The translations under genes were made by a program, and so were the position numbers. From Myxococcota bacterium (GTDB taxonomy: Bacteria > Myxococcota_A > Polyangia > HGW-17): DNA of 64,000 nucleotides. The stretch is from the NCBI GenBank assembly GCA_036802685.1, contig DAIRVS010000001.1, positions 14,804 to 78,803 on the forward strand. The letters are read 5' to 3'. Below are positions 1-64,000 of this stretch, in pieces (position 1 is the first letter of the stretch; every line of letters begins with the position of its first letter). Under the pieces are notes generated by a model. It saw nothing but the letters and a program-made list of their open reading frames with translations. It had not been told where the DNA came from and did no database searches.

Positions 1-1824
1 ATAGGCCAGCTGCTGGGCCGTCTCGCGCAGCGCCGACGGCCGGCGGTGGGGATCCTGCTGCAGGCAGTTCTCGATCAACTCCACGAGGCCGCCGGGCAGG
101 TCCGGCCGCACGTCCGAGAGCCGGCGGCGCAGGCCCTTGATCTTGTTCTGGATGATCGTCTGCGTGTTCTCCGACTGGTACGGCGGCACCCCCGCGAAGA
201 ACTCGTACACCACGGCGCCGAACGAGTAGATGTCGGCCGCGCACGTGGCCTTCTCGCCCAAAAGCAGCTCGGGGGCGATGTACTCGGGCGTCCCCAGGGT
301 GATCCCCGGCCGCGTGAGGTCCTCGTCCATCCCCGAGAACGACTTGGCGATGCCGAAGTCGATCAGTTTCACCCGCTCGTCGCCGGAGGCGTCGCGCACC
401 AGGTGCAGGTTGTCGGGCTTGATGTCCCGGTGGATCAGCCCCGCCTCGTGGGCGGCCGCGATCCCGTAGGCCACCTGGGAGGCGTACTTGCACGCGCGGT
501 GCGGCGCCAGCGGTCCCTGGGTCAGGATCTCGCCCAGGTTGTGGCCCTCGAGCAGCTCCATGACCAGGAACGGCTTGACTCCCTCGATGAAGCCGTAGTC
601 CAGCACCTCCACCACCGACGGATGCGAGACCCGCGAGGCAGCCTTGGCCTCGCGTTCGAAGCGCACGCCGGCCTCCTCGGGGGACATGCTGCCCTTGGGC
701 TCGAGGACCTTCACGGCCACGCGGCGTCCCAGGGGCTGGTGGATGGCCTCGTAGACGCGCCCCATGCCGCCCTCGCCCAGGATGCGGGTGATCTGGTAGC
801 GCGAGGCGACGAGGTCGCCGGCGCGGATCTGGATCTCGCGCTTGCGGCTGCGGAACTCCTTGTAATCCTCGAGGAGGCGCTCGCGGTGCCCGACCTGCTG
901 CTTGCGCTCGGTGACGAACAGCGCGTGCATGAACGCCGCCGCGTCCCGGGAGTCGGTGCCCGGCGCGTTCTGCCCGAGCCAGGTGTTGGCCAGGGCGACC
1001 ACGTCCGAGGCCGAGGGGCGCTCGTCGGGGTCCGGGTCGAGCATGGACAGGATCAGGGTGTCCAGGCGCTCGTCCCCGCGGCCGCACACCGCCGTGGGAG
1101 GGCGCACCCCGGGCCCCTGGGCGCGGGCCTTGAGCTCGCGCATCATGTCCTCCTCCTTGCCGGGCTCGAACAGGCGGTGGCCGGTCACGAGCTCCCAGAA
1201 GAGGATGCCCAGGGAGTAGACGTCGGTGCGGTCGGTCATCTCGTCCCCGGCGGCCTGTTCGGGAGCCAGGTAGGGGAGCTTCCCGTAGATGATGCCGGGC
1301 TTGGTCAGGCGGCGGTTCTGGCCGGTGAGCGCCAGCCCGAAGTCCAGCACCTTGATCTCCCCCGAGAAGGTGAACATCACGTTGGGCGGGGACACGTCGC
1401 GGTGCACCAGGTTGAGCCCGTTGAAGCCATGGGCGTAGGAGAGCCCGCGGGCGGCCTCCTTCATCGCATAGACGATCACCGGCAGCGGGAACGGGACCCG
1501 CATCTGCGCGCACTGGTTCCAGATGGCGCGCAGGTTCTCGCCCTCGACGAGCTCCATGGCCATGTAGGCTTCCTGCCCCAGCACGCCGACGTCGAAGACC
1601 GACACCAGGTTGCCGTGCGCCATGCGCAGGGTGATCTCCACCTCGGACTGGAAGCGCAACAGCGCGTCCGGCGTCTGCGAGGAAGAGAGGATCTTCTTGA
1701 TCGCGCAGAACTTCTCCAGTCCGGGTTCCCCGTACACGGCCAGGTGGACCTGGCCCATTCCGCCGCGCGCCAAGGGTTCGAGCAACGTGTAACGACCGAA
1801 GGGGATGAATGATGATGCGCTCAT
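1..1824 (-). CDS. Tandem two-domain Hanks-type Ser/Thr protein kinase (partial; 3-prime end runs off window start)
   Basis: Minus-strand translation verified by hand. The N-terminal domain has ARGGMGQV, CAIKK, HRDVSPPN, DFGLA and YLAPE. The second domain has GEGGMGRV, VAVKVL, HRDIKPDN, DFGIAK and GTPEYIAPE. ATG is at 1824-1822. It is not in the ORF track because it is truncated at the window edge. Confidence 0.9.
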   Translation of the reverse strand, partial: MSASSFIPFGRYTLLEPLARGGMGQVHLAVYGEPGLEKFCAIKKILSSSQTPDALLRFQSEVEITLRMAHGNLVSVFDVGVLGQEAYMAMELVEGENLRAIWNQCAQMRVPFPLPVIVYAMKEAARGLSYAHGFNGLNLVHRDVSPPNVMFTFSGEIKVLDFGLALTGQNRRLTKPGIIYGKLPYLAPEQAAGDEMTDRTDVYSLGILFWELVTGHRLFEPGKEEDMMRELKARAQGPGVRPPTAVCGRGDERLDTLILSMLDPDPDERPSASDVVALANTWLGQNAPGTDSRDAAAFMHALFVTERKQQVGHRERLLEDYKEFRSRKREIQIRAGDLVASRYQITRILGEGGMGRVYEAIHQPLGRRVAVKVLEPKGSMSPEEAGVRFEREAKAASRVSHPSVVEVLDYGFIEGVKPFLVMELLEGHNLGEILTQGPLAPHRACKYASQVAYGIAAAHEAGLIHRDIKPDNLHLVRDASGDERVKLIDFGIAKSFSGMDEDLTRPGITLGTPEYIAPELLLGEKATCAADIYSFGAVVYEFFAGVPPYQSENTQTIIQNKIKGLRRRLSDVRPDLPGGLVELIENCLQQDPHRRPSALRETAQQLAY

Positions 1825-1969
1825 GGGTCCACATTATCCCACATTGTTGCCCCTCGCAATTTTTGTCGCGTTTCTCGGCCGCGTTTTCCCCGAACACCTG
1901 TTTTTCCGCCGTGGACATTCAATTTTTCTCTGGTAGATTATGGGAACGGCCCGCCGGAAAGGAGTCCCC

Positions 1970-3385
1970 ATGAACACGAGACACCGCCTGTTCCTGATCC
2001 CGTGGATCCTGCTGTCCCTCGTCGCCTGCGACGACGGCGGCACGAAGACGGGGTTCAACTCCAACAACGTCAACAACACGAACAACACGAACAACGTCAA
2101 CAACACCAACAACGTCAACAATATCAACAACGTCAACAACACGCAGATGGCGATCATCCGGGGCCGCGTGTGGAGCCCGGGCAGCGACGACCCGTTGGTG
2201 AACGACCACAACCGCATGCCGGTGCCCGGCGCGCTGGTGGCCATCTACACCAGCGGCATCGACGCCCCCCCGGACGGCAACTACTGCAACGAGTGCGTCG
2301 AGCTGCCCGAGGGCCTGCCCCACGTGTTCACCGACGCCGACGGCGCGTTCGAGATCCTCATCTATCCGAACCAGACCTACAACCTGCTGGTGCAGAAGGG
2401 CGAGTTCCGCCGCGTCACCCAGATCAACGTGGGCGGCCCCGGCGAGGTGATGGACCTGAACTCCCCGGCCGGCATGCCCACCAACACGATGACCACGCTG
2501 CCCAACTTCCATGACCCCGGCGCCGGCGCCTGGATGCCGCGGATCGCGGTGATCAAGGGCGGCTACGAGGACATGTCGCTGATGTTCGAGGCCCTGGGCT
2601 TCGACTACGACGGCGCCCGCGTGATCGAGGTCGATCCGGCCAGCGAAATCGGCTTCCCGATCCCGCCGTCCGAGGCCGACGAGCTCCTGGCGAACCCGAC
2701 CGAGCTCGCGAAGTACAACATCATCGTGATCACCTGCGGCGGCTCCACCACCGCGCTCACCAAGGGCACCGAGGCCAACAACCTGCGCGAGTGGGTGCGC
2801 GCCGGCGGCAAGCTCTACGTCGATGACTTCTCGTACGACTGGGCAGAGCAGAACTGGCCCGAGTTCCTCTCGTACTACCAGGAGCAGGGCTCCCAGGGCG
2901 CCGACGGCATGGGCGTGTGCGGCGACGACGATCCCTCCAGCCTGGGTGTCTGCAACAACTGGACCTCGTACTCCTGCACCGGCACGCCCCAGGACCAGAT
3001 GCTCACCGACTGGCTGGCCCTCAACGAGGTCAACCGCGGCTCGCCGATCCACCTCGAGGCGGCCTGGGACATCATCCACGAGCTGGGCAAGGGTCCCATC
3101 GGCGTGTGCGAGGACGACATGAACCCGGACTGCATCGACGGCGTCTACTACGCGCTGCCCAAGGTGTGGATGCGCGGCGACGCCCCCTCGAACCACCCGA
3201 ACAACCCGATGACCGTCTCCTGGAACTACTACTGCGGCAAGATCCTCTACACCGTCTACCACACCCACTCCGAGAGCGGCGGCTCCACCGATCCCAAGCA
3301 GTATGAACTCCTGATCCAGGAGAAGATCATGATGTTCCTGATCATGGAGATCCAGACCTGCACCAAGCCCAACATCATCGGCTAG
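1970..3385 (+). CDS. Secreted lipoprotein with Asn-rich tether and carboxypeptidase-regulatory-like beta-sandwich region; C-terminal ThuA/GATase1-like region (tentative)
   Basis: In-frame start inside ORF 1940..3385 with AAAGGAG RBS. Signal peptide with lipobox LVAC, then NNVNNTNN tract. The CarbopepD_reg-like segment reads AIIRGRVWSPGSDDPLVND...VPGALVAIY...DADGAFEILIYPNQ. Confidence 0.75.
   Translation: MNTRHRLFLIPWILLSLVACDDGGTKTGFNSNNVNNTNNTNNVNNTNNVNNINNVNNTQMAIIRGRVWSPGSDDPLVNDHNRMPVPGALVAIYTSGIDAPPDGNYCNECVELPEGLPHVFTDADGAFEILIYPNQTYNLLVQKGEFRRVTQINVGGPGEVMDLNSPAGMPTNTMTTLPNFHDPGAGAWMPRIAVIKGGYEDMSLMFEALGFDYDGARVIEVDPASEIGFPIPPSEADELLANPTELAKYNIIVITCGGSTTALTKGTEANNLREWVRAGGKLYVDDFSYDWAEQNWPEFLSYYQEQGSQGADGMGVCGDDDPSSLGVCNNWTSYSCTGTPQDQMLTDWLALNEVNRGSPIHLEAAWDIIHELGKGPIGVCEDDMNPDCIDGVYYALPKVWMRGDAPSNHPNNPMTVSWNYYCGKILYTVYHTHSESGGSTDPKQYELLIQEKIMMFLIMEIQTCTKPNIIG
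2063..2142 (+). repeat. In-frame tandem 6/9-bp repeat encoding (NNV/NNT)n linker
   Basis: aacaacgtcaacaacacgaacaac... periodicity seen directly. Confidence 0.8.
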
Positions 3386-3401
3386 CCCCCCGGAATCCCT
3401 T

Positions 3402-3428
3402 CCAAATCGAAATCGAAATCGAAATCGG
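3402..3428 (+). repeat. Intergenic element CCAAATCG(AAATCG)3G, copy A, plus-strand orientation, about 16 nt after the stop of the 1970..3385 lipoprotein gene
   Basis: Sequence read directly. Near-identical to the reverse complement of 12780..12824. Confidence 0.7.
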
Positions 3429-3438
3429 TCCCGATGGC

Positions 3439-4095
3439 CTACCGAAGGGCGAAGATGAGCACGGTGGTGAGCACCAGCGTCACCGCGATGATGCCCAGGA
3501 CGAGGACGAGATCGACGAGGAACGACGAGTTGCGGGCGGTGGGAGGAGGAGGAGGCACGTCCACGGCCTCCATGCGCAGGGTCTGCTCGGTCTCCCGGCG
3601 CCGGGGACCGCGGGGGCCGGACAGGCCGGGGATGCCGTCGTACGATGGCGGGGTCTGCAACGGGGGCGGCGGCGGCAACTGGCTCTGGGAGCGCTGCAGG
3701 CTGCGGGCCCGGCTGCGGGCGACGATCTCGCTCAGGTCGGGGTCCGCGGTGGCCACCGAGGGCACCGACGGCACCGGCGCGTCGTCGTGCATCGAGGACT
3801 CCACCTCGCCGGCGGAGAACTCGACCATGCCGTCCATGGCGTTCTTGCCCAGTTGCAGCGGCTTGCGGGACGGCGGCGGGATGGCCGGCTTCTTCTTGCC
3901 CGCGCCGGCCACGGCCGGGACCGGCGCCGGCGGCGGGGCGAGCATCCCGCCGGGGACGGGCATCTTCACCGTGTCGTTGTGCACCTTCTGCTGGCGGGAG
4001 CGACCCACGATGGGCAGCGCGTAATTGCACTGCAGGCAGCTCCCCGCCTTCAAGGCCTTGCGATTGAGCTCGACTCCGCAACCCGGACAGCGCAA
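3439..4095 (-). CDS. Tail-anchored membrane protein with N-terminal zinc ribbon (CPGCG...CLQC), Pro-rich linker and C-terminal TM helix
   Basis: ORF 3439..4095. The start codon is TTG (no ATG at the ORF head). It lies 13 nt downstream of the phosphoesterase stop with a GGGGGA SD-like run. GC3-rich. The internal ATG (MPVPGG) is an alternative start. Confidence 0.55.
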   Translation of the reverse strand: MRCPGCGVELNRKALKAGSCLQCNYALPIVGRSRQQKVHNDTVKMPVPGGMLAPPPAPVPAVAGAGKKKPAIPPPSRKPLQLGKNAMDGMVEFSAGEVESSMHDDAPVPSVPSVATADPDLSEIVARSRARSLQRSQSQLPPPPPLQTPPSYDGIPGLSGPRGPRRRETEQTLRMEAVDVPPPPPTARNSSFLVDLVLVLGIIAVTLVLTTVLIFALR

Positions 4096-4108
4096 GACGA
4101 TCCCCCGG

Positions 4109-4852
4109 CTAGACGCCCACGAACAGGCGGTTCCCGAAGTTGCGGTCGATCTTGGCCTGGAAGATCTTCATGGCCGAAGCTTCGATGTCGTACTCGACGC
4201 GCTTGTACTGGAAGGTGCGCTTCTGCGTGTCGAAGATGGTGTAGGCGGAGCGGTTGTCGTAGTCCCGCGGCTGGCCGACCGAGCCGACGCCGATGATGTA
4301 CTTCATGCCCGGCCGGATCGAGAACTCCTGGGCCACGATCTCGTGCACGTCGGCGCGCTCGAGGGCGAACGCCCGGCACAGGTGGGAGTGACCGATGAAG
4401 TTGACGTCCTGCAGGCCGTCGAAGTGGGGCAGCAGTCGGTAGGCCTGCTCGATGGAGAACACGTAGTCGAACTTCTCGGGCAGCACCGGCGAGCCGTGGG
4501 AGTACTGGATCTGCAGATCGTCGACTGTCTCGCGCAGGGTGTACGGCAGCGAGGCCAGCCACTTCGCGTTCTCCTCCGAGATCGACGAGGCGTGCAGGTC
4601 CAGCACGAACCGGCAGGCCTCGTAGTAGTAGTTGTAGTCCATGCGGCCGGCGACGGCGGCGTCGTGGTTGCCCAGCACGCAGGCGCGCACCAGGGGCCGC
4701 ACGAGGTTGCAGCAGGCGTCGGGGCTGGCGCCGTAGCCCACGACGTCCCCCAGGCACACGAACGCGTCGACGGACTCCGACTCGTAGGCCTCGAGCACCG
4801 AGGTCAGGGCTTCCATGTTCGCGTGAATGTCGCTGAATATCGCAATCCGCAT
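4109..4852 (-). CDS. Calcineurin-like metallophosphoesterase (YfcE/DR1281-like)
   Basis: ORF translation shows the phosphoesterase motifs IFSDIHAN, GDVVGYG, GNHD and GHSH. GAGGAAA RBS precedes ATG 4852. Confidence 0.85.
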   Translation of the reverse strand: MRIAIFSDIHANMEALTSVLEAYESESVDAFVCLGDVVGYGASPDACCNLVRPLVRACVLGNHDAAVAGRMDYNYYYEACRFVLDLHASSISEENAKWLASLPYTLRETVDDLQIQYSHGSPVLPEKFDYVFSIEQAYRLLPHFDGLQDVNFIGHSHLCRAFALERADVHEIVAQEFSIRPGMKYIIGVGSVGQPRDYDNRSAYTIFDTQKRTFQYKRVEYDIEASAMKIFQAKIDRNFGNRLFVGV

Positions 4853-4935
4853 GCTTTCCTCATCCGTCCGTGGCTGGCAGCGCGCGCTTCCTGCGCAGTT
4901 TCTTGCTTTCGCGCACGAAAATCAAGGCCCGATTC

Positions 4936-6198
4936 TCAGAACGAGAAGCCCACGGAGAGTCCGCCGGCCTGGCCGGTGAAGAACGGCAGGAAGGTCACCG
5001 CGCCGTCGTCGGCGCCGACCTGTCCCTGGACCTCCGGCTCGGACGAGAGATAACCCTTGTACAGGAAGAACGTGGAGACCAGGCCCACCGTCACGCCCGC
5101 GGCCACCAGGATGTTGGTGTACATCGCGAAGGACTGGCCCTTGTCGCAGGTGTCCTTCATGTCGGCGGTCGGGTTCTTGCAGACGTCGTTGACGCCGGCG
5201 TACGAGGCCGGATCCGCCTTCATGATCTTGTCCTTGTCGTCCTCGTAGGCCAGCACCTGCAGGCCCGTGTAGGTCCCAGCGCCGATGAGCACGACGGCCG
5301 TGGCGGCCGTGGACCAGAAGCCCACCTTCCACAGGTTCATGGGCTTTCCGGGCTCCTCGGGCTTGGGCGGCGTGACGCCGGGATCCTTGCCGTCCGGGTC
5401 CTTCACGTCGGGATCCTTCACGTCCGGGTCCTTCACGTCCGGGTCCTTGACCACGGGGTCCTTCGGCGTCGGGTCCTTGACCACGGGGTCCTTCGGTGTC
5501 GGATCCTTGGGCATCACGGCCGCGGGGAACTCGACCTTGACGATGGTGGTCTCACCGGCCTTGATGGTGACCGAAGTCTTCCACTCGGCACCGGACTTGC
5601 TCTTCACGACGATGTTATGCGGCCCGGGGGTGATCGAGGGGATCACGTTGGCGCCCGGGATCGTGGACATGACGAAGACGTTGTCGATGAAGACCTTGGC
5701 GTCGGCCTCGAGGCAGGAGATCTCGAGCTTGGCCACCTTGGGCTGGAACTGGTTGTTCCAGGCCTCGGTCAAGAGTTTGGGGAGCTCGGCCTTCTTGCTC
5801 TGGGGCACCGAGACGTTGGCGAACTGGAAGGTCTTGTTGACGTAGAAGAAAATGGTGACCTTGAACTGGCTCGCGTCCTTGGTCACGCGGCCGGTGACCA
5901 GCACGTCGACCTGGAGGTTGGTCGCGATCTTGGGGATGCACTTCTGCGGATCCTCTTCCTCGCAGTAGAGCAACTTGTTCTCTTCGAGCTCCGACGGCGG
6001 CCCCAGCTTCCAGTCGGCCTGCTTCTTGGCCAGATCCCGCAGCGTGTTGGTCGCGGTCTTGCCCAATTGGACGTCTAGGCCGGCGTCCACCTCGAACCCC
6101 AGCACCACCGCCTTCTTCGAGCTGGCCAGCGCGGGCGTGCAGAACGTGAAGATCAGGAGAAAAGCCGCTAGTTGTCGTGAGAACATCGTCGCCTCCAT
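4936..6198 (-). CDS. Secreted PEGA-domain protein with (KDPxV)n charged repeat tract and C-terminal two-TM anchor module
   Basis: Start moved to MEATMFSRQ... at 6198, giving a signal peptide ending ALASS. The PEGA-like segment reads VFIDNVFVMSTIPGANV...GPHNIVVKSKSGAEWKTSVTIKAGETTIV. KDP repeats follow. Hydrophobic segments occur near the C-terminus. Confidence 0.75.
   Translation of the reverse strand: MEATMFSRQLAAFLLIFTFCTPALASSKKAVVLGFEVDAGLDVQLGKTATNTLRDLAKKQADWKLGPPSELEENKLLYCEEEDPQKCIPKIATNLQVDVLVTGRVTKDASQFKVTIFFYVNKTFQFANVSVPQSKKAELPKLLTEAWNNQFQPKVAKLEISCLEADAKVFIDNVFVMSTIPGANVIPSITPGPHNIVVKSKSGAEWKTSVTIKAGETTIVKVEFPAAVMPKDPTPKDPVVKDPTPKDPVVKDPDVKDPDVKDPDVKDPDGKDPGVTPPKPEEPGKPMNLWKVGFWSTAATAVVLIGAGTYTGLQVLAYEDDKDKIMKADPASYAGVNDVCKNPTADMKDTCDKGQSFAMYTNILVAAGVTVGLVSTFFLYKGYLSSEPEVQGQVGADDGAVTFLPFFTGQAGGLSVGFSF
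5381..5510 (-). repeat. In-frame tandem 15-bp repeat encoding (P/V/D)KDP(T/V/D)V units
   Basis: gggtccttcacgtccgggtccttgaccacg... periodicity seen directly. Confidence 0.8.
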
Positions 6199-6273
6199 CC
6201 GTTCGTGACAAGTTACTATACATAAACTGAACCGAAAGACAACTTCCGACTGACAAGGGTGGTTCATGTGAAA

Positions 6274-6287
6274 GTTCACGTGTGAAC
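6274..6287. promoter_or_regulatory. Perfect 14-bp palindrome GTTCACGTGTGAAC in low-GC region upstream of the PEGA gene (candidate operator)
   Basis: Seen directly, about 76-89 nt upstream of start 6198. The flanks contain additional TGAA/TTCA half-sites. Confidence 0.3.
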
Positions 6288-6376
6288 GTGGCGTGAATGT
6301 TCGGTGAAGATTTTAGCCACTATGTAGGCCGTTTTTATGCCAAACGCCACCAGCCATGGGACATTTTTTCCACAGT

Positions 6377-8339
6377 TCATTTCCTTACAACGCGAAAGCC
6401 GGTGACGTAACTCAATCCCGTAGGAGAGTATCCTCCTCGATAGGACACTGAGCAGTAATTCGCCGTACTGGCCCAGTTTCCACCGCGACGAACGCGGTTG
6501 GTTCCTGTAGCCGACCCTCGATAATCCGTAACGGTTCCCGTTGGGTAGGTGCCGAAATAATCCCACATCCATTCCCATACGTTTCCGCTCATATCAAAAA
6601 TTCCGAGTTCGTTGGACAACTTGGTGCCCACGGAATTACTTCGTCCCGTTGTGGTTCGGCCAGTCTCACTTGTGTTGTACCCGAACACCGCATAATCCAT
6701 GATGGGGTTTGATCCTGTGCTTCCAGCGAATACCTTCATGAACCCGGTCGTGTTCGTGGCGCCCGGGGCAGCCGTGTCAGCGCCCATCGCCGCCCACATC
6801 CACTCCATTTCGGTTGGCAGCCGATACCCATCGGCTGTCCAGTTCGCCGTCGCTGCGTCCCAATCGGCGTTCGTGTCCATCGGAATCTGATCGTAAGTCA
6901 GACTGTTAAAATCGACACCGATGACTGAGTAAACTGGCGTCAACCCCCTCTAAAAGACTCAATTTGTTGCAGAAAGCAACCACCCTATACCATGACACAC
7001 TTTGCACAGGGTCGCTCATTCCCCCCGAAACCGATGGATCGCTCGGGTCCAGCCATCCCGTCACGGCCATCCATTGGGCTCGGGTAATTTCGTATTGGCT
7101 TATCCGAAAAGCCGACACAATGCTAAGGTTCGGTCCCATCGTGTCCCGCTGGAAAGTTCCGGCTGCAACATAGACCATCGTTCCGATGTTCTGGCTCTGG
7201 TAATTCATCGTGCAAGTTGATGTCACAAACCCGGTACAACCTGAATTGCAGGTGAGCAGTCCGCTGGCGAAACCCCGCGTGACACATGTCTGTCCATTCA
7301 GGTTCGATCCATCACACGTCTCACTTTCATCGATCATTCCGTTGCCGCACATCGTGCAAGTGGACGTGACAAACCCAGTACAGGCTGGGTTGCACGCGAG
7401 TGACCCGCTGACGAAGCCTTGTGTGACACAGGTGTGGCCATTTAAATTTGATCCATCACAAGTCTCACCATAGTTACCCTGGATGACTCCGTCACCGCAA
7501 CGCCCTGCCAAGACACAGGAAGTGTCGTCGAAGGCCTGGCAATCTGTGCTGCAAGAGAGCGTTCCTCCATACCAACCTTGAGAGACGCAACTCTGCCCGT
7601 TCATGTCTGCTCCGTCACAGGTTTCACCGCCATCGATTGCTCCGTTGCCACACATCGTGCACCCACCTGTAAAAAACTCCGAACATCCGGCATTACATAC
7701 CAGCGTACCGCTGACGAAACCCTGCGAGAAACAAGTCTGTCCATTCAAATCCAGTCCATCGCAAACTTCCTCATCATCCACAGAGTCATTGCCACAGTTC
7801 GTGCACCCCGACGTATCGAACGCTGTGCACTCCGAATTGCAACCAAGCACGCCGCCATAAAAGCCGAGCGAAGTACACGTCTCGTCATCCAGATCCGTGC
7901 CGTCGCAGGGTTCAAACGGACTCGCAGCCACGAGGTCCCCACATTCCGCCGTCAGTTCGCACAGAGAGACGTCCCAACGGCACACGTCCTTGCATCCGAG
8001 CACACCACCACCCAACCCCAACTCCGAGCAGGATGTATCTGCCAAATTGACACCATCACATTGCTCTCCATGGACTGTTTGGATGGCTCCGTCCCCGCAA
8101 CGCCCTCCTGTGCACACCGCGAGGTTGAACGTGCAATCGCTTCGACAGGTTAAAACACCTTCTTGCCCATAGTAGCCCAAGTCCGCGCACGTCGCGGCTG
8201 TCATCGCATCACCGTCGCACTCCTCGCCCGGATCCAAGAAATCGTCGCCACAGGAATCGACGTTCTTCGTCTTCGTATCGCAGCCCCACACCAGCAGACA
8301 GGTGCCCAACAGCATCGAGATCAAGGTCCTTATGGTCAT
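6377..8339 (-). pseudogene. Frameshifted paralog of the lipoprotein / Myxococcus Cys-rich repeat / FGE-sulfatase domain protein
   Basis: Two overlapping minus ORFs (6906..8423 and 6377..6943) together align with the intact paralog 29324..31327. The break is at a G5 run (forward c5 at 6943-6947): gagggggttgacgcc here versus gaggggttgacgcc in the paralog, a +1 frameshift. Start MTIRTLISMLLGTCLLVWGC at 8339 with GGAGGA RBS. The gene has markedly lower GC than its neighbours. Confidence 0.7.
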
Positions 8340-8490
8340 GGCGGTCCTCCAGAGGATGGAAAAAGCGTAGTCGGTTCCCGCATCACGGTCAAGCATCAGA
8401 ATTTCCTCCATTTCCTGGTACAAGATCCATGAAGCGGACCCTGACCCGCCGATACCCCAATTTTTTTTAACAAAAACAAGCAGTTAGACC

Positions 8491-8637
8491 ATGTCACATG
8501 AGTTTGAGTCAGGCTTTTTCCATGCCACGCCGCCGTGGCACGGGCTGGGAACCATCCTCGAGGACCCGCCCGAGACCGCTCCCCCCCGCAACGCGGGTGT
8601 TCAGTTACCAATAATTCCAGTCGACTTCACCAATTGA
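8491..8637 (+). pseudogene. Remnant (N-terminal ~48 codons) of a DUF932 / TIGR03299 phage-plasmid-like protein
   Basis: A short ORF in a low-GC intergenic patch translates to MSHEFESGFFHATPPWHGLGTILED... The HE.ESG...TPWHGLG pattern is, to my recollection, the N-terminal hallmark of 300-aa DUF932 proteins. The ORF stops after 48 codons. Confidence 0.35.
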
Positions 8638-8830
8638 AGATGTTTACCCTTGAACCCACTGGAGAAGAAAACATGCGCGTGAATACCCACCCTCTGGTTT
8701 GAATGGATGATCTTCACCGAGTGAGTTACTGCAGCAGCACCAAAAGGACCGGCACTCATCGTAGCGCACAAACAGCTTGCGTTCGGGCGGTGGGGGCGGC
8801 ACCCTCGGAGGCGGACGAAAGGAGGTCCCC

Positions 8831-9430
8831 ATGAAGAAGCTCGTCACCCTCTGCGCGGTTCTCGTCACGCTGACCGCGGCCGGCGCCGCGGCCGGACAGG
8901 CGCGGATGCGCACCCCGATGGACCTGGCCCAGTGGTCGAAGACCGGGGGCGGCGGCGTCACCCTGGACGGCATCTCGTACACCGACGAGGAGGACCACAA
9001 GGTCAGCGGCAAGATCCTGCGGGCCGACCCCTGGGCGGGCCTGTTCGTGCTGCCCAGCCTGGCCGTCGTGGGCAACCTGCACGTGCAGAGCCCGTTCGGC
9101 GACCACTTCGTGGACCGGCCCGACGTACTCGGCTTCACCGCCGGCGTGCGTTACTTCAAGCAGCTCTATCATTTCTACGGATACGTCGGGCTCCAGCTCG
9201 GCGGCCTGATCTTCTCGCGCACCGGCGACGAGAACCTGAAGATCCACGCCGAGGGTCTCAACGACGACACCAAGGGCTTCATGGCGACGCTGCCCCTGGG
9301 CCTTTTGTTCCCGCTGAGCCGCAACCTGGCCGTGGAGCTGGGCGTGCGCGTGCACTCCGTCTGGCTGTCCGGGGGCGCCCACTGGCTGGAGTATTCGGTG
9401 GGCTATCTGGGCATCTTTTTGTGTTTCTAA
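8831..9430 (+). CDS. Small outer-membrane beta-barrel-like protein (signal peptide, alternating amphipathic strands, C-terminal Phe)
   Basis: In-frame start MKKLVTLCAVLVTLTAAGAAAG with AAAGGAGG RBS. Ends ...GIFLCF. Confidence 0.65.
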   Translation: MKKLVTLCAVLVTLTAAGAAAGQARMRTPMDLAQWSKTGGGGVTLDGISYTDEEDHKVSGKILRADPWAGLFVLPSLAVVGNLHVQSPFGDHFVDRPDVLGFTAGVRYFKQLYHFYGYVGLQLGGLIFSRTGDENLKIHAEGLNDDTKGFMATLPLGLLFPLSRNLAVELGVRVHSVWLSGGAHWLEYSVGYLGIFLCF

Positions 9431-9434
9431 AGAA

Positions 9435-11282
9435 TCAGTTCGGCACGCAGCGGTAGTTGTCCGCGGGGGGTCCGGTGAAGGTGGTGCCGATGTCGCCGCC
9501 CAGGGTGCCGTCGGCGTTCTCGTAGCCGATGGTGGCCGAGAAGCCCGATCCCAGCCAGGTGGAGCGGTCGTAGATCACCTCGAAGGCGTTGGAGCCTTCG
9601 TACAGGCGGATCTGCATGGTCACCTTGGAATCGGTGCCGCCACCGATGATGCGACACTGGTGCCATTCGAGCACGAACACCCGGTTCGGCGAGGAACCTT
9701 GGGTCTGGTACAAGAGCCGGGCGTCGGGCCAGGTGGTCTGGGAGTAGACCAGATCGTCCCAAAAGATGTAGATCGCGGCGTTGGGCGTCGCCGAATTGGG
9801 GAGGGTGGTGTTGGTCCATTCGTTGGTGCCAGGGTCGGCACCGAAAGAGGCCCAGCCGTTGGTACAGAAATAGCCATCCGTGTAGTTCTGACCGAAGTAG
9901 CGGAAGGTGAAGGGGATCGTGAACGGGAAACGCCCGTCGATCACCCAGGTTTCCGTGGTGAGCGACGTGCCGGAGTACCGGATCGTCGAGTAGGTCGCGG
10001 CGAGGGCCGAGCAGGTGTAGGCACCGGCGGGGGCCTGGCAGATTCCGGCGTTGCAGGTCTGGCCCAGGGCGGCGCAGTCGGTGCCGTTGGCCCAGCTCCA
10101 GCAGCCGTAGCCGTCCTGGACGCAGGACTGGGTGACGCTGCCGTCACAGCGGGCCTGACCCGAGGAGCAGGCGTTGTTGCACACGCAGGTGTTGCCCGAG
10201 CAGGACCGTCCGGTGGCCGCGCAGTTGATGCCGTCGGCCCAGTCGTAGCAGCCGGTGCCGGCGAGCGAACACGACTGGATGACGTCGCCGAAGCAGCGCA
10301 CGGCACCCGAGGCACAGGTGTCGGTGCAGGTGTTCACGCACTGAGCCGAGCCCGAGGAGGTGTCGCACACCTGACCCAAGCCCGCGCAGTCCTGCACCGT
10401 GCTCCAGGCCCGGCAGCCGTTGCCGCCGGTGACGCAGCTCTGGCGGACGGTGCTCAGACAACGGGTGCTGCCGTCGGCGCACTCGTGCACGCAGGAGCAC
10501 GCGCCCCCGGAGCACACCTGGCCCGCGGCGGCGCAGTCGGCGCCGTTCACCCAGATGCGGCAGCCCGAGCCGTCGGTGCCGCAGGTCTGCACCACGTTTC
10601 CGCTGCACTGGGGCGGGGCGCCCGCCTCGCACTGGTGGACGCAGGGATCGGTGCAGGCGGCCGCGGCGCCGGTCCCGGTGCACACCCAGTTAGTCAGCGC
10701 GCAGTCCTGCACGTCCTTCCACTGGGCGCAGCCATTCTCGCCGGCCTGGCAGCGCTGCAGCACGTTTCCCGTGCAGAAGCCGTCGCCGAGGGTGCAGGCG
10801 TCGGTGCAGGAGTCCGCGCAGGCGGCGGAGCCCGAGGCGTCGTCGCACACCTGGTCGCCGGTCGCGCAGTCCACCGAGGTCTCCCACGCGCGGCAACCCT
10901 GGTCGTCGGCCGCGCAGAGCTCGAGGAGGTTGCCGTTGCAGCGCAGCGCGCCGGCCGGATCGCAGGTGTGGTTGCAGGCCGCGCGGCAGAACGTGGTGTT
11001 GTACGCGCACGACGAGGAGCAGCCCAGGCTGCCGCTGGCGAACCCTAGGCTCACGCAGGTGGCGCCGCCCAGATCGCCGCCGTCGCAGTCCTCGCCGTCC
11101 GAGAGGACGCCGTCCCCGCAGCCGGCTTCGGTGCAGTCCTGCGGACAGGAGTCCGCGTCCTCGGCGGGCTGGCAGGTGCCGTCGCCGCAGGTGGTCACGC
11201 CGCCGCCGCCCTTGGCGCAGGAGAAGAGGGCGCCGACGAGGGCGGTGGAGAGAAGAAGGATAAAATATTTTTTGATAAACAT
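9435..11282 (-). CDS. Secreted lipoprotein with Myxococcus cysteine-rich repeat, eight ~47-aa Cys-rich repeats, and a C-terminal beta-rich domain
   Basis: True start MFIKKYFILLLSTALVGALFSC at 11282, in frame with ORF 9435..12413 whose upstream part is an antisense artefact over ackA. Repeats C..G..RC.GN..Q.C...G.GC..W....DCA..GQVC occur 8 times. A CGDG...CD..DLGGATCVSLGF module is present. Confidence 0.75.
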   Translation of the reverse strand: MFIKKYFILLLSTALVGALFSCAKGGGGVTTCGDGTCQPAEDADSCPQDCTEAGCGDGVLSDGEDCDGGDLGGATCVSLGFASGSLGCSSSCAYNTTFCRAACNHTCDPAGALRCNGNLLELCAADDQGCRAWETSVDCATGDQVCDDASGSAACADSCTDACTLGDGFCTGNVLQRCQAGENGCAQWKDVQDCALTNWVCTGTGAAAACTDPCVHQCEAGAPPQCSGNVVQTCGTDGSGCRIWVNGADCAAAGQVCSGGACSCVHECADGSTRCLSTVRQSCVTGGNGCRAWSTVQDCAGLGQVCDTSSGSAQCVNTCTDTCASGAVRCFGDVIQSCSLAGTGCYDWADGINCAATGRSCSGNTCVCNNACSSGQARCDGSVTQSCVQDGYGCWSWANGTDCAALGQTCNAGICQAPAGAYTCSALAATYSTIRYSGTSLTTETWVIDGRFPFTIPFTFRYFGQNYTDGYFCTNGWASFGADPGTNEWTNTTLPNSATPNAAIYIFWDDLVYSQTTWPDARLLYQTQGSSPNRVFVLEWHQCRIIGGGTDSKVTMQIRLYEGSNAFEVIYDRSTWLGSGFSATIGYENADGTLGGDIGTTFTGPPADNYRCVPN

Positions 11283-11361
11283 CGCACGCGCTCCCTCTAG
11301 CGCGCCCAGTATAGCGTCAAAACGCGGATCTGCGAGGAAAAGATCCCCCGTGGTCGGGAGC

Positions 11362-11380
11362 ATTCTTTTCTGTGAAAAGA
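11362..11380. promoter_or_regulatory. Palindrome TTCTTTTC-TGT-GAAAAGAA in the divergent promoter region between ackA and the Cys-rich lipoprotein gene
   Basis: Perfect 8-bp arms with 3-nt spacer, seen directly. Confidence 0.3.
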
Positions 11381-11492
11381 AAAACAGATCATCCTTGCCA
11401 CCGGGATCCGGTTCCAGTACCGTGGGCCCGGTGCCCGAGCCCCGGGCCGGGGGCAGGCCGGACGGCGGTCCTGCCTCCCAGGAGGTCATTCC

Positions 11493-12692
11493 ATGCTCGT
11501 GTTCGTGATCAACTGCGGTTCTTCGTCGATCAAGTACCAGCTCTTCGAGATGCCCGAGAAGCGCCAGCTCGCCCGCGGCCTGCTCGAGCGCATCGGGGAG
11601 ACTGGTTCGGCGGTGCTCACCCACCGCGCCGGCGAGGGCAAGTGGATCCTCGAGGTGCACGCGCCGGATCACCGGGCCGGCCTCGACCACATCCTGCGGA
11701 CGCTGGTCTCCGGGGAGACCGCCGTCATCGACGACCTGTCCAGCATCCGGGCGGTGGGCCACCGCGTGGTGCACGGCGGAGAGCAGGTCCGTGAGGCCGT
11801 GGTCATCGACGCCGCGGTGGAGGACGTGATCGCCGGGTGCGCCGAGCTCGCCCCCGTGCACAACCCGCCCAACCTCATGGGCATCCGCACCGCGCGGGCC
11901 GTGCTGCCGGACTGCGTCCAGGTGGCCGTGTTCGACACCGCCTTCCATCACACGCTGCCGAAGAAGGCCTACCTGTACGCCCTGCCGCTGGAGCTCTACG
12001 AGCAGCACCGCATCCGCAAGTACGGCTTCCACGGCACCTCCCACGAGTACGTCGCCCAGGAGACCGCCCGCCGGCTCGGGAAGCCGCTTTCGGCGTGCAA
12101 CCTCATCACCTGCCACCTGGGGAACGGCTGCTCGATGACCGCCATCGAGGCCGGTCGCTCGGTGGACACCTCCATGGGGATGACGCCGCTGCAGGGGCTC
12201 ATGATGGGCACGCGCAGCGGCGATCTGGACCCGGCCGTGCTGATCCACCTGCTGCGCAACGGGTGGGTCGCCGACGTCGCCGAGCTCGACCGCCTGCTCA
12301 ACCGCAAGTCCGGCCTGGCCGGCATCTCGGGGCTCGGCAACGACATGCGCACCCTCGAGGAGCACATGGAGACGAACGAGCGGGCCAAGCTGGCCGTGGA
12401 AATGTTCGCCCACCGGGTGCGCTTCTACCTGGGCGGCTACCTGGCGCTCCTGGGTTCCTGCGACGCCGTGGTCTTCACCGGCGGCATCGGCGAGAACGAC
12501 TCCCTGCTGCGCCGGCTCGTGCTCGAGGGTCTCGCCCCGCTGGGCCTGGAGCTGGACCCGGCGGCCAACACCGCCACCGTGCGCGGGAAAGAAGGCGCGA
12601 TCACCACCGCGGCGAGTCGCATCCCGGCGCTGGTGATCCCCACCGACGAGGAGGGCATGATCGCCGCGAGCACCTACGCCCTGGCCCGCTAG
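11493..12692 (+). CDS. ackA: Acetate kinase
   Basis: N-terminal VINCGSSSIKYQLF hallmark. Full-length 399 aa. GGAGG RBS. Confidence 0.95.
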   Translation: MLVFVINCGSSSIKYQLFEMPEKRQLARGLLERIGETGSAVLTHRAGEGKWILEVHAPDHRAGLDHILRTLVSGETAVIDDLSSIRAVGHRVVHGGEQVREAVVIDAAVEDVIAGCAELAPVHNPPNLMGIRTARAVLPDCVQVAVFDTAFHHTLPKKAYLYALPLELYEQHRIRKYGFHGTSHEYVAQETARRLGKPLSACNLITCHLGNGCSMTAIEAGRSVDTSMGMTPLQGLMMGTRSGDLDPAVLIHLLRNGWVADVAELDRLLNRKSGLAGISGLGNDMRTLEEHMETNERAKLAVEMFAHRVRFYLGGYLALLGSCDAVVFTGGIGENDSLLRRLVLEGLAPLGLELDPAANTATVRGKEGAITTAASRIPALVIPTDEEGMIAASTYALAR

Positions 12693-12779
12693 CCACCCAG
12701 GGACCCCCGCAAAAGGGCGGCCCGTTTGAGGTCCGCGACCCGAAGACGGGTCACGAAGTGACCGGAATCATCTTCTTCT

Positions 12780-12824
12780 CCGATCCCGATTTCGATCCCG
12801 ATTTCGATTTCGATTTCGACTTGG
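12780..12824 (-). repeat. Intergenic element CCAAGTCG(AAATCG)3 GGATCGAAATCGGGATCGG, copy B, minus orientation, about 20 nt after the stop of the minus-strand RCC1 lipoprotein gene
   Basis: The reverse complement of the forward sequence matches copy A over CCAARTCGAAATCGAAATCGAAATCGG. Confidence 0.7.
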
Positions 12825-12842
12825 AACCGGAGTCGGACCCGG

Positions 12843-14870
12843 TCACAGGGAATAATCGTCCACGGGGAGGATCACGCGGCGGGGCACCAAGGCGGCGGTG
12901 GTGGTCAGGTTCCCCAGCTGGCCTTCGGAGTTGTGGCCCCAGCAGTACAGTTCGCGGTCCGCAGTGAGCCCGCAGGTGTGGGTGACGCCGGGAGAGACGG
13001 CGTTGAACCGCAGATCGGTGACGACCGTGGTGGCCGTACTGCGATTCGTAGTGGTGCCGTCGCCGAGCTGGCCGTACTGGTTCCACCCGAAGCACAGGGT
13101 GGTCCCCAGCACGCCGTGGAGCAGACAGGTGTGGGAGCCGAAGGTCCACGTCGCCGCGGCGTCGATGTGGCCGTCGATCTGCACCGGCGTGAGACGGTTG
13201 GTGAAGGTGGCGTCGCCGAGTTGGCCGTAGTTGTTCAGGCCCCAGCAGTATACGATCCCGCCGGTGGTCCGGGCGCAGGTGTGGCCCGTGCCGCAGGTGA
13301 CGGTGGCGATGTTGGTGAGGGAGGAGATGGCCACCGGCACCCGGGAGTCCGTGGTGTTGCCGGTGCCGAGCTGGCCATTGTCGTTACGACCCCAGCACAC
13401 CCCGTTTCCAGTCTGATTACGCAAACAATTGTGTTCGTAGGAGCTTGAGATTTGAGTAGCCAAAGACACCCCCGAGACCTGCACCGGCACCGCGCTCGAG
13501 GTCGTCGAGTTGTTGCCCAGTTGGCCCCGGGCGTTGTCCCCGAAGCACCACGCGGTCCCGAGGAGGGTCAGGACGCAGGTGTGCCGAAAGCCCAGGCCCA
13601 GCTGGATCGCGTTGGTGAAGATCCCCGCCCGCACCGGCAGGGACGAGTGGGCGGCGATCCCGTGGCCCAACTGGCCCGAGTCCCCCCGGCCCCAGCACCA
13701 CACCTCGCCGCCGGCGCGCAGGGCGCAGGTGTGGAAGTAGCCGGCCTGCACCGCGGTGACGTCCTCGAGGCCCTGGACCAGCACCGGTCCGGTCCGGTCC
13801 GCGGTGGTGCCGTCGCCGAGCTGGCCCATGGAGTTGTCCCCCCAGCACAGCACCCGTCCGGTGTTCAGCAGGGCGCAGGTGTGCAGGTAGCCCGCGGACA
13901 CGGCCACCGGATACCGGAGGCGGTTGCACAGGTACTCCTCGCGGGTGACCTCGGGATCGCCCAAAACGCCGTCCCCGTCGAGGTCCAGCCCCGTCTCGAC
14001 GAGCACGCCGCCATAGGGGCAGGCGCCGCCCCACTCCACCGTCGTCAGCCGGGTGAGGGCGTTGTGGCCGTGGCACACGGCCTGTTCGTCCTGGACCTCG
14101 CCGTCGCCGAGGGCGCCGTCCCCGTCGGTGTCCAGCCCCGTCTTCACGAGGAGACCGCCCTGGGGACAGGGCGCGCCCGGCGCCAGCGGATCCACCCGCA
14201 CCAGGGAGTTGGTCCCGACCGTTCCGTCCTCGCCGGGGGCCCCATGGCAGACATAGGAGACGTCGTCCACCTCCAGCGGTCCGAGGACGCCGTCGCCGTC
14301 GTCGTCGAGGCCGGTGGAGACGGCCAGGCCGCCGTGCAGGCAGTTCGCGCCGGCGGGCTCGTCCAGAATGCTCACCAGGGAGGCGGGACCGCCGCCGGTG
14401 CCCGACGCGCTCTGGCAGACAAGGTTTGAACTCGTTCGTTCGTCTTCATCCAGAACCGCATTCCCGTTCTGGTCCAGACCCCAGTAGTAACGCTGGCCGC
14501 CGTTGGGACACTCGACGCCGGGGGCGAGCTCCTCCACGTGGAGGAGCGTGGACAGCCCGTCCCGCCCGTCCTGGCCGTCCTGGCCGTTTTCACCGTTTTC
14601 ACCGTTTTCACCGTCCTCGCCGTCGTCGCCGGGGAGCCCGTTGCAGACCGTCTGGATGCTCTCGATCTCGCCGGTCTCCAGGGCCCCGTTGCCGTTGGTG
14701 TCCTTTCCGGCCATGACCACCATACCCCCATACGGGCACTGGATGGACGAGGCCGACTCGATGAGCACCAGGGTGCCCTGGCCGTCCTGGCCGTCCTGGC
14801 CGGTGCAGGCCAGGAGCGCCCAGAGCAGCGACGACGTGAGCAGCAGACGGCGATGGAACAACTTGCGCAT
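12843..14870 (-). CDS. Lipoprotein with collagen-like G-x-y tracts, five ~45-aa CPxGG / D-x-D-G-D-G (Ca-binding-like) repeats and a C-terminal RCC1-repeat beta-propeller
   Basis: Start [22 protein letters not shown] at 14870 (codon 132 of ORF 12843..15263). Eight or more CWGxNxxGQLGxG RCC1-type repeats. GQDGQDGQG and [19 protein letters not shown] tracts are present. Confidence 0.8.
14563..14640 (-). repeat. In-frame 9-bp tandem repeat encoding [16 protein letters not shown]
   Basis: ggccgttttcaccgttttcaccgttttcacc seen directly. Confidence 0.8.
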
Positions 14871-15025
14871 GGAGACCTCCGAAGCGGCGGGAGCCGTGGA
14901 AAAATGGGGTGGACGCTGCTTATCCAATAGGCTGGAAAAGTCAAGCTGAATCCGTGCGCCCATTGTCGTCCCCCCGCGACCGCGGTTGCGGAAAAATGTG
15001 AAAAAGTGAAAACGGAAAGCACCCG

Positions 15026-15646
15026 TCAGCGGTGATACAGGACGAGCCAGCCGGCCAGAGCCCCCAGGGCCAGCGCCAGGGCGGCGACCTGCCACCGGGG
15101 GAGCGCCAGGGCGGCGGCGAGCCAGGCCGTCGGCCCCAGCCGCGGCGGGCGCAGGCGGAACGCCGGGAAGCCGGCCCCATCGTCGTCGGGCCAGAGCGGC
15201 TTCAGGGTGGCCCTCAGGGCGTCGAGGTCCGCCGGACGCCGCGCGCGGGTCCTGGCACAGCACGCCCCCAACAGGTCCCGCGTCGGGGCGTCCAGGTCGG
15301 CGACGGCCCGCCAGGCCCGGGCGGCCCCGTCGTCCAGCGCCCAGTGGGCGTATTCCATGGACGCCGGCGGGGGCACCGCGGCGGCCGGATCGTCACGCAA
15401 GGCCAGCAGGACGACGCCCAGCACGTACAGGTCCGACCGCACGTCGGGGCGCCCGTGGGAGAACAGGAGCTCGGGCGGCGGGAACTGCCAGTCGGCGCGG
15501 CACGGCGGACCGGTGAAGCGCGTCCCGGGGCGGTGCGACAACTCGGCGCCGACGTGGGCGGCCAGGGCCACGAGGGTGGCGCCTTCGGCCGGCCGCTCGA
15601 GATACGTGAAGCACCCCGGCAGGGTCCGGGCGGGGTCGGCGGGCAT
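15026..15646 (-). CDS. Kinase C-lobe-like fragment protein with C-terminal TM helix (truncated Ser/Thr-kinase-derived; possibly a pseudogene)
   Basis: ORF begins 7 nt after the rex stop. GC3-rich. [26 protein letters not shown] resembles kinase subdomains VIII-IX. There is no N-lobe, HRD or DFG. The C-terminus is hydrophobic, [29 protein letters not shown]. Confidence 0.4.
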
Positions 15647-15652
15647 GGGGTC

Positions 15653-16264
15653 CTACCGCTTGCGGGGCCAGTGACCGGCGATCCGGTGGGCGAGCTTGTA
15701 CATGCCGTAGGCGATCTGGGCGTTCTCGATGAACACGTCGCGGTAGCGGTGGAGCTCGGCGGCGGTGAAGTTGTAGATGGCGCGCACGCCGGCCTGGACC
15801 AGGCGATCGGCGACCTCGACGGCCACCTCCTCGGGCACCGTGAGGACGGCGATGTCCACGGGCTGTTCGGCGATCCGCCGCTCGAGTTGGTCCATGGACT
15901 CGACCCGCACGGCCCCCACCGCCTCGCCGATGACGGCGGGATCGGTGTCGAAGATCAACTGCACGCAGAAATTGTGGCAGTCCGAGCCGTGGTAGTGCGC
16001 CAGCGCGCGACCGATGCGCCCGAAGCCGACGATGGCCACGCGGTACTTGTGGTTGAGCCCCAGGATCTTCTCGACGGCGTCGATGAGAAAATCGATGTTG
16101 TAGCCGTAGCGGGCCTTGCCGAACACGCCGAAGTACGACAGGTCCTTGCGGATCTGCGTGTCCTTCACGCGCAGGCTGTCGCCGAGCATCTGGCTGGAGA
16201 CCTGGTCGATGCCGGCGGTCTTGAACCGGTACAACTGCATGAGGTACCGGGGCATGCGCTCCAT
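15653..16264 (-). CDS. rex: Redox-sensing transcriptional repressor Rex
   Basis: RVSSQMLGDSLRVKDTQIRKDLSYFGVFGKARYGYNIDFL matches Rex winged-helix and NADH-sensing Rossmann regions. Start MERMPRY at 16264. Confidence 0.85.
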   Translation of the reverse strand: MERMPRYLMQLYRFKTAGIDQVSSQMLGDSLRVKDTQIRKDLSYFGVFGKARYGYNIDFLIDAVEKILGLNHKYRVAIVGFGRIGRALAHYHGSDCHNFCVQLIFDTDPAVIGEAVGAVRVESMDQLERRIAEQPVDIAVLTVPEEVAVEVADRLVQAGVRAIYNFTAAELHRYRDVFIENAQIAYGMYKLAHRIAGHWPRKR

Positions 16265-16346
16265 GGTCGCGGCGGGGATTGGGATCTGGTCTTTTCCTGC
16301 GGGGCCGGTCGGACTCAAGGTTCCACCTCGGGGCACCCGCAGCGGA

Positions 16347-17192
16347 CTACGGGTGCAGATAGGGATACAGTTGGTGCATCGCCTGAAGCGACCACGCCAG
16401 CATACTGCAATCGCCGGCCATTGCAAAGTGAATCGTGTTTTTTTTCACTCCTAAAGTGGCGCCGGGCAGGGCGTCGAAGAACTTTCCCCCCACCGACGGT
16501 GCCTGCAGGAAGGCGGCGCGCTCGTTGATGGCCAGCATGAGCCAGTAGTGGACGGCGTCCGTCAGCGTGGGGTTGAGCTTCTTCGCCAGCGGCTTCGCCT
16601 CCAGTTCGATGCGGCCGGCCGCGACGCGTCCGGTGAGCTCGCCGAGCTCCAGCGACTTCAACAGCGGGCGGGCCTCCACGAAGGCGGCGGCGCGGGGGTG
16701 CGCCAGGGAGACGGTGAAGAAGGAACCCGACGCGGTGTAACTGCGCTCGCGGAGCTCGGCGCCGACGGCGTGGCCGGGGCGGCTCCACCAGCAGGCGTCC
16801 CCCGCCGGGTGGCAGCGCGTGTGGGCGCCCCCCACGGGGGAGCCCTTGGGCGCGAGGAAGGCGACCTCGAGGCCGCCGGCGTCCGTCACGAAGACGGCCA
16901 GGCCCACCGGCTGCGCGGGCATGGGCACCTTCGGGTCACCGGTCCAGGTCGAGGCGGCGACGGCGAAGTCCGCGGGCGAAAGCTGGCCCCAGCCCACGGC
17001 CTCGACGGGCACGGCCAGCTTCCACGCCCGGGGGGGCGGCGCGGTCACGACCTCGGGGGCGGCGGCCTTCACGGGCGCCGGACCGGTGGCGGGCGCCGGA
17101 GGATCCTTCGAGCCGCCGCAGGCCGCGAGGCCCGCGCCCCAGAGCCAGACGAGGAGGAACAGGATGGGTTGAAACGTCATTCGCACAGGCAT
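16347..17192 (-). CDS. Hypothetical lipoprotein
   Basis: Start MPVRMTFQPILFLLVWLWGAGLAAC gives a signal peptide with lipobox. GC3-rich. Confidence 0.65.
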   Translation of the reverse strand: MPVRMTFQPILFLLVWLWGAGLAACGGSKDPPAPATGPAPVKAAAPEVVTAPPPRAWKLAVPVEAVGWGQLSPADFAVAASTWTGDPKVPMPAQPVGLAVFVTDAGGLEVAFLAPKGSPVGGAHTRCHPAGDACWWSRPGHAVGAELRERSYTASGSFFTVSLAHPRAAAFVEARPLLKSLELGELTGRVAAGRIELEAKPLAKKLNPTLTDAVHYWLMLAINERAAFLQAPSVGGKFFDALPGATLGVKKNTIHFAMAGDCSMLAWSLQAMHQLYPYLHP

Positions 17193-17253
17193 GGATTCAC
17201 GCTCCCACGCGAATGTAGCGGAAAGGGCGCAGGGGCGCAAAAAACCGACGCGC

Positions 17254-17655
17254 TCAGGAGCGGCGGGCCGGGCGGGCGGGACCGGGGGTCTCGACGTGGT
17301 GCTCGTCGACGATGCGGTTCGCGCCGTCCACGAGGACCACCGTGGGGCGGTGGCCGACGGCCTCTGACACCTCGTACTGGGCGAAGGTGGCGATGATGAT
17401 CACGTCGCCGGGGTGGACCAGGTGGGCGGCGGCGCCGTTCACGCAGATGACGCCGCTGTGCTCGGGTCCCTCGATGGCGTAGGTGGTGAGGCGGGCGCCG
17501 GTGGTCACGTCCCAGACGTGGACCTCCTCGTAGGGCAGGATGTCCGCGGCGCGCATGAGGACGGCGTCGATGGTGAGCGACCCCTCGTACTCCAGGTCCG
17601 CCTGCGTCACGGTGGCGCGATGGATTTTGGATTTGAACAAGGTCCGCGTGCTCAT
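17254..17655 (-). CDS. panD: Aspartate 1-decarboxylase with ~15-aa Pro/Arg-rich C-terminal extension
   Basis: [30 protein letters not shown]...VNGAAAH closely parallels E. coli PanD, including the Gly-Ser self-cleavage site region. Confidence 0.9.
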
Positions 17656-17745
17656 GGCCGTTCCTGTCGCCCAGGGCATTCTAGGGACTTCGAACGCAAA
17701 GTCAATGCGCACCCGCGTCGTGGACGCCGAAAACGTCGCAAACTT

Positions 17746-17880
17746 CTACCATCCGAACACGCCCGCGGTGACCGAGGCGAAGATCCACATCAGCAGCAGG
17801 GCGAACAGACCCCACACGCTCCAGCTCACCAGCCGCTGCCAGAACACGGTGTTGGAGGACAGGCCGCGCGGTTCGGACAT
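17746..17880 (-). CDS. Small (44-aa) hydrophobic membrane protein, translationally coupled to the upstream gene
   Basis: ATG 2 nt after the upstream stop with GGGAGG SD 10 nt upstream. Sequence MSEPRGLSSNTVFWQRLVSWSVWGLFALLLMWIFASVTAGVFGW. It appears in the ORF track only as the tail of an artefactual longer ORF. Confidence 0.4.
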   Translation of the reverse strand: MSEPRGLSSNTVFWQRLVSWSVWGLFALLLMWIFASVTAGVFGW

Positions 17881-17882
17881 GG

Positions 17883-18986
17883 TCACTTGACCTCCCGGTA
17901 TTTGAGATAACCGTCCAGCACGTCGTCGAGGCGGGAGACGATGCTCATCTGGTCGTAGAACAGGCTGTCCTGAATCCGGAAGATCAGGTTCCGGTCCAGG
18001 TTGAGCTTGCGGGAGACGTTGGCCAACTGGGCGGCCCGGGCGGCGTGGGTGCGGGCCTTCATGGCCTTCTGGAACTTCTTGACGTCGCAGTCCATGATCT
18101 CGCACAGGGCGGTGTAGTTCCCCCGCACGAACACGTTCTGCCCCTCCTGGGAGAACCGCTCGTGGAGCTCCTCGAAGGCCCCGTCGCCCTTCTGCGCCAG
18201 AATCTCGAGCATGGCCTCCATCGTCTGCGTGTGGCGACCCCGCTGCGCGGGCAGGGGGATGACGTTGACCTTGACCTTCTGGTCGTACTTGCGCAGGGCG
18301 GCCTTGAGGGCGGCGAACACCCGCTGCTCGTAGGTGCTGACGTAGGCGGCGTACCAGGTGATGGTGATCGGGGCCGACGAGGCGCCCTTGGTCAGGGTGG
18401 GCCAGCCCTCGGGCAGGCTCTCGGCCAGGAGCGCGTCGAGCCCGGCGGGCAGCGAGTTGCGGTTCTCCTCGACGAGGCTGGTCCACTGCTCGCGCTCGCG
18501 CTGCTCCTTCTGGCGCTCACGTTCTGCCTCGGCCTTCTTTCGCTCGCGCTCGGCCTCGTCCTGGCGCTGCTTCACCTCGTTCTGGATGCGCTGCTGGTGC
18601 TCCTGGGCGCCGCGGGTGGCGAAAAAGGCGACGGTCCCGCCGATGATCAGGGTGGTGAAGATGATGATCGCGGGCAGCACGGCCGCCACCTTGGTCGCCT
18701 GCTGGGCCCGGCCCATGGCCTGCTGCACCTGCCGCTGGACCTTGGGGTCCAGGGCGTTGGGCACGATGATCACCTGCTGCGGCGGCGCGGGCGCCCGGGG
18801 TCCGCGGGCGGGCGGATCGTCGTCCGCGAACAGGTCCTCGACCTCCTCGTCCGAGGGGCCGTCGTCCTCGTCGAACACCAGCGTGTTGCCGCAATATTGA
18901 CACTTCACGGAGCTGGCCCCCGGATCGTTGGAGATCGAGGCACCGCAGGCGGGGCAGTTCAGGGAGGCGAGCTGGGGCTTTTTCAT
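17883..18986 (-). CDS. Membrane protein: N-terminal zinc ribbon (CPACG...CQYCG), TM helix, Glu/Arg coiled coil, C-terminal DsbA-like thioredoxin-fold domain lacking CxxC
   Basis: Start MKKPQLASLNCPACG at 18986. Architecture read from the ORF translation. Paralogous N-terminal logic to 3439..4095. Confidence 0.65.
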   Translation of the reverse strand: MKKPQLASLNCPACGASISNDPGASSVKCQYCGNTLVFDEDDGPSDEEVEDLFADDDPPARGPRAPAPPQQVIIVPNALDPKVQRQVQQAMGRAQQATKVAAVLPAIIIFTTLIIGGTVAFFATRGAQEHQQRIQNEVKQRQDEAERERKKAEAERERQKEQREREQWTSLVEENRNSLPAGLDALLAESLPEGWPTLTKGASSAPITITWYAAYVSTYEQRVFAALKAALRKYDQKVKVNVIPLPAQRGRHTQTMEAMLEILAQKGDGAFEELHERFSQEGQNVFVRGNYTALCEIMDCDVKKFQKAMKARTHAARAAQLANVSRKLNLDRNLIFRIQDSLFYDQMSIVSRLDDVLDGYLKYREVK

Positions 18987-19056
18987 GACGTTTCCTATAA
19001 CCGCCTTGACATTTTTTGTCAACCGGGGAACCCTGATCGGACCAAGGAGGAGGGCC

Positions 19057-19560
19057 ATGAATCCCGAAACCGAGACGCGAAGAGCCTACCTGGCCGGCGG
19101 CTGCTTCTGGGGCGTGGAGTACCACCTGCGGCGCCTGCCGGGCGTGCGGTCGGTGATCTCCGGCTTCATGGGCGGCGCCCTCGAACGCCCCACCTACCGG
19201 CAGGTATGCGCCGGCGGCACCGGACACCTCGAGACTGTCGAGGTGACCTACGATCCGGCGGTCACCTCGTTCGAGGCCATCGCGCGGCGGTTCTTCGAGA
19301 TCCATGATCCCACCCAACGGGACCGCCAGGGCCCCGACGTGGGGGTGCAGTACCGCAGCGCGGTGTTCTACGCGAACGAGCAGGAGCGGCAGGTCGCCCA
19401 GGGATTGATCGCACAATTGATTCACAATGGCTATGACGTGGTTACCGAGCTCTTGCCCGCAGGAATCTTCTGGCCCGCCGAGGACTATCATCAAGAATAC
19501 TACGATCGCCACGGGAAGGAGCCGGCCTGCCACTGGCCGGTGGCCCGCTTCGATCGATAA
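19057..19560 (+). CDS. msrA: Peptide methionine sulfoxide reductase MsrA
   Basis: AYLAGGCFWGVE catalytic motif. AAGGAGG RBS. Start at ATG 19057. Confidence 0.9.
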   Translation: MNPETETRRAYLAGGCFWGVEYHLRRLPGVRSVISGFMGGALERPTYRQVCAGGTGHLETVEVTYDPAVTSFEAIARRFFEIHDPTQRDRQGPDVGVQYRSAVFYANEQERQVAQGLIAQLIHNGYDVVTELLPAGIFWPAEDYHQEYYDRHGKEPACHWPVARFDR

Positions 19561-19635
19561 CACATACAGCTTGCCAAGGAGGCCGGTTTTTGTCAGGATA
19601 CGGGCCGGTCGAACACCGAAGGGACGCCGGAATAC

Positions 19636-20217
19636 ATGTCTAACGAACACCCTGCCACTTGCTCCGAGCCGGGAGCCTGCCACGTGGTGACCCGCGACGA
19701 GGCCTTCTTCGAGGTCGAGCGGGCCGTGCGGTTCTCGTGGTGGCAGAAGCTGGGTTATTTCGTCAGTTACAACCGGTACGCCCTGCTGATCCTGATCCTG
19801 AGCATGGCCATCCCCGGGCTGCTGTTCCGCTACGCCCGCTGGTACCTCTGGGTGCCCGCCGCCCTCGTCGCCCTGCGCGCCCTGTACTGGGCCTGGCACA
19901 TCGCCCGCCAGTACCCCAAGAAGCTGCACATCACCAAGAAACTGCTGCTGGCCCAGCGGCAGGGCACCTTTCAGAGCCCCGACGTCGTGAAGTACTGCGG
20001 GGATCCGTGCTACCGCGTGGTCGCCCACCACGCCCTCGCGCAGGCCGGCACTCCCGCCGCCGAGCGCCGCCGCCTGGTGCGCGGCTACGTCGATCAAGCG
20101 CACGATCTGGCCCACTCCCTGGTCTTCGTCGACCGAGAGAAGGGCCGCATTGTGACCATCATCAACGGTGTGACCACAGAAAAACCCCTCACCCCACAGG
20201 AGATGACGAATGGTTAA
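19636..20217 (+). CDS. Hypothetical membrane protein
   Basis: ORF with two hydrophobic segments (LLILILSMAIPGLLF, LWVPAALVALRALYWAW). Overlaps the next gene start by 8 nt. Confidence 0.55.
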   Translation: MSNEHPATCSEPGACHVVTRDEAFFEVERAVRFSWWQKLGYFVSYNRYALLILILSMAIPGLLFRYARWYLWVPAALVALRALYWAWHIARQYPKKLHITKKLLLAQRQGTFQSPDVVKYCGDPCYRVVAHHALAQAGTPAAERRRLVRGYVDQAHDLAHSLVFVDREKGRIVTIINGVTTEKPLTPQEMTNG

Positions 20218-20668
20218 CATGACCCCGAAGACCCAGGAAGCCCTCAACAACGTCCAGATGCTGCAGGGCGAGGAGATCCAGTACGCCGTGCAGGCCGACG
20301 GCTTCTTCGTCGGCACCAGCCCCATCGAGAAGTTGATGGCCAAGATCCAGGCGTTCTTCACGAAGATCACGGGCGGCCACATCCGCATGTTCCTCGTGCT
20401 CACCAACCAGCGCGTGCTGCTCATCGAGTCCACGGCCAAATGCTGCGGCTTCCAGGCCTCCCGCGTCGTTCACACGATCGCCACGAAGTCCATCGTCGAG
20501 GCCGGCACCACGCGCGAGACCACCTGGTGCTGCTTCCACACCCGCATGATCCAGGTCGAGAGCCTGACCCAGAAGTACGTGCTGGTGGCCAAGACCATGA
20601 CCGACCCGGAGATGATGGAGTTCATCACCCGCATGTCGCTGCTGATCGTGCAGAACCCGGTCCGCTAG
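20210..20668 (+). CDS. Bacterial PH (bPH_2/YokE-like) domain protein (tentative)
   Basis: The HIRMFLVLTNQRVLLIE segment resembles the bPH_2 core. Likely coupled to the upstream membrane protein. Confidence 0.5.
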   Translation: MVNMTPKTQEALNNVQMLQGEEIQYAVQADGFFVGTSPIEKLMAKIQAFFTKITGGHIRMFLVLTNQRVLLIESTAKCCGFQASRVVHTIATKSIVEAGTTRETTWCCFHTRMIQVESLTQKYVLVAKTMTDPEMMEFITRMSLLIVQNPVR

Positions 20669-20768
20669 CCGGCGCCGGTCCTGCCCAGAAAAGCCGGAGC
20701 CTTCCGGCCCGGAAGCCGGTTCGTCCGGCGCGACCTCTTCGCAATCCCTTGAAAGGAGGACCCCGCCC

Positions 20769-22730
20769 ATGGCCGAGCCTTCCCTGACAGCCCCTGAAGC
20801 CTGGTCCGAGATCGTCATGGGGAACACCGCCATCGTGCGCGCCATGGCCGTCTCGGGCACCCGCGTGGTGACCGCCTACCCCGGGTCGCCCACCCCCGAG
20901 ATCGCCGAGGCCATCGGCCGGATCCCCGCCGGGGAGCGGCCGTTCTTCTTCGAGTTCTCGACCAACGAGAAGGTCGCCACCGAGGTGGCCTTCGGCGCGT
21001 CGATCAACGGCCACCTGGCCTGCGTCTTTTTCAAGAGCGTGGGGCTCAACGTGGCCGCGGACACCTTCGTGCAGTTGTCCATGATGGAGCTCGTCGGCGG
21101 GATGGTGATCGTCCTGGGCGACGATCCCGGCTGCAACTCGAGCCAGAACGAGCAGGACAACCGGCACCTCGCCCGGCTCTGCTACACGCCGGTCTGGGAG
21201 CCCATGGACCCGCAGGAGGTGCACGACATGTACCTCGAGGCCGCCGCCTGGTCGCAAGAGCAGCACATGCCCGTGATCCTGCGGCTCTCCACCCACGTGT
21301 GCCACGCCAAGATGCGCGTGCGCTCGGCGGCCTTCACGCCGGCGCCGCACAACGACGCGCCCCGGTTCGACCCCGCCGCCGGCCCCTATCTGCCGATCAC
21401 CAAACTGGTGGCCCCCCTCAAGCGCCGGGCGCTGGAGAAGCTCGAGCGCACCCGGGAGAAAGCCGAGACCACGCCGTTTTTGAAGGTCCTACCGGGCGTT
21501 CCAGGCACCCGCCGCGGCGTGATCACCGCCGGGCTACCCACGGCCAGCCTGCTCGAGGTCCTCGAGGGCAGCGCCCTGGGACAGGGCGTCGAAGGTCCCC
21601 CAAACGTGCTGCGCCTGGGCCTGGTGCATCCCCTGCCCGTGCGCGCCGTCACCGACTTTCTGCGGTCCCACGACGAGGTCAAGATCCTCGAGGAGCTCGA
21701 CGACTTCCTCGAGCAGGGCGTCGTCGCCGCCGCCTACCGGGCCGGCCTCTCGTGCCGGATCCGGGGCAAGGAGGACCGCGAGGAGTGGATCGGCGAGTAC
21801 ACGCCACCCAAGGTCCGCGAAATCCTGCACGCCACCTGGCCCGAACTCATCCCGGCCGCCGCACCCGCGACGCCGGGTCCGTCGCCCGACGCTCCGTCGG
21901 TCGACGCTCCGTCGGCCGACGCTCCGTCCGCCCGGGCCCCCCAGATGTGCCCGGGCTGCGGCCACCGCAGCGCTTTTTACGCCATCTCCCAGGCGCTCGC
22001 GGCCGAGGACATCACGGTGGCCGACATCGGCTGCCACACCCTGGGCTTCCTGCCGCCCTACCACATGGGTCAGGTTCTCCTGTGCATGGGCGCCTCCTGC
22101 GGCATCGCGGCGGGCCTCTCCCTGTTCCAGCGGTCCCGGCGGGTGGTCGCCTTCCTCGGCGACAGCACGTTCTTCCACGCCGGCCTCCCGGGGGTGATCA
22201 ACGCGCTGTTCAACCGCCACGACTTCACGCTCATCGTCATGGAGAACGGCACCACCGCCATGACCGGACACCAGGCCCACGCCGGCTCCGGCGAGAACTT
22301 CAACGGCCCGACGACGGCGATTTCGATCCGCGACCTGCTCGTGTCCCTGGGCGCCACCGTGCGCGAGGTCGACACCTATCAACAGGCGAAACTGACCCAG
22401 CTCGTACGCGAAGCCAACGAGGCCGGCGGATTCCAGGTGGTCATCGCGCGCCACCCGTGCATGCTCGCCCACCAGCGCCGCGAGACGAGGAAGCCCGGCT
22501 TCGTGAAGCGCCAGGTGCGGATCCTGGCGGAGAAGTGCGACCAGCGGCACGTGTGCGTGAAGCAGTTCGGCTGCCCGTCGTTCTTCCTCGAGCCCTCGGG
22601 CGCCGTCCACGTCAACGCGGACCTGTGCATCGGGGACGGCTCCTGCCTGCAGACCTGCCCCACGAAGGCCATCGCCCCGCCGGCGCCCGTGAAACAGGAG
22701 ACCGCGCCCACGAAACAGGAGGCGCCATGA
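20769..22730 (+). CDS. iorA: Indolepyruvate:ferredoxin oxidoreductase alpha subunit (TPP-binding plus 2x[4Fe-4S] ferredoxin domain)
   Basis: N-terminal TPP-enzyme regions are present. C-terminal CDQRHVCVKQFGCPSFF...CIGDGSCLQTCP is ferredoxin-like. Contains a PDAPSxDAPS low-complexity insert. Confidence 0.85.
   Translation: MAEPSLTAPEAWSEIVMGNTAIVRAMAVSGTRVVTAYPGSPTPEIAEAIGRIPAGERPFFFEFSTNEKVATEVAFGASINGHLACVFFKSVGLNVAADTFVQLSMMELVGGMVIVLGDDPGCNSSQNEQDNRHLARLCYTPVWEPMDPQEVHDMYLEAAAWSQEQHMPVILRLSTHVCHAKMRVRSAAFTPAPHNDAPRFDPAAGPYLPITKLVAPLKRRALEKLERTREKAETTPFLKVLPGVPGTRRGVITAGLPTASLLEVLEGSALGQGVEGPPNVLRLGLVHPLPVRAVTDFLRSHDEVKILEELDDFLEQGVVAAAYRAGLSCRIRGKEDREEWIGEYTPPKVREILHATWPELIPAAAPATPGPSPDAPSVDAPSADAPSARAPQMCPGCGHRSAFYAISQALAAEDITVADIGCHTLGFLPPYHMGQVLLCMGASCGIAAGLSLFQRSRRVVAFLGDSTFFHAGLPGVINALFNRHDFTLIVMENGTTAMTGHQAHAGSGENFNGPTTAISIRDLLVSLGATVREVDTYQQAKLTQLVREANEAGGFQVVIARHPCMLAHQRRETRKPGFVKRQVRILAEKCDQRHVCVKQFGCPSFFLEPSGAVHVNADLCIGDGSCLQTCPTKAIAPPAPVKQETAPTKQEAP
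21881..21930 (+). repeat. In-frame 15-bp x3 tandem repeat (PDAPSVDAPSADAPS) inside iorA
   Basis: gacgctccgtcggtcgacgctccgtcggccgacgctccgtcc seen directly. Confidence 0.75.
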
Positions 22731-23323
22731 CCACCACGCAGATTTACATGATCGGAGTCGGCGGCCAAGGCATCGGCCTGCTCGCCGAGGTGCTCGCCCA
22801 CGCGGGCGATCGGGCCGGGCTCGCCATCCGGGCCGTGGACACCCACGGGCTCGCCCAGCGGGGCGGCTCGGTGGAGAGCTTTTTGCGCGTGGGGACATGC
22901 GTCTTCTCGCCGCTGGTGGCCCCCGGCGAGGCGGATCTGGTGGTCGCCCTGGAGCGCACCGAGGCCCTGCGCGGGCTGTGCACGTACGCCCGCCCCGGGG
23001 GCCGCCTGGTGTGGTACGAGACCGCTTGGCAGCCGCTGGCCGTGCGCCTGGGCCGCGAGGCCCCCGTCGAGCACGCGGCCATCCTCGCCCGCGCGGCGGC
23101 CCTGGGCGTCACCGCGCGCCCGGTGCACGTGCCCGATCTGCCCGACACCCGCATGCAGAACGTGGCCGTGCTGGCCACCGTCGCCGGGCTGGGGTGGATC
23201 CCCGGCATCGCCCCCGCCCACTACCGGGAGGCCCTGACCGCGCTGGTTCCCCCCCGCGCCGCGGCCGCCAACCTCGCCCTGTTCGACGCGGTCCTCGCCG
23301 CGAGCGGAGCCGATCCCGCATGA
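22727..23323 (+). CDS. iorB: Indolepyruvate:ferredoxin oxidoreductase beta subunit
   Basis: MTTTQIYMIGVGGQGIGL.. (IGGQG pyruvate/ketoisovalerate oxidoreductase gamma-type fold). ATGA overlap with the iorA stop. Confidence 0.8.
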   Translation: MTTTQIYMIGVGGQGIGLLAEVLAHAGDRAGLAIRAVDTHGLAQRGGSVESFLRVGTCVFSPLVAPGEADLVVALERTEALRGLCTYARPGGRLVWYETAWQPLAVRLGREAPVEHAAILARAAALGVTARPVHVPDLPDTRMQNVAVLATVAGLGWIPGIAPAHYREALTALVPPRAAAANLALFDAVLAASGADPA

Positions 23324-24276
23324 TCCCGCCCGCGCTCTTCGCCCGGCTGCCCCGGATCGCCCCACAGGATCCGGCCGCCCGGCGTCACCGCGCCCTGCTC
23401 GCCCGCTACCTCGCGGGCCCGCTCCCGGCCGTGGGCGAGGTCCTCGGCGAGCCCTGCGCCCTCGAACCCGCGCCCGATCGCTCCGGCGCCCCGGACGCCT
23501 GGTGGCGCCTCGCGTCGGGCGCCCACGTGGGCCTCGCCGGCGCCGCCCTGGACGCCCTGCGGTTGTTCCACGGACGCGCCGCGCTCCCCTCGGGGCCCGA
23601 CGACCTCTTCGCCCGCCTCGCCGTGGACCGCCCGGCGGCGTTCTCCCGCGCCGTCCCCGCGCCCGCGCCCGCGGTGGACCCGACCCGACGCCTCGCGCTC
23701 TGGCTGCGTGCCCCCCGGGGCGACCTGGAATTAGTTTACCAGTTCCTTGATGATTCCCCACCGGACTACCCCGTGCGCTCCCGCGCCCTGGACTTCGAGT
23801 TCCCCTGCAGCCTGGTCTTTGGTTTTTTATCCTTAGCTCATCTCACGGGCGCCCGACGCCAGGAGATGATCTTTCCTGGGTGGCCGACTAAAGATTCGGC
23901 CTATCTTGGCCGACATGACCTGTGGCTCCCGGTCCGCTTCGAGCGCGGTCGGTGGGTCGCAGGCGGAGGATGGTTCATGAAACCTTCGGCGCCCGATCAT
24001 TTTCCACTTGAAATTTCGGTGGAAGTCGGAAGAATCCGCCTGCGGGGCAGCGACCTCGCCGCCCTGACCCGGGGCGCCGTGCTCCCCCTGGGCGGCGCCT
24101 TCGGCGGCCAGGTGGACCTGGTCTGCGACAACCGGCTGCTGGCCCGGGCCGAGCTGGTCGTCGCCGGGGGTGAGCTGGCGCTCCGGCTCCTGACCGACGT
24201 GCCCATGTTTCCAGATTTTCCCCACCCCGGCGCAGCCCCGCCGGCACCGGGCGAGACGCCCACAGGTGACGCATGA
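23320..24276 (+). CDS. Hypothetical protein with C-terminal SpoA (FliN / SctQ C-ring) -like domain
   Basis: ATGA overlap with the iorB stop. The C-terminal segment LTRGAVLPLGGAFGGQVDLVCDNRLLARAELVVAGGELALRLLTD resembles the FliN/YscQ SpoA consensus (..[26 protein letters not shown]). The N-terminal 220 aa have no recognised domain. Confidence 0.6.
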   Translation: MIPPALFARLPRIAPQDPAARRHRALLARYLAGPLPAVGEVLGEPCALEPAPDRSGAPDAWWRLASGAHVGLAGAALDALRLFHGRAALPSGPDDLFARLAVDRPAAFSRAVPAPAPAVDPTRRLALWLRAPRGDLELVYQFLDDSPPDYPVRSRALDFEFPCSLVFGFLSLAHLTGARRQEMIFPGWPTKDSAYLGRHDLWLPVRFERGRWVAGGGWFMKPSAPDHFPLEISVEVGRIRLRGSDLAALTRGAVLPLGGAFGGQVDLVCDNRLLARAELVVAGGELALRLLTDVPMFPDFPHPGAAPPAPGETPTGDA

Positions 24277-24617
24277 CGATGAATCCCTCGACCCGACGCG
24301 TGAACCAACGCCACGACGTGCAGCTGCCCCTGGAGGTGATCTCCGGAGACACCAGCCGGCCGGCGGTCATCCAGAACATGTCCGTTGGTGGCCTCTATTT
24401 CCACTGCGATTTTCCCGTGGAACGCCAGCAGTTGTTCACCGTGGTGTTCAGCATCCCCACGCTGGACGTGCCGGTGCGCGTCGATACCGTGGTGCGCTGG
24501 ACGGAGAAACTCGGTGAGGCGACCACGGGCGTGGGCGTGCAGTTCCTCGGCCTCAAGGCCCGCGAGGTCTGGGCCATCACCAAGTTCTTCACCTCCCTCT
24601 CGGTCTCGAACCTGTAG
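24273..24617 (+). CDS. PilZ-domain protein (single-domain c-di-GMP receptor candidate)
   Basis: RRVNQRH (RxxxR) and NMSVGG ([DN]xSxxG) motifs. ATGA overlap with the upstream gene. Confidence 0.75.
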   Translation: MTMNPSTRRVNQRHDVQLPLEVISGDTSRPAVIQNMSVGGLYFHCDFPVERQQLFTVVFSIPTLDVPVRVDTVVRWTEKLGEATTGVGVQFLGLKAREVWAITKFFTSLSVSNL

Positions 24618-25542
24618 TCCCTCCGTTCACCCCCTGCACCGGCGCGATGCCGTCGGCGTACTCCTCCAGGGACAATCTCTTCAGCGCGTCGGCCAGCCGG
24701 CGGTTCTTGTCGCGGCCGGCCCAGGCCTTTTTCTGATAGACGCAGAAGCGGTCCTCAGCGAGGGGCAGCCCGGGAAACAACTCCACCAAGCACCCCGTGG
24801 CCAACTCCCGCGTGACGCTGTAGCGCGGGACCAACGCCGCGCCGAGCCCCTCGCAGGCCGCGCCGATCATCCCGCGCAGGTGGGTGAGCTCCTGCACGCG
24901 GGAGAACACCGGACGGCGCGCCGCCGGGAGGGCCTCCATCAGGCGGTCCCACCAGGCCCCGCCCCGGTCCAGGGACAGCACCGTCAACCGCCCCAGCGCG
25001 GCGGGATCGGGCACGGGGTTCGTCCGCAGGAACGCCGGCGCGGCGACCACGACGTACCGCTCGCGGAACAACTCGATGATCTCCAGCCGGGGATCGAGGT
25101 GCACCCGGCAGTCCACCACCAGGTCGACCTCGCCGGAGGCGAGCGGCGCCGCGAGCTCGTTGGAGAAGTGGAAATGCAGGCACAGGTCGGCGTGCTCCCG
25201 CATGAACGGGGCGAGCTTGGGCACCAGCACCTGGGTGCCGAACTCCACCGTGCACCCCAGCACCAGGGGCTCGGCCAAAGTGCCGGCGGCCAGCTGGACC
25301 TCGACCTCCCCGATGGCGTCGAACGCGCGGTCGCACACCTCGTACAGGCGCCGGCCCGCCTCGGTGAGCTGGGCGCGCCGGGCCACGTGGCGGACCAGCT
25401 CGCGGCCCACCTCGGCCTCGAGGCGGCGCAGGGCGTGACTCACGGCCGAGGGCGTCAGGTGCAGGGCGGCCGCCGCGGCCGAATTGCTGCCGCGCCGGGC
25501 GACCTCGGTGAAGACCCTCAGGCGGTTGGGATCGGCGCTCAT
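24589..25542 (-). CDS. LysR-family transcriptional regulator
   Basis: N-terminal HTH LRVFTEVARRGSNSAAAAALHLTPSAVSHALRRLE plus a substrate-binding domain. Divergent from the P5C dehydrogenase gene. Confidence 0.85.
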   Translation of the reverse strand: MSADPNRLRVFTEVARRGSNSAAAAALHLTPSAVSHALRRLEAEVGRELVRHVARRAQLTEAGRRLYEVCDRAFDAIGEVEVQLAAGTLAEPLVLGCTVEFGTQVLVPKLAPFMREHADLCLHFHFSNELAAPLASGEVDLVVDCRVHLDPRLEIIELFRERYVVVAAPAFLRTNPVPDPAALGRLTVLSLDRGGAWWDRLMEALPAARRPVFSRVQELTHLRGMIGAACEGLGAALVPRYSVTRELATGCLVELFPGLPLAEDRFCVYQKKAWAGRDKNRRLADALKRLSLEEYADGIAPVQGVNGGTTGSRPRGR

Positions 25543-25582
25543 CGTCGCGCTCCTTCCGGGGCCTTCCGTGTCCCCGAGTTCG

Positions 25583-25597
25583 ATGAACAGAATTCAT
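25583..25597. promoter_or_regulatory. LTTR-box-like dyad ATGAA-N5-TTCAT containing T-N11-A, between the LysR gene and the P5C dehydrogenase gene
   Basis: Seen directly in the divergent intergenic region. Confidence 0.4.
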
Positions 25598-25700
25598 TCA
25601 TCACATGAAAAACTATCACTTCATTTCACCTGGATCCAGCGGTATCTTTCCCCTGACGGCCCCGCCCGGCGGGCGCCACACCCCAACCAGGAGTGATCCC

Positions 25701-27329
25701 ATGAACAACGCCGCCTTCTCCTTCCAGCCCCCCGTCAACGAGCCCGTGAGGAGCTACGCGCCGGGCACCCCCGAGCGCGAACGCCTCACGGCCGAGCTCA
25801 CCCGCCAGGCCTCGGAGGTGGTCGAGATCCCGGCCATCATCGACGGCGGCGACGTGTACTCCGGTGACGTGGTGGAGGTGGTCATGCCCACCGAACACGG
25901 CCACGTCCTCGCCCGCTGCCACCTCGCCGGCGAGGCCGAGCTCGAAGCCGCCTGCGACGCCGCCGTTCGCGCCCAGGCGCAGTGGTCTGCCCTCTCGTGG
26001 ATCGAGCGGGCCTCGATCCAACTCAAGGCCGCCGAGCTCCTCGCCGGCCGGCACCGCGACCGGATCAACGCCGCCACCATGCTCGGCCAGGGCAAGAACG
26101 CCCACCAGAGCGAGATCGACGCCGCGGCCGAGACCATCGACTTCCTGCGCTACAACGCCATGTTCGCGTCGCAGATCTACGCCCAGCAGCCGCGCTCGGC
26201 CCTGGACCAGCTCAACCGCCTGGAGTACCGCCCCCTCGAGGGCTTCGTGCTGGCGATCTCGCCGTTCAACTTCACCTCCATCGCCAGCAACCTGACCAAC
26301 TCCCCGGTCCTCATGGGGAACACCGTCGTGTGGAAGCCGGCCACCACCGCCGTGCTGAGCAACTATCACCTCATGCGCGTCCTGCAGGAGGCGGGGATGC
26401 CCCCGGGGGTGGTCAACTTCGTGCCCTCGGCCGGCGCCCGCCTGGGCCGCGTCGCCCTGGCCCGCCCGGAGCTCGCCGGCATTCATTTCACCGGCTCCAA
26501 CGGCACGTTCAACACGCTGTGGCGGCAGGTGGCCGCCAACCTCGACCGCTACCGCTCCTATCCGCGCCTGGTGGGCGAGACCGGCGGCAAGGACTTCGTG
26601 TTCGTCCACGCCTCGGCCGACCCCGTCGAGGTCGCCACCGCCCTGGTGCGCGGCGCCTTCGAGTACCAGGGGCAGAAGTGCTCTGCCGCCTCCCGGGCCT
26701 ACGTGCCGCGCAGCCTGTGGCCGGACGTGCGCGAGTCCCTGGTCGCCCAGCTCTCCCGGGTCTCCGTGGGGGACGTGCGCGACCTCTCCCACTTCATGAA
26801 CGCGGTGATCGACGCGACCTCGTACAGGAACCTCACGGCCGTGATCGCCAAAGCCAGGGCCGACGCCGGCAACCGCCTGATCTTCGGCGGCGGCGCCAGC
26901 GACGCGGTGGGCTGGTTCGTGGAGCCCACCGTCCTCGAGGTCTCGGACCCGCGCTCGTTCCTGATGCAGGAGGAGTTCTTCGGGCCGATCCTGTCCGTGT
27001 TCGTCTACGAGGACGCCGCTTACGAGGAGACCCTCCAGATCTGCGACCGGACCAGCCCGTACGGGCTCACCGGCGCCGTGTTCTCCCGGGATCGCTACGC
27101 CTTCGTGCGGGCCTGCCAGATCCTGCGCTACGCCGCGGGCAACTTCTACCTCAACGACAAGCCCACCGGCGCGATGGTGGGCCTGCAGCCCTTCGGCGGC
27201 GCGCGGGGCTCGGGCACCAACGACAAGGCCGGCGGGCCCTTCAACCTGATGCGCTGGATCTCCCCGCGCACGATCAAGGAGACCTTCGTCCCGGCCACCT
27301 CCTTCGAGTATCCTTTCATGGGCCGCTAA
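25701..27329 (+). CDS. L-glutamate-gamma-semialdehyde (1-pyrroline-5-carboxylate) dehydrogenase, aldehyde dehydrogenase superfamily
   Basis: Start MNNAAFSFQPP at 25701 with CAGGAG RBS. ALDH motifs (GETGGKD, catalytic Cys in GQKCSAASR). Domain organisation resembles RocA/PruA. Confidence 0.85.
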   Translation: MNNAAFSFQPPVNEPVRSYAPGTPERERLTAELTRQASEVVEIPAIIDGGDVYSGDVVEVVMPTEHGHVLARCHLAGEAELEAACDAAVRAQAQWSALSWIERASIQLKAAELLAGRHRDRINAATMLGQGKNAHQSEIDAAAETIDFLRYNAMFASQIYAQQPRSALDQLNRLEYRPLEGFVLAISPFNFTSIASNLTNSPVLMGNTVVWKPATTAVLSNYHLMRVLQEAGMPPGVVNFVPSAGARLGRVALARPELAGIHFTGSNGTFNTLWRQVAANLDRYRSYPRLVGETGGKDFVFVHASADPVEVATALVRGAFEYQGQKCSAASRAYVPRSLWPDVRESLVAQLSRVSVGDVRDLSHFMNAVIDATSYRNLTAVIAKARADAGNRLIFGGGASDAVGWFVEPTVLEVSDPRSFLMQEEFFGPILSVFVYEDAAYEETLQICDRTSPYGLTGAVFSRDRYAFVRACQILRYAAGNFYLNDKPTGAMVGLQPFGGARGSGTNDKAGGPFNLMRWISPRTIKETFVPATSFEYPFMGR

Positions 27330-27390
27330 AAAACCATTGCACGGACTCGGGTTCGGTGCTTTCCTGTTCCTGTCGGAAGGAGACACCATC

Positions 27391-28236
27391 ATGCCGGGAC
27401 CCATCGCCCTCTGCCTCGAGAACTGCTACCCCGCCCACGAGAGCCTGCGCTACCTGCGCTGCGTCGCCCTCTCCGGCGCCGAGCCGGCCCTGTCGATCCT
27501 GCCCGGCGGCGAGATCGAATGGCACCAGGAGACCCCCGGACACGGCCAGTTGTGGGTCAGCGCCGACGAGCGGCTGATCTTTCATCGCCCCTCCGGCAGC
27601 GTCGGCTGGGCCCAGGTGCACCGCGGCGGCCGCCGGGTGGAGGTCCCCGAGGGAAAGCCGGTGGTGCTCCTCGACGGCGACTACCTCGTGGTTCCCGGCT
27701 TCTGCTACCGAATCCACGTCCACGGCCCGGCCGGCCAGATCCACGAGCCCACCTATTTGGATGGGCAGGATCCCGCGCGCCAGGAGCCCGCCCGGCACAC
27801 CCGCCACCGGCTGGCCGCCGCCGGTCTGGTGGCCGTCGCCACGCTCTTCGGCGCCCAGGGGGCGTGCACCACGGAAAAACCGGTGAACGAGAAGCCCGAG
27901 CCCCGGGAGGCCGGCGACCCCGGCCCCGACCAGCCCATGCCACCGGTGGACGAGCCGGACATGAAGCAACCGGTCCAGCCCGACATCGACGTGCGCGATC
28001 ATCCGCCCGCGCCGCTGCCCCCGGACGGCTACCGGAACATCCGCCCCGCGAACGAGTCCCTGGGCACGGTGGCGCCGCCGGCCGCGCCGCCGCCCATCGA
28101 GGTGCGCGTCGCGCCGCCCAAGCCGGCCCCGCCCATGAACCCGCCGCCCATGAAGGGCGACATGAAGGGCGACATGAAGGGCGACATGGACGAGGACGGG
28201 GAGGAAGACGGGGATCCGGTCCCGCCCATGAAATGA
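27391..28236 (+). CDS. Hypothetical membrane protein with Pro-rich tail and KGDM x3 repeat
   Basis: Start MPGPIAL at 27391 with GGAAGGAGA RBS. One TM segment (LAAAGLVAVATLFGA). Low-complexity C-terminus. Confidence 0.55.
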   Translation: MPGPIALCLENCYPAHESLRYLRCVALSGAEPALSILPGGEIEWHQETPGHGQLWVSADERLIFHRPSGSVGWAQVHRGGRRVEVPEGKPVVLLDGDYLVVPGFCYRIHVHGPAGQIHEPTYLDGQDPARQEPARHTRHRLAAAGLVAVATLFGAQGACTTEKPVNEKPEPREAGDPGPDQPMPPVDEPDMKQPVQPDIDVRDHPPAPLPPDGYRNIRPANESLGTVAPPAAPPPIEVRVAPPKPAPPMNPPPMKGDMKGDMKGDMDEDGEEDGDPVPPMK

Positions 28237-28345
28237 ACTGTCCTGGCGCTGGTCCCCACCCGCCCGGTTAAAACACAAGAAAGTCCTTGTTTTTCAGGGT
28301 ATTTTCTGCCACATTACAGGCAGTTCGACCACCCGAGGAAGGAAC

Positions 28346-29308
28346 ATGAAACTCACCGTCTCGCTTCTGATCCCGTTGCTCCTGATCGCCGCCTCCCCCG
28401 CCCGCGCCCAGGAGATCGTCTGCCCCAAGCCCACCGCCAGCCTCGAGGACAACAAGAACGAGGCCCGCCGCTACTTCAACATGGGCAACACGTACTTCAA
28501 CATGAAACAGTACGACAAGGCCGCCGCCTCGTTCCGCTGCGTCATCGGGCTCGTCCCCTACTCCGTCATGGCCCGCTACCGCCTCGCCATCTCCTACGAG
28601 CAGCTCGGCAAGGTCGCCCTCGCGCTGGAGCAGTTCCAGTGGGTGGTCGCCGACGCCTCGGACGAGGCCAAGCCGCTCCACGCCGACGCCCAGAAGCGCA
28701 TCGAGGCCGCCGAGAAGGCCGCCGCGGACGCCAAGGCCAGGGCCGACGCCGAAGCCAAGGCCAAGGCCGACGCCGTCGCCAAGGCCAAAGCCGACGCCAA
28801 GGCCAAAGCCGACGCCGACGCCAAGGCCAAAGCCGACGCCAAGGCCAAAGCCGACGCCGACGCCAAGGCCAAAGCCGACGCCAAGGCCAAAGCCGACGCC
28901 GACGCCAAGGCCAAGGCCGACGCCGACGCCAAGTCCCGACGCGAGACCCCGGGGACCACCCCCTCCCCCGCCGGCGGCCTCACCTCCCGCTGGTGGTTCT
29001 GGACCGGCGTGGGCGCCACCGTCCTGTTCACCGGCGCCACGGTGGTGCTCGGCCTCACCACGCTGGACCTCCAGAAGCAGTGGGAGGCTGACTGGGACCC
29101 CGAGGACCGCTCAAAGCTCGAGGACTTCCGGCTCTACACCGATCTCGCTTTGGGCGCCACGATCGTGTCGGCCGCCGCCCTGGGCGTGACCCTCTTCCTC
29201 ACCCGCGGCGACCGCGCCCCGAAGGGCCCCGCGGACACCACCGGCTGGCACGTCTTCCCCTCCTGCGGCCCCGACGGTTGCCAGTTGACCCTTTCCCTGG
29301 GATTCTAA
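28346..29308 (+). CDS. Secreted TPR-like protein with (AKADAK)n repeat tract and C-terminal two-TM anchor module (WWFWTGVGA...)
   Basis: Signal peptide [24 protein letters not shown]-like [21 protein letters not shown]. Repeat tract and TM segments read from the ORF. Confidence 0.75.
28730..28935 (+). repeat. In-frame 18/30-bp tandem repeats encoding ([10 protein letters not shown])n
   Basis: gccaaggccaaagccgacgccgacgcc... seen directly. Confidence 0.85.
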
Positions 29309-29323
29309 GGGCGGAGGTCCCCC

Positions 29324-31327
29324 ATGCGCACCCTTTCTAATTTATTCATTGTCTCCATTTTCAGCGTCCTCTCCGCCTGCACGCTCCTGGTCGAGGTCAA
29401 GGACAAACCGACCAACAACGGAAATGGCACCTGCGGTGACGGCGTGAAGAACGGCACCGAGGCGTGCGACGAGGAAGACCTCGGTGATCAGACCTGTGGG
29501 TCCCTGGGCTTCGACCCCACCGATGGCGGCGTCCTCACCTGCAACGCCAATTGCACCTTCGACACCTCCGGCTGCGGCGGAAGCGTCTGCGGCAACGGGA
29601 TCCTCGAGGAGGGCGAGGCGTGCGACGACGAACAACTCGGCGGCGCCACCTGTGTGACCCTCGGGTACACGGGAGGCCTCCTGGCGTGCAACGGAGAGTG
29701 CCAGTTCGACGTCTCCGAATGTGCCGGCGGCTTCTGCGGCAACGGCTACATCGACGCCGGCGAAGCCTGCGACGGCGAAAACCTCAACGGCTTCACCTGC
29801 GAAAGCCTGGGCCTGGGATTCGTCGAGGGCGACCTGCGCTGCGCCGATGACTGCACCTTCAACACCTCGCAGTGTGAAGGGGCCGAGACCGAGACCATCT
29901 GCGACGACGGCGCCGACAACGACAACGACGGCAAGACCGACTGCGCAGACCCGGACTGCCTGAACGAAGATCATTGTGGAGCCGAAGAATTCGATTGCCA
30001 CGACGACAACGACAACGACGGCGACGGCATGATCGACTGCGAAGATCCCGAATGCGCCAACGAGCCCATGTGCATGATCGATAACGAGATCTGCAACAAT
30101 GGCGTTGATGACGACGGCGACGGCAGCATCGATTGCTGGGACTCCGGCTGCATGGGCCATCCGGGCTGCTCGATGGGGACCTGCGGTGATGGGACCGTCA
30201 ACTACCCCAGCGGCGAGCAGTGCGACGGCGCCAACTTCGACGGCGAGGATTGCATCTCCCTTGGATACATGGGCGGCACCCTGAATTGCTTCCAGTTCAC
30301 CTGCCAGTTCGATGTCTCCGGCTGCATCGGCAACGGAGTCTGCGGCAACGGGATCATCGAAACGCCCGAGGAGAGCTGCGAAGGCGCCAACCTCAACGGG
30401 AAAGACTGTTTCACCATGGGCTTTGCCGGAGGCGGTACCCTGACCTGCGGAACGGACTGCCAATACATCGTCAGCGGGTGCACGCACAACCTCTCCTCCA
30501 CGTTCATCGGAAACCTGGTGTACGTCCCCGGGGGGACCTTCCTGCGGGACACGGATCCTTCGAACCTGAGCACGGTCTCGTCGTTTTACATGAGCCAGTA
30601 CGAGATCACGCGGACCCACTGGACCTCGGTGACGGGGTGGCCCGACCCCAGCGATGTGAGCCGCTCGAGCGGTCCGGGAGACCCGGTGCAGATGGTGAGC
30701 TGGTACGACGCGATCGCTTTTTGCAACAAACTGAGCCTGCAGGAGGGGTTGACGCCGGTGTACTCGATCTCCGGCGTGAACTTCCAGACCCTGACCTACG
30801 CGCAGATCCCGACCGCGGACGACGTCAACTGGAACGCGGTGACGGCGGACTGGGGGGCGAACGGGTACCGGCTGCCCACGGAGATGGAGTGGCTGTGGGC
30901 GGCGATGGGCGGAGACACGGCGGACCCGGGCAACGTGAACACGGACGGTTTCATGAAACTGTTCGCGGGGCACTCCGGCACCAACACCATCGGGGACTGT
31001 GCGGTGTTCGGCTTCTATTCCAGCGAGCCGGGCCGCACGATGACCGAGCGGACCAACCCGGTGGGTTCGAGGTGCGCCAACGAGCTGGGCATCTACGACC
31101 TCTCCGGGAACGTGTGGGAGTGGATCTGGGACTGGAAGCAGGATTCTTTCCCGACCGGAGACCTGACGAATTACCGGGGCCCGGGCGTCCCTGGCCCGGG
31201 CGGCGGCCGCGTGGGGCGTGGCGGCAGCTGGGAGAATTCCTCTCCCTCCTGCGCCCTGAACGACCGTGGCGTGGGCATGCCGAACATCCGGTACTTCAAC
31301 TTCGGGTTTCACGTGGTCCGTAAATGA
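29324..31327 (+). CDS. Lipoprotein: Asn-rich tether, ~9 Myxococcus cysteine-rich repeats, C-terminal FGE-sulfatase (formylglycine-generating-enzyme-like) domain
   Basis: Lipobox VLSAC. Repeats CGNG..E.GE.CD...LGG.TC.TLGY.GG.L.CN..C.FD.S.C (TIGR02232-type). The C-terminal part aligns with the frameshifted paralog at 6377..8339. Confidence 0.85.
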   Translation: MRTLSNLFIVSIFSVLSACTLLVEVKDKPTNNGNGTCGDGVKNGTEACDEEDLGDQTCGSLGFDPTDGGVLTCNANCTFDTSGCGGSVCGNGILEEGEACDDEQLGGATCVTLGYTGGLLACNGECQFDVSECAGGFCGNGYIDAGEACDGENLNGFTCESLGLGFVEGDLRCADDCTFNTSQCEGAETETICDDGADNDNDGKTDCADPDCLNEDHCGAEEFDCHDDNDNDGDGMIDCEDPECANEPMCMIDNEICNNGVDDDGDGSIDCWDSGCMGHPGCSMGTCGDGTVNYPSGEQCDGANFDGEDCISLGYMGGTLNCFQFTCQFDVSGCIGNGVCGNGIIETPEESCEGANLNGKDCFTMGFAGGGTLTCGTDCQYIVSGCTHNLSSTFIGNLVYVPGGTFLRDTDPSNLSTVSSFYMSQYEITRTHWTSVTGWPDPSDVSRSSGPGDPVQMVSWYDAIAFCNKLSLQEGLTPVYSISGVNFQTLTYAQIPTADDVNWNAVTADWGANGYRLPTEMEWLWAAMGGDTADPGNVNTDGFMKLFAGHSGTNTIGDCAVFGFYSSEPGRTMTERTNPVGSRCANELGIYDLSGNVWEWIWDWKQDSFPTGDLTNYRGPGVPGPGGGRVGRGGSWENSSPSCALNDRGVGMPNIRYFNFGFHVVRK

Positions 31328-31342
31328 TTTCGGAGGCTCTCC

Positions 31343-33139
31343 ATGCGTACCGTTAATAATTTGCTTATCATCTCCTGTCTCGGCGTCCTCTCCGCCTGCT
31401 CCCTCCTCGTCGAGGTCAAGGACCGACCGGCCAACAACGTCAACAACGTCAACAACGCGAACAACACCAACAACGCCGTCTGCGGCGACGGCGTGGTGAC
31501 CGGCGGCGAGTCCTGCGACGAGGAAAACCTCAACGGCCTCACCTGTCTGGACCTGGATTTCGCGGGAGGTTGGCTGCAGTGCACCGCCGATTGCAGTTTC
31601 GACACTTCCGAATGCTCCGACGCACCCGTCTGCGGGGACGGGCTCCGGTCCGAGACCGAGCTCTGCGACGGCGAGGATCTCGGCGGCCAAACCTGCGAGA
31701 GCCTGGGCCGGGGCTTTATTGAGGGCCAATTGTATTGTAAAGAGGATTGCGCCGATTTCGACACCACCCAGTGCGTCGGCGGGGGAGAGATCTGCGACAA
31801 CCTGATGGACGACGACGGGGACGGTGATACCGACTGCGCCGACGCCGACTGCGCCTCGCTCCCGATCTGTACGGGAGGCTCCTGCGGAAACGGGCTGATC
31901 GAAGGCGAGGAAGAGTGCGACGGGGACAACCTCAACAACCTGCTGTGCGAGGACTTCGGCTTCACGCCCGGCGGCGCGCTCGATTGTGACGGCCCGTCCT
32001 GCAAATTCATCTTTTCGGGATGTACCTACACCTCCGGCATGTCGCCGCCGAACGTGATCGTCGCCGGCGAATCCCACACCTGCGCCGGCTCGTCCGAAGG
32101 CGTCTACTGCTGGGGGTACAACGATCATGGACAACTCGGCACCAACACCTCTTTCATGTACCGCCCCACCCCGGGCCAAAAAATCGATTTCAATGGTATA
32201 GAGCTTGGAACCTCTGCTCTGGCCGCCGGGGGTGCCCACACCTGCATGGTCTCCGATAACGCGGGTATGTACGGTCACCTCGTGTGTTGGGGCGCCAACT
32301 CCCACGGCCAGCTCGGCACCGGCTCGGCCGGCAACGACTCGGCGCCCGTGAATGTCGGCGGGACGAACACCTACTCGGACGTGGTCGCGGGCCGGGAACA
32401 CACCTGCGCCCTGCGCACCGACGGCAAGGTGTTCTGCTGGGGCAGCAACCTGCGCGGCCAGCTCGGGTTGCCCGGCGCGGGGACCCTCGTCCCCAGCCCG
32501 ACCGAAGTCACCAGCATTTACAATGTCACCTCGCTCTCGGCGGGCTACCACCACACCTGCGCGATCCAGGAGGAGACGGCCGGGCAGGGGGAACTGTTCT
32601 GCTGGGGCGACAACACCGAGGGCCAGATCGGAAACGCGGATTGGACGGACGTGATCGAACAACCCACGGCCATCACGGATCTGACCTTCGTTCAGAAGGT
32701 CGCCTGCGGGGAACGACACACCTGCGCCATCGCGGAGGGGAGCAGCGTGTGGTGCTGGGGCGCCAACACCGAAAGCCAGCTCGGCATGGGAGGATCCGGC
32801 TCCAACTTCCCCCAGCAGGTCGGGGATCTCCAGGCGTTCCAGATCTGGGCCGGCGCCAATCACACCTGCGTGATCACGGACGCCATCGGATCGGTGTCCT
32901 GCTGGGGCCGCAACGTCCACGGCCAGATCGGCGTCGACCACACCCAGCCGGTGGGCAGCCCCGTGCCATTGACGATCGGAGATTTCATGATGCTGGGGGG
33001 CGGGGGGGACCACACCTGCGGCATCATCAATGTTGGTGGCACCTTCAAGGCCTACTGCTGGGGCGCCAACTGGTTCGGCCAGTTGGGCCAAGGCAACACC
33101 GCCACCAACCCCTCCCCCTGGCCGGTGCTCGGGCAATGA
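31343..33139 (+). CDS. Lipoprotein: same leader and Asn-rich tether, ~5 Myxococcus cysteine-rich repeats, C-terminal RCC1-repeat beta-propeller
   Basis: The first ~30 codons are near-identical to the 29324 gene ([27 protein letters not shown] vs MRTLSNLFIVSIFSVLSACTLLVEVKD). CWG.N..GQLG repeats occur 7-8 times. Confidence 0.85.
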
Positions 33140-33166
33140 CCGAACGGCACGCCTGAACCATCCCCA

Positions 33167-34060
33167 TCATCTCACCGACAGGCGCAGCACCTGGTAGAGC
33201 TCCCCGCGGGAGCGGCCGTCCTCGGCGTCGCGCTCGGTGGCGTGGATCCACGCCAGGCGGTGGGTCGCGCTGAAGTACACCTCCACCTCGGCCGAGAGCG
33301 CGCAGGAGGTCTCGGGCAGACCCTCGCAGGCCAGCGTCGTCTCGGCGAGGGTCCGTCGGTCGGCCACGCGTAGGATCCGGACGCGGGTTCGGTGGTCCAC
33401 GTCCTTTGCCTCGTAGACCACCTCGTGGTCCTTCGCGTCCTCGCCGGCCTCGAACATCCGATCCAGGCGTGCCGCCCCCAGCGCGCGGGCCTGCGACCCC
33501 ACCTCGTCCAGGCGTTTCTGCAGCAACGGGCGCAGACGCCCCAACGCGGCCTCGACGCGCTCCGGGATCCGCTCGCACGAGTCCGGATCCTGGCTCCCGT
33601 AGGGTTCCTCCGGATCCACGGCCTGGTCCTGCAGGCACTCCGGGTCCTTCGCATCCCGGTGGGCCTGTCGCACCTCCTCCTCGGTGAGGATGTGGAAGCG
33701 GCTGATCTCCTTGCGATCGGGCAGCGCGCGCACCACGACGTGCAGCTCGGTGAACGGCTCCTCCTCCTCGGCGGCGTCCGTGAAACGGGCGTAGCAGAAG
33801 CGGCGCTCCAACTCCAGGATCCTGGCGCCGTCGGCCGAGATCGCGGGGAACCCCGAGAGGGACGGGGCGTCGACCCCGAGCGTGTCCATAGTGAGCTCGC
33901 CCAACTCGAGGACCGGCGCCGCCAGCGGGTCCACCGGACCCGCGGCAGGACCCGCGGCGGCTTTGGGCAGACCTGGTTTCGAGCTCCCGGACCCCGCGCA
34001 CGCCGGGATCACCAGGGCCGCAAACAGAATGGTCACTCCAGTTTTCAGGTAGGTTTTCAT
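33167..34060 (-). CDS. Hypothetical lipoprotein
   Basis: Start MKTYLKTGVTILFAALVIPACAGS at 34060. The upstream part of ORF 33167..34957 is artefact. Confidence 0.65.
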   Translation of the reverse strand: MKTYLKTGVTILFAALVIPACAGSGSSKPGLPKAAAGPAAGPVDPLAAPVLELGELTMDTLGVDAPSLSGFPAISADGARILELERRFCYARFTDAAEEEEPFTELHVVVRALPDRKEISRFHILTEEEVRQAHRDAKDPECLQDQAVDPEEPYGSQDPDSCERIPERVEAALGRLRPLLQKRLDEVGSQARALGAARLDRMFEAGEDAKDHEVVYEAKDVDHRTRVRILRVADRRTLAETTLACEGLPETSCALSAEVEVYFSATHRLAWIHATERDAEDGRSRGELYQVLRLSVR

Positions 34061-34100
34061 GACAATTCTCCCCTCAGGTTCAGATTTCGACCGGGTCCCC

Positions 34101-36011
34101 CTAATCCAGCGTCCTTCGCAGCACCGTGCCCGCCTCGCCGACGACCAGGACCTCGGTGTCCGAGAGCCACAGCGCGTCGCCCAAAAAGGCATCGAGGCCG
34201 GTCCGGACGTCCTGCCAGGTGAGACCGCCGTCCAGAGTGAGCCACGCGGCCCCGTGCTGCCCCACCGCCAGCCCGCGATCACCGGCGAAGGCCACGGCGT
34301 ACAGGTTCTCGCCGATGCCGTCGCAGACCACGCAGGCCCAGGTGGCGCCGTCGTCATCCGACGCGAGGATGGTGCCGAAGTCGCCCACCGCGATCCAGCG
34401 GCCCTCGCGGACCCAGGCCACGTCGTAGTACCACTCGGCGGGCGCCCCGACGGGCACCGCGGACGGGGTGAAGACGACGCCGTCCGTCGAGCGCCCCAGG
34501 TACTGCCAGTACCCGCCCGCGAGCCAGGTGCCCCAGGGCGCGGCCGCCACCACCGCACCCTGCGCCCGCTGCCCGTATTCCGCGTCGAAGGCCACGTCGC
34601 CAAAAGTGAGACCGCCGTCGACGCTGCGGGCACCCTGCCAGTAGCCGGTGGCCACCGCGGCCGGCCCGGCGCAGGCGGCGCCGTTGAGGAACTGGTAGCC
34701 GAAGAACGGGCCGTCCACCTCGCCGATCTTCGGCCGGTGCTCCCAGGTCTCGCCGGCGTCGGGGCTGCGGACGAACTGACCCTCCCCGAAGCCCAGGCCG
34801 GTGCCGTCCGCGGTGAAGCACAGATCGGCGAGCGCGCGACCGGGGAAGGCCGAGGTCCCGGCGACGGGCACGGCCTCCCAGGTGTCCGGGGCCAGGCGCA
34901 GGAACAGGCCGTTTTCGGTCCCTCCGGTGAAGAGAACGCCGTCGGGCGCCTCGACAAGGGCGGTCAACGAATAGGCAGCCGGGAACGTCTCGCGGGTCCA
35001 GCCCTCGGCCGTCTCTCCGGCCCCGGGCCGCTTCCCCGCGTCGAACCACTCGAACATCTCGGGATAGAAGAAGCCGTAGAGCTCGTGGCCGGCGTCGAGT
35101 TGACGGTCGAAGATGCGCTCGGACGGGAAGCCGGCGGCGGCGAGGCGGCTCACCAACTGGTAGTGATAGGTCCGCATGTAGTCGCGAAAGCCCGTGGCCA
35201 GATACACGCGACCCCGGTCCTGCATCCGGTTCGTGATCCACGTCCCGCCGCCCACGAAGCCGAAGCCGGTAAAAGGCGTCGCTGCATCCGCCAGCGCCCG
35301 CGAGGTCTGGTTGGTGCCCGACGAGAAGCCCATCAGGTACAGGCGCTCCGGATCCAGGCGCACCCGGCCCGACACCTCGATCACGAGGGCGGCGAGGAAC
35401 TCGTGGTTGCGCTCCGTGTCCCCCTGGTTCTGGTCCCAGCGATAGACCACCCAGCCGTCCTCGGAGGCGCTCCGGGAGCGGGGCCGCACCAGCACGAAGC
35501 CGTGAGCTTCTGCCGCGTCCTTCGCCGCGTCGAGCCCGTAGGCCAATTCCGGGTTGTCCCCCGCGGTGCCGTGCAGATCCATGAGCAGGGCCGCGGGGGC
35601 GTCGTGGGCGTACCCGGAGGGGACGTACATGTAATAATATCGCGTCTCGAGCTCGACCGGGAGCTCCTGGGCGAAGAACTCCCGCTGCGTCAACGGATCT
35701 CCTAGCGTGCAGGCCCCCGCGAGGTCGGTGAACGCCCCCGCCACGCACACGCACTCGTGGCCCCCGGGCTCAAAGGGCGAAGGCCGGCACTGCGCGGCGG
35801 GACCGCAGTCCACGTCCGCACAGGGATCGACCACCGCCGTGCAGACGTCCTCGAGGCAGACCAGATCCTCCCGGTTGCAGGTGCCGTCCGGGTGACAGGA
35901 CCCGCCCTCGTCACCCACGACGGGAAGGTTACTGTTTTCCTTGACTTTTGGGTCGTCGCAGGCCCAGAGCGCCAGGCCCAGCGCAACCCACAGGAGCCAG
36001 CCACAGCGCAT
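34101..36011 (-). CDS. Lipoprotein: EGF-like Cys-rich module, alpha/beta-hydrolase esterase (PHB-depolymerase-like, GFSSG), and BNR/Asp-box (Ycf48-like) beta-propeller
   Basis: Lipobox ALWAC. Esterase motifs LHGTAGDNPE and LMGFSSGT. Four S-x-D-x-G-x-T-W-like Asp-box motifs (SPDAGETW, SVDGGLTF, SDDDGATW, TLDGGLTW). Confidence 0.75.
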   Translation of the reverse strand: MRCGWLLWVALGLALWACDDPKVKENSNLPVVGDEGGSCHPDGTCNREDLVCLEDVCTAVVDPCADVDCGPAAQCRPSPFEPGGHECVCVAGAFTDLAGACTLGDPLTQREFFAQELPVELETRYYYMYVPSGYAHDAPAALLMDLHGTAGDNPELAYGLDAAKDAAEAHGFVLVRPRSRSASEDGWVVYRWDQNQGDTERNHEFLAALVIEVSGRVRLDPERLYLMGFSSGTNQTSRALADAATPFTGFGFVGGGTWITNRMQDRGRVYLATGFRDYMRTYHYQLVSRLAAAGFPSERIFDRQLDAGHELYGFFYPEMFEWFDAGKRPGAGETAEGWTRETFPAAYSLTALVEAPDGVLFTGGTENGLFLRLAPDTWEAVPVAGTSAFPGRALADLCFTADGTGLGFGEGQFVRSPDAGETWEHRPKIGEVDGPFFGYQFLNGAACAGPAAVATGYWQGARSVDGGLTFGDVAFDAEYGQRAQGAVVAAAPWGTWLAGGYWQYLGRSTDGVVFTPSAVPVGAPAEWYYDVAWVREGRWIAVGDFGTILASDDDGATWACVVCDGIGENLYAVAFAGDRGLAVGQHGAAWLTLDGGLTWQDVRTGLDAFLGDALWLSDTEVLVVGEAGTVLRRTLD

Positions 36012-36032
36012 CCGACACCTCCGGTTGGGAGC

Positions 36033-36554
36033 TCAATGGATCGTCGGGCAGCCGGCGAAGTCCGCGCACAGCCCGGTCTCGACGGCGTCCTCCCAGCACA
36101 GCCGGCCGGCGCCGCGGAAGCATCCGGCCGCGCCGGAGCCGTACATCTCGCAGTCGATGGAGCACTGGGACAGATCCTCGCCGCCGCAGTCGGTGACCAG
36201 CAGGTCGCAGGCGCCGTCGCAGAACCCGACGTCGTCGAAGGTCTGGCAACGCATGCATTCTTCGTAGCCGGTACAGTCGGTGGCCGCCAGCAGGCAGGTC
36301 TTGACATACGGCTCCAGGGTCCCGTCGCACTTCGTCACGCAGGAATCCACGGTCGCGCCGAAGACCGTCTCCTTGTCGGTGATCGTCTCGCAGGCCATCA
36401 GCGCCGCGCACATCGTCTGGCAGGCCGTCTGGTTGTTCGCGTTGTTGACGTTGTTGACGTTGTTGATGTTGTTCGCGTTGTTGGACGATTCGTCGTCGTC
36501 ACAGGCGACGAGCGCGGCGAGGGTCAAAAGGGAACAAATGAGAAGTTTTTTCAT
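36033..36554 (-). CDS. Small Cys-rich lipoprotein (20 Cys) with Asn-rich tether
   Basis: Start MKKLLICSLLTLAALVAC at 36554. [17 protein letters not shown] tract. Lies 21 nt upstream of the 34101..36011 gene. Confidence 0.7.
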   Translation of the reverse strand: MKKLLICSLLTLAALVACDDDESSNNANNINNVNNVNNANNQTACQTMCAALMACETITDKETVFGATVDSCVTKCDGTLEPYVKTCLLAATDCTGYEECMRCQTFDDVGFCDGACDLLVTDCGGEDLSQCSIDCEMYGSGAAGCFRGAGRLCWEDAVETGLCADFAGCPTIH

Positions 36555-36616
36555 GGTTTTTTCCTTTCCCGGACGCAGTATGGACCGGGTCAAACAGATG
36601 TGCAAGCCGCCCATGG

Positions 36617-36949
36617 TCAAACCTTTTTCCAGGCTACGCTCGCGGCCACTGCCGAGAACACGACCTCGGAGCCCAGGGGTTCCTTCATGAGATAGACCGA
36701 CGGGAAGTTGCGGATCTCCGTGCTCTGCAGGCGCACGGCCAGGCTCACGGCGTAGGCGCCGGGCGGATCGTCAACGTCACTGACCTGAACGGCCACCACG
36801 CCCTCCACGTGCCGCTGATAGGAAAAACCCACGACGCCGGTGAGCTCAATCATCCACCGATCGTCCTTCTCGTCGGCCAGCTCCATGATCATCTCGTCGC
36901 GGATGCCGAAGACCTGGATGATGCGAGCCTTGCGAAGTTTGTAAGCCAT
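36617..36949 (-). CDS. Hypothetical 110-aa protein
   Basis: Start MAYKLRKARI at 36949. GC3-rich. The rest of ORF 36617..37732 is artefact. Confidence 0.5.
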   Translation of the reverse strand: MAYKLRKARIIQVFGIRDEMIMELADEKDDRWMIELTGVVGFSYQRHVEGVVAVQVSDVDDPPGAYAVSLAVRLQSTEIRNFPSVYLMKEPLGSEVVFSAVAASVAWKKV

Positions 36950-37069
36950 GTTCGCCTCCTGCCGCCGGGAACGATCGGGGTCCGCCGTCGCCGTGATCCC
37001 GTGAGCATACACGGGCGTCCCTGCGTTGTCATCCGCATTTTCGCTGGACAGGACCGGTTGCATTCTGGT

Positions 37070-37801
37070 ATGACCGGGACCGGCCGGCGCCGCGCGACGC
37101 TGGCAGAAAGGCGCCTCTTGTCCCGCACCGCCTGGATCATCGGCAACACCGACGGCATCGGCCTGGGCCTCACCCGCCGGCTCCTGAAGAACGGCTGGAC
37201 GGTCACCGGCCTCTCCCGCTCCCCGGCCTCCCTCGCCCATGAGGCCTACGAACATCACGTGGCGGACGTGGCCGCGCCCGACTATCCGCAGATCCTGTCC
37301 GGGCTGGCCGCGCGCGGGATCCCCGACCTGGTGGTCTACTGCGCCGGCACCGGGCAGGAGCTGGATCTCGCCGATCTCTCCGCGGAGCCCCACACCTTCG
37401 AGGTCAACCTGCTCGGGATGGTGCGCACCGCCGCGACCGTGATCCCGCCCATGGTCGCCCGCGGGGCCGGCCACTTCGTCGGCCTCTCCAGCCTGGCCGA
37501 CGAACTGCGGCTCCCCGACGCCATCGGCTACTACGCCTCCAAGGCGGGGTTCTCGGCGTACCTCGCCGGGCTGGGGCGCGCGGCCAGGAAGCGCGGCGTC
37601 GCGGTCACCAACGTGCGCTTCGGTTTCGTGGACACCAAGATGGCGAAGGGACCGTCGAAGCCCCTGATGATGACCGTGGAGCGGGCGGTCAATCATATAG
37701 AATATTGCATACGATGCCGACCGGCGCGCCACACGGCCCCGAAACTCATGATCCCGGTGGTGAAACTGATCCGCTTCGCCGCCTGGCTGGGCCTCGCGTA
37801 G
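37070..37801 (+). CDS. Short-chain dehydrogenase/reductase (SDR)
   Basis: Rossmann motif TGNTDGIGLGL. Catalytic YxxxK (YYASKAG). Start ATG 37070. An upstream GTG is possible. Confidence 0.8.
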   Translation: MTGTGRRRATLAERRLLSRTAWIIGNTDGIGLGLTRRLLKNGWTVTGLSRSPASLAHEAYEHHVADVAAPDYPQILSGLAARGIPDLVVYCAGTGQELDLADLSAEPHTFEVNLLGMVRTAATVIPPMVARGAGHFVGLSSLADELRLPDAIGYYASKAGFSAYLAGLGRAARKRGVAVTNVRFGFVDTKMAKGPSKPLMMTVERAVNHIEYCIRCRPARHTAPKLMIPVVKLIRFAAWLGLA

Positions 37802-37804
37802 ACG

Positions 37805-38221
37805 CTACAGATCCCCGGCGGCCGCCGCGCCGCCGCGCATGGGGGCGGGGGGCGGCTCGACGCTGCCCGACTCTCCGGAGTCGGCGGGATCGTCGGCCGG
37901 GGGCGGTTCGGGGACGGACGTCGCGGGCGGAGCCGCGGGGTGCTGCGGCAGCCAGGTGAGGTACCGGGCGGCGGCGGGGAAACCCGCCAGCCGCTCGCAG
38001 GGCAGCGGCGCCGGCGCCTCCCCCATGTGGAACCAGCAGCTTTGGGCCTGCGGATCGATGATGTACGAGGCGATCACCCACCCGCTGGGGATGAGCACCT
38101 TGCCGGCCGTGATCGTCACGATGGACGTGTCGGACGCGGAGCGGACGCTCCCAGGACGGGTGTTCCAGCAGGCGGTGAGCCCCAGGGCGGCGAAAAGGAA
38201 GAGCGTAAAGAATCTCATCAT
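37805..38221 (-). CDS. Small hypothetical lipoprotein with Pro-rich C-terminus
   Basis: GAGGGA RBS then ATGATG. MMRFFTLFLFAALGLTAC lipobox. Confidence 0.65.
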   Translation of the reverse strand: MMRFFTLFLFAALGLTACWNTRPGSVRSASDTSIVTITAGKVLIPSGWVIASYIIDPQAQSCWFHMGEAPAPLPCERLAGFPAAARYLTWLPQHPAAPPATSVPEPPPADDPADSGESGSVEPPPAPMRGGAAAAGDL

Positions 38222-38354
38222 TCAATCCCTCTACGGGTACGGGAACTGCCAAATACGTTTCGGCCTCAGGAGGGCACTATCCCCGAGGGTCAGACAGTTG
38301 TCAAGAAGACCGTGATTGCGAAGGCAGCCTGGCCAAGGTATCTGAGAACCACGC

Positions 38355-40301
38355 TCATTGGATCTGGCCATACATCGAGAACCATTGCTTGAGACCCAGC
38401 AACAGGTTCTGCGCGGCGTCGGGTTCGAAGGCATCGAACTCCGCCAGCGTGACGAACTGACCATCGTTCAGAATCAGGCGAAGCTCATAGGTGTTCCGAC
38501 CCGGTCCCGCGTGCCGGCCGCCCCTGAACGAACTTCTGGATTCGAGCATTTCCAGATTCAAGGGATTGAGTTCCTGGCGTGGAATCCGCGACGCTCCTTT
38601 ACAAACCGGGACCAACCCTTTGCGCGTCAGTCTCCATCGGCTGACCAGTATCACGGTCGGGACGATGGCCGGCGTGACGATCCAATAGAGCACCATCGGA
38701 AAAACGAGCCCCACCACCCCCATCGCACTCCCCCGGACCCCGAAATGGACCGCCGGAACGACGAACAGCAGCAGCATCCAGGTAACATTCCACCCCGTGA
38801 AGGCCCACTCACTCCAGGACGCGATGGGCAGCAGCAGGACCGGTCGACGGCGAACCACCGAACTGCGCTGGTGGGTCGTCGCCGGCAGAAGGATCCGGAA
38901 GCAGAGAACCACCACCAGATAGCCATAGGAAAACAGCCCGAAAACCCAATCCGCTCGTGTCAATTCCCTTGGATTTTCCAGATTCAATGGAGAATGAAAC
39001 AGTTCCATCAACCCGAGGGTGACGACCAGACATAACAATACGAAGAGCGTCGCGCGACGTTGCCAGGAGGGAAGCAGGCCCGCAACAGCCAGACGCCAGG
39101 CGGTCACAGGTGGCTCCAGTTGGTTTCTGGCCGACTCGAGCGCCAGGCGCAGCGGATCACCCTGGGGCAGCGAATCGATTCTGTCCGTGAGTCGAAGCAG
39201 CGTCGGGATCGGCTTCTCGTCCCGCTTCATGCGCTTCAACCGGACGAGTTCCTGGGTAATCTCTCCGATCTGCGCGGGATCCTCACCACAAATGATCAGG
39301 TCCACGAAGTAATCCCAAGGAGAATTTTGCTCTGTGACCCTTCTGCGCCAGTCGCCGGGTTTTTCCCGTTCGAGACCAGCGGTCTTGCCTTCAGGGATGG
39401 GATCGGGGCTTCCCGAGAGGCGAGGCATAGCGGCTGCGATGCTGCCCAGTTCGTCCAACTCGCGTTCCAGACCGTCGGCATCCATCCACAGCCCACGCTG
39501 CAGGCTGTGGAGACTTCCCCCGATCAGCATGGCGTCCCTGCGCTCGAGACCGGAAAAAATCGACTCCGCTCCAGACGACGCCAGCCTGGCCACCTCGTCG
39601 GACTCCCCATCGAAGAAAAAACTCCCCGAGGTTCCGGGCGCCTTTTCCCAGGCTTGGGCACGCTCGAGCGCGTTCAGGAAAAGGCTTTCCCGTTCGCGCA
39701 TGTCGCTCTCTTCCCGGACGTCCAGGATCCCGTGCTCGACGAGCACCACATAATTCAACCTGCGGTCATCGTCGTACTGGTTGAGCCCGCTCCAGAGCTT
39801 CTTCAGTCGAGAGATCCGAAGCAACGGAATCACCGTCAAGGAATCGGAGAATTTCCTCGTCGGCGTGACCTTCAACCAGGAGAAATGGACGGAGTCATTG
39901 CGTTGGTTGGGAAAAAGGTGCCAGAGTTCGAGGCTCACCTTGGCGTCGTCGAGCTCTCTCGACAGGGTGACGCGATTGATCTCGTTCCCCGTTTGGACCG
40001 TCAGGTTCCATCCCCTCTGCTTTTCCAAAAACTCGAGCGCCTCCGCCGCGGCTCGCCGTCGCCGAATGAGCGACAGCACGTGCAGCAGAAGTCCCGCGGC
40101 CAGAATCCCGACCGTGATCGACGCCGTGTACAACGGGCTCTTCAGTATCCTCAGCAAAGGGGGGATAACGGTTGCCGGAGCGGCTGCCAGAACCAGGTTT
40201 GCCAGCAGGCCCAGCCAGGTAAATACGGTCACGGCGCCAAAGGGAAACCGGTAAATCACCAGTGCCCGCGCGCCCTTCAGGGTGGCGAGCGGATCTTTCA
40301 T
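38355..40301 (-). CDS. Large polytopic membrane protein, hypothetical
   Basis: Start MKDPLATLKG at 40301. Multiple hydrophobic segments at both ends with a charged central region. Confidence 0.6.
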   Translation of the reverse strand: MKDPLATLKGARALVIYRFPFGAVTVFTWLGLLANLVLAAAPATVIPPLLRILKSPLYTASITVGILAAGLLLHVLSLIRRRRAAAEALEFLEKQRGWNLTVQTGNEINRVTLSRELDDAKVSLELWHLFPNQRNDSVHFSWLKVTPTRKFSDSLTVIPLLRISRLKKLWSGLNQYDDDRRLNYVVLVEHGILDVREESDMRERESLFLNALERAQAWEKAPGTSGSFFFDGESDEVARLASSGAESIFSGLERRDAMLIGGSLHSLQRGLWMDADGLERELDELGSIAAAMPRLSGSPDPIPEGKTAGLEREKPGDWRRRVTEQNSPWDYFVDLIICGEDPAQIGEITQELVRLKRMKRDEKPIPTLLRLTDRIDSLPQGDPLRLALESARNQLEPPVTAWRLAVAGLLPSWQRRATLFVLLCLVVTLGLMELFHSPLNLENPRELTRADWVFGLFSYGYLVVVLCFRILLPATTHQRSSVVRRRPVLLLPIASWSEWAFTGWNVTWMLLLFVVPAVHFGVRGSAMGVVGLVFPMVLYWIVTPAIVPTVILVSRWRLTRKGLVPVCKGASRIPRQELNPLNLEMLESRSSFRGGRHAGPGRNTYELRLILNDGQFVTLAEFDAFEPDAAQNLLLGLKQWFSMYGQIQ

Positions 40302-40333
40302 GCACGTTGTGGCCTCTGGAGGTGCCGGCGACG

Positions 40334-40921
40334 TCAATTGAAATCCACCAACGGGAAGTGATACCCCGCGAAGCCGCCGATCTGCCAGGTGCCGGGGAAC
40401 CGGGGCCGGCGGCTGTTCCCCGGAGCGGCGTCGGCCCGGTCGTTGGCCTTCGTTGGAATGAAGCGCACCTCCAACCCGACGGTGACCGGGTGATCCCCGT
40501 CCAGACGCAGCACGCCCACCTGGAATCCGAGGGCGAGGGCCGAGGGCGTGGCGGGGAACCCGCCCGAGTCCGGGGCGGCGCCGGCGTGGTGTTCCCCGGA
40601 GTCCGGCGCGAAGTCCATGGGAAACAGCATCAGGTGGATTCCATAGTTTTTGAACAAATATTCCAGGGAGAGCCCCAGGGGCATCCGCAAAGGGACCACC
40701 TTCGGCGGTCCCGGGAGCGTGATCCCCGTGAGGGAACTGAAGCCCAGGGACGCCACCCACTGCCGGTGCCGACCCTGGCGCCGCGAACGGGGCACCGCCG
40801 GTGTGTCGGGGTTTTCGGGATCGGCGAGCAACCCGGAGAGCGCCTGGAGGGTGGACGCCGGATCCCGCCGGGAGAGCCCGGCGAGCAGGTCCTGGAAGCA
40901 GCGAAGTTTCTGGGGGTCCAT
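40334..40921 (-). CDS. Hypothetical protein (possible small beta-rich envelope protein)
   Basis: GC3-rich ORF from MDPQKL at 40921. The 5-prime extension to 41104 lies in the low-GC promoter region and was not adopted. Confidence 0.45.
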   Translation of the reverse strand: MDPQKLRCFQDLLAGLSRRDPASTLQALSGLLADPENPDTPAVPRSRRQGRHRQWVASLGFSSLTGITLPGPPKVVPLRMPLGLSLEYLFKNYGIHLMLFPMDFAPDSGEHHAGAAPDSGGFPATPSALALGFQVGVLRLDGDHPVTVGLEVRFIPTKANDRADAAPGNSRRPRFPGTWQIGGFAGYHFPLVDFN

Positions 40922-41121
40922 GAAATGCTCCCGCGGCGGGATGGCGGACCGAGGGCTCCCCTCACACGCGCGCCCCCCGATGTTACCGGTGAAATCTCCC
41001 GGGTCAAGGAGGAAATCCCGGGAACCCCGGGCCAATCCCCACAAAATCAGTAGATTATTCAACCGACCCGTGAATAGAAACGATATTCGCCGGTTCAACG
41101 GCATATGATCCTTGGAGAACC

Positions 41122-42636
41122 ATGACCGACTCCCCTCCGACCCGCCCGAAATTCTTCACCCGAGCATTGAACCTCATTGAACGCGTGGGCAACGCCCTGC
41201 CGCACCCGGCGACCCTGTTCGCCATCCTCGGTCTGGTGGTCCTGGTCGCCTCGGCCCTCGCCGCCGCGCTGGGGGCGAACGCGGTCCACCCTTCCACCGG
41301 CGAGCTCATCGTGCCCCGGAACCTGCTGGGCTTCGAGGGACTGCGCTATCTCTATGTCAGTCTCGAGGACAACTTCATCGCCTTCCCACCCTTCGGGATC
41401 GTGTTGGTGTCGGTCATCGGCCTGGGCATCGCCGAGGGCACCGGGCTCATCGAGGCCCTGATCAAACAGACCATCCTCAAGGCCCCGCGGCGGCTGGTCA
41501 CCTCGTTCATCATCGCGGCCGGGATCCTCAGCCACCTCGCCTCCTCGGTGGGCTACGTCGTGCTGATCCCGCTGGGCGCGCTGGTGTTCATGGCCTTTCG
41601 CCGCCACCCCGTGGCGGGCATCGCGGCGGCCTTCGCCGGGGTCTCCGGGGGCTTCGGTGCCAATTTCCTGATCGGCTCGATCGACCCGATCCTGTCCGGG
41701 CTCTCGGAGTCGGCGGCACAGATCGTGCAGCCGGATCTCTCCGTCGGCCCGGCCGCCAATTATTATTTCATGGTGGCCAGCGCCTTCATGATCGTCCTCG
41801 TGGGGACCTGGGTCACCGAGCGCATCGTGGAGCCGAGGCTGGGTGCCTATCAGGAGGAGCACGAGGCTCCCACGGCGCTCACGGCCATGGAGCGCCGCGG
41901 GTTGCGTGCAGCCCTGATCACCCTGGCGCTGCTCGTGGCCGCCTTCGTCGGGCTCACGGTACCCGAGGGCGCGGTCCTGCGTGGCTCCGGGAGCGTGCTC
42001 GACGGCCCCTTCTTCGAAGGACTGATCACCGGGATCTTTCTGTTCTTCAGTCTTCCCGGCCTGGTATACGGCCTGACCACCGGAAAGATCCGTTCGGACA
42101 AGGACGTGGTGACCCTGATCACCCAGGCCATCCGGGACATCGCCCCCTACGTGGTGCTGGTGTTCTTCGCCGCCCAGTTCATCGCCTGGTTCCAGGAGTC
42201 GCGCCTCGGTCTGCTGCTGGCGATCCACGGCGCCGCCGGGATCCAGGCCTCGGGCATCTCCGGACCCGCCCTGCTGGTGCTGTTCATCGTGTTTTCCGCG
42301 GTCATGAACTTCTTCATGGGGTCCGCGTCGGCCAAGTGGGCCATCATGGCTCCCGTGTTCGTGCCCATGTTCATGCTCTCGGGCTACCACCCCGCCCTGA
42401 CCCAGGCGGCGTTTCGCATCGGCGACTCGGTCACCAACATCATCACGCCCATGATGAGTTATTACGCCCTGATCCTGACCTTCGTGAACAAGTTCGACCG
42501 CAAGGCCGGCGTGGGCACCACCATTGCGATGATGCTGCCCTACTCGGTGTTCTTTTTCCTGGCGTGGACGGTCCTGCTGCTCGTCTGGTACTACCTGGGC
42601 ATTCCCCTGGGACCGGGCGGCCCCGTGCATATGTGA
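41122..42636 (+). CDS. AbgT-family transporter (p-aminobenzoyl-glutamate transporter family)
   Basis: Full-length 504-aa polytopic protein with AbgT-like segment organisation. GGAG RBS. Confidence 0.8.
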   Translation: MTDSPPTRPKFFTRALNLIERVGNALPHPATLFAILGLVVLVASALAAALGANAVHPSTGELIVPRNLLGFEGLRYLYVSLEDNFIAFPPFGIVLVSVIGLGIAEGTGLIEALIKQTILKAPRRLVTSFIIAAGILSHLASSVGYVVLIPLGALVFMAFRRHPVAGIAAAFAGVSGGFGANFLIGSIDPILSGLSESAAQIVQPDLSVGPAANYYFMVASAFMIVLVGTWVTERIVEPRLGAYQEEHEAPTALTAMERRGLRAALITLALLVAAFVGLTVPEGAVLRGSGSVLDGPFFEGLITGIFLFFSLPGLVYGLTTGKIRSDKDVVTLITQAIRDIAPYVVLVFFAAQFIAWFQESRLGLLLAIHGAAGIQASGISGPALLVLFIVFSAVMNFFMGSASAKWAIMAPVFVPMFMLSGYHPALTQAAFRIGDSVTNIITPMMSYYALILTFVNKFDRKAGVGTTIAMMLPYSVFFFLAWTVLLLVWYYLGIPLGPGGPVHM

Positions 42637-42645
42637 CGAAACCGG

Positions 42646-45198
42646 TCAGCCCCAGCGGACCAGGCCGGTCTCGTGGAGGAAGGACAGGGCGCCGTGGCAG
42701 GGCAGCACGCGCACGGCGAAGCCCTGCAGTCCCGAGGCGCGGCACTCGAGGTTCCCGGTGTACACCACCCGGCCGTCGGCGCCGATGGCGTGGTCCTTCA
42801 GATCCAGGATCTCGGGCTGCTCCAGGTCGCCGTCGGGGTTGACCTTGCCGAAGAGCACCTGGACCCGCACGTCGTCGGGGGTGAGCGGCCCCAGGTGCAC
42901 GGGCACCGTGATGCGCACGCTCTGACCCACCTTCACCTCCTCGGTGACGTCGGTGTCGGCGGCCAGCACGTGGACCTCCTTCCAGGCGGTCTCCACGCGC
43001 TTCTTCCACTCGGTGAGCTCCCGGGCGCCCGTGAAGCCGCCCTGGCTCATGCGGTGCCACCGCTCGGTGGCCGGGATGTAGAACTTGTGGGCGTACTCGT
43101 CGACCATGCGGTTGGTGTTGTACACCGGCGCGAGTTTTTTAAACGTGGCCTTCATCTTGGCCAGCCACCCGCGGGGGAGACCGTCGCGGCCGCGCTGATA
43201 GAACAGCGGGACCAGATCCTTCTCGAGGATGTCGTAGATCGTGCGGGACTCGACCTCGTCCTGGTACTTCAGGTCGGTGTACTCCTCGCCGCGGCCGATG
43301 GCCCAGCCGGTGTCCGGGGAGTAGCCCTCCACCCACCAGCCGTCCAGGATCGACAGGTTCTGTGCGCCGTTGGCCGCCGCCTTCATGCCCGACGTGCCCG
43401 AGGCCTCGAGGGGACGCCGGGGGTTGTTCAGCCACACGTCCACGCCCTGGAGCATGTAGCGGGCGACGTTCATGTCGTAGTCCTCGAGGAAGACCACGCG
43501 CCGCATGAACTCGTCGCGCCGCACGTGGTGAACGATGCGCCGGATGAACTCCTTGCCCTCGTTGTCACGGGGGTGAGCCTTGCCCGCGAAGATGAACTGC
43601 ACGGGGCGGTCGGTACTGGAGACCAGGCGGATCAGGCGGTCCACGTCGTGGAAGATCAGCGTCGCGCGCTTGTAGGTGGCGAACCGGCGCGCGAAGCCGA
43701 TGGTCAGGATATCCGGATCCAGCGTCTCGTCGGCGGCCAGGAGCTCGTGCTCCTGCGCCCCGCGCTTGATCAACTGGGCCCGCATGCGCCGGCGCACGAA
43801 GGCCACAAGGCGCTCGCGGCGCCTTTCGTGGGTGCGCCACAACTCGGAGTCCGGGATCTGGTCGATGTAGCGCCACACCTCGGGATCCTCGGAGAACTCG
43901 GCCCAGCGCGGTCCCAGATACCGCTCGAAGAGGCTGGCCAGCTCGTGGGAGGTCCAGGTCTTGTTGTGGATGCCGTTGGTCACGTGGGCGATGGGGATCT
44001 CCTTCTCGGGCAGCTCCGGCCACACGGTCTTCCACATGCGCCGCGACACCTCGCCGTGGAGCATGGACACGCCGTTGTAGCGGTCCGACAGGCGCAGGGC
44101 GAGCACGGCCACCGAGAACGGCTCCTCGACGTTCCCCGGGTGCTCGCGGCCCAGGCCCAGGAACTCCTCGCGCGAGATCCCCACGGCGTCGCGGTACTTC
44201 CAGAAATATTTGTCCATCAGCGCCGGCGGGAACTTGTCGATGCCGGCGGGGACGGGGGTGTGGGTGGTGAACACGGAGCCAGCCGAGCAGGCCTCCATGG
44301 CCTCGTTGAACGTGAGCTTCTGACGCTCGATGAGGGTCTGGATGCGCTTGAGGCCCAGAAAGGCGCTGTGGCCCTCGTTCATGTGGAACACGGTCGGGAA
44401 ATAGCCCAGGCGCTCGAGCGCGGTGACGCCGCCGATGCCCAGGACCAGCTCCTGCTTCAGGCGCATCTCCAGGTCGCCGCCGTAGAGCTGGGCGGTGATC
44501 TCGCGATCCTCGATGCTGTTGGAGTCCACGTTGGTGTCCAGCAGGATCAGCGGCGTGCGGCCGACCTGCACCTTCCACAGGCGCGCCTGCACCATGCGCG
44601 CGGGCATTTCCACCTCGATCATCAGCGGCTGGTGCTTCTCGTCGTAGAGGGGGATCAGCGGCATGTTGAGGAAGTCGTTGTCGGGGTAGGTCTCCTGCTG
44701 CCAGCCGTCGGGGTTCAGGTACTGGCGGAAGTAGCCCTCGCGGTACAAAAGCGACACGCCCACCAGGGGCAGGCCGACGTCGGAGGCGGACTTCAGGTGG
44801 TCACCGGCGAGCACGCCCAGGCCGCCGGAGTAGATCGGAATGGACTCGTGCAGACCGAACTCGAGGGAGAAGTACGCCACCAGCAGGTCCTGGGACTCGG
44901 GGGGCAGCTTGAACGGGCGCCCGGACTGCATGGCGCCGTCGAAGCGGCCCAGCACGCGCTTGAGGCTGTGCAGGTAGGCGTCGTCGCGGGAGAGCTTCTC
45001 CAGGCGGGCCTGGGACACGCGCCCGAGCATGGCCACGGGGTTGTGCCCGCACTCCTCCCACAGGTCGCGGTCCAGACGGATGAACAACTCGATGGCGTCG
45101 AAGTTCCAGCACCACCACATGTTGTAGGCCAGCTCCTGGAGGCGGGCCAGTTGCGGCGGCAGGGAGGGAACGACGGAGAACTTGTAGACGGTCTTCAT
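42646..45198 (-). CDS. glgP: Alpha-glucan phosphorylase (GT35, DUF3417-type GlgP)
   Basis: 850 aa. Glycogen phosphorylase motifs (SLEFGLHESIP, GGLGVLAGDH, PLP-Lys region TSGMKAAANG). EASGTSGMK is seen. Confidence 0.9.
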   Translation of the reverse strand: MKTVYKFSVVPSLPPQLARLQELAYNMWWCWNFDAIELFIRLDRDLWEECGHNPVAMLGRVSQARLEKLSRDDAYLHSLKRVLGRFDGAMQSGRPFKLPPESQDLLVAYFSLEFGLHESIPIYSGGLGVLAGDHLKSASDVGLPLVGVSLLYREGYFRQYLNPDGWQQETYPDNDFLNMPLIPLYDEKHQPLMIEVEMPARMVQARLWKVQVGRTPLILLDTNVDSNSIEDREITAQLYGGDLEMRLKQELVLGIGGVTALERLGYFPTVFHMNEGHSAFLGLKRIQTLIERQKLTFNEAMEACSAGSVFTTHTPVPAGIDKFPPALMDKYFWKYRDAVGISREEFLGLGREHPGNVEEPFSVAVLALRLSDRYNGVSMLHGEVSRRMWKTVWPELPEKEIPIAHVTNGIHNKTWTSHELASLFERYLGPRWAEFSEDPEVWRYIDQIPDSELWRTHERRRERLVAFVRRRMRAQLIKRGAQEHELLAADETLDPDILTIGFARRFATYKRATLIFHDVDRLIRLVSSTDRPVQFIFAGKAHPRDNEGKEFIRRIVHHVRRDEFMRRVVFLEDYDMNVARYMLQGVDVWLNNPRRPLEASGTSGMKAAANGAQNLSILDGWWVEGYSPDTGWAIGRGEEYTDLKYQDEVESRTIYDILEKDLVPLFYQRGRDGLPRGWLAKMKATFKKLAPVYNTNRMVDEYAHKFYIPATERWHRMSQGGFTGARELTEWKKRVETAWKEVHVLAADTDVTEEVKVGQSVRITVPVHLGPLTPDDVRVQVLFGKVNPDGDLEQPEILDLKDHAIGADGRVVYTGNLECRASGLQGFAVRVLPCHGALSFLHETGLVRWG

Positions 45199-45248
45199 GC
45201 AGGCTCCTTGGGATTCCGAAGTTCGGAAACGGAGATTGTGGGTTCGGT

Positions 45249-46082
45249 TCAGTCCGGCAGCGACACGACGATCTCACGGACCAGCGCCTTGAACGTGGCC
45301 GAGATCGCGTCGGCGGTCTCCTGCACCTCGCGGTGCGACAGCGGCTGCGGGGAGATCCCGGCAGCGAAGTTCGAGACGCACGAGATCCCGAGCACGCGGG
45401 CGCCCATGTGATGGGCGGCGATGGCCTCGGGCACCGTGGACATGCCCACCATCGAGGCGCCCAGCACCCCCATCATGCGGATCTCGGCGGGCGTCTCGTA
45501 GCTCGGGCCCAGCATGGCTGCGTAGACGCCCTCCTTGAGGGGCACGCCCAGCCGGGCGGCGGCGGCCTTCGCGTGCTCGCGCAGCCGGGAATCGTACAGA
45601 TCGGACATGTCCGGGAACCGCGGCCCCAGGTCCTCGAAGTTGGGTCCGCGCAGGGGGTTGGTCCCCAGCATGTTGAGATGATCCGTGATCAGGGCCAGAT
45701 CTCCGGGCGCGAGGCCGGGGGCCAGGCCGCCGGCGGCGTTGGTGATCACGAGGCGGGCGCAGCCCAGTTTCACGAGCACCCGGGCGGGGAAGACCACCGT
45801 CTCCATCGGGTGGCCTTCATAAAAATGAACGCGCCCCTGCATCACGGCCACCGTGTGGGGTCCCAGGCGGCCGACCACCAGGTTGCCGGCGTGACCGGCC
45901 ACGTGGGAGACGGGGAAATGAGGGATTTCTCCGTAGGGTAAAATCACGCGGTCCTCGAGGGTCTCGGCGAAGGCGCCCAGGCCCGAACCAAGGATCAGGC
46001 CGACGGTCGGCCGCGCGGGAATTTTATTGGCAATGAATTCAACGCTTTCCTGGATGTGGTGAGGCAGTGTCATGGGCGGCAC
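45249..46082 (-). CDS. Purine nucleoside phosphorylase (PNP-I / XapA family)
   Basis: PNP/UDP fold motifs (GLILGSGLG, HFYEGH, SMVGMSTVPE). Alternative start at M4 (46073). Confidence 0.85.
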   Translation of the reverse strand: MPPMTLPHHIQESVEFIANKIPARPTVGLILGSGLGAFAETLEDRVILPYGEIPHFPVSHVAGHAGNLVVGRLGPHTVAVMQGRVHFYEGHPMETVVFPARVLVKLGCARLVITNAAGGLAPGLAPGDLALITDHLNMLGTNPLRGPNFEDLGPRFPDMSDLYDSRLREHAKAAAARLGVPLKEGVYAAMLGPSYETPAEIRMMGVLGASMVGMSTVPEAIAAHHMGARVLGISCVSNFAAGISPQPLSHREVQETADAISATFKALVREIVVSLPD

Positions 46083-46119
46083 TTTACACCACCCGCGGCC
46101 GGATTGACAACTGCATTTG

Positions 46120-47073
46120 TCAGATGGAGGCCGGAGGTTCGTGGGCCGGCTGGGCGTCGGGCAGGGGCGGGGGGGCGTCGTGGGGATGGACCGGCCGCGT
46201 CTGGGGCGGCGCGGCGCTCATGTCCCAGGCAAAGCCAAGACCAAACATGGGGAAGTACTTTACCGGGGAGGTGGTCACCGGCTGGAAGGCCATGACCAGC
46301 AGCCGCAGCACCGGGTTAAGTTTAAACTCGGCCCCCAGTGTAATGATGGTATAGACCGGACCGGCTTCCACGTTGTCGTCGGCCAGGACGCTGATCTCGT
46401 TGGCGTACATCTCCAACTTGGGCGCGGTCGGGTGGTTGCGGAAGGTCACGCCGCCGAACACGGTGGCGTTCCCCATGTCCATGCGGGGAAGGATGGAGAA
46501 GGAATACACGCCGATGGTCTCGGTGTCGTACTCCACCTCGCCGATCGGAGTGATCAGATCGGTGTCGACGAACTGCCTCGCGTAGGGGATCGTGAAGGAG
46601 AGGTACTCGCCGGCGATGGCGATGGCCCACTCCGGGTTGATCTGGAAGTTGTACCCGAACGAGAGCCCCACCCCGATGACGTTGCCCTTGGGCGTGAGAT
46701 CCAGGTCGTCCTTGTAGGTCTTCTGCTTGCCGGCGGCCAGGCCCCACTCGCCGCCGATGCCCATGTCGAAGTTCTTGGTGAAGCGATAGCGCCAGTTGAG
46801 GTTCATCTGCGTGCGGGGCACCCAGTTGGCGGACCCCGTGGAGAGGCTCACGGTCTCCGTGTTCACCGTGATGTCGGTCACGTCCTCCACCGGTTGCTGG
46901 CCGGCGAGCAACATGCCGCCGGCGGTGAGCATGCTGCGACCCTGGGAGGGGGCGCCCGAGCGCATGGAGGGCTGTGGCAGCGGCACGTAGGCGGAGCGAT
47001 GGACCTGGGCCGTGCTGCAGGCCAGCGCCAGCAGCGCGAGAGAACATATCAAGGAAATACGAACGATCTTCAT
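46120..47073 (-). CDS. Hypothetical lipoprotein / outer-membrane beta-rich protein
   Basis: Start MKIVRISLICSLALLALACS at 47073 (codon 80 of the ORF). Alternating beta-strand pattern. Confidence 0.6.
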   Translation of the reverse strand: MKIVRISLICSLALLALACSTAQVHRSAYVPLPQPSMRSGAPSQGRSMLTAGGMLLAGQQPVEDVTDITVNTETVSLSTGSANWVPRTQMNLNWRYRFTKNFDMGIGGEWGLAAGKQKTYKDDLDLTPKGNVIGVGLSFGYNFQINPEWAIAIAGEYLSFTIPYARQFVDTDLITPIGEVEYDTETIGVYSFSILPRMDMGNATVFGGVTFRNHPTAPKLEMYANEISVLADDNVEAGPVYTIITLGAEFKLNPVLRLLVMAFQPVTTSPVKYFPMFGLGFAWDMSAAPPQTRPVHPHDAPPPLPDAQPAHEPPASI

Positions 47074-47259
47074 GACGGGCTCCTTGAGGCGGTGTTTCGT
47101 CGTGTCGGACACGGCGAGATTGAATACCATGAATCGGGGCCGAAGGCCAGCTGAGTCATGAATGTTCTTGACGAACCCGGGCCGGCCCGCGACCTGGTAC
47201 CCACAACCCCCTTGCGAAAAACCGTGGCCGATGGTTTCATCCGGCGCCGGAGGTGCCGC

Positions 47260-48405
47260 ATGCTGCGCACGGACTGCGTCTCGGAGTACCTGTTCGCCCG
47301 GATCGACCAAAAACTCAAGGGCCTGCGCGCCGCGGGCGTGGACGTGATCTCGTTCGGGGTGGGGGATCCGGTGTCGCCGCCGCCCGCCCCGCTACTGGGA
47401 AGGCTGGCCGAGCTCGTGGCGCGGCCGGATCTGCACAACTACAGCCCCTACGAAGGCACGGCCGAGTTCCGGGCCGCCGGTTGTGACTATCTGCGTCGTC
47501 GCACCGGTGCCACGGTGGACCCCGAGACCCAGTCGGTGGGGTTGATCGGCTCCAAGGAGGGCATCGCCAACCTCTTCATGGCCTACACCCGGGCGGGCAC
47601 CGTGAATCTGGTGCCCTCCCTGGCCTATCCCATCCCGGCCACCATGACGCGCCTGGCCGAGGGGGAGGTCCACTCCCTGCCCGTGGACGCGGCGCACGGC
47701 TTTCTCCCCGACCTGGACCGGATTCCCTTGGACGTGCTGGACAGAGCGCGTCTGTTGTATCTGAATTATCCCAACAATCCCACGGGAGTCGGCGCCCCGA
47801 AGGAATATTTGGAGAAGGCTTTGAATCTCGCCCGCCGGCATGGGCTCCTGATCGTCCACGACTGCGCCTATGAAGAAATCTGGTTCACCGAGCGGCCCCA
47901 CTCCTTTTTGGAGTTCCCCGGGGCGCTGGATCACGTGGTCGAGTTCCACAGCCTCTCGAAGATGTTCAACATCACCGGCTGGCGCCTGGCCTTCGTCGCG
48001 GGCTCCGAGCAGAACCTGGCCCCGCTGAAGGTCATGAAGACCAACTCCGACTCCGGCCAGTTCAAGCCGCTCCAGCTCGCCGCCTCCTGGGCGCTTTCCA
48101 ACCTCGTGGACGAGTTCGGCGCCCACCAACGCGAGACCTACCGCCGGCGCATGACCGACCTGGCCGCCGCCCTGGGCCGCACGGGCGCCAACGCCAGGCT
48201 CTCGGACGGGACGTTCTTCCTGTGGGGCCGCGTGCCCGAAGGGTTCGACAGCGCGTCCTTCACCGAGCACCTCCTGGACCGCGCGGGGATCTTCGTGACC
48301 CCGGGCGTGCTCTTCGGCGCCGACGGCGAGGGGTACTTCCGCGCGTCCCTCACCGTGTCCGATGAGCGGCTGGCCCAGGCCGTCGAGCGGCTGGGAAAAC
48401 TGTAG
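47260..48405 (+). CDS. dapL: LL-diaminopimelate aminotransferase (DapL-type, class I aminotransferase)
   Basis: SEYLFARIDQK, NYPNNPTG, SLSKMFNITGWRLAF. An upstream non-ATG start is possible. Confidence 0.75.
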   Translation: MLRTDCVSEYLFARIDQKLKGLRAAGVDVISFGVGDPVSPPPAPLLGRLAELVARPDLHNYSPYEGTAEFRAAGCDYLRRRTGATVDPETQSVGLIGSKEGIANLFMAYTRAGTVNLVPSLAYPIPATMTRLAEGEVHSLPVDAAHGFLPDLDRIPLDVLDRARLLYLNYPNNPTGVGAPKEYLEKALNLARRHGLLIVHDCAYEEIWFTERPHSFLEFPGALDHVVEFHSLSKMFNITGWRLAFVAGSEQNLAPLKVMKTNSDSGQFKPLQLAASWALSNLVDEFGAHQRETYRRRMTDLAAALGRTGANARLSDGTFFLWGRVPEGFDSASFTEHLLDRAGIFVTPGVLFGADGEGYFRASLTVSDERLAQAVERLGKL

Positions 48406-49764
48406 ATGATCGACCTGCACGAACTGTTGCTGCGCGAACTGGGCCCCGAGGTCGTCTCCCGGGACCCGGAGCTGGTGCGGGCCTGCTCCCGGGACGAGAG
48501 CGAACAGGCGCCGTCGGTCCCGGACGCGGTGGTCGCGCCGGTGGACCCACTGCAGATCGAGCTGCTCCTGCGGCTGGCCGCCGAGCGTCGCTTCTTCGTG
48601 ACCCCCCGGGGCGCCGGCACCGGCAAGAGCGGCGGCTCGGTCCCCGTGCAGGGCGGGGTGGTCCTCACGCTCCACCGCATGGACCACGTCCTCGAGCTCG
48701 ACGCCGAGAACCTGCTGGCCGTGGTCGAGCCCGGCGCGACCTGCGAGCGCCTGCAGGCGGCCGCCCTGGAGGCGGGCGTCTTCTACCCGCCCGACCCCGC
48801 GAGCCTCGCCACCTGCAGCCTCGGCGGCAACGTGGCCGAGAACGCCGGCGGACCTCGGGCGTTCCGCTATGGGGTCACGCGGGAGTACGTGCTCGGGATG
48901 GAGGTCGTGCGCATGGGCGGGGAACGCTTCGACGTGGGGCACCGCCCGGTCAAGGGCGTGTCCGGGTACGACCTGACCGCGCTGCTCACGGGCTCCGAGG
49001 GCACGCTGGCGGTCTTCACAAAGTTGATCTTCAAGCTGGTCCCGCAGCCCGACGATCCGGGCCTGCTCGTGCTGTACTTCCCCTCCGTGCACGACGCCGT
49101 GCGCGCGGTCACCGTGCTCGTGCAGAAGCGCTTTTTTCCCATGACGCTGGAGCTGCTGGACCGGCCCAGTCTCGACGCCGCCCGCACCGATGACTTCACG
49201 CCCCCCGGGACCGCCGGTGGGGCGCTCTTGTGCGAGCTCGAGGGGCTCGCCGGAGACGAGGCGATCGGACAGTCGGTGCTCGACTGCCTGGCCGCCGCCA
49301 ACTGCTCACCGGAGGGCTTCGAACTGCGCACGCGGGAGCGGGACGCCGCCGTCGCCTGGGAGGCTCGCCGCGAGGTGAGCCGCCGCCTGAAGGAGCGCTG
49401 GGCGCACAAGATCAGCGAGGACGTGGCCGTTCCGCGAGCGCTGCTGCCGGAGCTGGTGCTCGGCGTGCAGGAGATCGCGGCGGACCTGGGCCTGGGCTCG
49501 GCCTGCTACGGCCACGCCGGGGACGGCAACCTGCACGTGAACTTCCTCACCGACGGCGCACCGACGGCGTTCCCCTTGGCCGTCGAGCGGCTCTTCCGCA
49601 TCACCCTGCTCCTGGGCGGCACCCTCTCGGGTGAGCACGGCATCGGCACGCTCAAGCGGCGCTTTCTGCCCGCCGAACACGCCCCGGCCGCCCTCGGGAT
49701 GTTCCGGGCCATCAAACAGGCCTGGGATCCCCTGGGGCTCCTCAACCCCGGAAAGGTGTTGTGA
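48406..49764 (+). CDS. FAD-linked oxidase (GlcD / D-lactate dehydrogenase family)
   Basis: The FAD-binding PCMH N-domain and C-terminal FAD-oxidase_C region are recognisable. ATG immediately follows the dapL TAG. Confidence 0.8.
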   Translation: MIDLHELLLRELGPEVVSRDPELVRACSRDESEQAPSVPDAVVAPVDPLQIELLLRLAAERRFFVTPRGAGTGKSGGSVPVQGGVVLTLHRMDHVLELDAENLLAVVEPGATCERLQAAALEAGVFYPPDPASLATCSLGGNVAENAGGPRAFRYGVTREYVLGMEVVRMGGERFDVGHRPVKGVSGYDLTALLTGSEGTLAVFTKLIFKLVPQPDDPGLLVLYFPSVHDAVRAVTVLVQKRFFPMTLELLDRPSLDAARTDDFTPPGTAGGALLCELEGLAGDEAIGQSVLDCLAAANCSPEGFELRTRERDAAVAWEARREVSRRLKERWAHKISEDVAVPRALLPELVLGVQEIAADLGLGSACYGHAGDGNLHVNFLTDGAPTAFPLAVERLFRITLLLGGTLSGEHGIGTLKRRFLPAEHAPAALGMFRAIKQAWDPLGLLNPGKVL

Positions 49765-49836
49765 ACCCGGACCGACGGCATTTCCGCGTGGCCACCGGAC
49801 AGGGTCGGTGCTACAACGGAAGAAGTCCGCGGGAGA

Positions 49837-51501
49837 GTGATCATGCGTCTTGTGGCCGGCCCCCTTTTGTCCCTCTGCCTGTTGCTCACCCTGGTCACGG
49901 GGTGTGAGAACGCGCGGTTCCAACCCGCCGGGAACAACGAAAACAACCAGACCGGCAACCTCACCCTGCGCTTCGACTCGCCCGCCTCCGGGGAGATCTC
50001 CCTGCTTGCCTCCACCCGCGTCGTGGTGGACTTGAGCGTGACCAACGCCCAGGGCGCGCCGGCACCAGGTGTGCGGCTAGCCTTTCGGTTGGTGGGCGCG
50101 GCCGGCGGCGCCACCCTGACCGCCACCGGCGCGACCTCCGACGGCACCGGGCGCGCCGCCTTGCAGATCGTCGCGGGAGCCAGCGCCGCCCACTTCGAGG
50201 TCCGCGTCGAACACGAGCGGGCCGTCCCGCTGGTGCTGGACGTGACCGTCTCCGCCTCGGGTCTCGTGCGGTTCCGGGTGGCCTTCCTCTATGAAGGCAC
50301 CTGGCTCCCGGAAGACCTCGCCGGACTGCAGACGGGGATCGTCTTCGGCAGCAGCTGCGACGAGCTTATGCCCTACACCGCGACCCTGGACCGCGCCCGG
50401 AGCCTGCCGTCCTGGTACACGCTGGTGGAGTACCCCGAGCTGCCCGTCGATCTCCCATTCGCCATCGTCGCCCGCGTCTTCGACGAGATCGGCCAGCCCC
50501 GCCTCGGCGGCTGCTTCGATCCCGCGCCTGACACCCTGATCCCGGACGCCACCGTCGATGTCGATCTGGTCCTCGAGGACTACTCCCGCCGGCTCGCGGG
50601 ACCCTGGAGCTTTCACGCGGTGCCAGAGGCCGAGAGCCTCCCCGACCGCGCCCGCGAGTTGTTCTCCGGCTGGCGTGACCTGGGCCGCTGCGGCTTCGGG
50701 CTGGCCCAGCGCACGCTGGACTGCCTGATCTCCCACCTCGAGGGGGGAGATCTGGCCACCTGCGGCGCCGGGATCCCGACGGACGACTCGACCTGGATCC
50801 GGGAGCGCCTCGGCGTCCCCGACGCCCAGGGTTGCCGCAACGGCCTGGATACCCTGGGCCGCACGAGCCTGGAGTCCCGCCTCCAGGACGCCCTCGCGTG
50901 GAGCGGACTGCAGGACCGGCTCGAGGGGTTCGAGGCCGCGCTGGCCTCCGAGTCCGCGGCCGACCTGCGCCTGTCGTGCCGGCTGGTGCCCGGGGAGAGC
51001 GCCCCGCGCCTGGAACTGGACTCCCTGCAGTGGCGGGTGGACGGACAATGGCTGGCCCGGACGGTGACGTCCGGCGCCGGACACGATCTCACCTGTCCCT
51101 GGACCGGCGAGCGCTGTGAGCTCGAGCCGTTCACTCTGACGCTGGAGTGGCAGAACCTCCTGATCGCCCACCTGCGGGATCTTTTCCTGGAGCCCGCCAA
51201 CCTCCCCCTCGACGGCGCGGAATTCTCCGCCCGCCTCCTCGAAGATGCTGCCGCGCTGGCTTGGCCCGGGACCGTGGCCCAGCGGCTCGCCGAGACCCTC
51301 GGGATCGTCCTGCCCGAGGAGACCTGGTCCCGCGCCCTCGAGCTCGTCGGACGGAGGCTGGTCAATCCTTCACAGCCCACCGGAGTTTCCGACTGTCGCA
51401 TCTCGGGTTCCCTGTGGATCCCGGACCGGGACCTGGACTCCTGGATCGACACGGTGGTGCCCGACCTGATCTTCACGCCGTGCGTACCCCCCTGCGATTG
51501 A
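49837..51501 (+). CDS. Hypothetical lipoprotein (554 aa)
   Basis: Signal peptide with lipobox LVTGC. GC3-rich. No recognised domain. Confidence 0.65.
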   Translation: MIMRLVAGPLLSLCLLLTLVTGCENARFQPAGNNENNQTGNLTLRFDSPASGEISLLASTRVVVDLSVTNAQGAPAPGVRLAFRLVGAAGGATLTATGATSDGTGRAALQIVAGASAAHFEVRVEHERAVPLVLDVTVSASGLVRFRVAFLYEGTWLPEDLAGLQTGIVFGSSCDELMPYTATLDRARSLPSWYTLVEYPELPVDLPFAIVARVFDEIGQPRLGGCFDPAPDTLIPDATVDVDLVLEDYSRRLAGPWSFHAVPEAESLPDRARELFSGWRDLGRCGFGLAQRTLDCLISHLEGGDLATCGAGIPTDDSTWIRERLGVPDAQGCRNGLDTLGRTSLESRLQDALAWSGLQDRLEGFEAALASESAADLRLSCRLVPGESAPRLELDSLQWRVDGQWLARTVTSGAGHDLTCPWTGERCELEPFTLTLEWQNLLIAHLRDLFLEPANLPLDGAEFSARLLEDAAALAWPGTVAQRLAETLGIVLPEETWSRALELVGRRLVNPSQPTGVSDCRISGSLWIPDRDLDSWIDTVVPDLIFTPCVPPCD

Positions 51502-51545
51502 CCCCGTCCCCACCCTTTTTTCAGCTTTCCGGGGTCGTTTTGGTC

Positions 51546-51574
51546 TTGACACCCAGAAAAAATCCAATAGTAAT
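51546..51574 (+). promoter_or_regulatory. Candidate sigma-70-like promoter for rpsD (TTGACA-N17-AGTAAT)
   Basis: Perfect -35 hexamer. Weak -10. Confidence 0.3.
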
Positions 51575-51584
51575 AGTTCAGCTT

Positions 51585-51614
51585 GCGGAGGCTGGCGTTT
51601 TTCCCTCCGCTTTT
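51585..51614 (+). promoter_or_regulatory. GC hairpin GCGGAGG-N12-CCTCCGC followed by TTTT in the rpsD leader (attenuator/terminator-like)
   Basis: Perfect 7-bp stem plus U-run. It sits 17 nt upstream of the rpsD ATG and ~84 nt downstream of the preceding gene stop. Confidence 0.45.
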
Positions 51615-51630
51615 CGAAAAGGTTGTATCC

Positions 51631-52245
51631 ATGAGTCGTTATATCGGTCCCCGTGTGAAAAAGATGCGTGCCCTGGGCCTGGATCTCCCCGGCCTCTCCC
51701 GTAAAACCATGCAGAAGCGTCCGTTCCCGCCCGGCCAGCACGGCCAGCGCCGCCGCGGCCGCCGTTCCGACTACGGCACCCAGTTGATCGAGAAGCAGAA
51801 GCTTCGCTACAACTACGGCCTCGGTGAGCGGCAGCTGCGCCGCCTCATGAAGGAAGCACGTCGCTCCAAGGCCGCCACCGGCGACAAACTGGCCGAACTG
51901 GTCGAGCGCCGCTTGGACAACGTGCTGTTCCGCGCCGGCTTCGCCCCCACGATCCCGGCCGCCCGCCAGCTCGTCAACCACTCCCACTTCCTGGTCAACG
52001 GGAAAAAGGTCAACATCCCGTCCTTCCGCGTGAAGGTCGGCGACGAGATCTCCTTGCGCCAGCGTTCCCGCGAACTGAAGGTCGTCGAAGCCTCCGTCGG
52101 TCAGCCTTCCCTGGCGATCCCCGACTGGATGGAGATCGACGCGGCCCGCCGGGTGGCCCGCATCCGCGCCCTGCCCACCCCCGAGAGCATCCCGTTCCAG
52201 GTGGATCTGCAGGCGGTCGTCGAGTACTACTCCAAGCGCATGTAA
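51631..52245 (+). CDS. rpsD: 30S ribosomal protein S4
   Basis: MSRYIGPRVKKMRALG...PGQHG...RLDNVLFRAGFA matches S4 throughout. Not flanked by alpha-operon genes. Confidence 0.9.
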   Translation: MSRYIGPRVKKMRALGLDLPGLSRKTMQKRPFPPGQHGQRRRGRRSDYGTQLIEKQKLRYNYGLGERQLRRLMKEARRSKAATGDKLAELVERRLDNVLFRAGFAPTIPAARQLVNHSHFLVNGKKVNIPSFRVKVGDEISLRQRSRELKVVEASVGQPSLAIPDWMEIDAARRVARIRALPTPESIPFQVDLQAVVEYYSKRM

Positions 52246-52324
52246 CCCCGAAGCCGCCCGGCTGCCGGAAGACAATCAAAAAAACGGAAACCAAAAAAGG
52301 TGAAGTGTGCCCGAGTGAATAGCC

Positions 52325-52360
52325 TGGACAGAGTGGACACAGTGGATACAGTGGAAAATC
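52325..52360. repeat. Four tandem 9-bp units TGGAYANAG in the intergenic region between rpsD and the STAND kinase gene
   Basis: tggacagag tggacacag tggatacag tggaaaatc. Confidence 0.5.
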
Positions 52361-52458
52361 TTTGGGTATTTAGCCGTAGTTCTAGCGACTGATCAGGGCA
52401 AGTCCACCAAGTCCACGGAAGACCGCGTCAGCGGTCTTCATGTCCACGCTCTCCGCTG

Positions 52459-55400
52459 TTACCCAGGACCGGCAGAGAGGAGCGCGCCGGCCTGCTCCAT
52501 GCCCCTGAAAAACCCGATGCGCGACGAGAGGGACAACGCGTTCTCCGCCCACTCTGTGCGCATGGGCAGGTCGAGCTCCCCAAGATGGAGGGTGTTCTCG
52601 ACCAGGCTGACCCGGTCGCCCGTGTGCAGCATGAAGTGCACCGTCTTCTTCAGGTGCTCCACGGCCTCCGGGCTCCGTTTCATCTGGATGTACATCCGGG
52701 CGAGCTGCTCGTGGAGGCGGCTGCACGCCAGGTGGGAGCGGGACACGAACGGCTTTTCGAGGGCGCTCATGCAGGTGTCGATCGCCTGCTCATGTTGACC
52801 GCGCAAGAACTCGAATTTCGCACATTGTAAATACAATCGCCAGGTCGAGAGCGGCATCCGCGGGATCCCCTCGAGCATGGCCAGCCCCATGCGCAGCTGG
52901 GTGATGCCCAGGTCGAAGCGACCCTTCTGCAACTCGATCTCACCGAAGTCGTGGAACACCCGGTACAGCACCTGGGGATCGCGGGCCTTCTGCGCCATCC
53001 TCGCTGCGCGGGAGATCAGATCTTCGGCGCGATCGTCCTGGGATGCAACCGCACAGCGGGCCAGGGAGGCCAGGATCACGGCCTCGCAGGACGCGCAGTC
53101 CACGCAGAACGTCAGGGCCTCACGCAGCACGGTCTCGGCAGCGTGGAGCTGGCCCGACCAGCGCAACAGATCCCCGTAGCGGGCGCTGATCTGCGCGTAT
53201 CGAAGCTCGTTCTTCCCGGACAGTGCGTCCATCTTGGCCAGCTCATGGGCCTTGCGGTAATAGAAGACCGCGCCCTGATCGTCGAGGCGGAACTCGCAAT
53301 GGGCGGCAGCGTGTTCGAAGTGCTTCGAGGCATCCTCGAGCCGGTGCGCATACAGGGCGTGGAACGCCAGCACGTGGGGATCGAGGCCGCCGGCGTGCTC
53401 GGACTCGAGGAGGGCCTCGTGGATCTCGGCGCGCAGCGTGGCAGGCATCTCCTCGAGGATCAGGCGGGCCAGGAGCGGGTGGGCCAACTGGAGGCTGACC
53501 TCTCCGGGGCCGATGATCCGGTTCAGGAAGCCGCGGCGCTCGCAGACGTCGATGGCGGCGGCGGCGTGGGAACCGGGACCCAGCGCGAACTCGGCCACCG
53601 AAATTGGGACAACGTTCCCGTAGATGGCGATCCACTGCAACAGGTGCTGGGCCTTCTTCGGCAGGCGCCGCACCCGCGTCTGCACCAGATCCGCCAGCCG
53701 CAGCCCCACCTCTGAGCCGCCCTCGGCCAGCAGCCTCATGCCCTCGACCAGGTGCAGCGGCAGCCCGCCGGCGGCGGAGACGAGAGAAGGGATCTGACCC
53801 TGCCACGAGCCGCCGTTGGCGGCCATGACCACGAACCCGAGATCCCGGGCGACGTCGTCATCGAGCCGCCCCAGCGGCAGGTGCTCGTAGAGCTCGGGGG
53901 GCATGTCGTCGGACACGAACAGGGGATGCTCGCCGGTGGTGATCACCTTGATGGGCAATCCCTGAATCATGAAATAAAGCTGCTCCAGCACGCGGCAGGA
54001 GGGCAGGTCGTACACGTCCACGTCGTGAAACACCAGCAGGGTCGGCCGACCGTGGGTGGCGGCGCAGAGGAACCGCGCCACCGAGGTGATCATCTCGCGC
54101 AGGCGCACCTGGAACTCCAGGGTCGGGGTGTCGGCGTCGAGCTCGAACAGGTGCAGGATGTGCGGCACGTCCTCGGGATCGAGCTCGAGGGCCATGCACA
54201 CGCCCAGCAGGTCGTCGAGGCCCGGCTGGTCGGGGAGCCCGGCCAACTGGCGGGCCAGCTCGCGCGCCGGCCACCAGGACCGCTGGCAGCCCATGGGATC
54301 GGGATCGACGTGATACACGGCCACGGGGATGGTGCCCAAATCGGCCAGCGCCGATCGCACCAGGGCGGTCTTGCCGATGCCCAGTTCCCCGGAGAGCTCG
54401 AGGTAGAGCCGATGGCTGCGCAGGAAGTCGGTGATCCGGATCTTCTCCCGGTCACGGCCGAAAATTGGCGCCTCGAAGGGCTTCTCCCGCAGGAGGATCC
54501 GCTCGAGGGTGTCGGCGGCGGCGGCGGGATCCTCGCCCCGGCCCGGCTGCGCCAGGGCGCGGTTGGTCGCGCCGCAGTGGGGGCAGAACTTGTGATCCGC
54601 CCGCATCTCCAGGCCACAGGCGGGACAGGGGACGTTCGCAGGCCCGGTCGAGAACTGCAGGAGCTTCTTGAACTCGGCGGCGCTCTGCAGACGCTCGGCC
54701 GGGTTCTTGGCCAGCGCGCGCTCGAGCACCAGGTCGATCTCCTTTGGCAGTTCGGGCGCCAACTGGGTGGGAGGCACGTGCCGCTTCTCGATGTGGGCCA
54801 GCAGCACGTCGAAGATCGCCGGCCCCGTGAACGGGAGCTGGCCGGTGATCATTTCATAGAGGATGATGCCGGCCGAGTAGAGATCCGAGGCCGCCGTGGC
54901 CGCCCCGCCCTTGATCGTCTCGGGAGACATGTACTCGGGGGTGCCGAAGATCTCGCCGTGCTGGGTGAGCCGCTGCTCGTTGGGGACCTGGTGGAGCGCG
55001 ATGCCGAAGTCGACGATCTTGCAGAAGTCCTCGCCCGAGCGCATGGACATGACCATGATGTTGTCGGGCTTGAGATCGCGGTGGACCACCTCGCGGCTGT
55101 GCGCCTCGTCGAGGGCCGAGAGGATCTGCCCGAAGATGTGCTGCGCCCGCTTCCAGGGCAGGCGGCCTTCCTTCTGGAGCACGCCCCCGAGGGAGGCACC
55201 CTTGATGAACTCGCAGACCATGTACGGAATGCCCGTGCGGGTGTCGCCGGAGGTGATCACCGACAGGATGTTCGGGTGTGAGAGCGCCCCAATGGCGGTG
55301 GCCTCCTTCTTGAAGCGGGCGAGAAAGCGGGCGTCTTGGGCGAATGCCGGCTTGAGCAGCTTGACGGCCACCGAGGAGCCCAGATCGATGTGCGCGCCGC

Positions 55401-55584
55401 GGTACACCCAGGCCATGGCGCCCTCCCCCACGAATTCCTCCATGCGATAGCGCTTTTCGATGACGGCGCCCACCAGGCTCGCACCGTCGCGCTGCGGAAG
55501 GTGGGTCAACGGACTGCGGCACTCCGGACACTCATGGAACGAGAGTCCGTTGGGCAGACGGCAGTTTTCGCAGACCCGGAACAT
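52459..55584 (-). CDS. STAND-type Ser/Thr protein kinase: zinc ribbon, Hanks kinase, second zinc ribbon, P-loop NTPase (AAA/NACHT-like), TPR-like C-terminal region
   Basis: CENC..CPEC; GEGAMAWVY; VAVKLL; HRDLKPDN; DFGIA; CPACG..CPHCG; Walker A GELGIGKT. A long helical C-terminus follows. Confidence 0.85.
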   Translation of the reverse strand: MFRVCENCRLPNGLSFHECPECRSPLTHLPQRDGASLVGAVIEKRYRMEEFVGEGAMAWVYRGAHIDLGSSVAVKLLKPAFAQDARFLARFKKEATAIGALSHPNILSVITSGDTRTGIPYMVCEFIKGASLGGVLQKEGRLPWKRAQHIFGQILSALDEAHSREVVHRDLKPDNIMVMSMRSGEDFCKIVDFGIALHQVPNEQRLTQHGEIFGTPEYMSPETIKGGAATAASDLYSAGIILYEMITGQLPFTGPAIFDVLLAHIEKRHVPPTQLAPELPKEIDLVLERALAKNPAERLQSAAEFKKLLQFSTGPANVPCPACGLEMRADHKFCPHCGATNRALAQPGRGEDPAAAADTLERILLREKPFEAPIFGRDREKIRITDFLRSHRLYLELSGELGIGKTALVRSALADLGTIPVAVYHVDPDPMGCQRSWWPARELARQLAGLPDQPGLDDLLGVCMALELDPEDVPHILHLFELDADTPTLEFQVRLREMITSVARFLCAATHGRPTLLVFHDVDVYDLPSCRVLEQLYFMIQGLPIKVITTGEHPLFVSDDMPPELYEHLPLGRLDDDVARDLGFVVMAANGGSWQGQIPSLVSAAGGLPLHLVEGMRLLAEGGSEVGLRLADLVQTRVRRLPKKAQHLLQWIAIYGNVVPISVAEFALGPGSHAAAAIDVCERRGFLNRIIGPGEVSLQLAHPLLARLILEEMPATLRAEIHEALLESEHAGGLDPHVLAFHALYAHRLEDASKHFEHAAAHCEFRLDDQGAVFYYRKAHELAKMDALSGKNELRYAQISARYGDLLRWSGQLHAAETVLREALTFCVDCASCEAVILASLARCAVASQDDRAEDLISRAARMAQKARDPQVLYRVFHDFGEIELQKGRFDLGITQLRMGLAMLEGIPRMPLSTWRLYLQCAKFEFLRGQHEQAIDTCMSALEKPFVSRSHLACSRLHEQLARMYIQMKRSPEAVEHLKKTVHFMLHTGDRVSLVENTLHLGELDLPMRTEWAENALSLSSRIGFFRGMEQAGALLSAGPG

Positions 55585-55728
55585 GTGGCCGGCACTCCTT
55601 GCAGCCTTCAACGCCATCCTGGCGAGGCCGAGCCTTCGAATCGTCGGGGGAAAGTCGAAGGTGAATCGAATATACCTAATAATTGGGTATAAACAAGACC
55701 CATTATGGACCTCCCTCGGAATGATTTT

Positions 55729-56301
55729 TTAGCGATGGAGGACGTGGACCTCGACGTCGGTGGGATCCCGGGACAGCAGGCTCATGGCGGTCAGCCCTCC
55801 CACGATCACGCCGACACCGGTCCAGAAAAGCCAGTTCCGATAAAAGGGCGGCGGTGCCGCGCCAACGCCGGGGCGGGTGCGGACGGAATCCGGCCGCTGG
55901 AGTAGGAGGACCAGCTCTTCGGCCAGTTGGCCCCGGGGACCGGGCACAGGGAACGGACCGGCGAAGACGTCCCGGGGTCCCTGAACGAACAGGCCGCGGG
56001 CAGTCAGGACCACCCAGCGGTCGAGGCGAAGTTGGAACCGATGTTTTTCCAACACGGCCCTAACCAACGGATCGGGATACTCTCCGACGGCCTGCAGCGT
56101 CGAGCGCAGCGCGGTCAGCCGGCCCTCGGGCAGCTCCCCCGGGGAGACGAGGCGCAGGCCCGGATGGAGCTGGAGCATCGTCCGGATCCGCTCGAGGGCG
56201 CCGGCGTCCCCAACCTCGAGGGGCAGGAGCGCCACCGACGGCCGCGGCTCCGCCGAGGGCTGGGAGACGAACATCAGACACAGGAACAGCCAGCTCGTCA
56301 T
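55729..56301 (-). CDS. Hypothetical secreted/membrane protein with C-terminal WLFWTGVGV TM segment
   Basis: Signal-like N-terminus. Shares the W.FWTGVG motif with the 28346 TPR protein. Confidence 0.55.
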   Translation of the reverse strand: MTSWLFLCLMFVSQPSAEPRPSVALLPLEVGDAGALERIRTMLQLHPGLRLVSPGELPEGRLTALRSTLQAVGEYPDPLVRAVLEKHRFQLRLDRWVVLTARGLFVQGPRDVFAGPFPVPGPRGQLAEELVLLLQRPDSVRTRPGVGAAPPPFYRNWLFWTGVGVIVGGLTAMSLLSRDPTDVEVHVLHR

Positions 56302-56334
56302 GATCGATCACCTGTACCGGGTGGGGGGAGCGCT

Positions 56335-57603
56335 TCAGCGGGGGTCGGCGTCCCCCGGGTAGCCCGTGAGGAAAAACAGATAGGAGGCGTTGGAGCCACC
56401 CACCACCAGCTCGGTCCCCGCGCCGGTCTTCAGCGGGAGGAGCGAGCTGCCGAAGTGCTTCTCGTTCTCCGGGGCCGACAGGACCGTCACGGGCTCGAGG
56501 GCGCCGGGGGAGGCCCCGTCCAGCTCGAAGATCTGCACCAGGCCGTTGCGGCCGGAGCCCGCCGGACGATCCGGCTCGCCGATGCACAGTTCGGGCCGTC
56601 CATCCGAGTCCAGGTCGATCAGGCCGGCGACGTGGCCGAGGTCCTGGGGCTCGTCGCTCAGGGTCCAGGTAGGAGTGGCGGGGTAGAGCTGCGTGCCCCC
56701 GTTCGAGGCCAGAAACACATAGGTGGCCTCGCAGACGCCCACGACCAGGTCCGTCTCGGCGTCCGCGTCGATCAGGCCCGTCGCCAGGGTACACACGAGC
56801 GGGCCCGGCGCACCGTCACCGCCCACCAACCGCTCGGGGGTGACCGCGGGGAAGTCGACCGTGAACGGCACCAGCAGCACGGTCCAGACCTCCTCCTGGC
56901 TTTCATCTGTGGTGTGCCCGCCCACGGCGATCACCGGATCACCGCCGAGCCTGAGCACGGACAGGAACGACTGGTTCCCGTGCTCGGTGAGCTCCTGGAG
57001 GCTGGGAACCTCGAAACCATCCGGATAACGGAAAAACCGAGAGGAGGCACTGTCGAGGGTCTCGTTGAAGACGGTCAGCCCCTGGGCAGAGGCGACGACG
57101 ATCTCCATGCCGCCCTCCCCGTCCAGATCCGCGACCGCCAGCGCGCTGCCGAACTCGGCGCCTCCGCTCACGGTGGCCTCGCGCTCGAGCTCACCGGAGC
57201 CGTCGGCGGGGTTGAACGAGAAGACGGTCACGCTCTGGTAACGGCCATCTGCGAGCACCGCCCGCCAGCGTCCGTCCGAGGCCGGCAGCGCGGCGATGGC
57301 GCTCACGGAGACGCCCTCGTCGAAGGTGTACGCCTGGCGCGACACGGTGCCTCCGGGCTCGAGGGTGAGCACGGCCAGGGGCGAGGTGCCGTTGCCCCCG
57401 GCGACCCAGACGTCGGAGACCACCTGACCCTGCTCGTTGAGCACGGGACTGACGACCTGCCCGAAGTTGGTACCGGAGAAGTTCTTGGGGGGCTCCACCG
57501 CCTGCACCGTGGCCCGCTCGGCCAGGTCATCGAAGACCCGCCAGTCGCAGCCGGCGCCCGCCAACACCAGGATCAGCACGAAGGAAGCAGCAAACGTCTT
57601 CAT
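56335..57603 (-). CDS. Lipoprotein with FG-GAP / integrin-alpha-like repeats
   Basis: Lipobox LAGAGC. FGSALAVADLDGEGGMEIVV and GLIDLDSDGRPELCIG match FG-GAP repeats. Confidence 0.7.
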   Translation of the reverse strand: MKTFAASFVLILVLAGAGCDWRVFDDLAERATVQAVEPPKNFSGTNFGQVVSPVLNEQGQVVSDVWVAGGNGTSPLAVLTLEPGGTVSRQAYTFDEGVSVSAIAALPASDGRWRAVLADGRYQSVTVFSFNPADGSGELEREATVSGGAEFGSALAVADLDGEGGMEIVVASAQGLTVFNETLDSASSRFFRYPDGFEVPSLQELTEHGNQSFLSVLRLGGDPVIAVGGHTTDESQEEVWTVLLVPFTVDFPAVTPERLVGGDGAPGPLVCTLATGLIDADAETDLVVGVCEATYVFLASNGGTQLYPATPTWTLSDEPQDLGHVAGLIDLDSDGRPELCIGEPDRPAGSGRNGLVQIFELDGASPGALEPVTVLSAPENEKHFGSSLLPLKTGAGTELVVGGSNASYLFFLTGYPGDADPR

Positions 57604-57610
57604 GGTCGCC

Positions 57611-59329
57611 TCAGTAGTGGAGAGTCATGCCCAGACCGGCCCCGCCTTGCAGCATCAGGGGTTCCCAGGTCACCTGCCCCCCCTCGGGGACAGTCTGCAG
57701 ACGGATCCGGGAGTCCGGGCTCGTGTCGATGAACGTGCGGTAGAGCGCCACGGCGAAGGACAACGCGGAGACGCCGTAGAGCACGTTCGCTGCGATGGCG
57801 TAGATCTTGCCGTCCTGCAGGCGCGCGTCGTTGCTGTACACCGGGATCCCCGCATCCAGGTCGGCCTGGTAGTCGTCCTTCAAGGAGACAGACTTGCCCC
57901 CGGCCCAGATGCCCGCTCCCAGGGCAGCCAGCCCCAGCACGTACCCCGAGATGGCGCCCGTGCGGTCCGGCGCCCGGTTGAGCGTGACCTCGTAGGACTT
58001 CTGCTCGCCCGGGGCCACCTCGACGCGGGTGGACACCGCCTTGCGATCCTTCTTGACGATGCGCAGGCGGTGGGCGCCGGCGGGGATCTTCACCCTGGAA
58101 CAGGGCGCCACGCAGACGGTCTTCCCGTCCACCTTCACCCGGGCGTCGCGCACGTTGCGCCCGAGGACGGTGAGGTAGCCGATGGGCTGCCGCTCCAGCG
58201 GGACGTGCACCGTGTTGCTCTCGCCGGCGGACACGTCGATCTCGCGCTTCTCGCCCCGGTATCCGTCCTGCTCCACGTACACCGTGTGCTTGCCGGGCGG
58301 GAGCACGCCGTTGTAAGGCGTGTGGCCCACGGGACCGATGTCCTTCTTGTCCACGAACACCTGGGCGCCGGGCACGTTGCTCGTGATCTGCACCCACGCC
58401 ATGTTCACGTCCTTCTTCAGGCTGACCATGATGTCGAGCATCCGGTTCTCCTGGACGTGGATCTCGCGCCGGATGTCCGAGAACCCCTTCATCTCGACGA
58501 TCAGGACGTGCTTGCCCAGGGGGATCTCGCCCTCGAACGGGGAGGTGCCGAGCTTCTCCTTTTTATCGTTCAGGTAGAGCGCGGCGCCCGGAGGATCCGT
58601 GGAGACCGCGGTCAGCGTGCGGGTGGCGATGGGCGGCAACTCGGGCTTCTCCAGAGGCGGCGCGGGCTTGTCCGCAGGCTTGTCCGCAGGCTTGTCGCCC
58701 GGCTTGTCCACGGGCTTGTCGCCAGGCTTGTCCACGGGCTTGTCGCCAGGCTTGTCGCCAGGCTTGTCCACGGGCTTGTCGCCAGGCTTGTCGCCCGGCT
58801 TGTCTGCAGGCTTGTCGCCCGGCTTGTCCGCAGGCTTGTCGCCCGGCTTGTCCGCAGGCTTGTCGCCAGGCTTGTCGCCAGGCTTGTCCACAGGCTTGTC
58901 CCCAGGCTTGTCCCCCGGCTTGTCCACGGGCTTTTTCAGGCTCTCCTTGTACTCGATGAGCCGATCGAGCAGCCGGATGCGCGCCTGAATGGACGCGAGC
59001 TCCTTGGTCTGGGGATCCTTGGCGAGGAAGTCGACGAAGTACTGCTTGGCCTGCTCGTACTTCTCCACTTTTTCATAGCAGACCGCGATGTTGAACAGGA
59101 ACGCCGGCAGGGGCTTGGCCTCGTAGGCCTTGAGGAAGGACTCGGCCGCCTTCTCGAACTGGCCCGCCCCGAAGAGGGCCTGACCGGCCTTGAAGTGCTC
59201 CTTGGCCTTCTCGGTGGCCTCGTCCTTTCTCGACTTGCTGTCGCCGCCTTTCTGGGCCATGGCGCCCGACGGACAGGCGGCGATCAGGATCAGGGAGAAC
59301 CAAAAAGACAGGAAATGTCTGGTTTTCAT
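57611..59329 (-). CDS. Secreted TPR protein with (DKPG/A/V)n repeat tract, three PEGA domains and C-terminal two-TM anchor module
   Basis: Start MKTRHFLSFWFSLILIAACPSGAMA at 59329. PEGA-like units around PGAALYLNDKKEKLGTSPF, PGAQVFVDKKDIGPVGHTPY and ARVKVDGKTVCVAPC. Confidence 0.8.
   Translation of the reverse strand: MKTRHFLSFWFSLILIAACPSGAMAQKGGDSKSRKDEATEKAKEHFKAGQALFGAGQFEKAAESFLKAYEAKPLPAFLFNIAVCYEKVEKYEQAKQYFVDFLAKDPQTKELASIQARIRLLDRLIEYKESLKKPVDKPGDKPGDKPVDKPGDKPGDKPADKPGDKPADKPGDKPADKPGDKPGDKPVDKPGDKPGDKPVDKPGDKPVDKPGDKPADKPADKPAPPLEKPELPPIATRTLTAVSTDPPGAALYLNDKKEKLGTSPFEGEIPLGKHVLIVEMKGFSDIRREIHVQENRMLDIMVSLKKDVNMAWVQITSNVPGAQVFVDKKDIGPVGHTPYNGVLPPGKHTVYVEQDGYRGEKREIDVSAGESNTVHVPLERQPIGYLTVLGRNVRDARVKVDGKTVCVAPCSRVKIPAGAHRLRIVKKDRKAVSTRVEVAPGEQKSYEVTLNRAPDRTGAISGYVLGLAALGAGIWAGGKSVSLKDDYQADLDAGIPVYSNDARLQDGKIYAIAANVLYGVSALSFAVALYRTFIDTSPDSRIRLQTVPEGGQVTWEPLMLQGGAGLGMTLHY
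58668..58930 (-). repeat. In-frame 15-bp tandem repeat (~17 units) encoding DKPGDKPADKPV...
   Basis: ggcttgtcgccaggcttgtccacgggcttgtc... seen directly. Confidence 0.9.
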
Positions 59330-59495
59330 GGCTGTCTCGTTCACGGTTTCCGGCCGGGAGCGGCCATACACCCCACAGAAATAGCACAAGTCGACGGGAT
59401 GTGCATGTGTTAAGTCCCGGCGGGTTCGGCGGAAATTGCACCTACATTTGACTCCATTGGAGTACTGTGGTACACAAACACCTAGGGAGGTGCAC

Positions 59496-59840
59496 ATGGA
59501 GCCTGGAATCGCCGAACACCGCAAGACACCGAGGTGGCGCGTCTTCTGCCCTGTCGTGGTGCGATCCGCCGAGTACGGCGAGGTCCGGGCGCTGGGCATC
59601 AACATCTCGTCGGGGGGCATCTTCATCCAGACCTTCGACCCGCTCCCGCTGGGCACCGCGGTCGAGATCCAACTGGGGGAGCACGAAGGCGTCATCGCCC
59701 GCGGCATCGTCCGCAGCCACTACTACATGACCTACCGTGAGCGCGAGAACCCGGCCTCCTGCACGGGCATGGGCGTGCGCTTCGTCGGCTTCGACGACGT
59801 CGTGACCGCCGACCGGGACGACGCGCACCCGCTGCATTGA
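59496..59840 (+). CDS. PilZ-domain protein (second single-domain copy)
   Basis: RKTPRWR (RxxxR) and NISSGG ([DN]xSxxG). GGGAGG RBS before ATG 59496. Confidence 0.75.
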   Translation: MEPGIAEHRKTPRWRVFCPVVVRSAEYGEVRALGINISSGGIFIQTFDPLPLGTAVEIQLGEHEGVIARGIVRSHYYMTYRERENPASCTGMGVRFVGFDDVVTADRDDAHPLH

Positions 59841-59908
59841 TCATCATTTCCATGCTCGGAACGAATAGGGGAGATCGGCGGGTTCCGGCCTTCGGCCGGC
59901 GGTGAACA

Positions 59909-61540
59909 CTAGCCCAGGATGGCCTTCAGGTCGGCCTCGGGCGTGGTGATCGGCATGATGTTGAACTTCTCCTGAAGGAAGGCCACCACCTCGGGCTTGA
60001 GGAACGCCGGCAGCGTCGGTCCCAGGCGCATGTTGCGGATGCCCAGGTGCAGGAGCGTCAGCAGGATGCAGACGGCCTTCTGCTCGTACCAGGAGAGCAC
60101 CAAGGAAAGCGGCAGGCCGTTCACGTCGGTGCCGAAGGCGTTGGCCAGCGCCACCGCGATCTGGATCGCGGAGTAGGCGTCGTTGCACTGGCCGACGTCG
60201 AGCAGCCGCGGGATGCCGCCGATGTCGCCAAAGTCGAGCTTGTTGAAGCGGTACTTGCCGCAGGCCAGCGTGAGGATCACGGTGTCCTTCGGGGCCTGCG
60301 TGGTGAAGTCGGTGTAGTAGTTGCGGCCGGGCTTCGCGCCGTCGCAGCCGCCCACCAGGAAGAAGTGGCGGATCTGGCCCGCCTTCACGGCGTCGATCAC
60401 GGGACCGGCGACCTTCATCACCGCGTCATGGCCGAAGCCCACCAGGATCTCGTGGGCCGGCTCGTCCGCGGTGAAGCCCGGCAGCGCCAGCGCCTTCTCG
60501 ATGACGGGACCGAAGTCCTCGCGGTCGGCCACGTGCACCACGCCCGGGAACGCCACCAGGCCCGTGGTGAAGATGCGGTCGCGATAGGAGTCCGCGGGCT
60601 TCTGGATGCAGTTGGTGGTCATCAGGATCGCGCCCGGGAACGCGTCGAACTCCTTCTTCTGGTTCTGCCAGGCGGAGCCGTAGTTGCCCACCAGGTGCGG
60701 GAACGCCTTCAGTTTCGGATAGCCGTGGGCGGGCAGCATCTCGCCGTGGGTGTAGATGTTGATCCCCTTGCCCGCGGTCTGGCGCAACAACGCCTCGAGA
60801 TCGCGCAGGTCGTGGCCGCTGACCAGGATGCACTTGCCCTTCACCGGGTTCACGTTGACCTTGGTGGGGGTGGGGTGGCCGTAGCTGCCGGTGTTGCCGG
60901 CGTCGAGCAGGCCCATGACCGTGAGGTTGAGCTCGCCCACCGCCAGCGCCTGGCCCACCAGCTGCTCGGTGGTCGGCTTCGTCTCGAGGAACGCCAGGAT
61001 CTCGTGCATCTTCGCGTACACGGCCGGGTCCTCCTGACCGACGATCATCGCGTGGTCGGCGTAGGCGGCCACACCCTTGAGCCCGTAGAGGATCAACTCC
61101 TCGAGGCCGACGTTGATCGGGTTCTCGTCGTCCTCGCGCTTCTTGAAGGAGGCGTCCAACGCCTGCACCAGGCGGCCGTCCTTGTCCTGGTGGAGGACGA
61201 ACGTGGCCGAGGCCGGCAGCCCCGCCAGGGAGACGCCCTTCGCCTTCAGCGCGCCCGCCAGACGGTCCCGCAGGGCCACCGCGTGAGCCACCAGCGCGTC
61301 GATCCTGTCCACGTCGAAGTTGACGTTGGTGATGGTGGTGAAGAGCGCCTCGAGGGTGAAGCGGTTCACCTCGACGTCGACGATGCCGTGTTCGCGGGCG
61401 ACCTTGGCGACCTGGGCCAGGCCCTTGGTGGACAGGATCAGCAGATCCTGCATGATCGCGGTCTCGTGCGTCTTGCCGCAGACGCCCTGCACGGTGCAGC
61501 CGGTTCCCTGAGCGGTTTGTTCACATTGAAAACAGAACAT
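59909..61540 (-). CDS. hcp: Hydroxylamine reductase / hybrid-cluster protein
   Basis: MFCFQCEQTAQGTGCT N-terminal Cys cluster. Full-length 543 aa. Confidence 0.95.
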   Translation of the reverse strand: MFCFQCEQTAQGTGCTVQGVCGKTHETAIMQDLLILSTKGLAQVAKVAREHGIVDVEVNRFTLEALFTTITNVNFDVDRIDALVAHAVALRDRLAGALKAKGVSLAGLPASATFVLHQDKDGRLVQALDASFKKREDDENPINVGLEELILYGLKGVAAYADHAMIVGQEDPAVYAKMHEILAFLETKPTTEQLVGQALAVGELNLTVMGLLDAGNTGSYGHPTPTKVNVNPVKGKCILVSGHDLRDLEALLRQTAGKGINIYTHGEMLPAHGYPKLKAFPHLVGNYGSAWQNQKKEFDAFPGAILMTTNCIQKPADSYRDRIFTTGLVAFPGVVHVADREDFGPVIEKALALPGFTADEPAHEILVGFGHDAVMKVAGPVIDAVKAGQIRHFFLVGGCDGAKPGRNYYTDFTTQAPKDTVILTLACGKYRFNKLDFGDIGGIPRLLDVGQCNDAYSAIQIAVALANAFGTDVNGLPLSLVLSWYEQKAVCILLTLLHLGIRNMRLGPTLPAFLKPEVVAFLQEKFNIMPITTPEADLKAILG

Positions 61541-61624
61541 GATGTTGCCTCCATCGGTAAGGGGTTGTGAAACGACTCTGCCGTTCCTCGGAAGTCGGTA
61601 TAACCGGAATTCGGATTCCGAATC

Positions 61625-61638
61625 TTGATCCGGATCAA
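61625..61638. promoter_or_regulatory. Perfect FNR/CRP-family box TTGAT-CCGG-ATCAA about 85 nt upstream of hcp (HcpR/FNR-type site candidate)
   Basis: Seen directly. It is embedded in a perfect 16-bp palindrome CTTGATCCGGATCAAG. A second 15-bp palindrome ATTCGGATTCCGAAT lies at 61609..61623. Confidence 0.55.
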
Positions 61639-61700
61639 GCGACCGCGAGAAACGCAGATGGCCTGATGCGAATGCATCGTGTCAATTCAGACTGGAGACT

Positions 61701-62102
61701 CTACTCGACCCTGACGAGGGTTTCAATGACGGCGTTGAGGGTGGCCGCGACGGAGCAGTACTTCTCGTGGCTCAGGTGCACGGCCCGTTCCAGCGCGGCG
61801 AGGGTGACGCCGGGCCCCGAGCCCACGTGGGTCAGCACGATCCGGGTGTAGCGCATGGGGTGATCGTCGGCGCGGTCCCCGGTGATCTCGATGCGGTAGG
61901 ACGCCAGCGGCTGTTTCTTCTTCTCCATGATGGAGACCACGTCGTAGCCCGTGCAGCCTCCCAGGGCGCCCAACAGCGCCTCCATGGGCGAGAAGAAAAG
62001 GTCCGGCTGCCCGGGATCGAGGACGAGGGTGCCGCCGCCGGCGTTGGTCCCGACGAAGCGGCGGGCGCCGTCGAGCTTCAGGGTGATGGTCTTCTGAGTC
62101 AT
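61701..62102 (-). CDS. OsmC/Ohr-family peroxiredoxin
   Basis: OsmC fold with the two conserved Cys (LGGCTGYD ... KYCSVAATL). Confidence 0.8.
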   Translation of the reverse strand: MTQKTITLKLDGARRFVGTNAGGGTLVLDPGQPDLFFSPMEALLGALGGCTGYDVVSIMEKKKQPLASYRIEITGDRADDHPMRYTRIVLTHVGSGPGVTLAALERAVHLSHEKYCSVAATLNAVIETLVRVE

Positions 62103-62129
62103 GCGTGCTCCTATCGTTGAGTGCCGGCT

Positions 62130-62924
62130 TCACCACACGGCGAGGCTGATCCCCCCCGAGAGGGTGATCACCTGACCGGAGACGTCCGGATCGATCGCAC
62201 AGTGCCGGGTCGCCGCGGTCTCCTCGCATAACCCGGTCCACTGCGGGAAGGCCACCTCGAAGCGGCCGTAGACGCGCAGGGTGTCGGACAACCAATAGTA
62301 GAGTGTGAGACCGGCCGAGAGATACACGCCCTCGGCGCGCTGCTTGAGACCGTCGGTGTACAGGGCCTGGCTAATATAGCCAACCCGGAACGACGGTGCG
62401 AGCTCGTAGGAGCCCGCCGGCCCGAGGGCGTCGGCGCGCCGGGCCAGCGGGATCGGCACCTGAAAATCGAGGGTCGGGGCGAACCCCGAGTGGACCAGGC
62501 TCTGGTGCAGGAGCAACGATCCGAGGAACGAGGCCCCGAGGGCGAAGTGCCGCCACGGCCGGTACAGACCGGTGATCTGCACCTGCGGACCCGCATGGGA
62601 GGCGAGGTCGCCCGCGCCGATCCCCACCCCGAGCTGGCCCTCGACCTGAAAACGCGGCACGTCGAGGCGAAGGCGCGTCAGGTGGCTGTCGGCTTCATAC
62701 CGGTCCACGCTGGTCAGCAACCCCTGGCCGTCGGAGAGCTGCTCCACGCGCTGGGGCACCGGGGCGGCCTCGGTGGGGGTCGCGTCCCCGGTGGGGGTCG
62801 TTTCCGGGTCGTCGTCCATGATGATCTCTTCGTCATTGTCCGGACGCGGCGCCGCGGCGGCCGGGGCCGAAGCGAGGACGCCCGCGAGGGACCAGAGCAT
62901 GCAGAGGATGAATGAAAGCCTCAT
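62130..62924 (-). CDS. Hypothetical outer-membrane beta-barrel-like protein
   Basis: Signal peptide MRLSFILCMLWSLAGVLASA. Alternating-hydrophobicity strands. C-terminal aromatic (…SLAVW). Confidence 0.55.
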   Translation of the reverse strand: MRLSFILCMLWSLAGVLASAPAAAAPRPDNDEEIIMDDDPETTPTGDATPTEAAPVPQRVEQLSDGQGLLTSVDRYEADSHLTRLRLDVPRFQVEGQLGVGIGAGDLASHAGPQVQITGLYRPWRHFALGASFLGSLLLHQSLVHSGFAPTLDFQVPIPLARRADALGPAGSYELAPSFRVGYISQALYTDGLKQRAEGVYLSAGLTLYYWLSDTLRVYGRFEVAFPQWTGLCEETAATRHCAIDPDVSGQVITLSGGISLAVW

Positions 62925-62958
62925 GTTTTATCTTTCCATGATTCTCCGGACGCGCAAG

Positions 62959-63708
62959 TTACGCGCCGGGCGCCAGCAGCGCGTCGGCCAACCGGGCGCA
63001 CACCTCGCCGGCCGGACCCTGGAGGAACACGTCGGTGATCGCGTCCGTGAAGTGGCTTGGCCGCAGGTTCACCTCCACGATGCGGGCGCCGTTCTCCTTG
63101 GCCGCCCAGGGCAGGGCGCACGCCGGCATGACCTCGCCGGTGGTGCCCACGACGAGGAAGACGTCGGCCTCCATGGTCTGGAAAGAGGCCGCCAGGGATG
63201 CCTCCCGGGGGATGCCCTCCCCGAAGAAGATGAAGTCCGGCTTCAGCAGGCCGCCGCAGCGCACGCAGAACGGCGGCGGATCCGAGAGGTCCACCTCGGA
63301 CTCCTTCCAGGTCTTGCCGCACTGCACGCAGACCAGGCGTCGCGTGGTGCCGTGGTATTCGATCACGTGGGTCGACCCCGCCTCCTGATGGAGGTTGTCG
63401 ATGTTCTGGGTGATCACCGCCTTCACGAGGCCGGCCTTCTCCAGCCGGGCGACGGCCTCGTGGGCGGGGTTGGGACGGGCGCCGCCGATGAAATCGTAAA
63501 ATATTTCCTTGATCAACTTCCAGGACCCCACCGGGTCCCGGAAAAAGACTTCGAGTTCCAGAAAGGCCGGGTCGACCTTGTTCCAAAGGCCGTCGGGTCC
63601 GCGAAACGGGGGGATCCCGCTCTCCACCGAGATCCCCGCCCCGGTGAAAACGACCAGGTGGCGCGACTCCCGCAGGATCCGGCAGGCCTCGTCAAAAGAA
63701 GTCGACAT
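62959..63708 (-). CDS. cobB: NAD-dependent protein deacylase, Sir2 family (CobB-like)
   Basis: GAGISVESGIPPFRG, QNIDNLHQ, Zn-binding CVQCG...CVRCGG. Start MSTSFDEACRIL at 63708. Confidence 0.85.
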   Translation of the reverse strand: MSTSFDEACRILRESRHLVVFTGAGISVESGIPPFRGPDGLWNKVDPAFLELEVFFRDPVGSWKLIKEIFYDFIGGARPNPAHEAVARLEKAGLVKAVITQNIDNLHQEAGSTHVIEYHGTTRRLVCVQCGKTWKESEVDLSDPPPFCVRCGGLLKPDFIFFGEGIPREASLAASFQTMEADVFLVVGTTGEVMPACALPWAAKENGARIVEVNLRPSHFTDAITDVFLQGPAGEVCARLADALLAPGA

Positions 63709-63927
63709 GGAATACTCTCCCCGGAGGTCGCGTTGAAGAGGCGTCTTCCGCGACCCGGAAGACCACACTACCACCGGAGAGCGGTCCCGGACAAGAGATG
63801 ATTCCCCGAAGAGTACATATTGACGAATAGGCCGATCTCTGTTAGTGAATGCGCACCTCACCGGCTTGGCACGTCCCCGGCGCCGTGTTTGATGCACGGG
63901 ATTGTGACGTGGAAAGGAACCGTCTTC

Positions 63928-64000
63928 ATGAAAACATTCGTCACCCTTCTCTTGAGTCTCTCTTTCGTCGCGAGCATCGCCTGCGAGCGCATGCCCAAGG
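63928..64000 (+). CDS. Partial lipoprotein-like ORF running off the window end
   Basis: GGAAAGGAA RBS then ATG. MKTFVTLLLSLSFVASIAC signal/lipobox. Confidence 0.4.
   Translation, partial: MKTFVTLLLSLSFVASIACERMPK

Follow-up and report, generated by a model that had tools for sequence, protein, structure and literature searches.

Regions whose base composition departs from that of the surrounding genome are often suspected to be foreign. The locus considered here, positions 6199-8830 of a 64-kb window (the whole stretch of DNA analysed, from an uncultured high-GC, Haliangium-like Myxococcota genome), raises this question. The original prediction, made from the letters alone, was that it is a horizontally acquired insertion now undergoing degradation. 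Is the patch really foreign, how much of it is foreign, and what was it before it degraded? We consider it likely that the patch is an eroded mobile-element module, situated between two core genes in a slot prone to recombination.

Composition and limits of the patch

The GC content of 6199-8830 is 54.3%, compared with 67.2% for the remainder of the window, and this is the minimum among all segments of the same length (2632 nt), about 3.9 SD below their mean of 66.7%. The AT-rich character initially noticed is therefore borne out by computation and the profile is not uniform. The contrast stands, but the figure of 45-50% GC estimated by eye was slightly too low (300-nt segments within the patch range from 0.48 to 0.59). 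Codon-level analysis gives the same picture. The GC3 of the lipoprotein gene carried by the patch is 0.60 in both halves, and is low throughout except in the first 40 codons, compared with 0.83-0.97 in 17 neighbouring genes and 0.86 in the related gene (paralog) located elsewhere in the window. In both respects (GC of 54% against 67%, and GC3) the patch has the atypical composition expected of a genomic island. AT-biased pseudogene decay was considered as a source of the low GC3 and was ruled out: the ORF carries one lesion and its residue conservation is normal.

The limits first assigned to the insertion include some native DNA. Foreign DNA extends at most from approximately 6330 to 8763; the bordering segments, 6187-6329 and 8764-8830, are intergenic DNA of native origin that is conserved in relatives. 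The first (6187..6329), located upstream of a 416-aa core gene (4936-6186, minus strand), is of low GC content and is not an import: it shows 84-87% identity with the relative L148 (6191-6344 and 6482-6553), and 6165-6251 is 93% identical to positions 1-87 of another relative, L147. The second (8764..8830, plus strand), upstream of a 199-aa core gene (8831-9430), is 95% identical in L142, L143 and L144 and 87% identical in L145 and L147. Directly upstream of 8764 every relative departs from every other.

Between the point at which the DUF932 gene is broken (see below) and the native DNA lies a filler of 180 nt (8584..8763, 57% GC) that matches neither the fetched loci nor any other part of the window. 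The regions 8581-8920 and 6150-6400 were unmatched in the loci first fetched and in the rest of the window; relatives retrieved later matched 6100-6329 and 8764-8825. An Rfam search of 5900-9100 returned nothing at E <= 1, and a scan for promoters and terminators gave no excess over shuffled sequences, the sole notable site being a hairpin at 6230-6251.

The lipoprotein gene and its frameshift

After repair of one frameshift, the lipoprotein gene (6377..8339, minus strand; PF03781, E = 8e-31) encodes a protein of 653 aa in which a signal peptide is followed by seven Cys-rich repeats and, at the C-terminus, by a domain of the FGE-sulfatase/C-type-lectin fold. The signal peptide (8280..8339, minus strand), identified by reading the sequence, carries a lipobox-like VWGC (MTIRTLISMLLGTCLLVWGC) and is preceded by a GGAGGA Shine-Dalgarno; homologues have LGC or VAC at the lipobox position. 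The seven tandem repeats (7206..8252, minus strand), each of ~50 aa with six Cys, were defined by repeat parsing and are reflected in two families of direct repeats in the DNA (D1 and D2). Their consensus is CGxG..E.CDG..L.G..C..LG..G.L.C...C.F..S.C.

The protein belongs to a very large family (2176 matches at E <= 0.001) whose members closest to it, among the matches listed, are Myxococcota metagenome proteins with 57-62% identity. It had been called a paralog of the intact copy in the window. However, identity with that copy is only 43%, compared with 57-62% for copies on other contigs, and the patch gene is best regarded as a xenolog rather than a duplicated paralog. The repeat consensus had also been thought to differ between the two. 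By inspection they share the same six-Cys unit of ~50 aa, and the difference is limited to three acidic double-disulfide repeats that the paralog has in addition. The paralog matches NF033662 (E = 1e-20), with TIGR02232 below its cut-off. The patch protein is not recognised by the myxobacterial Cys-rich models (TIGR02232, NF033662 and PF13948), and comparison with repeat families gave no match at E <= 10 (NCBIfam) or E <= 1 (Pfam).

The reading frame is disrupted by a single +1-nt frameshift in a run of five C residues (G5 on the coding strand; 6944..6948, minus strand). The gene consequently falls into two parts, a 477-aa product and an ORF of 188 aa (overlapping ORFs 6906-8423 and 6377-6943, both on the minus strand). 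With one C fewer at 6944-6948 the two become the single 653-aa protein and a family-typical motif (...CNKLSLLEGLTPVYS...) is recreated. The gene had been described as decaying: the frameshift is real, but the extent of decay was overstated, since the lipoprotein gene contains exactly one lesion. The frameshift call is derived from assemblies at ~8.7x coverage, and position 6944 lies outside all fetched unitigs.

It could be argued that the lipoprotein gene is alive and that only the DUF932 gene is decaying, the extra C being an assembly or sequencing error or being bypassed by +1 slippage on G GGG G. The lesion is indeed the only one, it is located inside a homopolymer in a contig of modest coverage (~8.7x), and the domain is fully conserved. 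We nevertheless regard this as unlikely. The recorded product is the truncated 477-aa protein in both the ENA and NCBI assemblies, and the homologues are uninterrupted (0 of 120 among the matches listed need a frameshift). A run of 5 nt is, in addition, short for ribosomal slippage, and homopolymers of this length are rarely mis-called by short-read assemblies. The patch module is probably non-functional, since the gene can yield only the truncated 477-aa product, with an incomplete binding domain. As no further lesion has accumulated (116/121 family-conserved residues are kept), we infer that the frameshift is recent.

A TvpA-like domain

The C-terminal domain (6380..7199, minus strand) matches PF03781 along the profile (E = 7.8e-31, positions 4-255 of 255), and in this respect the entire C-terminal 270 aa resemble FGEs of the SUMF1 type (PDB 6muj and 2q17). 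The label 'FGE' originally attributed to it is nevertheless inappropriate because one residue of the catalytic Cys pair (C..SYC motif) is missing. In the alignment with 6muj the first catalytic Cys is replaced by Ser and the second is kept (GGNWASTANYC in the patch compared with GGSYLCHDSYC). True FGEs show only weak similarity to the domain (~1e-10), and TvpA of Treponema denticola (PDB 2y3c) is far closer (E = 3.9e-43 over 248 residues). TvpA, the best solved relative, is the variable protein of a diversity-generating retroelement (DGR) and has an FGE-type C-type-lectin fold. It shares the C-terminal scaffold of the patch protein and, as aligned, also has a non-Cys residue where true FGEs have their first catalytic Cys. 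Judged from these alignments, the patch domain is not a bona fide FGE and is TvpA-like. The patch protein differs from TvpA in its N-terminus, composed of the seven Cys-rich repeats, and in that no cognate template repeat (TR) or reverse transcriptase (RT) was found.

The DUF932 remnant and the intact module

The 48-codon ORF at 8491-8637 (plus strand) had been proposed to represent the N-terminus of a DUF932 protein, and this proved correct. Its first 30 codons (8491..8580, plus strand) are those of a DUF932 (PF06067/TIGR03299) gene; beyond 8580 the sequence is unrelated up to the stop at 8637. The stub carries the MSHEFE..TPPWHGLGT motif of the TIGR03299 'phage/plasmid-like protein' (phrog_1221) and aligns with profile positions 1-34 (E = 0.0055). 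Similarity is much stronger with individual relatives. Its 30 residues are identical at 29 positions (97%) to L099, at 26 (87%) to L090 and at 22 (73%) to L089, the last two being full-length PF06067 proteins in syntenic position, and tblastn gives E = 4e-14. Full-length relatives match PF06067 and phrog_1221 at E = 1e-65, whereas only 30 of ~326 codons are left in the patch. The remainder of the domain (~310-330 aa when full length) is absent: no DUF932 similarity exists downstream of 8580 in any frame. The Pfam DUF932 profile does not match the 48-aa ORF, and a tblastn comparison of this ORF product with phage records was uninformative, giving nothing better than E = 0.8. The ORF is a DUF932 remnant and not a gene.

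DNA homology with intact modules ends at 8579-8583. It includes the divergent intergenic (promoter/leader) region (8340..8490), which is conserved with other module copies (80% identity with L099 over 8583-8212 and 79% with L090 over 8579-8399). A DUF932 gene (324-326 aa) is located divergently upstream of the nearest lipoprotein homologues, P0001 and P0009, and the islands that carry these two also include a PD-(D/E)XK nuclease, McrBC, HTH_17 and primase. DUF932, a 125-aa gene and the PD-(D/E)XK nuclease are kept together in three loci (L089, L090 and L094). Where a close DUF932 relative occurs in metagenome loci, a Cys-rich gene is divergently upstream in 8 of 11 cases, and in none of the loci with distant relatives (30-44% identity). 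A Cys-rich lipoprotein gene as constant divergent partner was observed only for the Myxococcota-type DUF932, not for distant members. Module genes have a GC3 of 0.75-0.83 compared with 0.91-0.97 for the host genes of the same contigs.

Loss of the DUF932 partner is not peculiar to the window. It has been truncated independently, at differing points, in several contigs (stubs end at codons ~16, 27, 51, 59 or 129, or there is an internal deletion). IMG/VR contains a single relative of the module, only 35% identical, which argues that the element is not a catalogued virus. A literature search found no paper on the DUF932/Cys-rich-lipoprotein module.

Occupation of the slot in relatives

Comparison of the equivalent site in other genomes revealed no relative with the identical segment. 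The slot is empty in L147, where only a 51-nt remnant is found (the piece equivalent to 8356-8406 persists at 88% identity in L145, L146 and L147, from which the gene has gone). It is occupied by an integrase element (integrase/HTH_17/primase) in L142 and L145, and by divergent alleles of the FGE-family gene, in the same orientation, in L151 and L148. In L006, the sole close relative found in a scan of genome collections (ackA 85% identical; labelled uncultured Haliangium sp.), the slot is rearranged. Variable presence at a conserved site of this kind is typical of a genomic island.

The integrase element of the relatives meets host DNA at the equivalent of window position ~6232, and the conserved hairpin mentioned above (GAAAGACAACTTCCGACT; 6230..6251, minus strand) is unoccupied in the window. 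In L142 the hairpin motif follows the integrase gene. The empty locus L147 and the occupied locus L145 have identical sequence starting at L147 position 69, and ahead of that point they differ.

The slot alleles might be taken to mean that the gene is ancestral and has descended vertically, its low GC and divergence resulting from very fast evolution under diversifying selection or from relaxed selection with AT-biased mutation. An FGE-family gene occupies the slot of L148 and L151 in the orientation of the window copy, and L148 shows 82-87% identity both with window positions 6100-6329 and with the initial ~75 nt of the gene (8212-8285). We consider such an origin quite improbable. A GC3 of 0.60, compared with 0.75 in the L151 allele and 0.88 (a native value) in that of L148, would demand massive silent change, yet the gene has one lesion and retains its 116/121 conserved residues. 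Moreover, the slot alleles are nearer to copies elsewhere (70.8% and 73%) than to each other (46-50%): the first 202 aa of the patch protein are 70.8% identical to P0009, compared with 50% and 46% for the L151 and L148 slot alleles, respectively, while the proteins flanking the slot are 66-95% identical to their L148 counterparts. Finally, both the intergenic region and the DUF932 stub have their counterparts in element-borne copies.

Possible involvement of a diversity-generating retroelement

The C-terminal part of the patch protein has the organisation of a DGR variable protein, a C-type-lectin/FGE fold with a variable-region (VR)-like hypervariable scaffold (~6394-6487, minus strand). The scaffold, GGxW..A..C.VA.R....P..R....GFRVVR, is common to the family and hypervariable, with many S, Y, N, G and D residues; K, E, Q, M and W account for 6.7% of its residues compared with 13.6% in other variable columns. 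Every one of the 16-17 variable codons is NNY in L086c, L089a, L089b and L090, compared with ~40-44% over the remainder of the stretch. A search with a TR pattern based on the scaffold recovered a genuine DGR, L152, with 23/27 TR/VR mismatches at TR adenines, and its target has the scaffold in common with the patch protein (39% identity, E = 2e-43). Together with the best PDB match, TvpA (E = 4e-43), these features could favour the idea that the lipoprotein gene is a current or recent remote DGR target and that the patch belongs to an element bearing a DGR. This seems very improbable. Neither the window nor the fetched loci contain a TR-like copy of the 3' end of either FGE-fold gene or an RT homologue, a family-specific TR pattern has 0 matches in IMG/VR, and in the patch copy 11/16 variable codons are NNY, which is near background. 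More specifically, the 64-kb window contains no second copy of the 3' end except the coding homology of the paralog (67%), a search of all loci with a hypothetical TR gave no free-standing copy, and the L152 RT has no tblastn match in the window at E <= 1. What remains is a codon-level hint, read from the sequences, of DGR-type variable regions in the lipoprotein family as a whole.

A broader view, which we hold to be doubtful, is that the lipoproteins form a large family of hypervariable surface receptors of uncultured Myxococcota, whose binding loops are, or formerly were, written remotely by DGRs and whose genes travel as cassettes of integrative DUF932 islands. The patch would be an allele recently swapped in and later inactivated. 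Cassette swapping would then have its recombination anchor in the conserved 5' leader/signal-peptide segment, and the slot in the window would be one of several contingency-like loci subject to allele replacement.

Origin of the patch

That a high-GC genome and a lower-GC homologous gene were joined during metagenome assembly, through the conserved 5' and 3' family segments, is scarcely credible even though Logan unitigs break within the gene (at 6806 and 8650), since its internal repeats make such breaks expected and independent unitigs are 100% identical over 3406-6806 (from the native gene to the lipoprotein 3' end) and 8650-22692, one of them (L005), non-branching, comprising the native 416-aa gene, the intergenic region and 430 nt of the low-GC3 gene, and a second (L002) joining 8650 onward to native genes.

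An eroded mobile-element module is the explanation that we prefer. The horizontally acquired and degrading insertion originally predicted is upheld by the foreign GC3, the element-borne DUF932 homology, the truncation to 30 codons and the frameshift. Horizontal transfer is real but an ordinary kind of event. The intact module is a divergent gene pair. On one side DUF932 precedes a gene of ~125 aa and a PD-(D/E)XK nuclease gene; the other side encodes a secreted lipoprotein in which Cys-rich repeats are combined with a binding domain of the TvpA-like C-type-lectin type (FGE-sulfatase fold). The source of the allele may have been an element-borne copy in a lineage of lower GC3, transferred by integration or recombination, and it would have displaced or joined an earlier member of the family; the remainder of the element would then have been lost by deletion. 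Since the slot of some relatives contains a family member, replacement at a hot spot is a better fit than a simple de novo insertion. For the same reason (a family member in the L148/L151 slot, and a 3' flank conserved with L148) the presence of a gene in the slot may be old and only the allele new. The donor is not among the modules sampled: the best match is 62% identical, and each module exceeds the window copy in GC3.

The original prediction also proposed a search for flanking direct repeats, and for a tRNA or an integrase beyond the window; none of these was found within the 64-kb window. A tRNA scan was negative, flanking direct or inverted repeats were absent (merely gene-internal repeats and chance 12-16-mers were detected), and there are no homologues of integrase, primase or HTH_17 (of the L142/L145 type), PD-(D/E)XK nuclease or methyltransferase. 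Integrase genes do occur at the equivalent locus in L142 and L145. As the window also retains no att-like direct repeat and no further element gene, the mechanism of entry is one that we infer. The patch resembles decayed integrative elements at hot spots (for example, P4-like/integrase-primase island remnants) in its atypical composition, in its truncated element gene, in a slot that among relatives is empty, occupied by integrase/HTH_17/primase or otherwise filled, and in the defence cargo (type I R-M, McrBC) of its intact relatives. It differs from them in the lack of integrase, att repeats and tRNA in the window. The only links between the DUF932-lipoprotein module and the type of integrase element present in L142 and L145 are L090, which carries HTH_17 and a DUF5906 protein, and L141, in which a DUF932 stub is fused to DUF5906.

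Implications

The main value of the finding concerns annotation: the patch should be annotated as containing a frameshifted xenolog with a TvpA-like domain, and the 48-codon ORF as a DUF932 remnant. The recurrent DUF932/Cys-rich-lipoprotein module may serve as a marker of mobile islands in uncultured Myxococcota. If the DGR-type variable regions hinted at in the lipoprotein family are real, they would imply targeted hypermutation of surface receptors in predatory/social bacteria.

Composition of the patch

The patch at 6199-8830 is a decaying mobile-element islet, a common kind of feature. It contains 54.3% GC compared with 67.2% in the remainder of the window, which confirms the contrast that the original prediction had claimed by eye, and is the minimum among all windows of equal length (about 3.9 SD under the mean). 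A composition profile in 300-nt windows places the trough from about 6150 to 8850 (0.48-0.59 inside, 0.60-0.74 on either flank). The contrast is much greater at third codon positions than in overall GC: GC3 is 0.60 in both ORF halves of the patch gene, 0.83-0.97 in 17 neighbouring genes and 0.86 in a family member elsewhere in the window (29342-31327). It is evenly low along the patch gene (0.47-0.72 per 40 codons), except for the first 40 codons (0.82). AT-biased decay is ruled out as the cause of the GC3 of 0.60, since the ORF carries a single lesion.

Two other low-GC stretches were seen. A second patch (38355-40301, reverse strand; about 60% GC) encodes a 649-aa membrane-protein-like ORF (GC3 0.73) with no Pfam match. 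The dip at about 1650-2100 is due to the Asn-rich low-complexity linker (NNVNNTNNTNNVNN...) of a lipoprotein gene at 1940-3385, where GC3 is undiminished (0.96-0.97).

The lipoprotein gene and the DUF932 stub

ORF calling divides the patch gene into overlapping reverse-strand halves (6906-8423 and 6377-6943). When a single C is deleted in the C5 run (6944-6948), both join as a 653-aa protein, and the repaired junction (...AFCNKLSLLEGLTPVYS...) matches the homologues. The gene starts at 8339, preceded by a GGAGGA motif, and encodes a lipoprotein signal peptide ending in VWGC, seven six-Cys repeats of about 50 aa, and a C-terminal PF03781 domain (E 8e-31). The frameshift is its sole lesion: of 121 columns with at least 85% conservation across 98 homologues, the copy retains 116, the family median being 4 deviations.

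Divergent from this gene, 151 nt away, lies a 48-codon ORF (8491-8637, forward strand), which matches positions 1-34 of 312 of TIGR03299 ('phage/plasmid-like protein', NCBIfam; E 0.0055). The contigs of the lipoprotein homologues settle the question of its identity. Two of the three closest homologues looked up, P0001 (contig L089) and P0009 (L090 and L091), with 58% and 57% identity to the patch lipoprotein, respectively, have a full-length, divergent PF06067 DUF932 gene (324-326 aa) upstream. The ORF matches the DUF932 proteins of these contigs at E 4e-14 (tblastn); its residues 1-30 are identical at 22/30 positions to that of L089, 26/30 to that of L090 and 29/30 to that of a further contig, L099. 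DNA homology takes in the ORF, the entire intergenic region and the lipoprotein 5' end (80% identity to L099 over 8583-8212; 79% to L090 over 8579-8399), and stops at 8579-8583. There is no further DUF932-like sequence downstream in any frame; therefore, about 296 codons have been deleted. By these matches the ORF is a genuine DUF932 stub, as originally proposed.

A recurrent module

A metagenome scan with a DUF932 alignment returned 50 loci. A Cys-rich gene lies divergently upstream at 8 of the 11 loci with a close DUF932, and at none of those with a distant one (30-44% identity, other taxa). DUF932, a gene of about 125 aa and a PD-(D/E)XK nuclease are kept together in L089, L090 and L094; this DUF932 matches phrog_1221 (E 1e-65) and the nuclease matches phage exonuclease PHROGs. 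L090 also has McrBC, HTH_17 and primase-like proteins (BT4734-like and, by homology to L141, DUF5906). The closest homologue of the patch lipoprotein, P0003 (62%), neighbours a Gp49/HTH toxin-antitoxin pair and a transposase. Module GC3 (0.75-0.83) is below that of host genes on the same contigs (0.91-0.97). The DUF932-lipoprotein pair is a recurrent mobile module.

DUF932 is cut near codon 16 (L141), 27 (L139), 51 (L136), 59 (L135) and 129 (L099), and has an internal deletion in L132. Since the cuts lie at different points, DUF932 has been lost repeatedly and independently beside a retained lipoprotein gene. At L141 6001-7116 its first 16 or so codons are joined in frame to a DUF5906 P-loop fragment homologous to a 772-aa protein of the L090 island.

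The slot in relatives

The window corresponds to metagenome contig ERZ724098 NODE_169, of which the NCBI version is longer. Positions 3406-6806 and 8650-22692 are covered at 100% identity by Logan unitigs of SRR6007444, so that each end of the patch is linked to native genes. Among species-representative genomes the one close relative is L006 (a MAG labelled uncultured Haliangium sp.; ackA 85% identical), which is collinear with the window from 9435 on. Its homologue of the 199-aa core gene (8831-9430) lies 6.2 kb away, and there is no match to the left. Between this homologue and that of the 684-aa gene, neighbours in the window, L006 has a 6.2-kb lower-GC insert (1737-7963; 44-60%) encoding a 1219-aa ORF with no Pfam match.

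Better relatives were found using homologues of the 199-aa protein. In these the slot between this gene and the 416-aa core gene (4936-6186, reverse strand) differs (L142, L145, L146, L147, L148, L151). L148 keeps the whole neighbourhood, with a 650-aa family member (P0050, GC3 0.88) and an N6_N4 DNA methyltransferase in the slot. L151 (flank DNA 87% identical) has another family member (GC3 0.75) just 146 nt from the core gene and no DUF932 stub in the slot. In L147 and L146, whose 199-aa homologues have about 85% identity, the lipoprotein gene is missing altogether and only a 51-nt remnant is left (88% identical to 8356-8406). L145 is the same as L147 from L147 position 69 onward, and upstream carries a tyrosine integrase, HTH_17 and a DUF5906 primase; L142 (199-aa homologue 90% identical, ackA 95%) has an element of this type together with a type I R-M system. 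The junction of the integrase element with the host corresponds to about 6232, at a conserved hairpin (6230-6251), which in the window has no element inserted. In relatives, palindromic repeats of about 125 nt, arranged in tandem (CCCCCCGTAGGACG...CGTCCAACGGGGGG), adjoin this junction (L147 70-248; L142 9516-9764); they are absent from the window.

Native DNA extends up to 6329 (84-87% identical to L148) and resumes at 8764, from where all relatives align. This limits the foreign segment to 6330-8763 at most, narrower than originally predicted. Within it, 8584-8763 has no match in the fetched loci or the rest of the window.

Descent of the slot allele

L148 and L151 each have a family member in this slot, which could suggest that the slot gene is ancestral. 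However, the alleles of the window, L148 and L151 are not orthologues in the usual sense. Over its first 202 aa the patch protein shares 70.8% identity with P0009, which is DUF932-linked, but only 50% with the allele of L151, whose own best match is yet another protein (73%), and 46% with that of L148. For the proteins flanking the slot, identity to those of L148 is 66-95%. These identities, taken with the gap in GC3 and the DUF932 stub, support allele replacement or acquisition from an element-borne pool at a hot spot. The original prediction of a degrading, horizontally acquired insertion is supported, except that the event has the look of a replacement at a variable slot and not of a simple insertion. 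We infer the entry mechanism, since neither recombinase nor att sites remain in the window. No donor was sampled: the best lipoprotein match is 62% identical and GC3 is higher in every sampled module.

The leader/signal-peptide segment (8212-8425) and its 5' counterparts in L089, L090, L094, L136, L099, L148 and L151 have 76-84% DNA identity among themselves, in genes otherwise diverged (protein identity of 42-60% across the repeats). The segment could serve in regulation or as an anchor for recombination.

The protein family

The patch gene had been described as a decaying FGE paralog. The PF03781 domain and the frameshift are present, but the gene is a xenolog instead of a duplicated paralog, and TvpA-like instead of FGE. 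The best PDB match of the domain is Treponema denticola TvpA (2y3c; E 3.9e-43), compared with about 1e-10 for true FGEs, and Ser occupies the first of the two catalytic cysteine positions; 'FGE' is a mere fold label here. TvpA is the variable protein of a diversity-generating retroelement (DGR); its C-type-lectin fold is of the FGE type, but it lacks FGE activity and is presumed to act in binding (PMC5758913).

The paralog (29342-31327) is intact, with Cys-rich repeats, three acidic double-disulfide repeats and an FGE-fold domain. Directly after it (region 29342-33139) is a gene with a like Cys-rich N-terminus fused to RCC1 repeats. C-terminal domains are swapped within the family.

The family C-terminus is a fixed scaffold (GGxW...A..C.VA.R....P..R....GFRVVR) surrounding hypervariable positions, at which S, Y, N, G and D are frequent. 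The share of K/E/Q/M/W residues is 6.7% there, compared with 13.6% for other variable columns (an indicative p-value only, the sequences being related). The variable codons (16-17) are all NNY in L086c, L089a, L089b and L090, compared with about 40-44% elsewhere in the same stretch. Searching IMG/VR with a template repeat (TR) pattern based on the scaffold brought up a genuine DGR, L152, in which 23 of the 27 mismatches between TR and variable repeat (VR) are at TR adenines. This contig (4589-8300) is a textbook case, with a 625-aa FGE-fold target, a reverse transcriptase (RT; 7125-8300), and a TR (8128-8270) and VR (6326-6468) differing at 27 positions. A family-specific TR pattern search of IMG/VR found nothing. 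In the window there is no TR copy, RT or NNY excess (11/16 variable codons), and the DGR connection is therefore only a lead on the lipoprotein family. The parts worth pursuing are the recurrent DUF932-lipoprotein module and this DGR-like signature.
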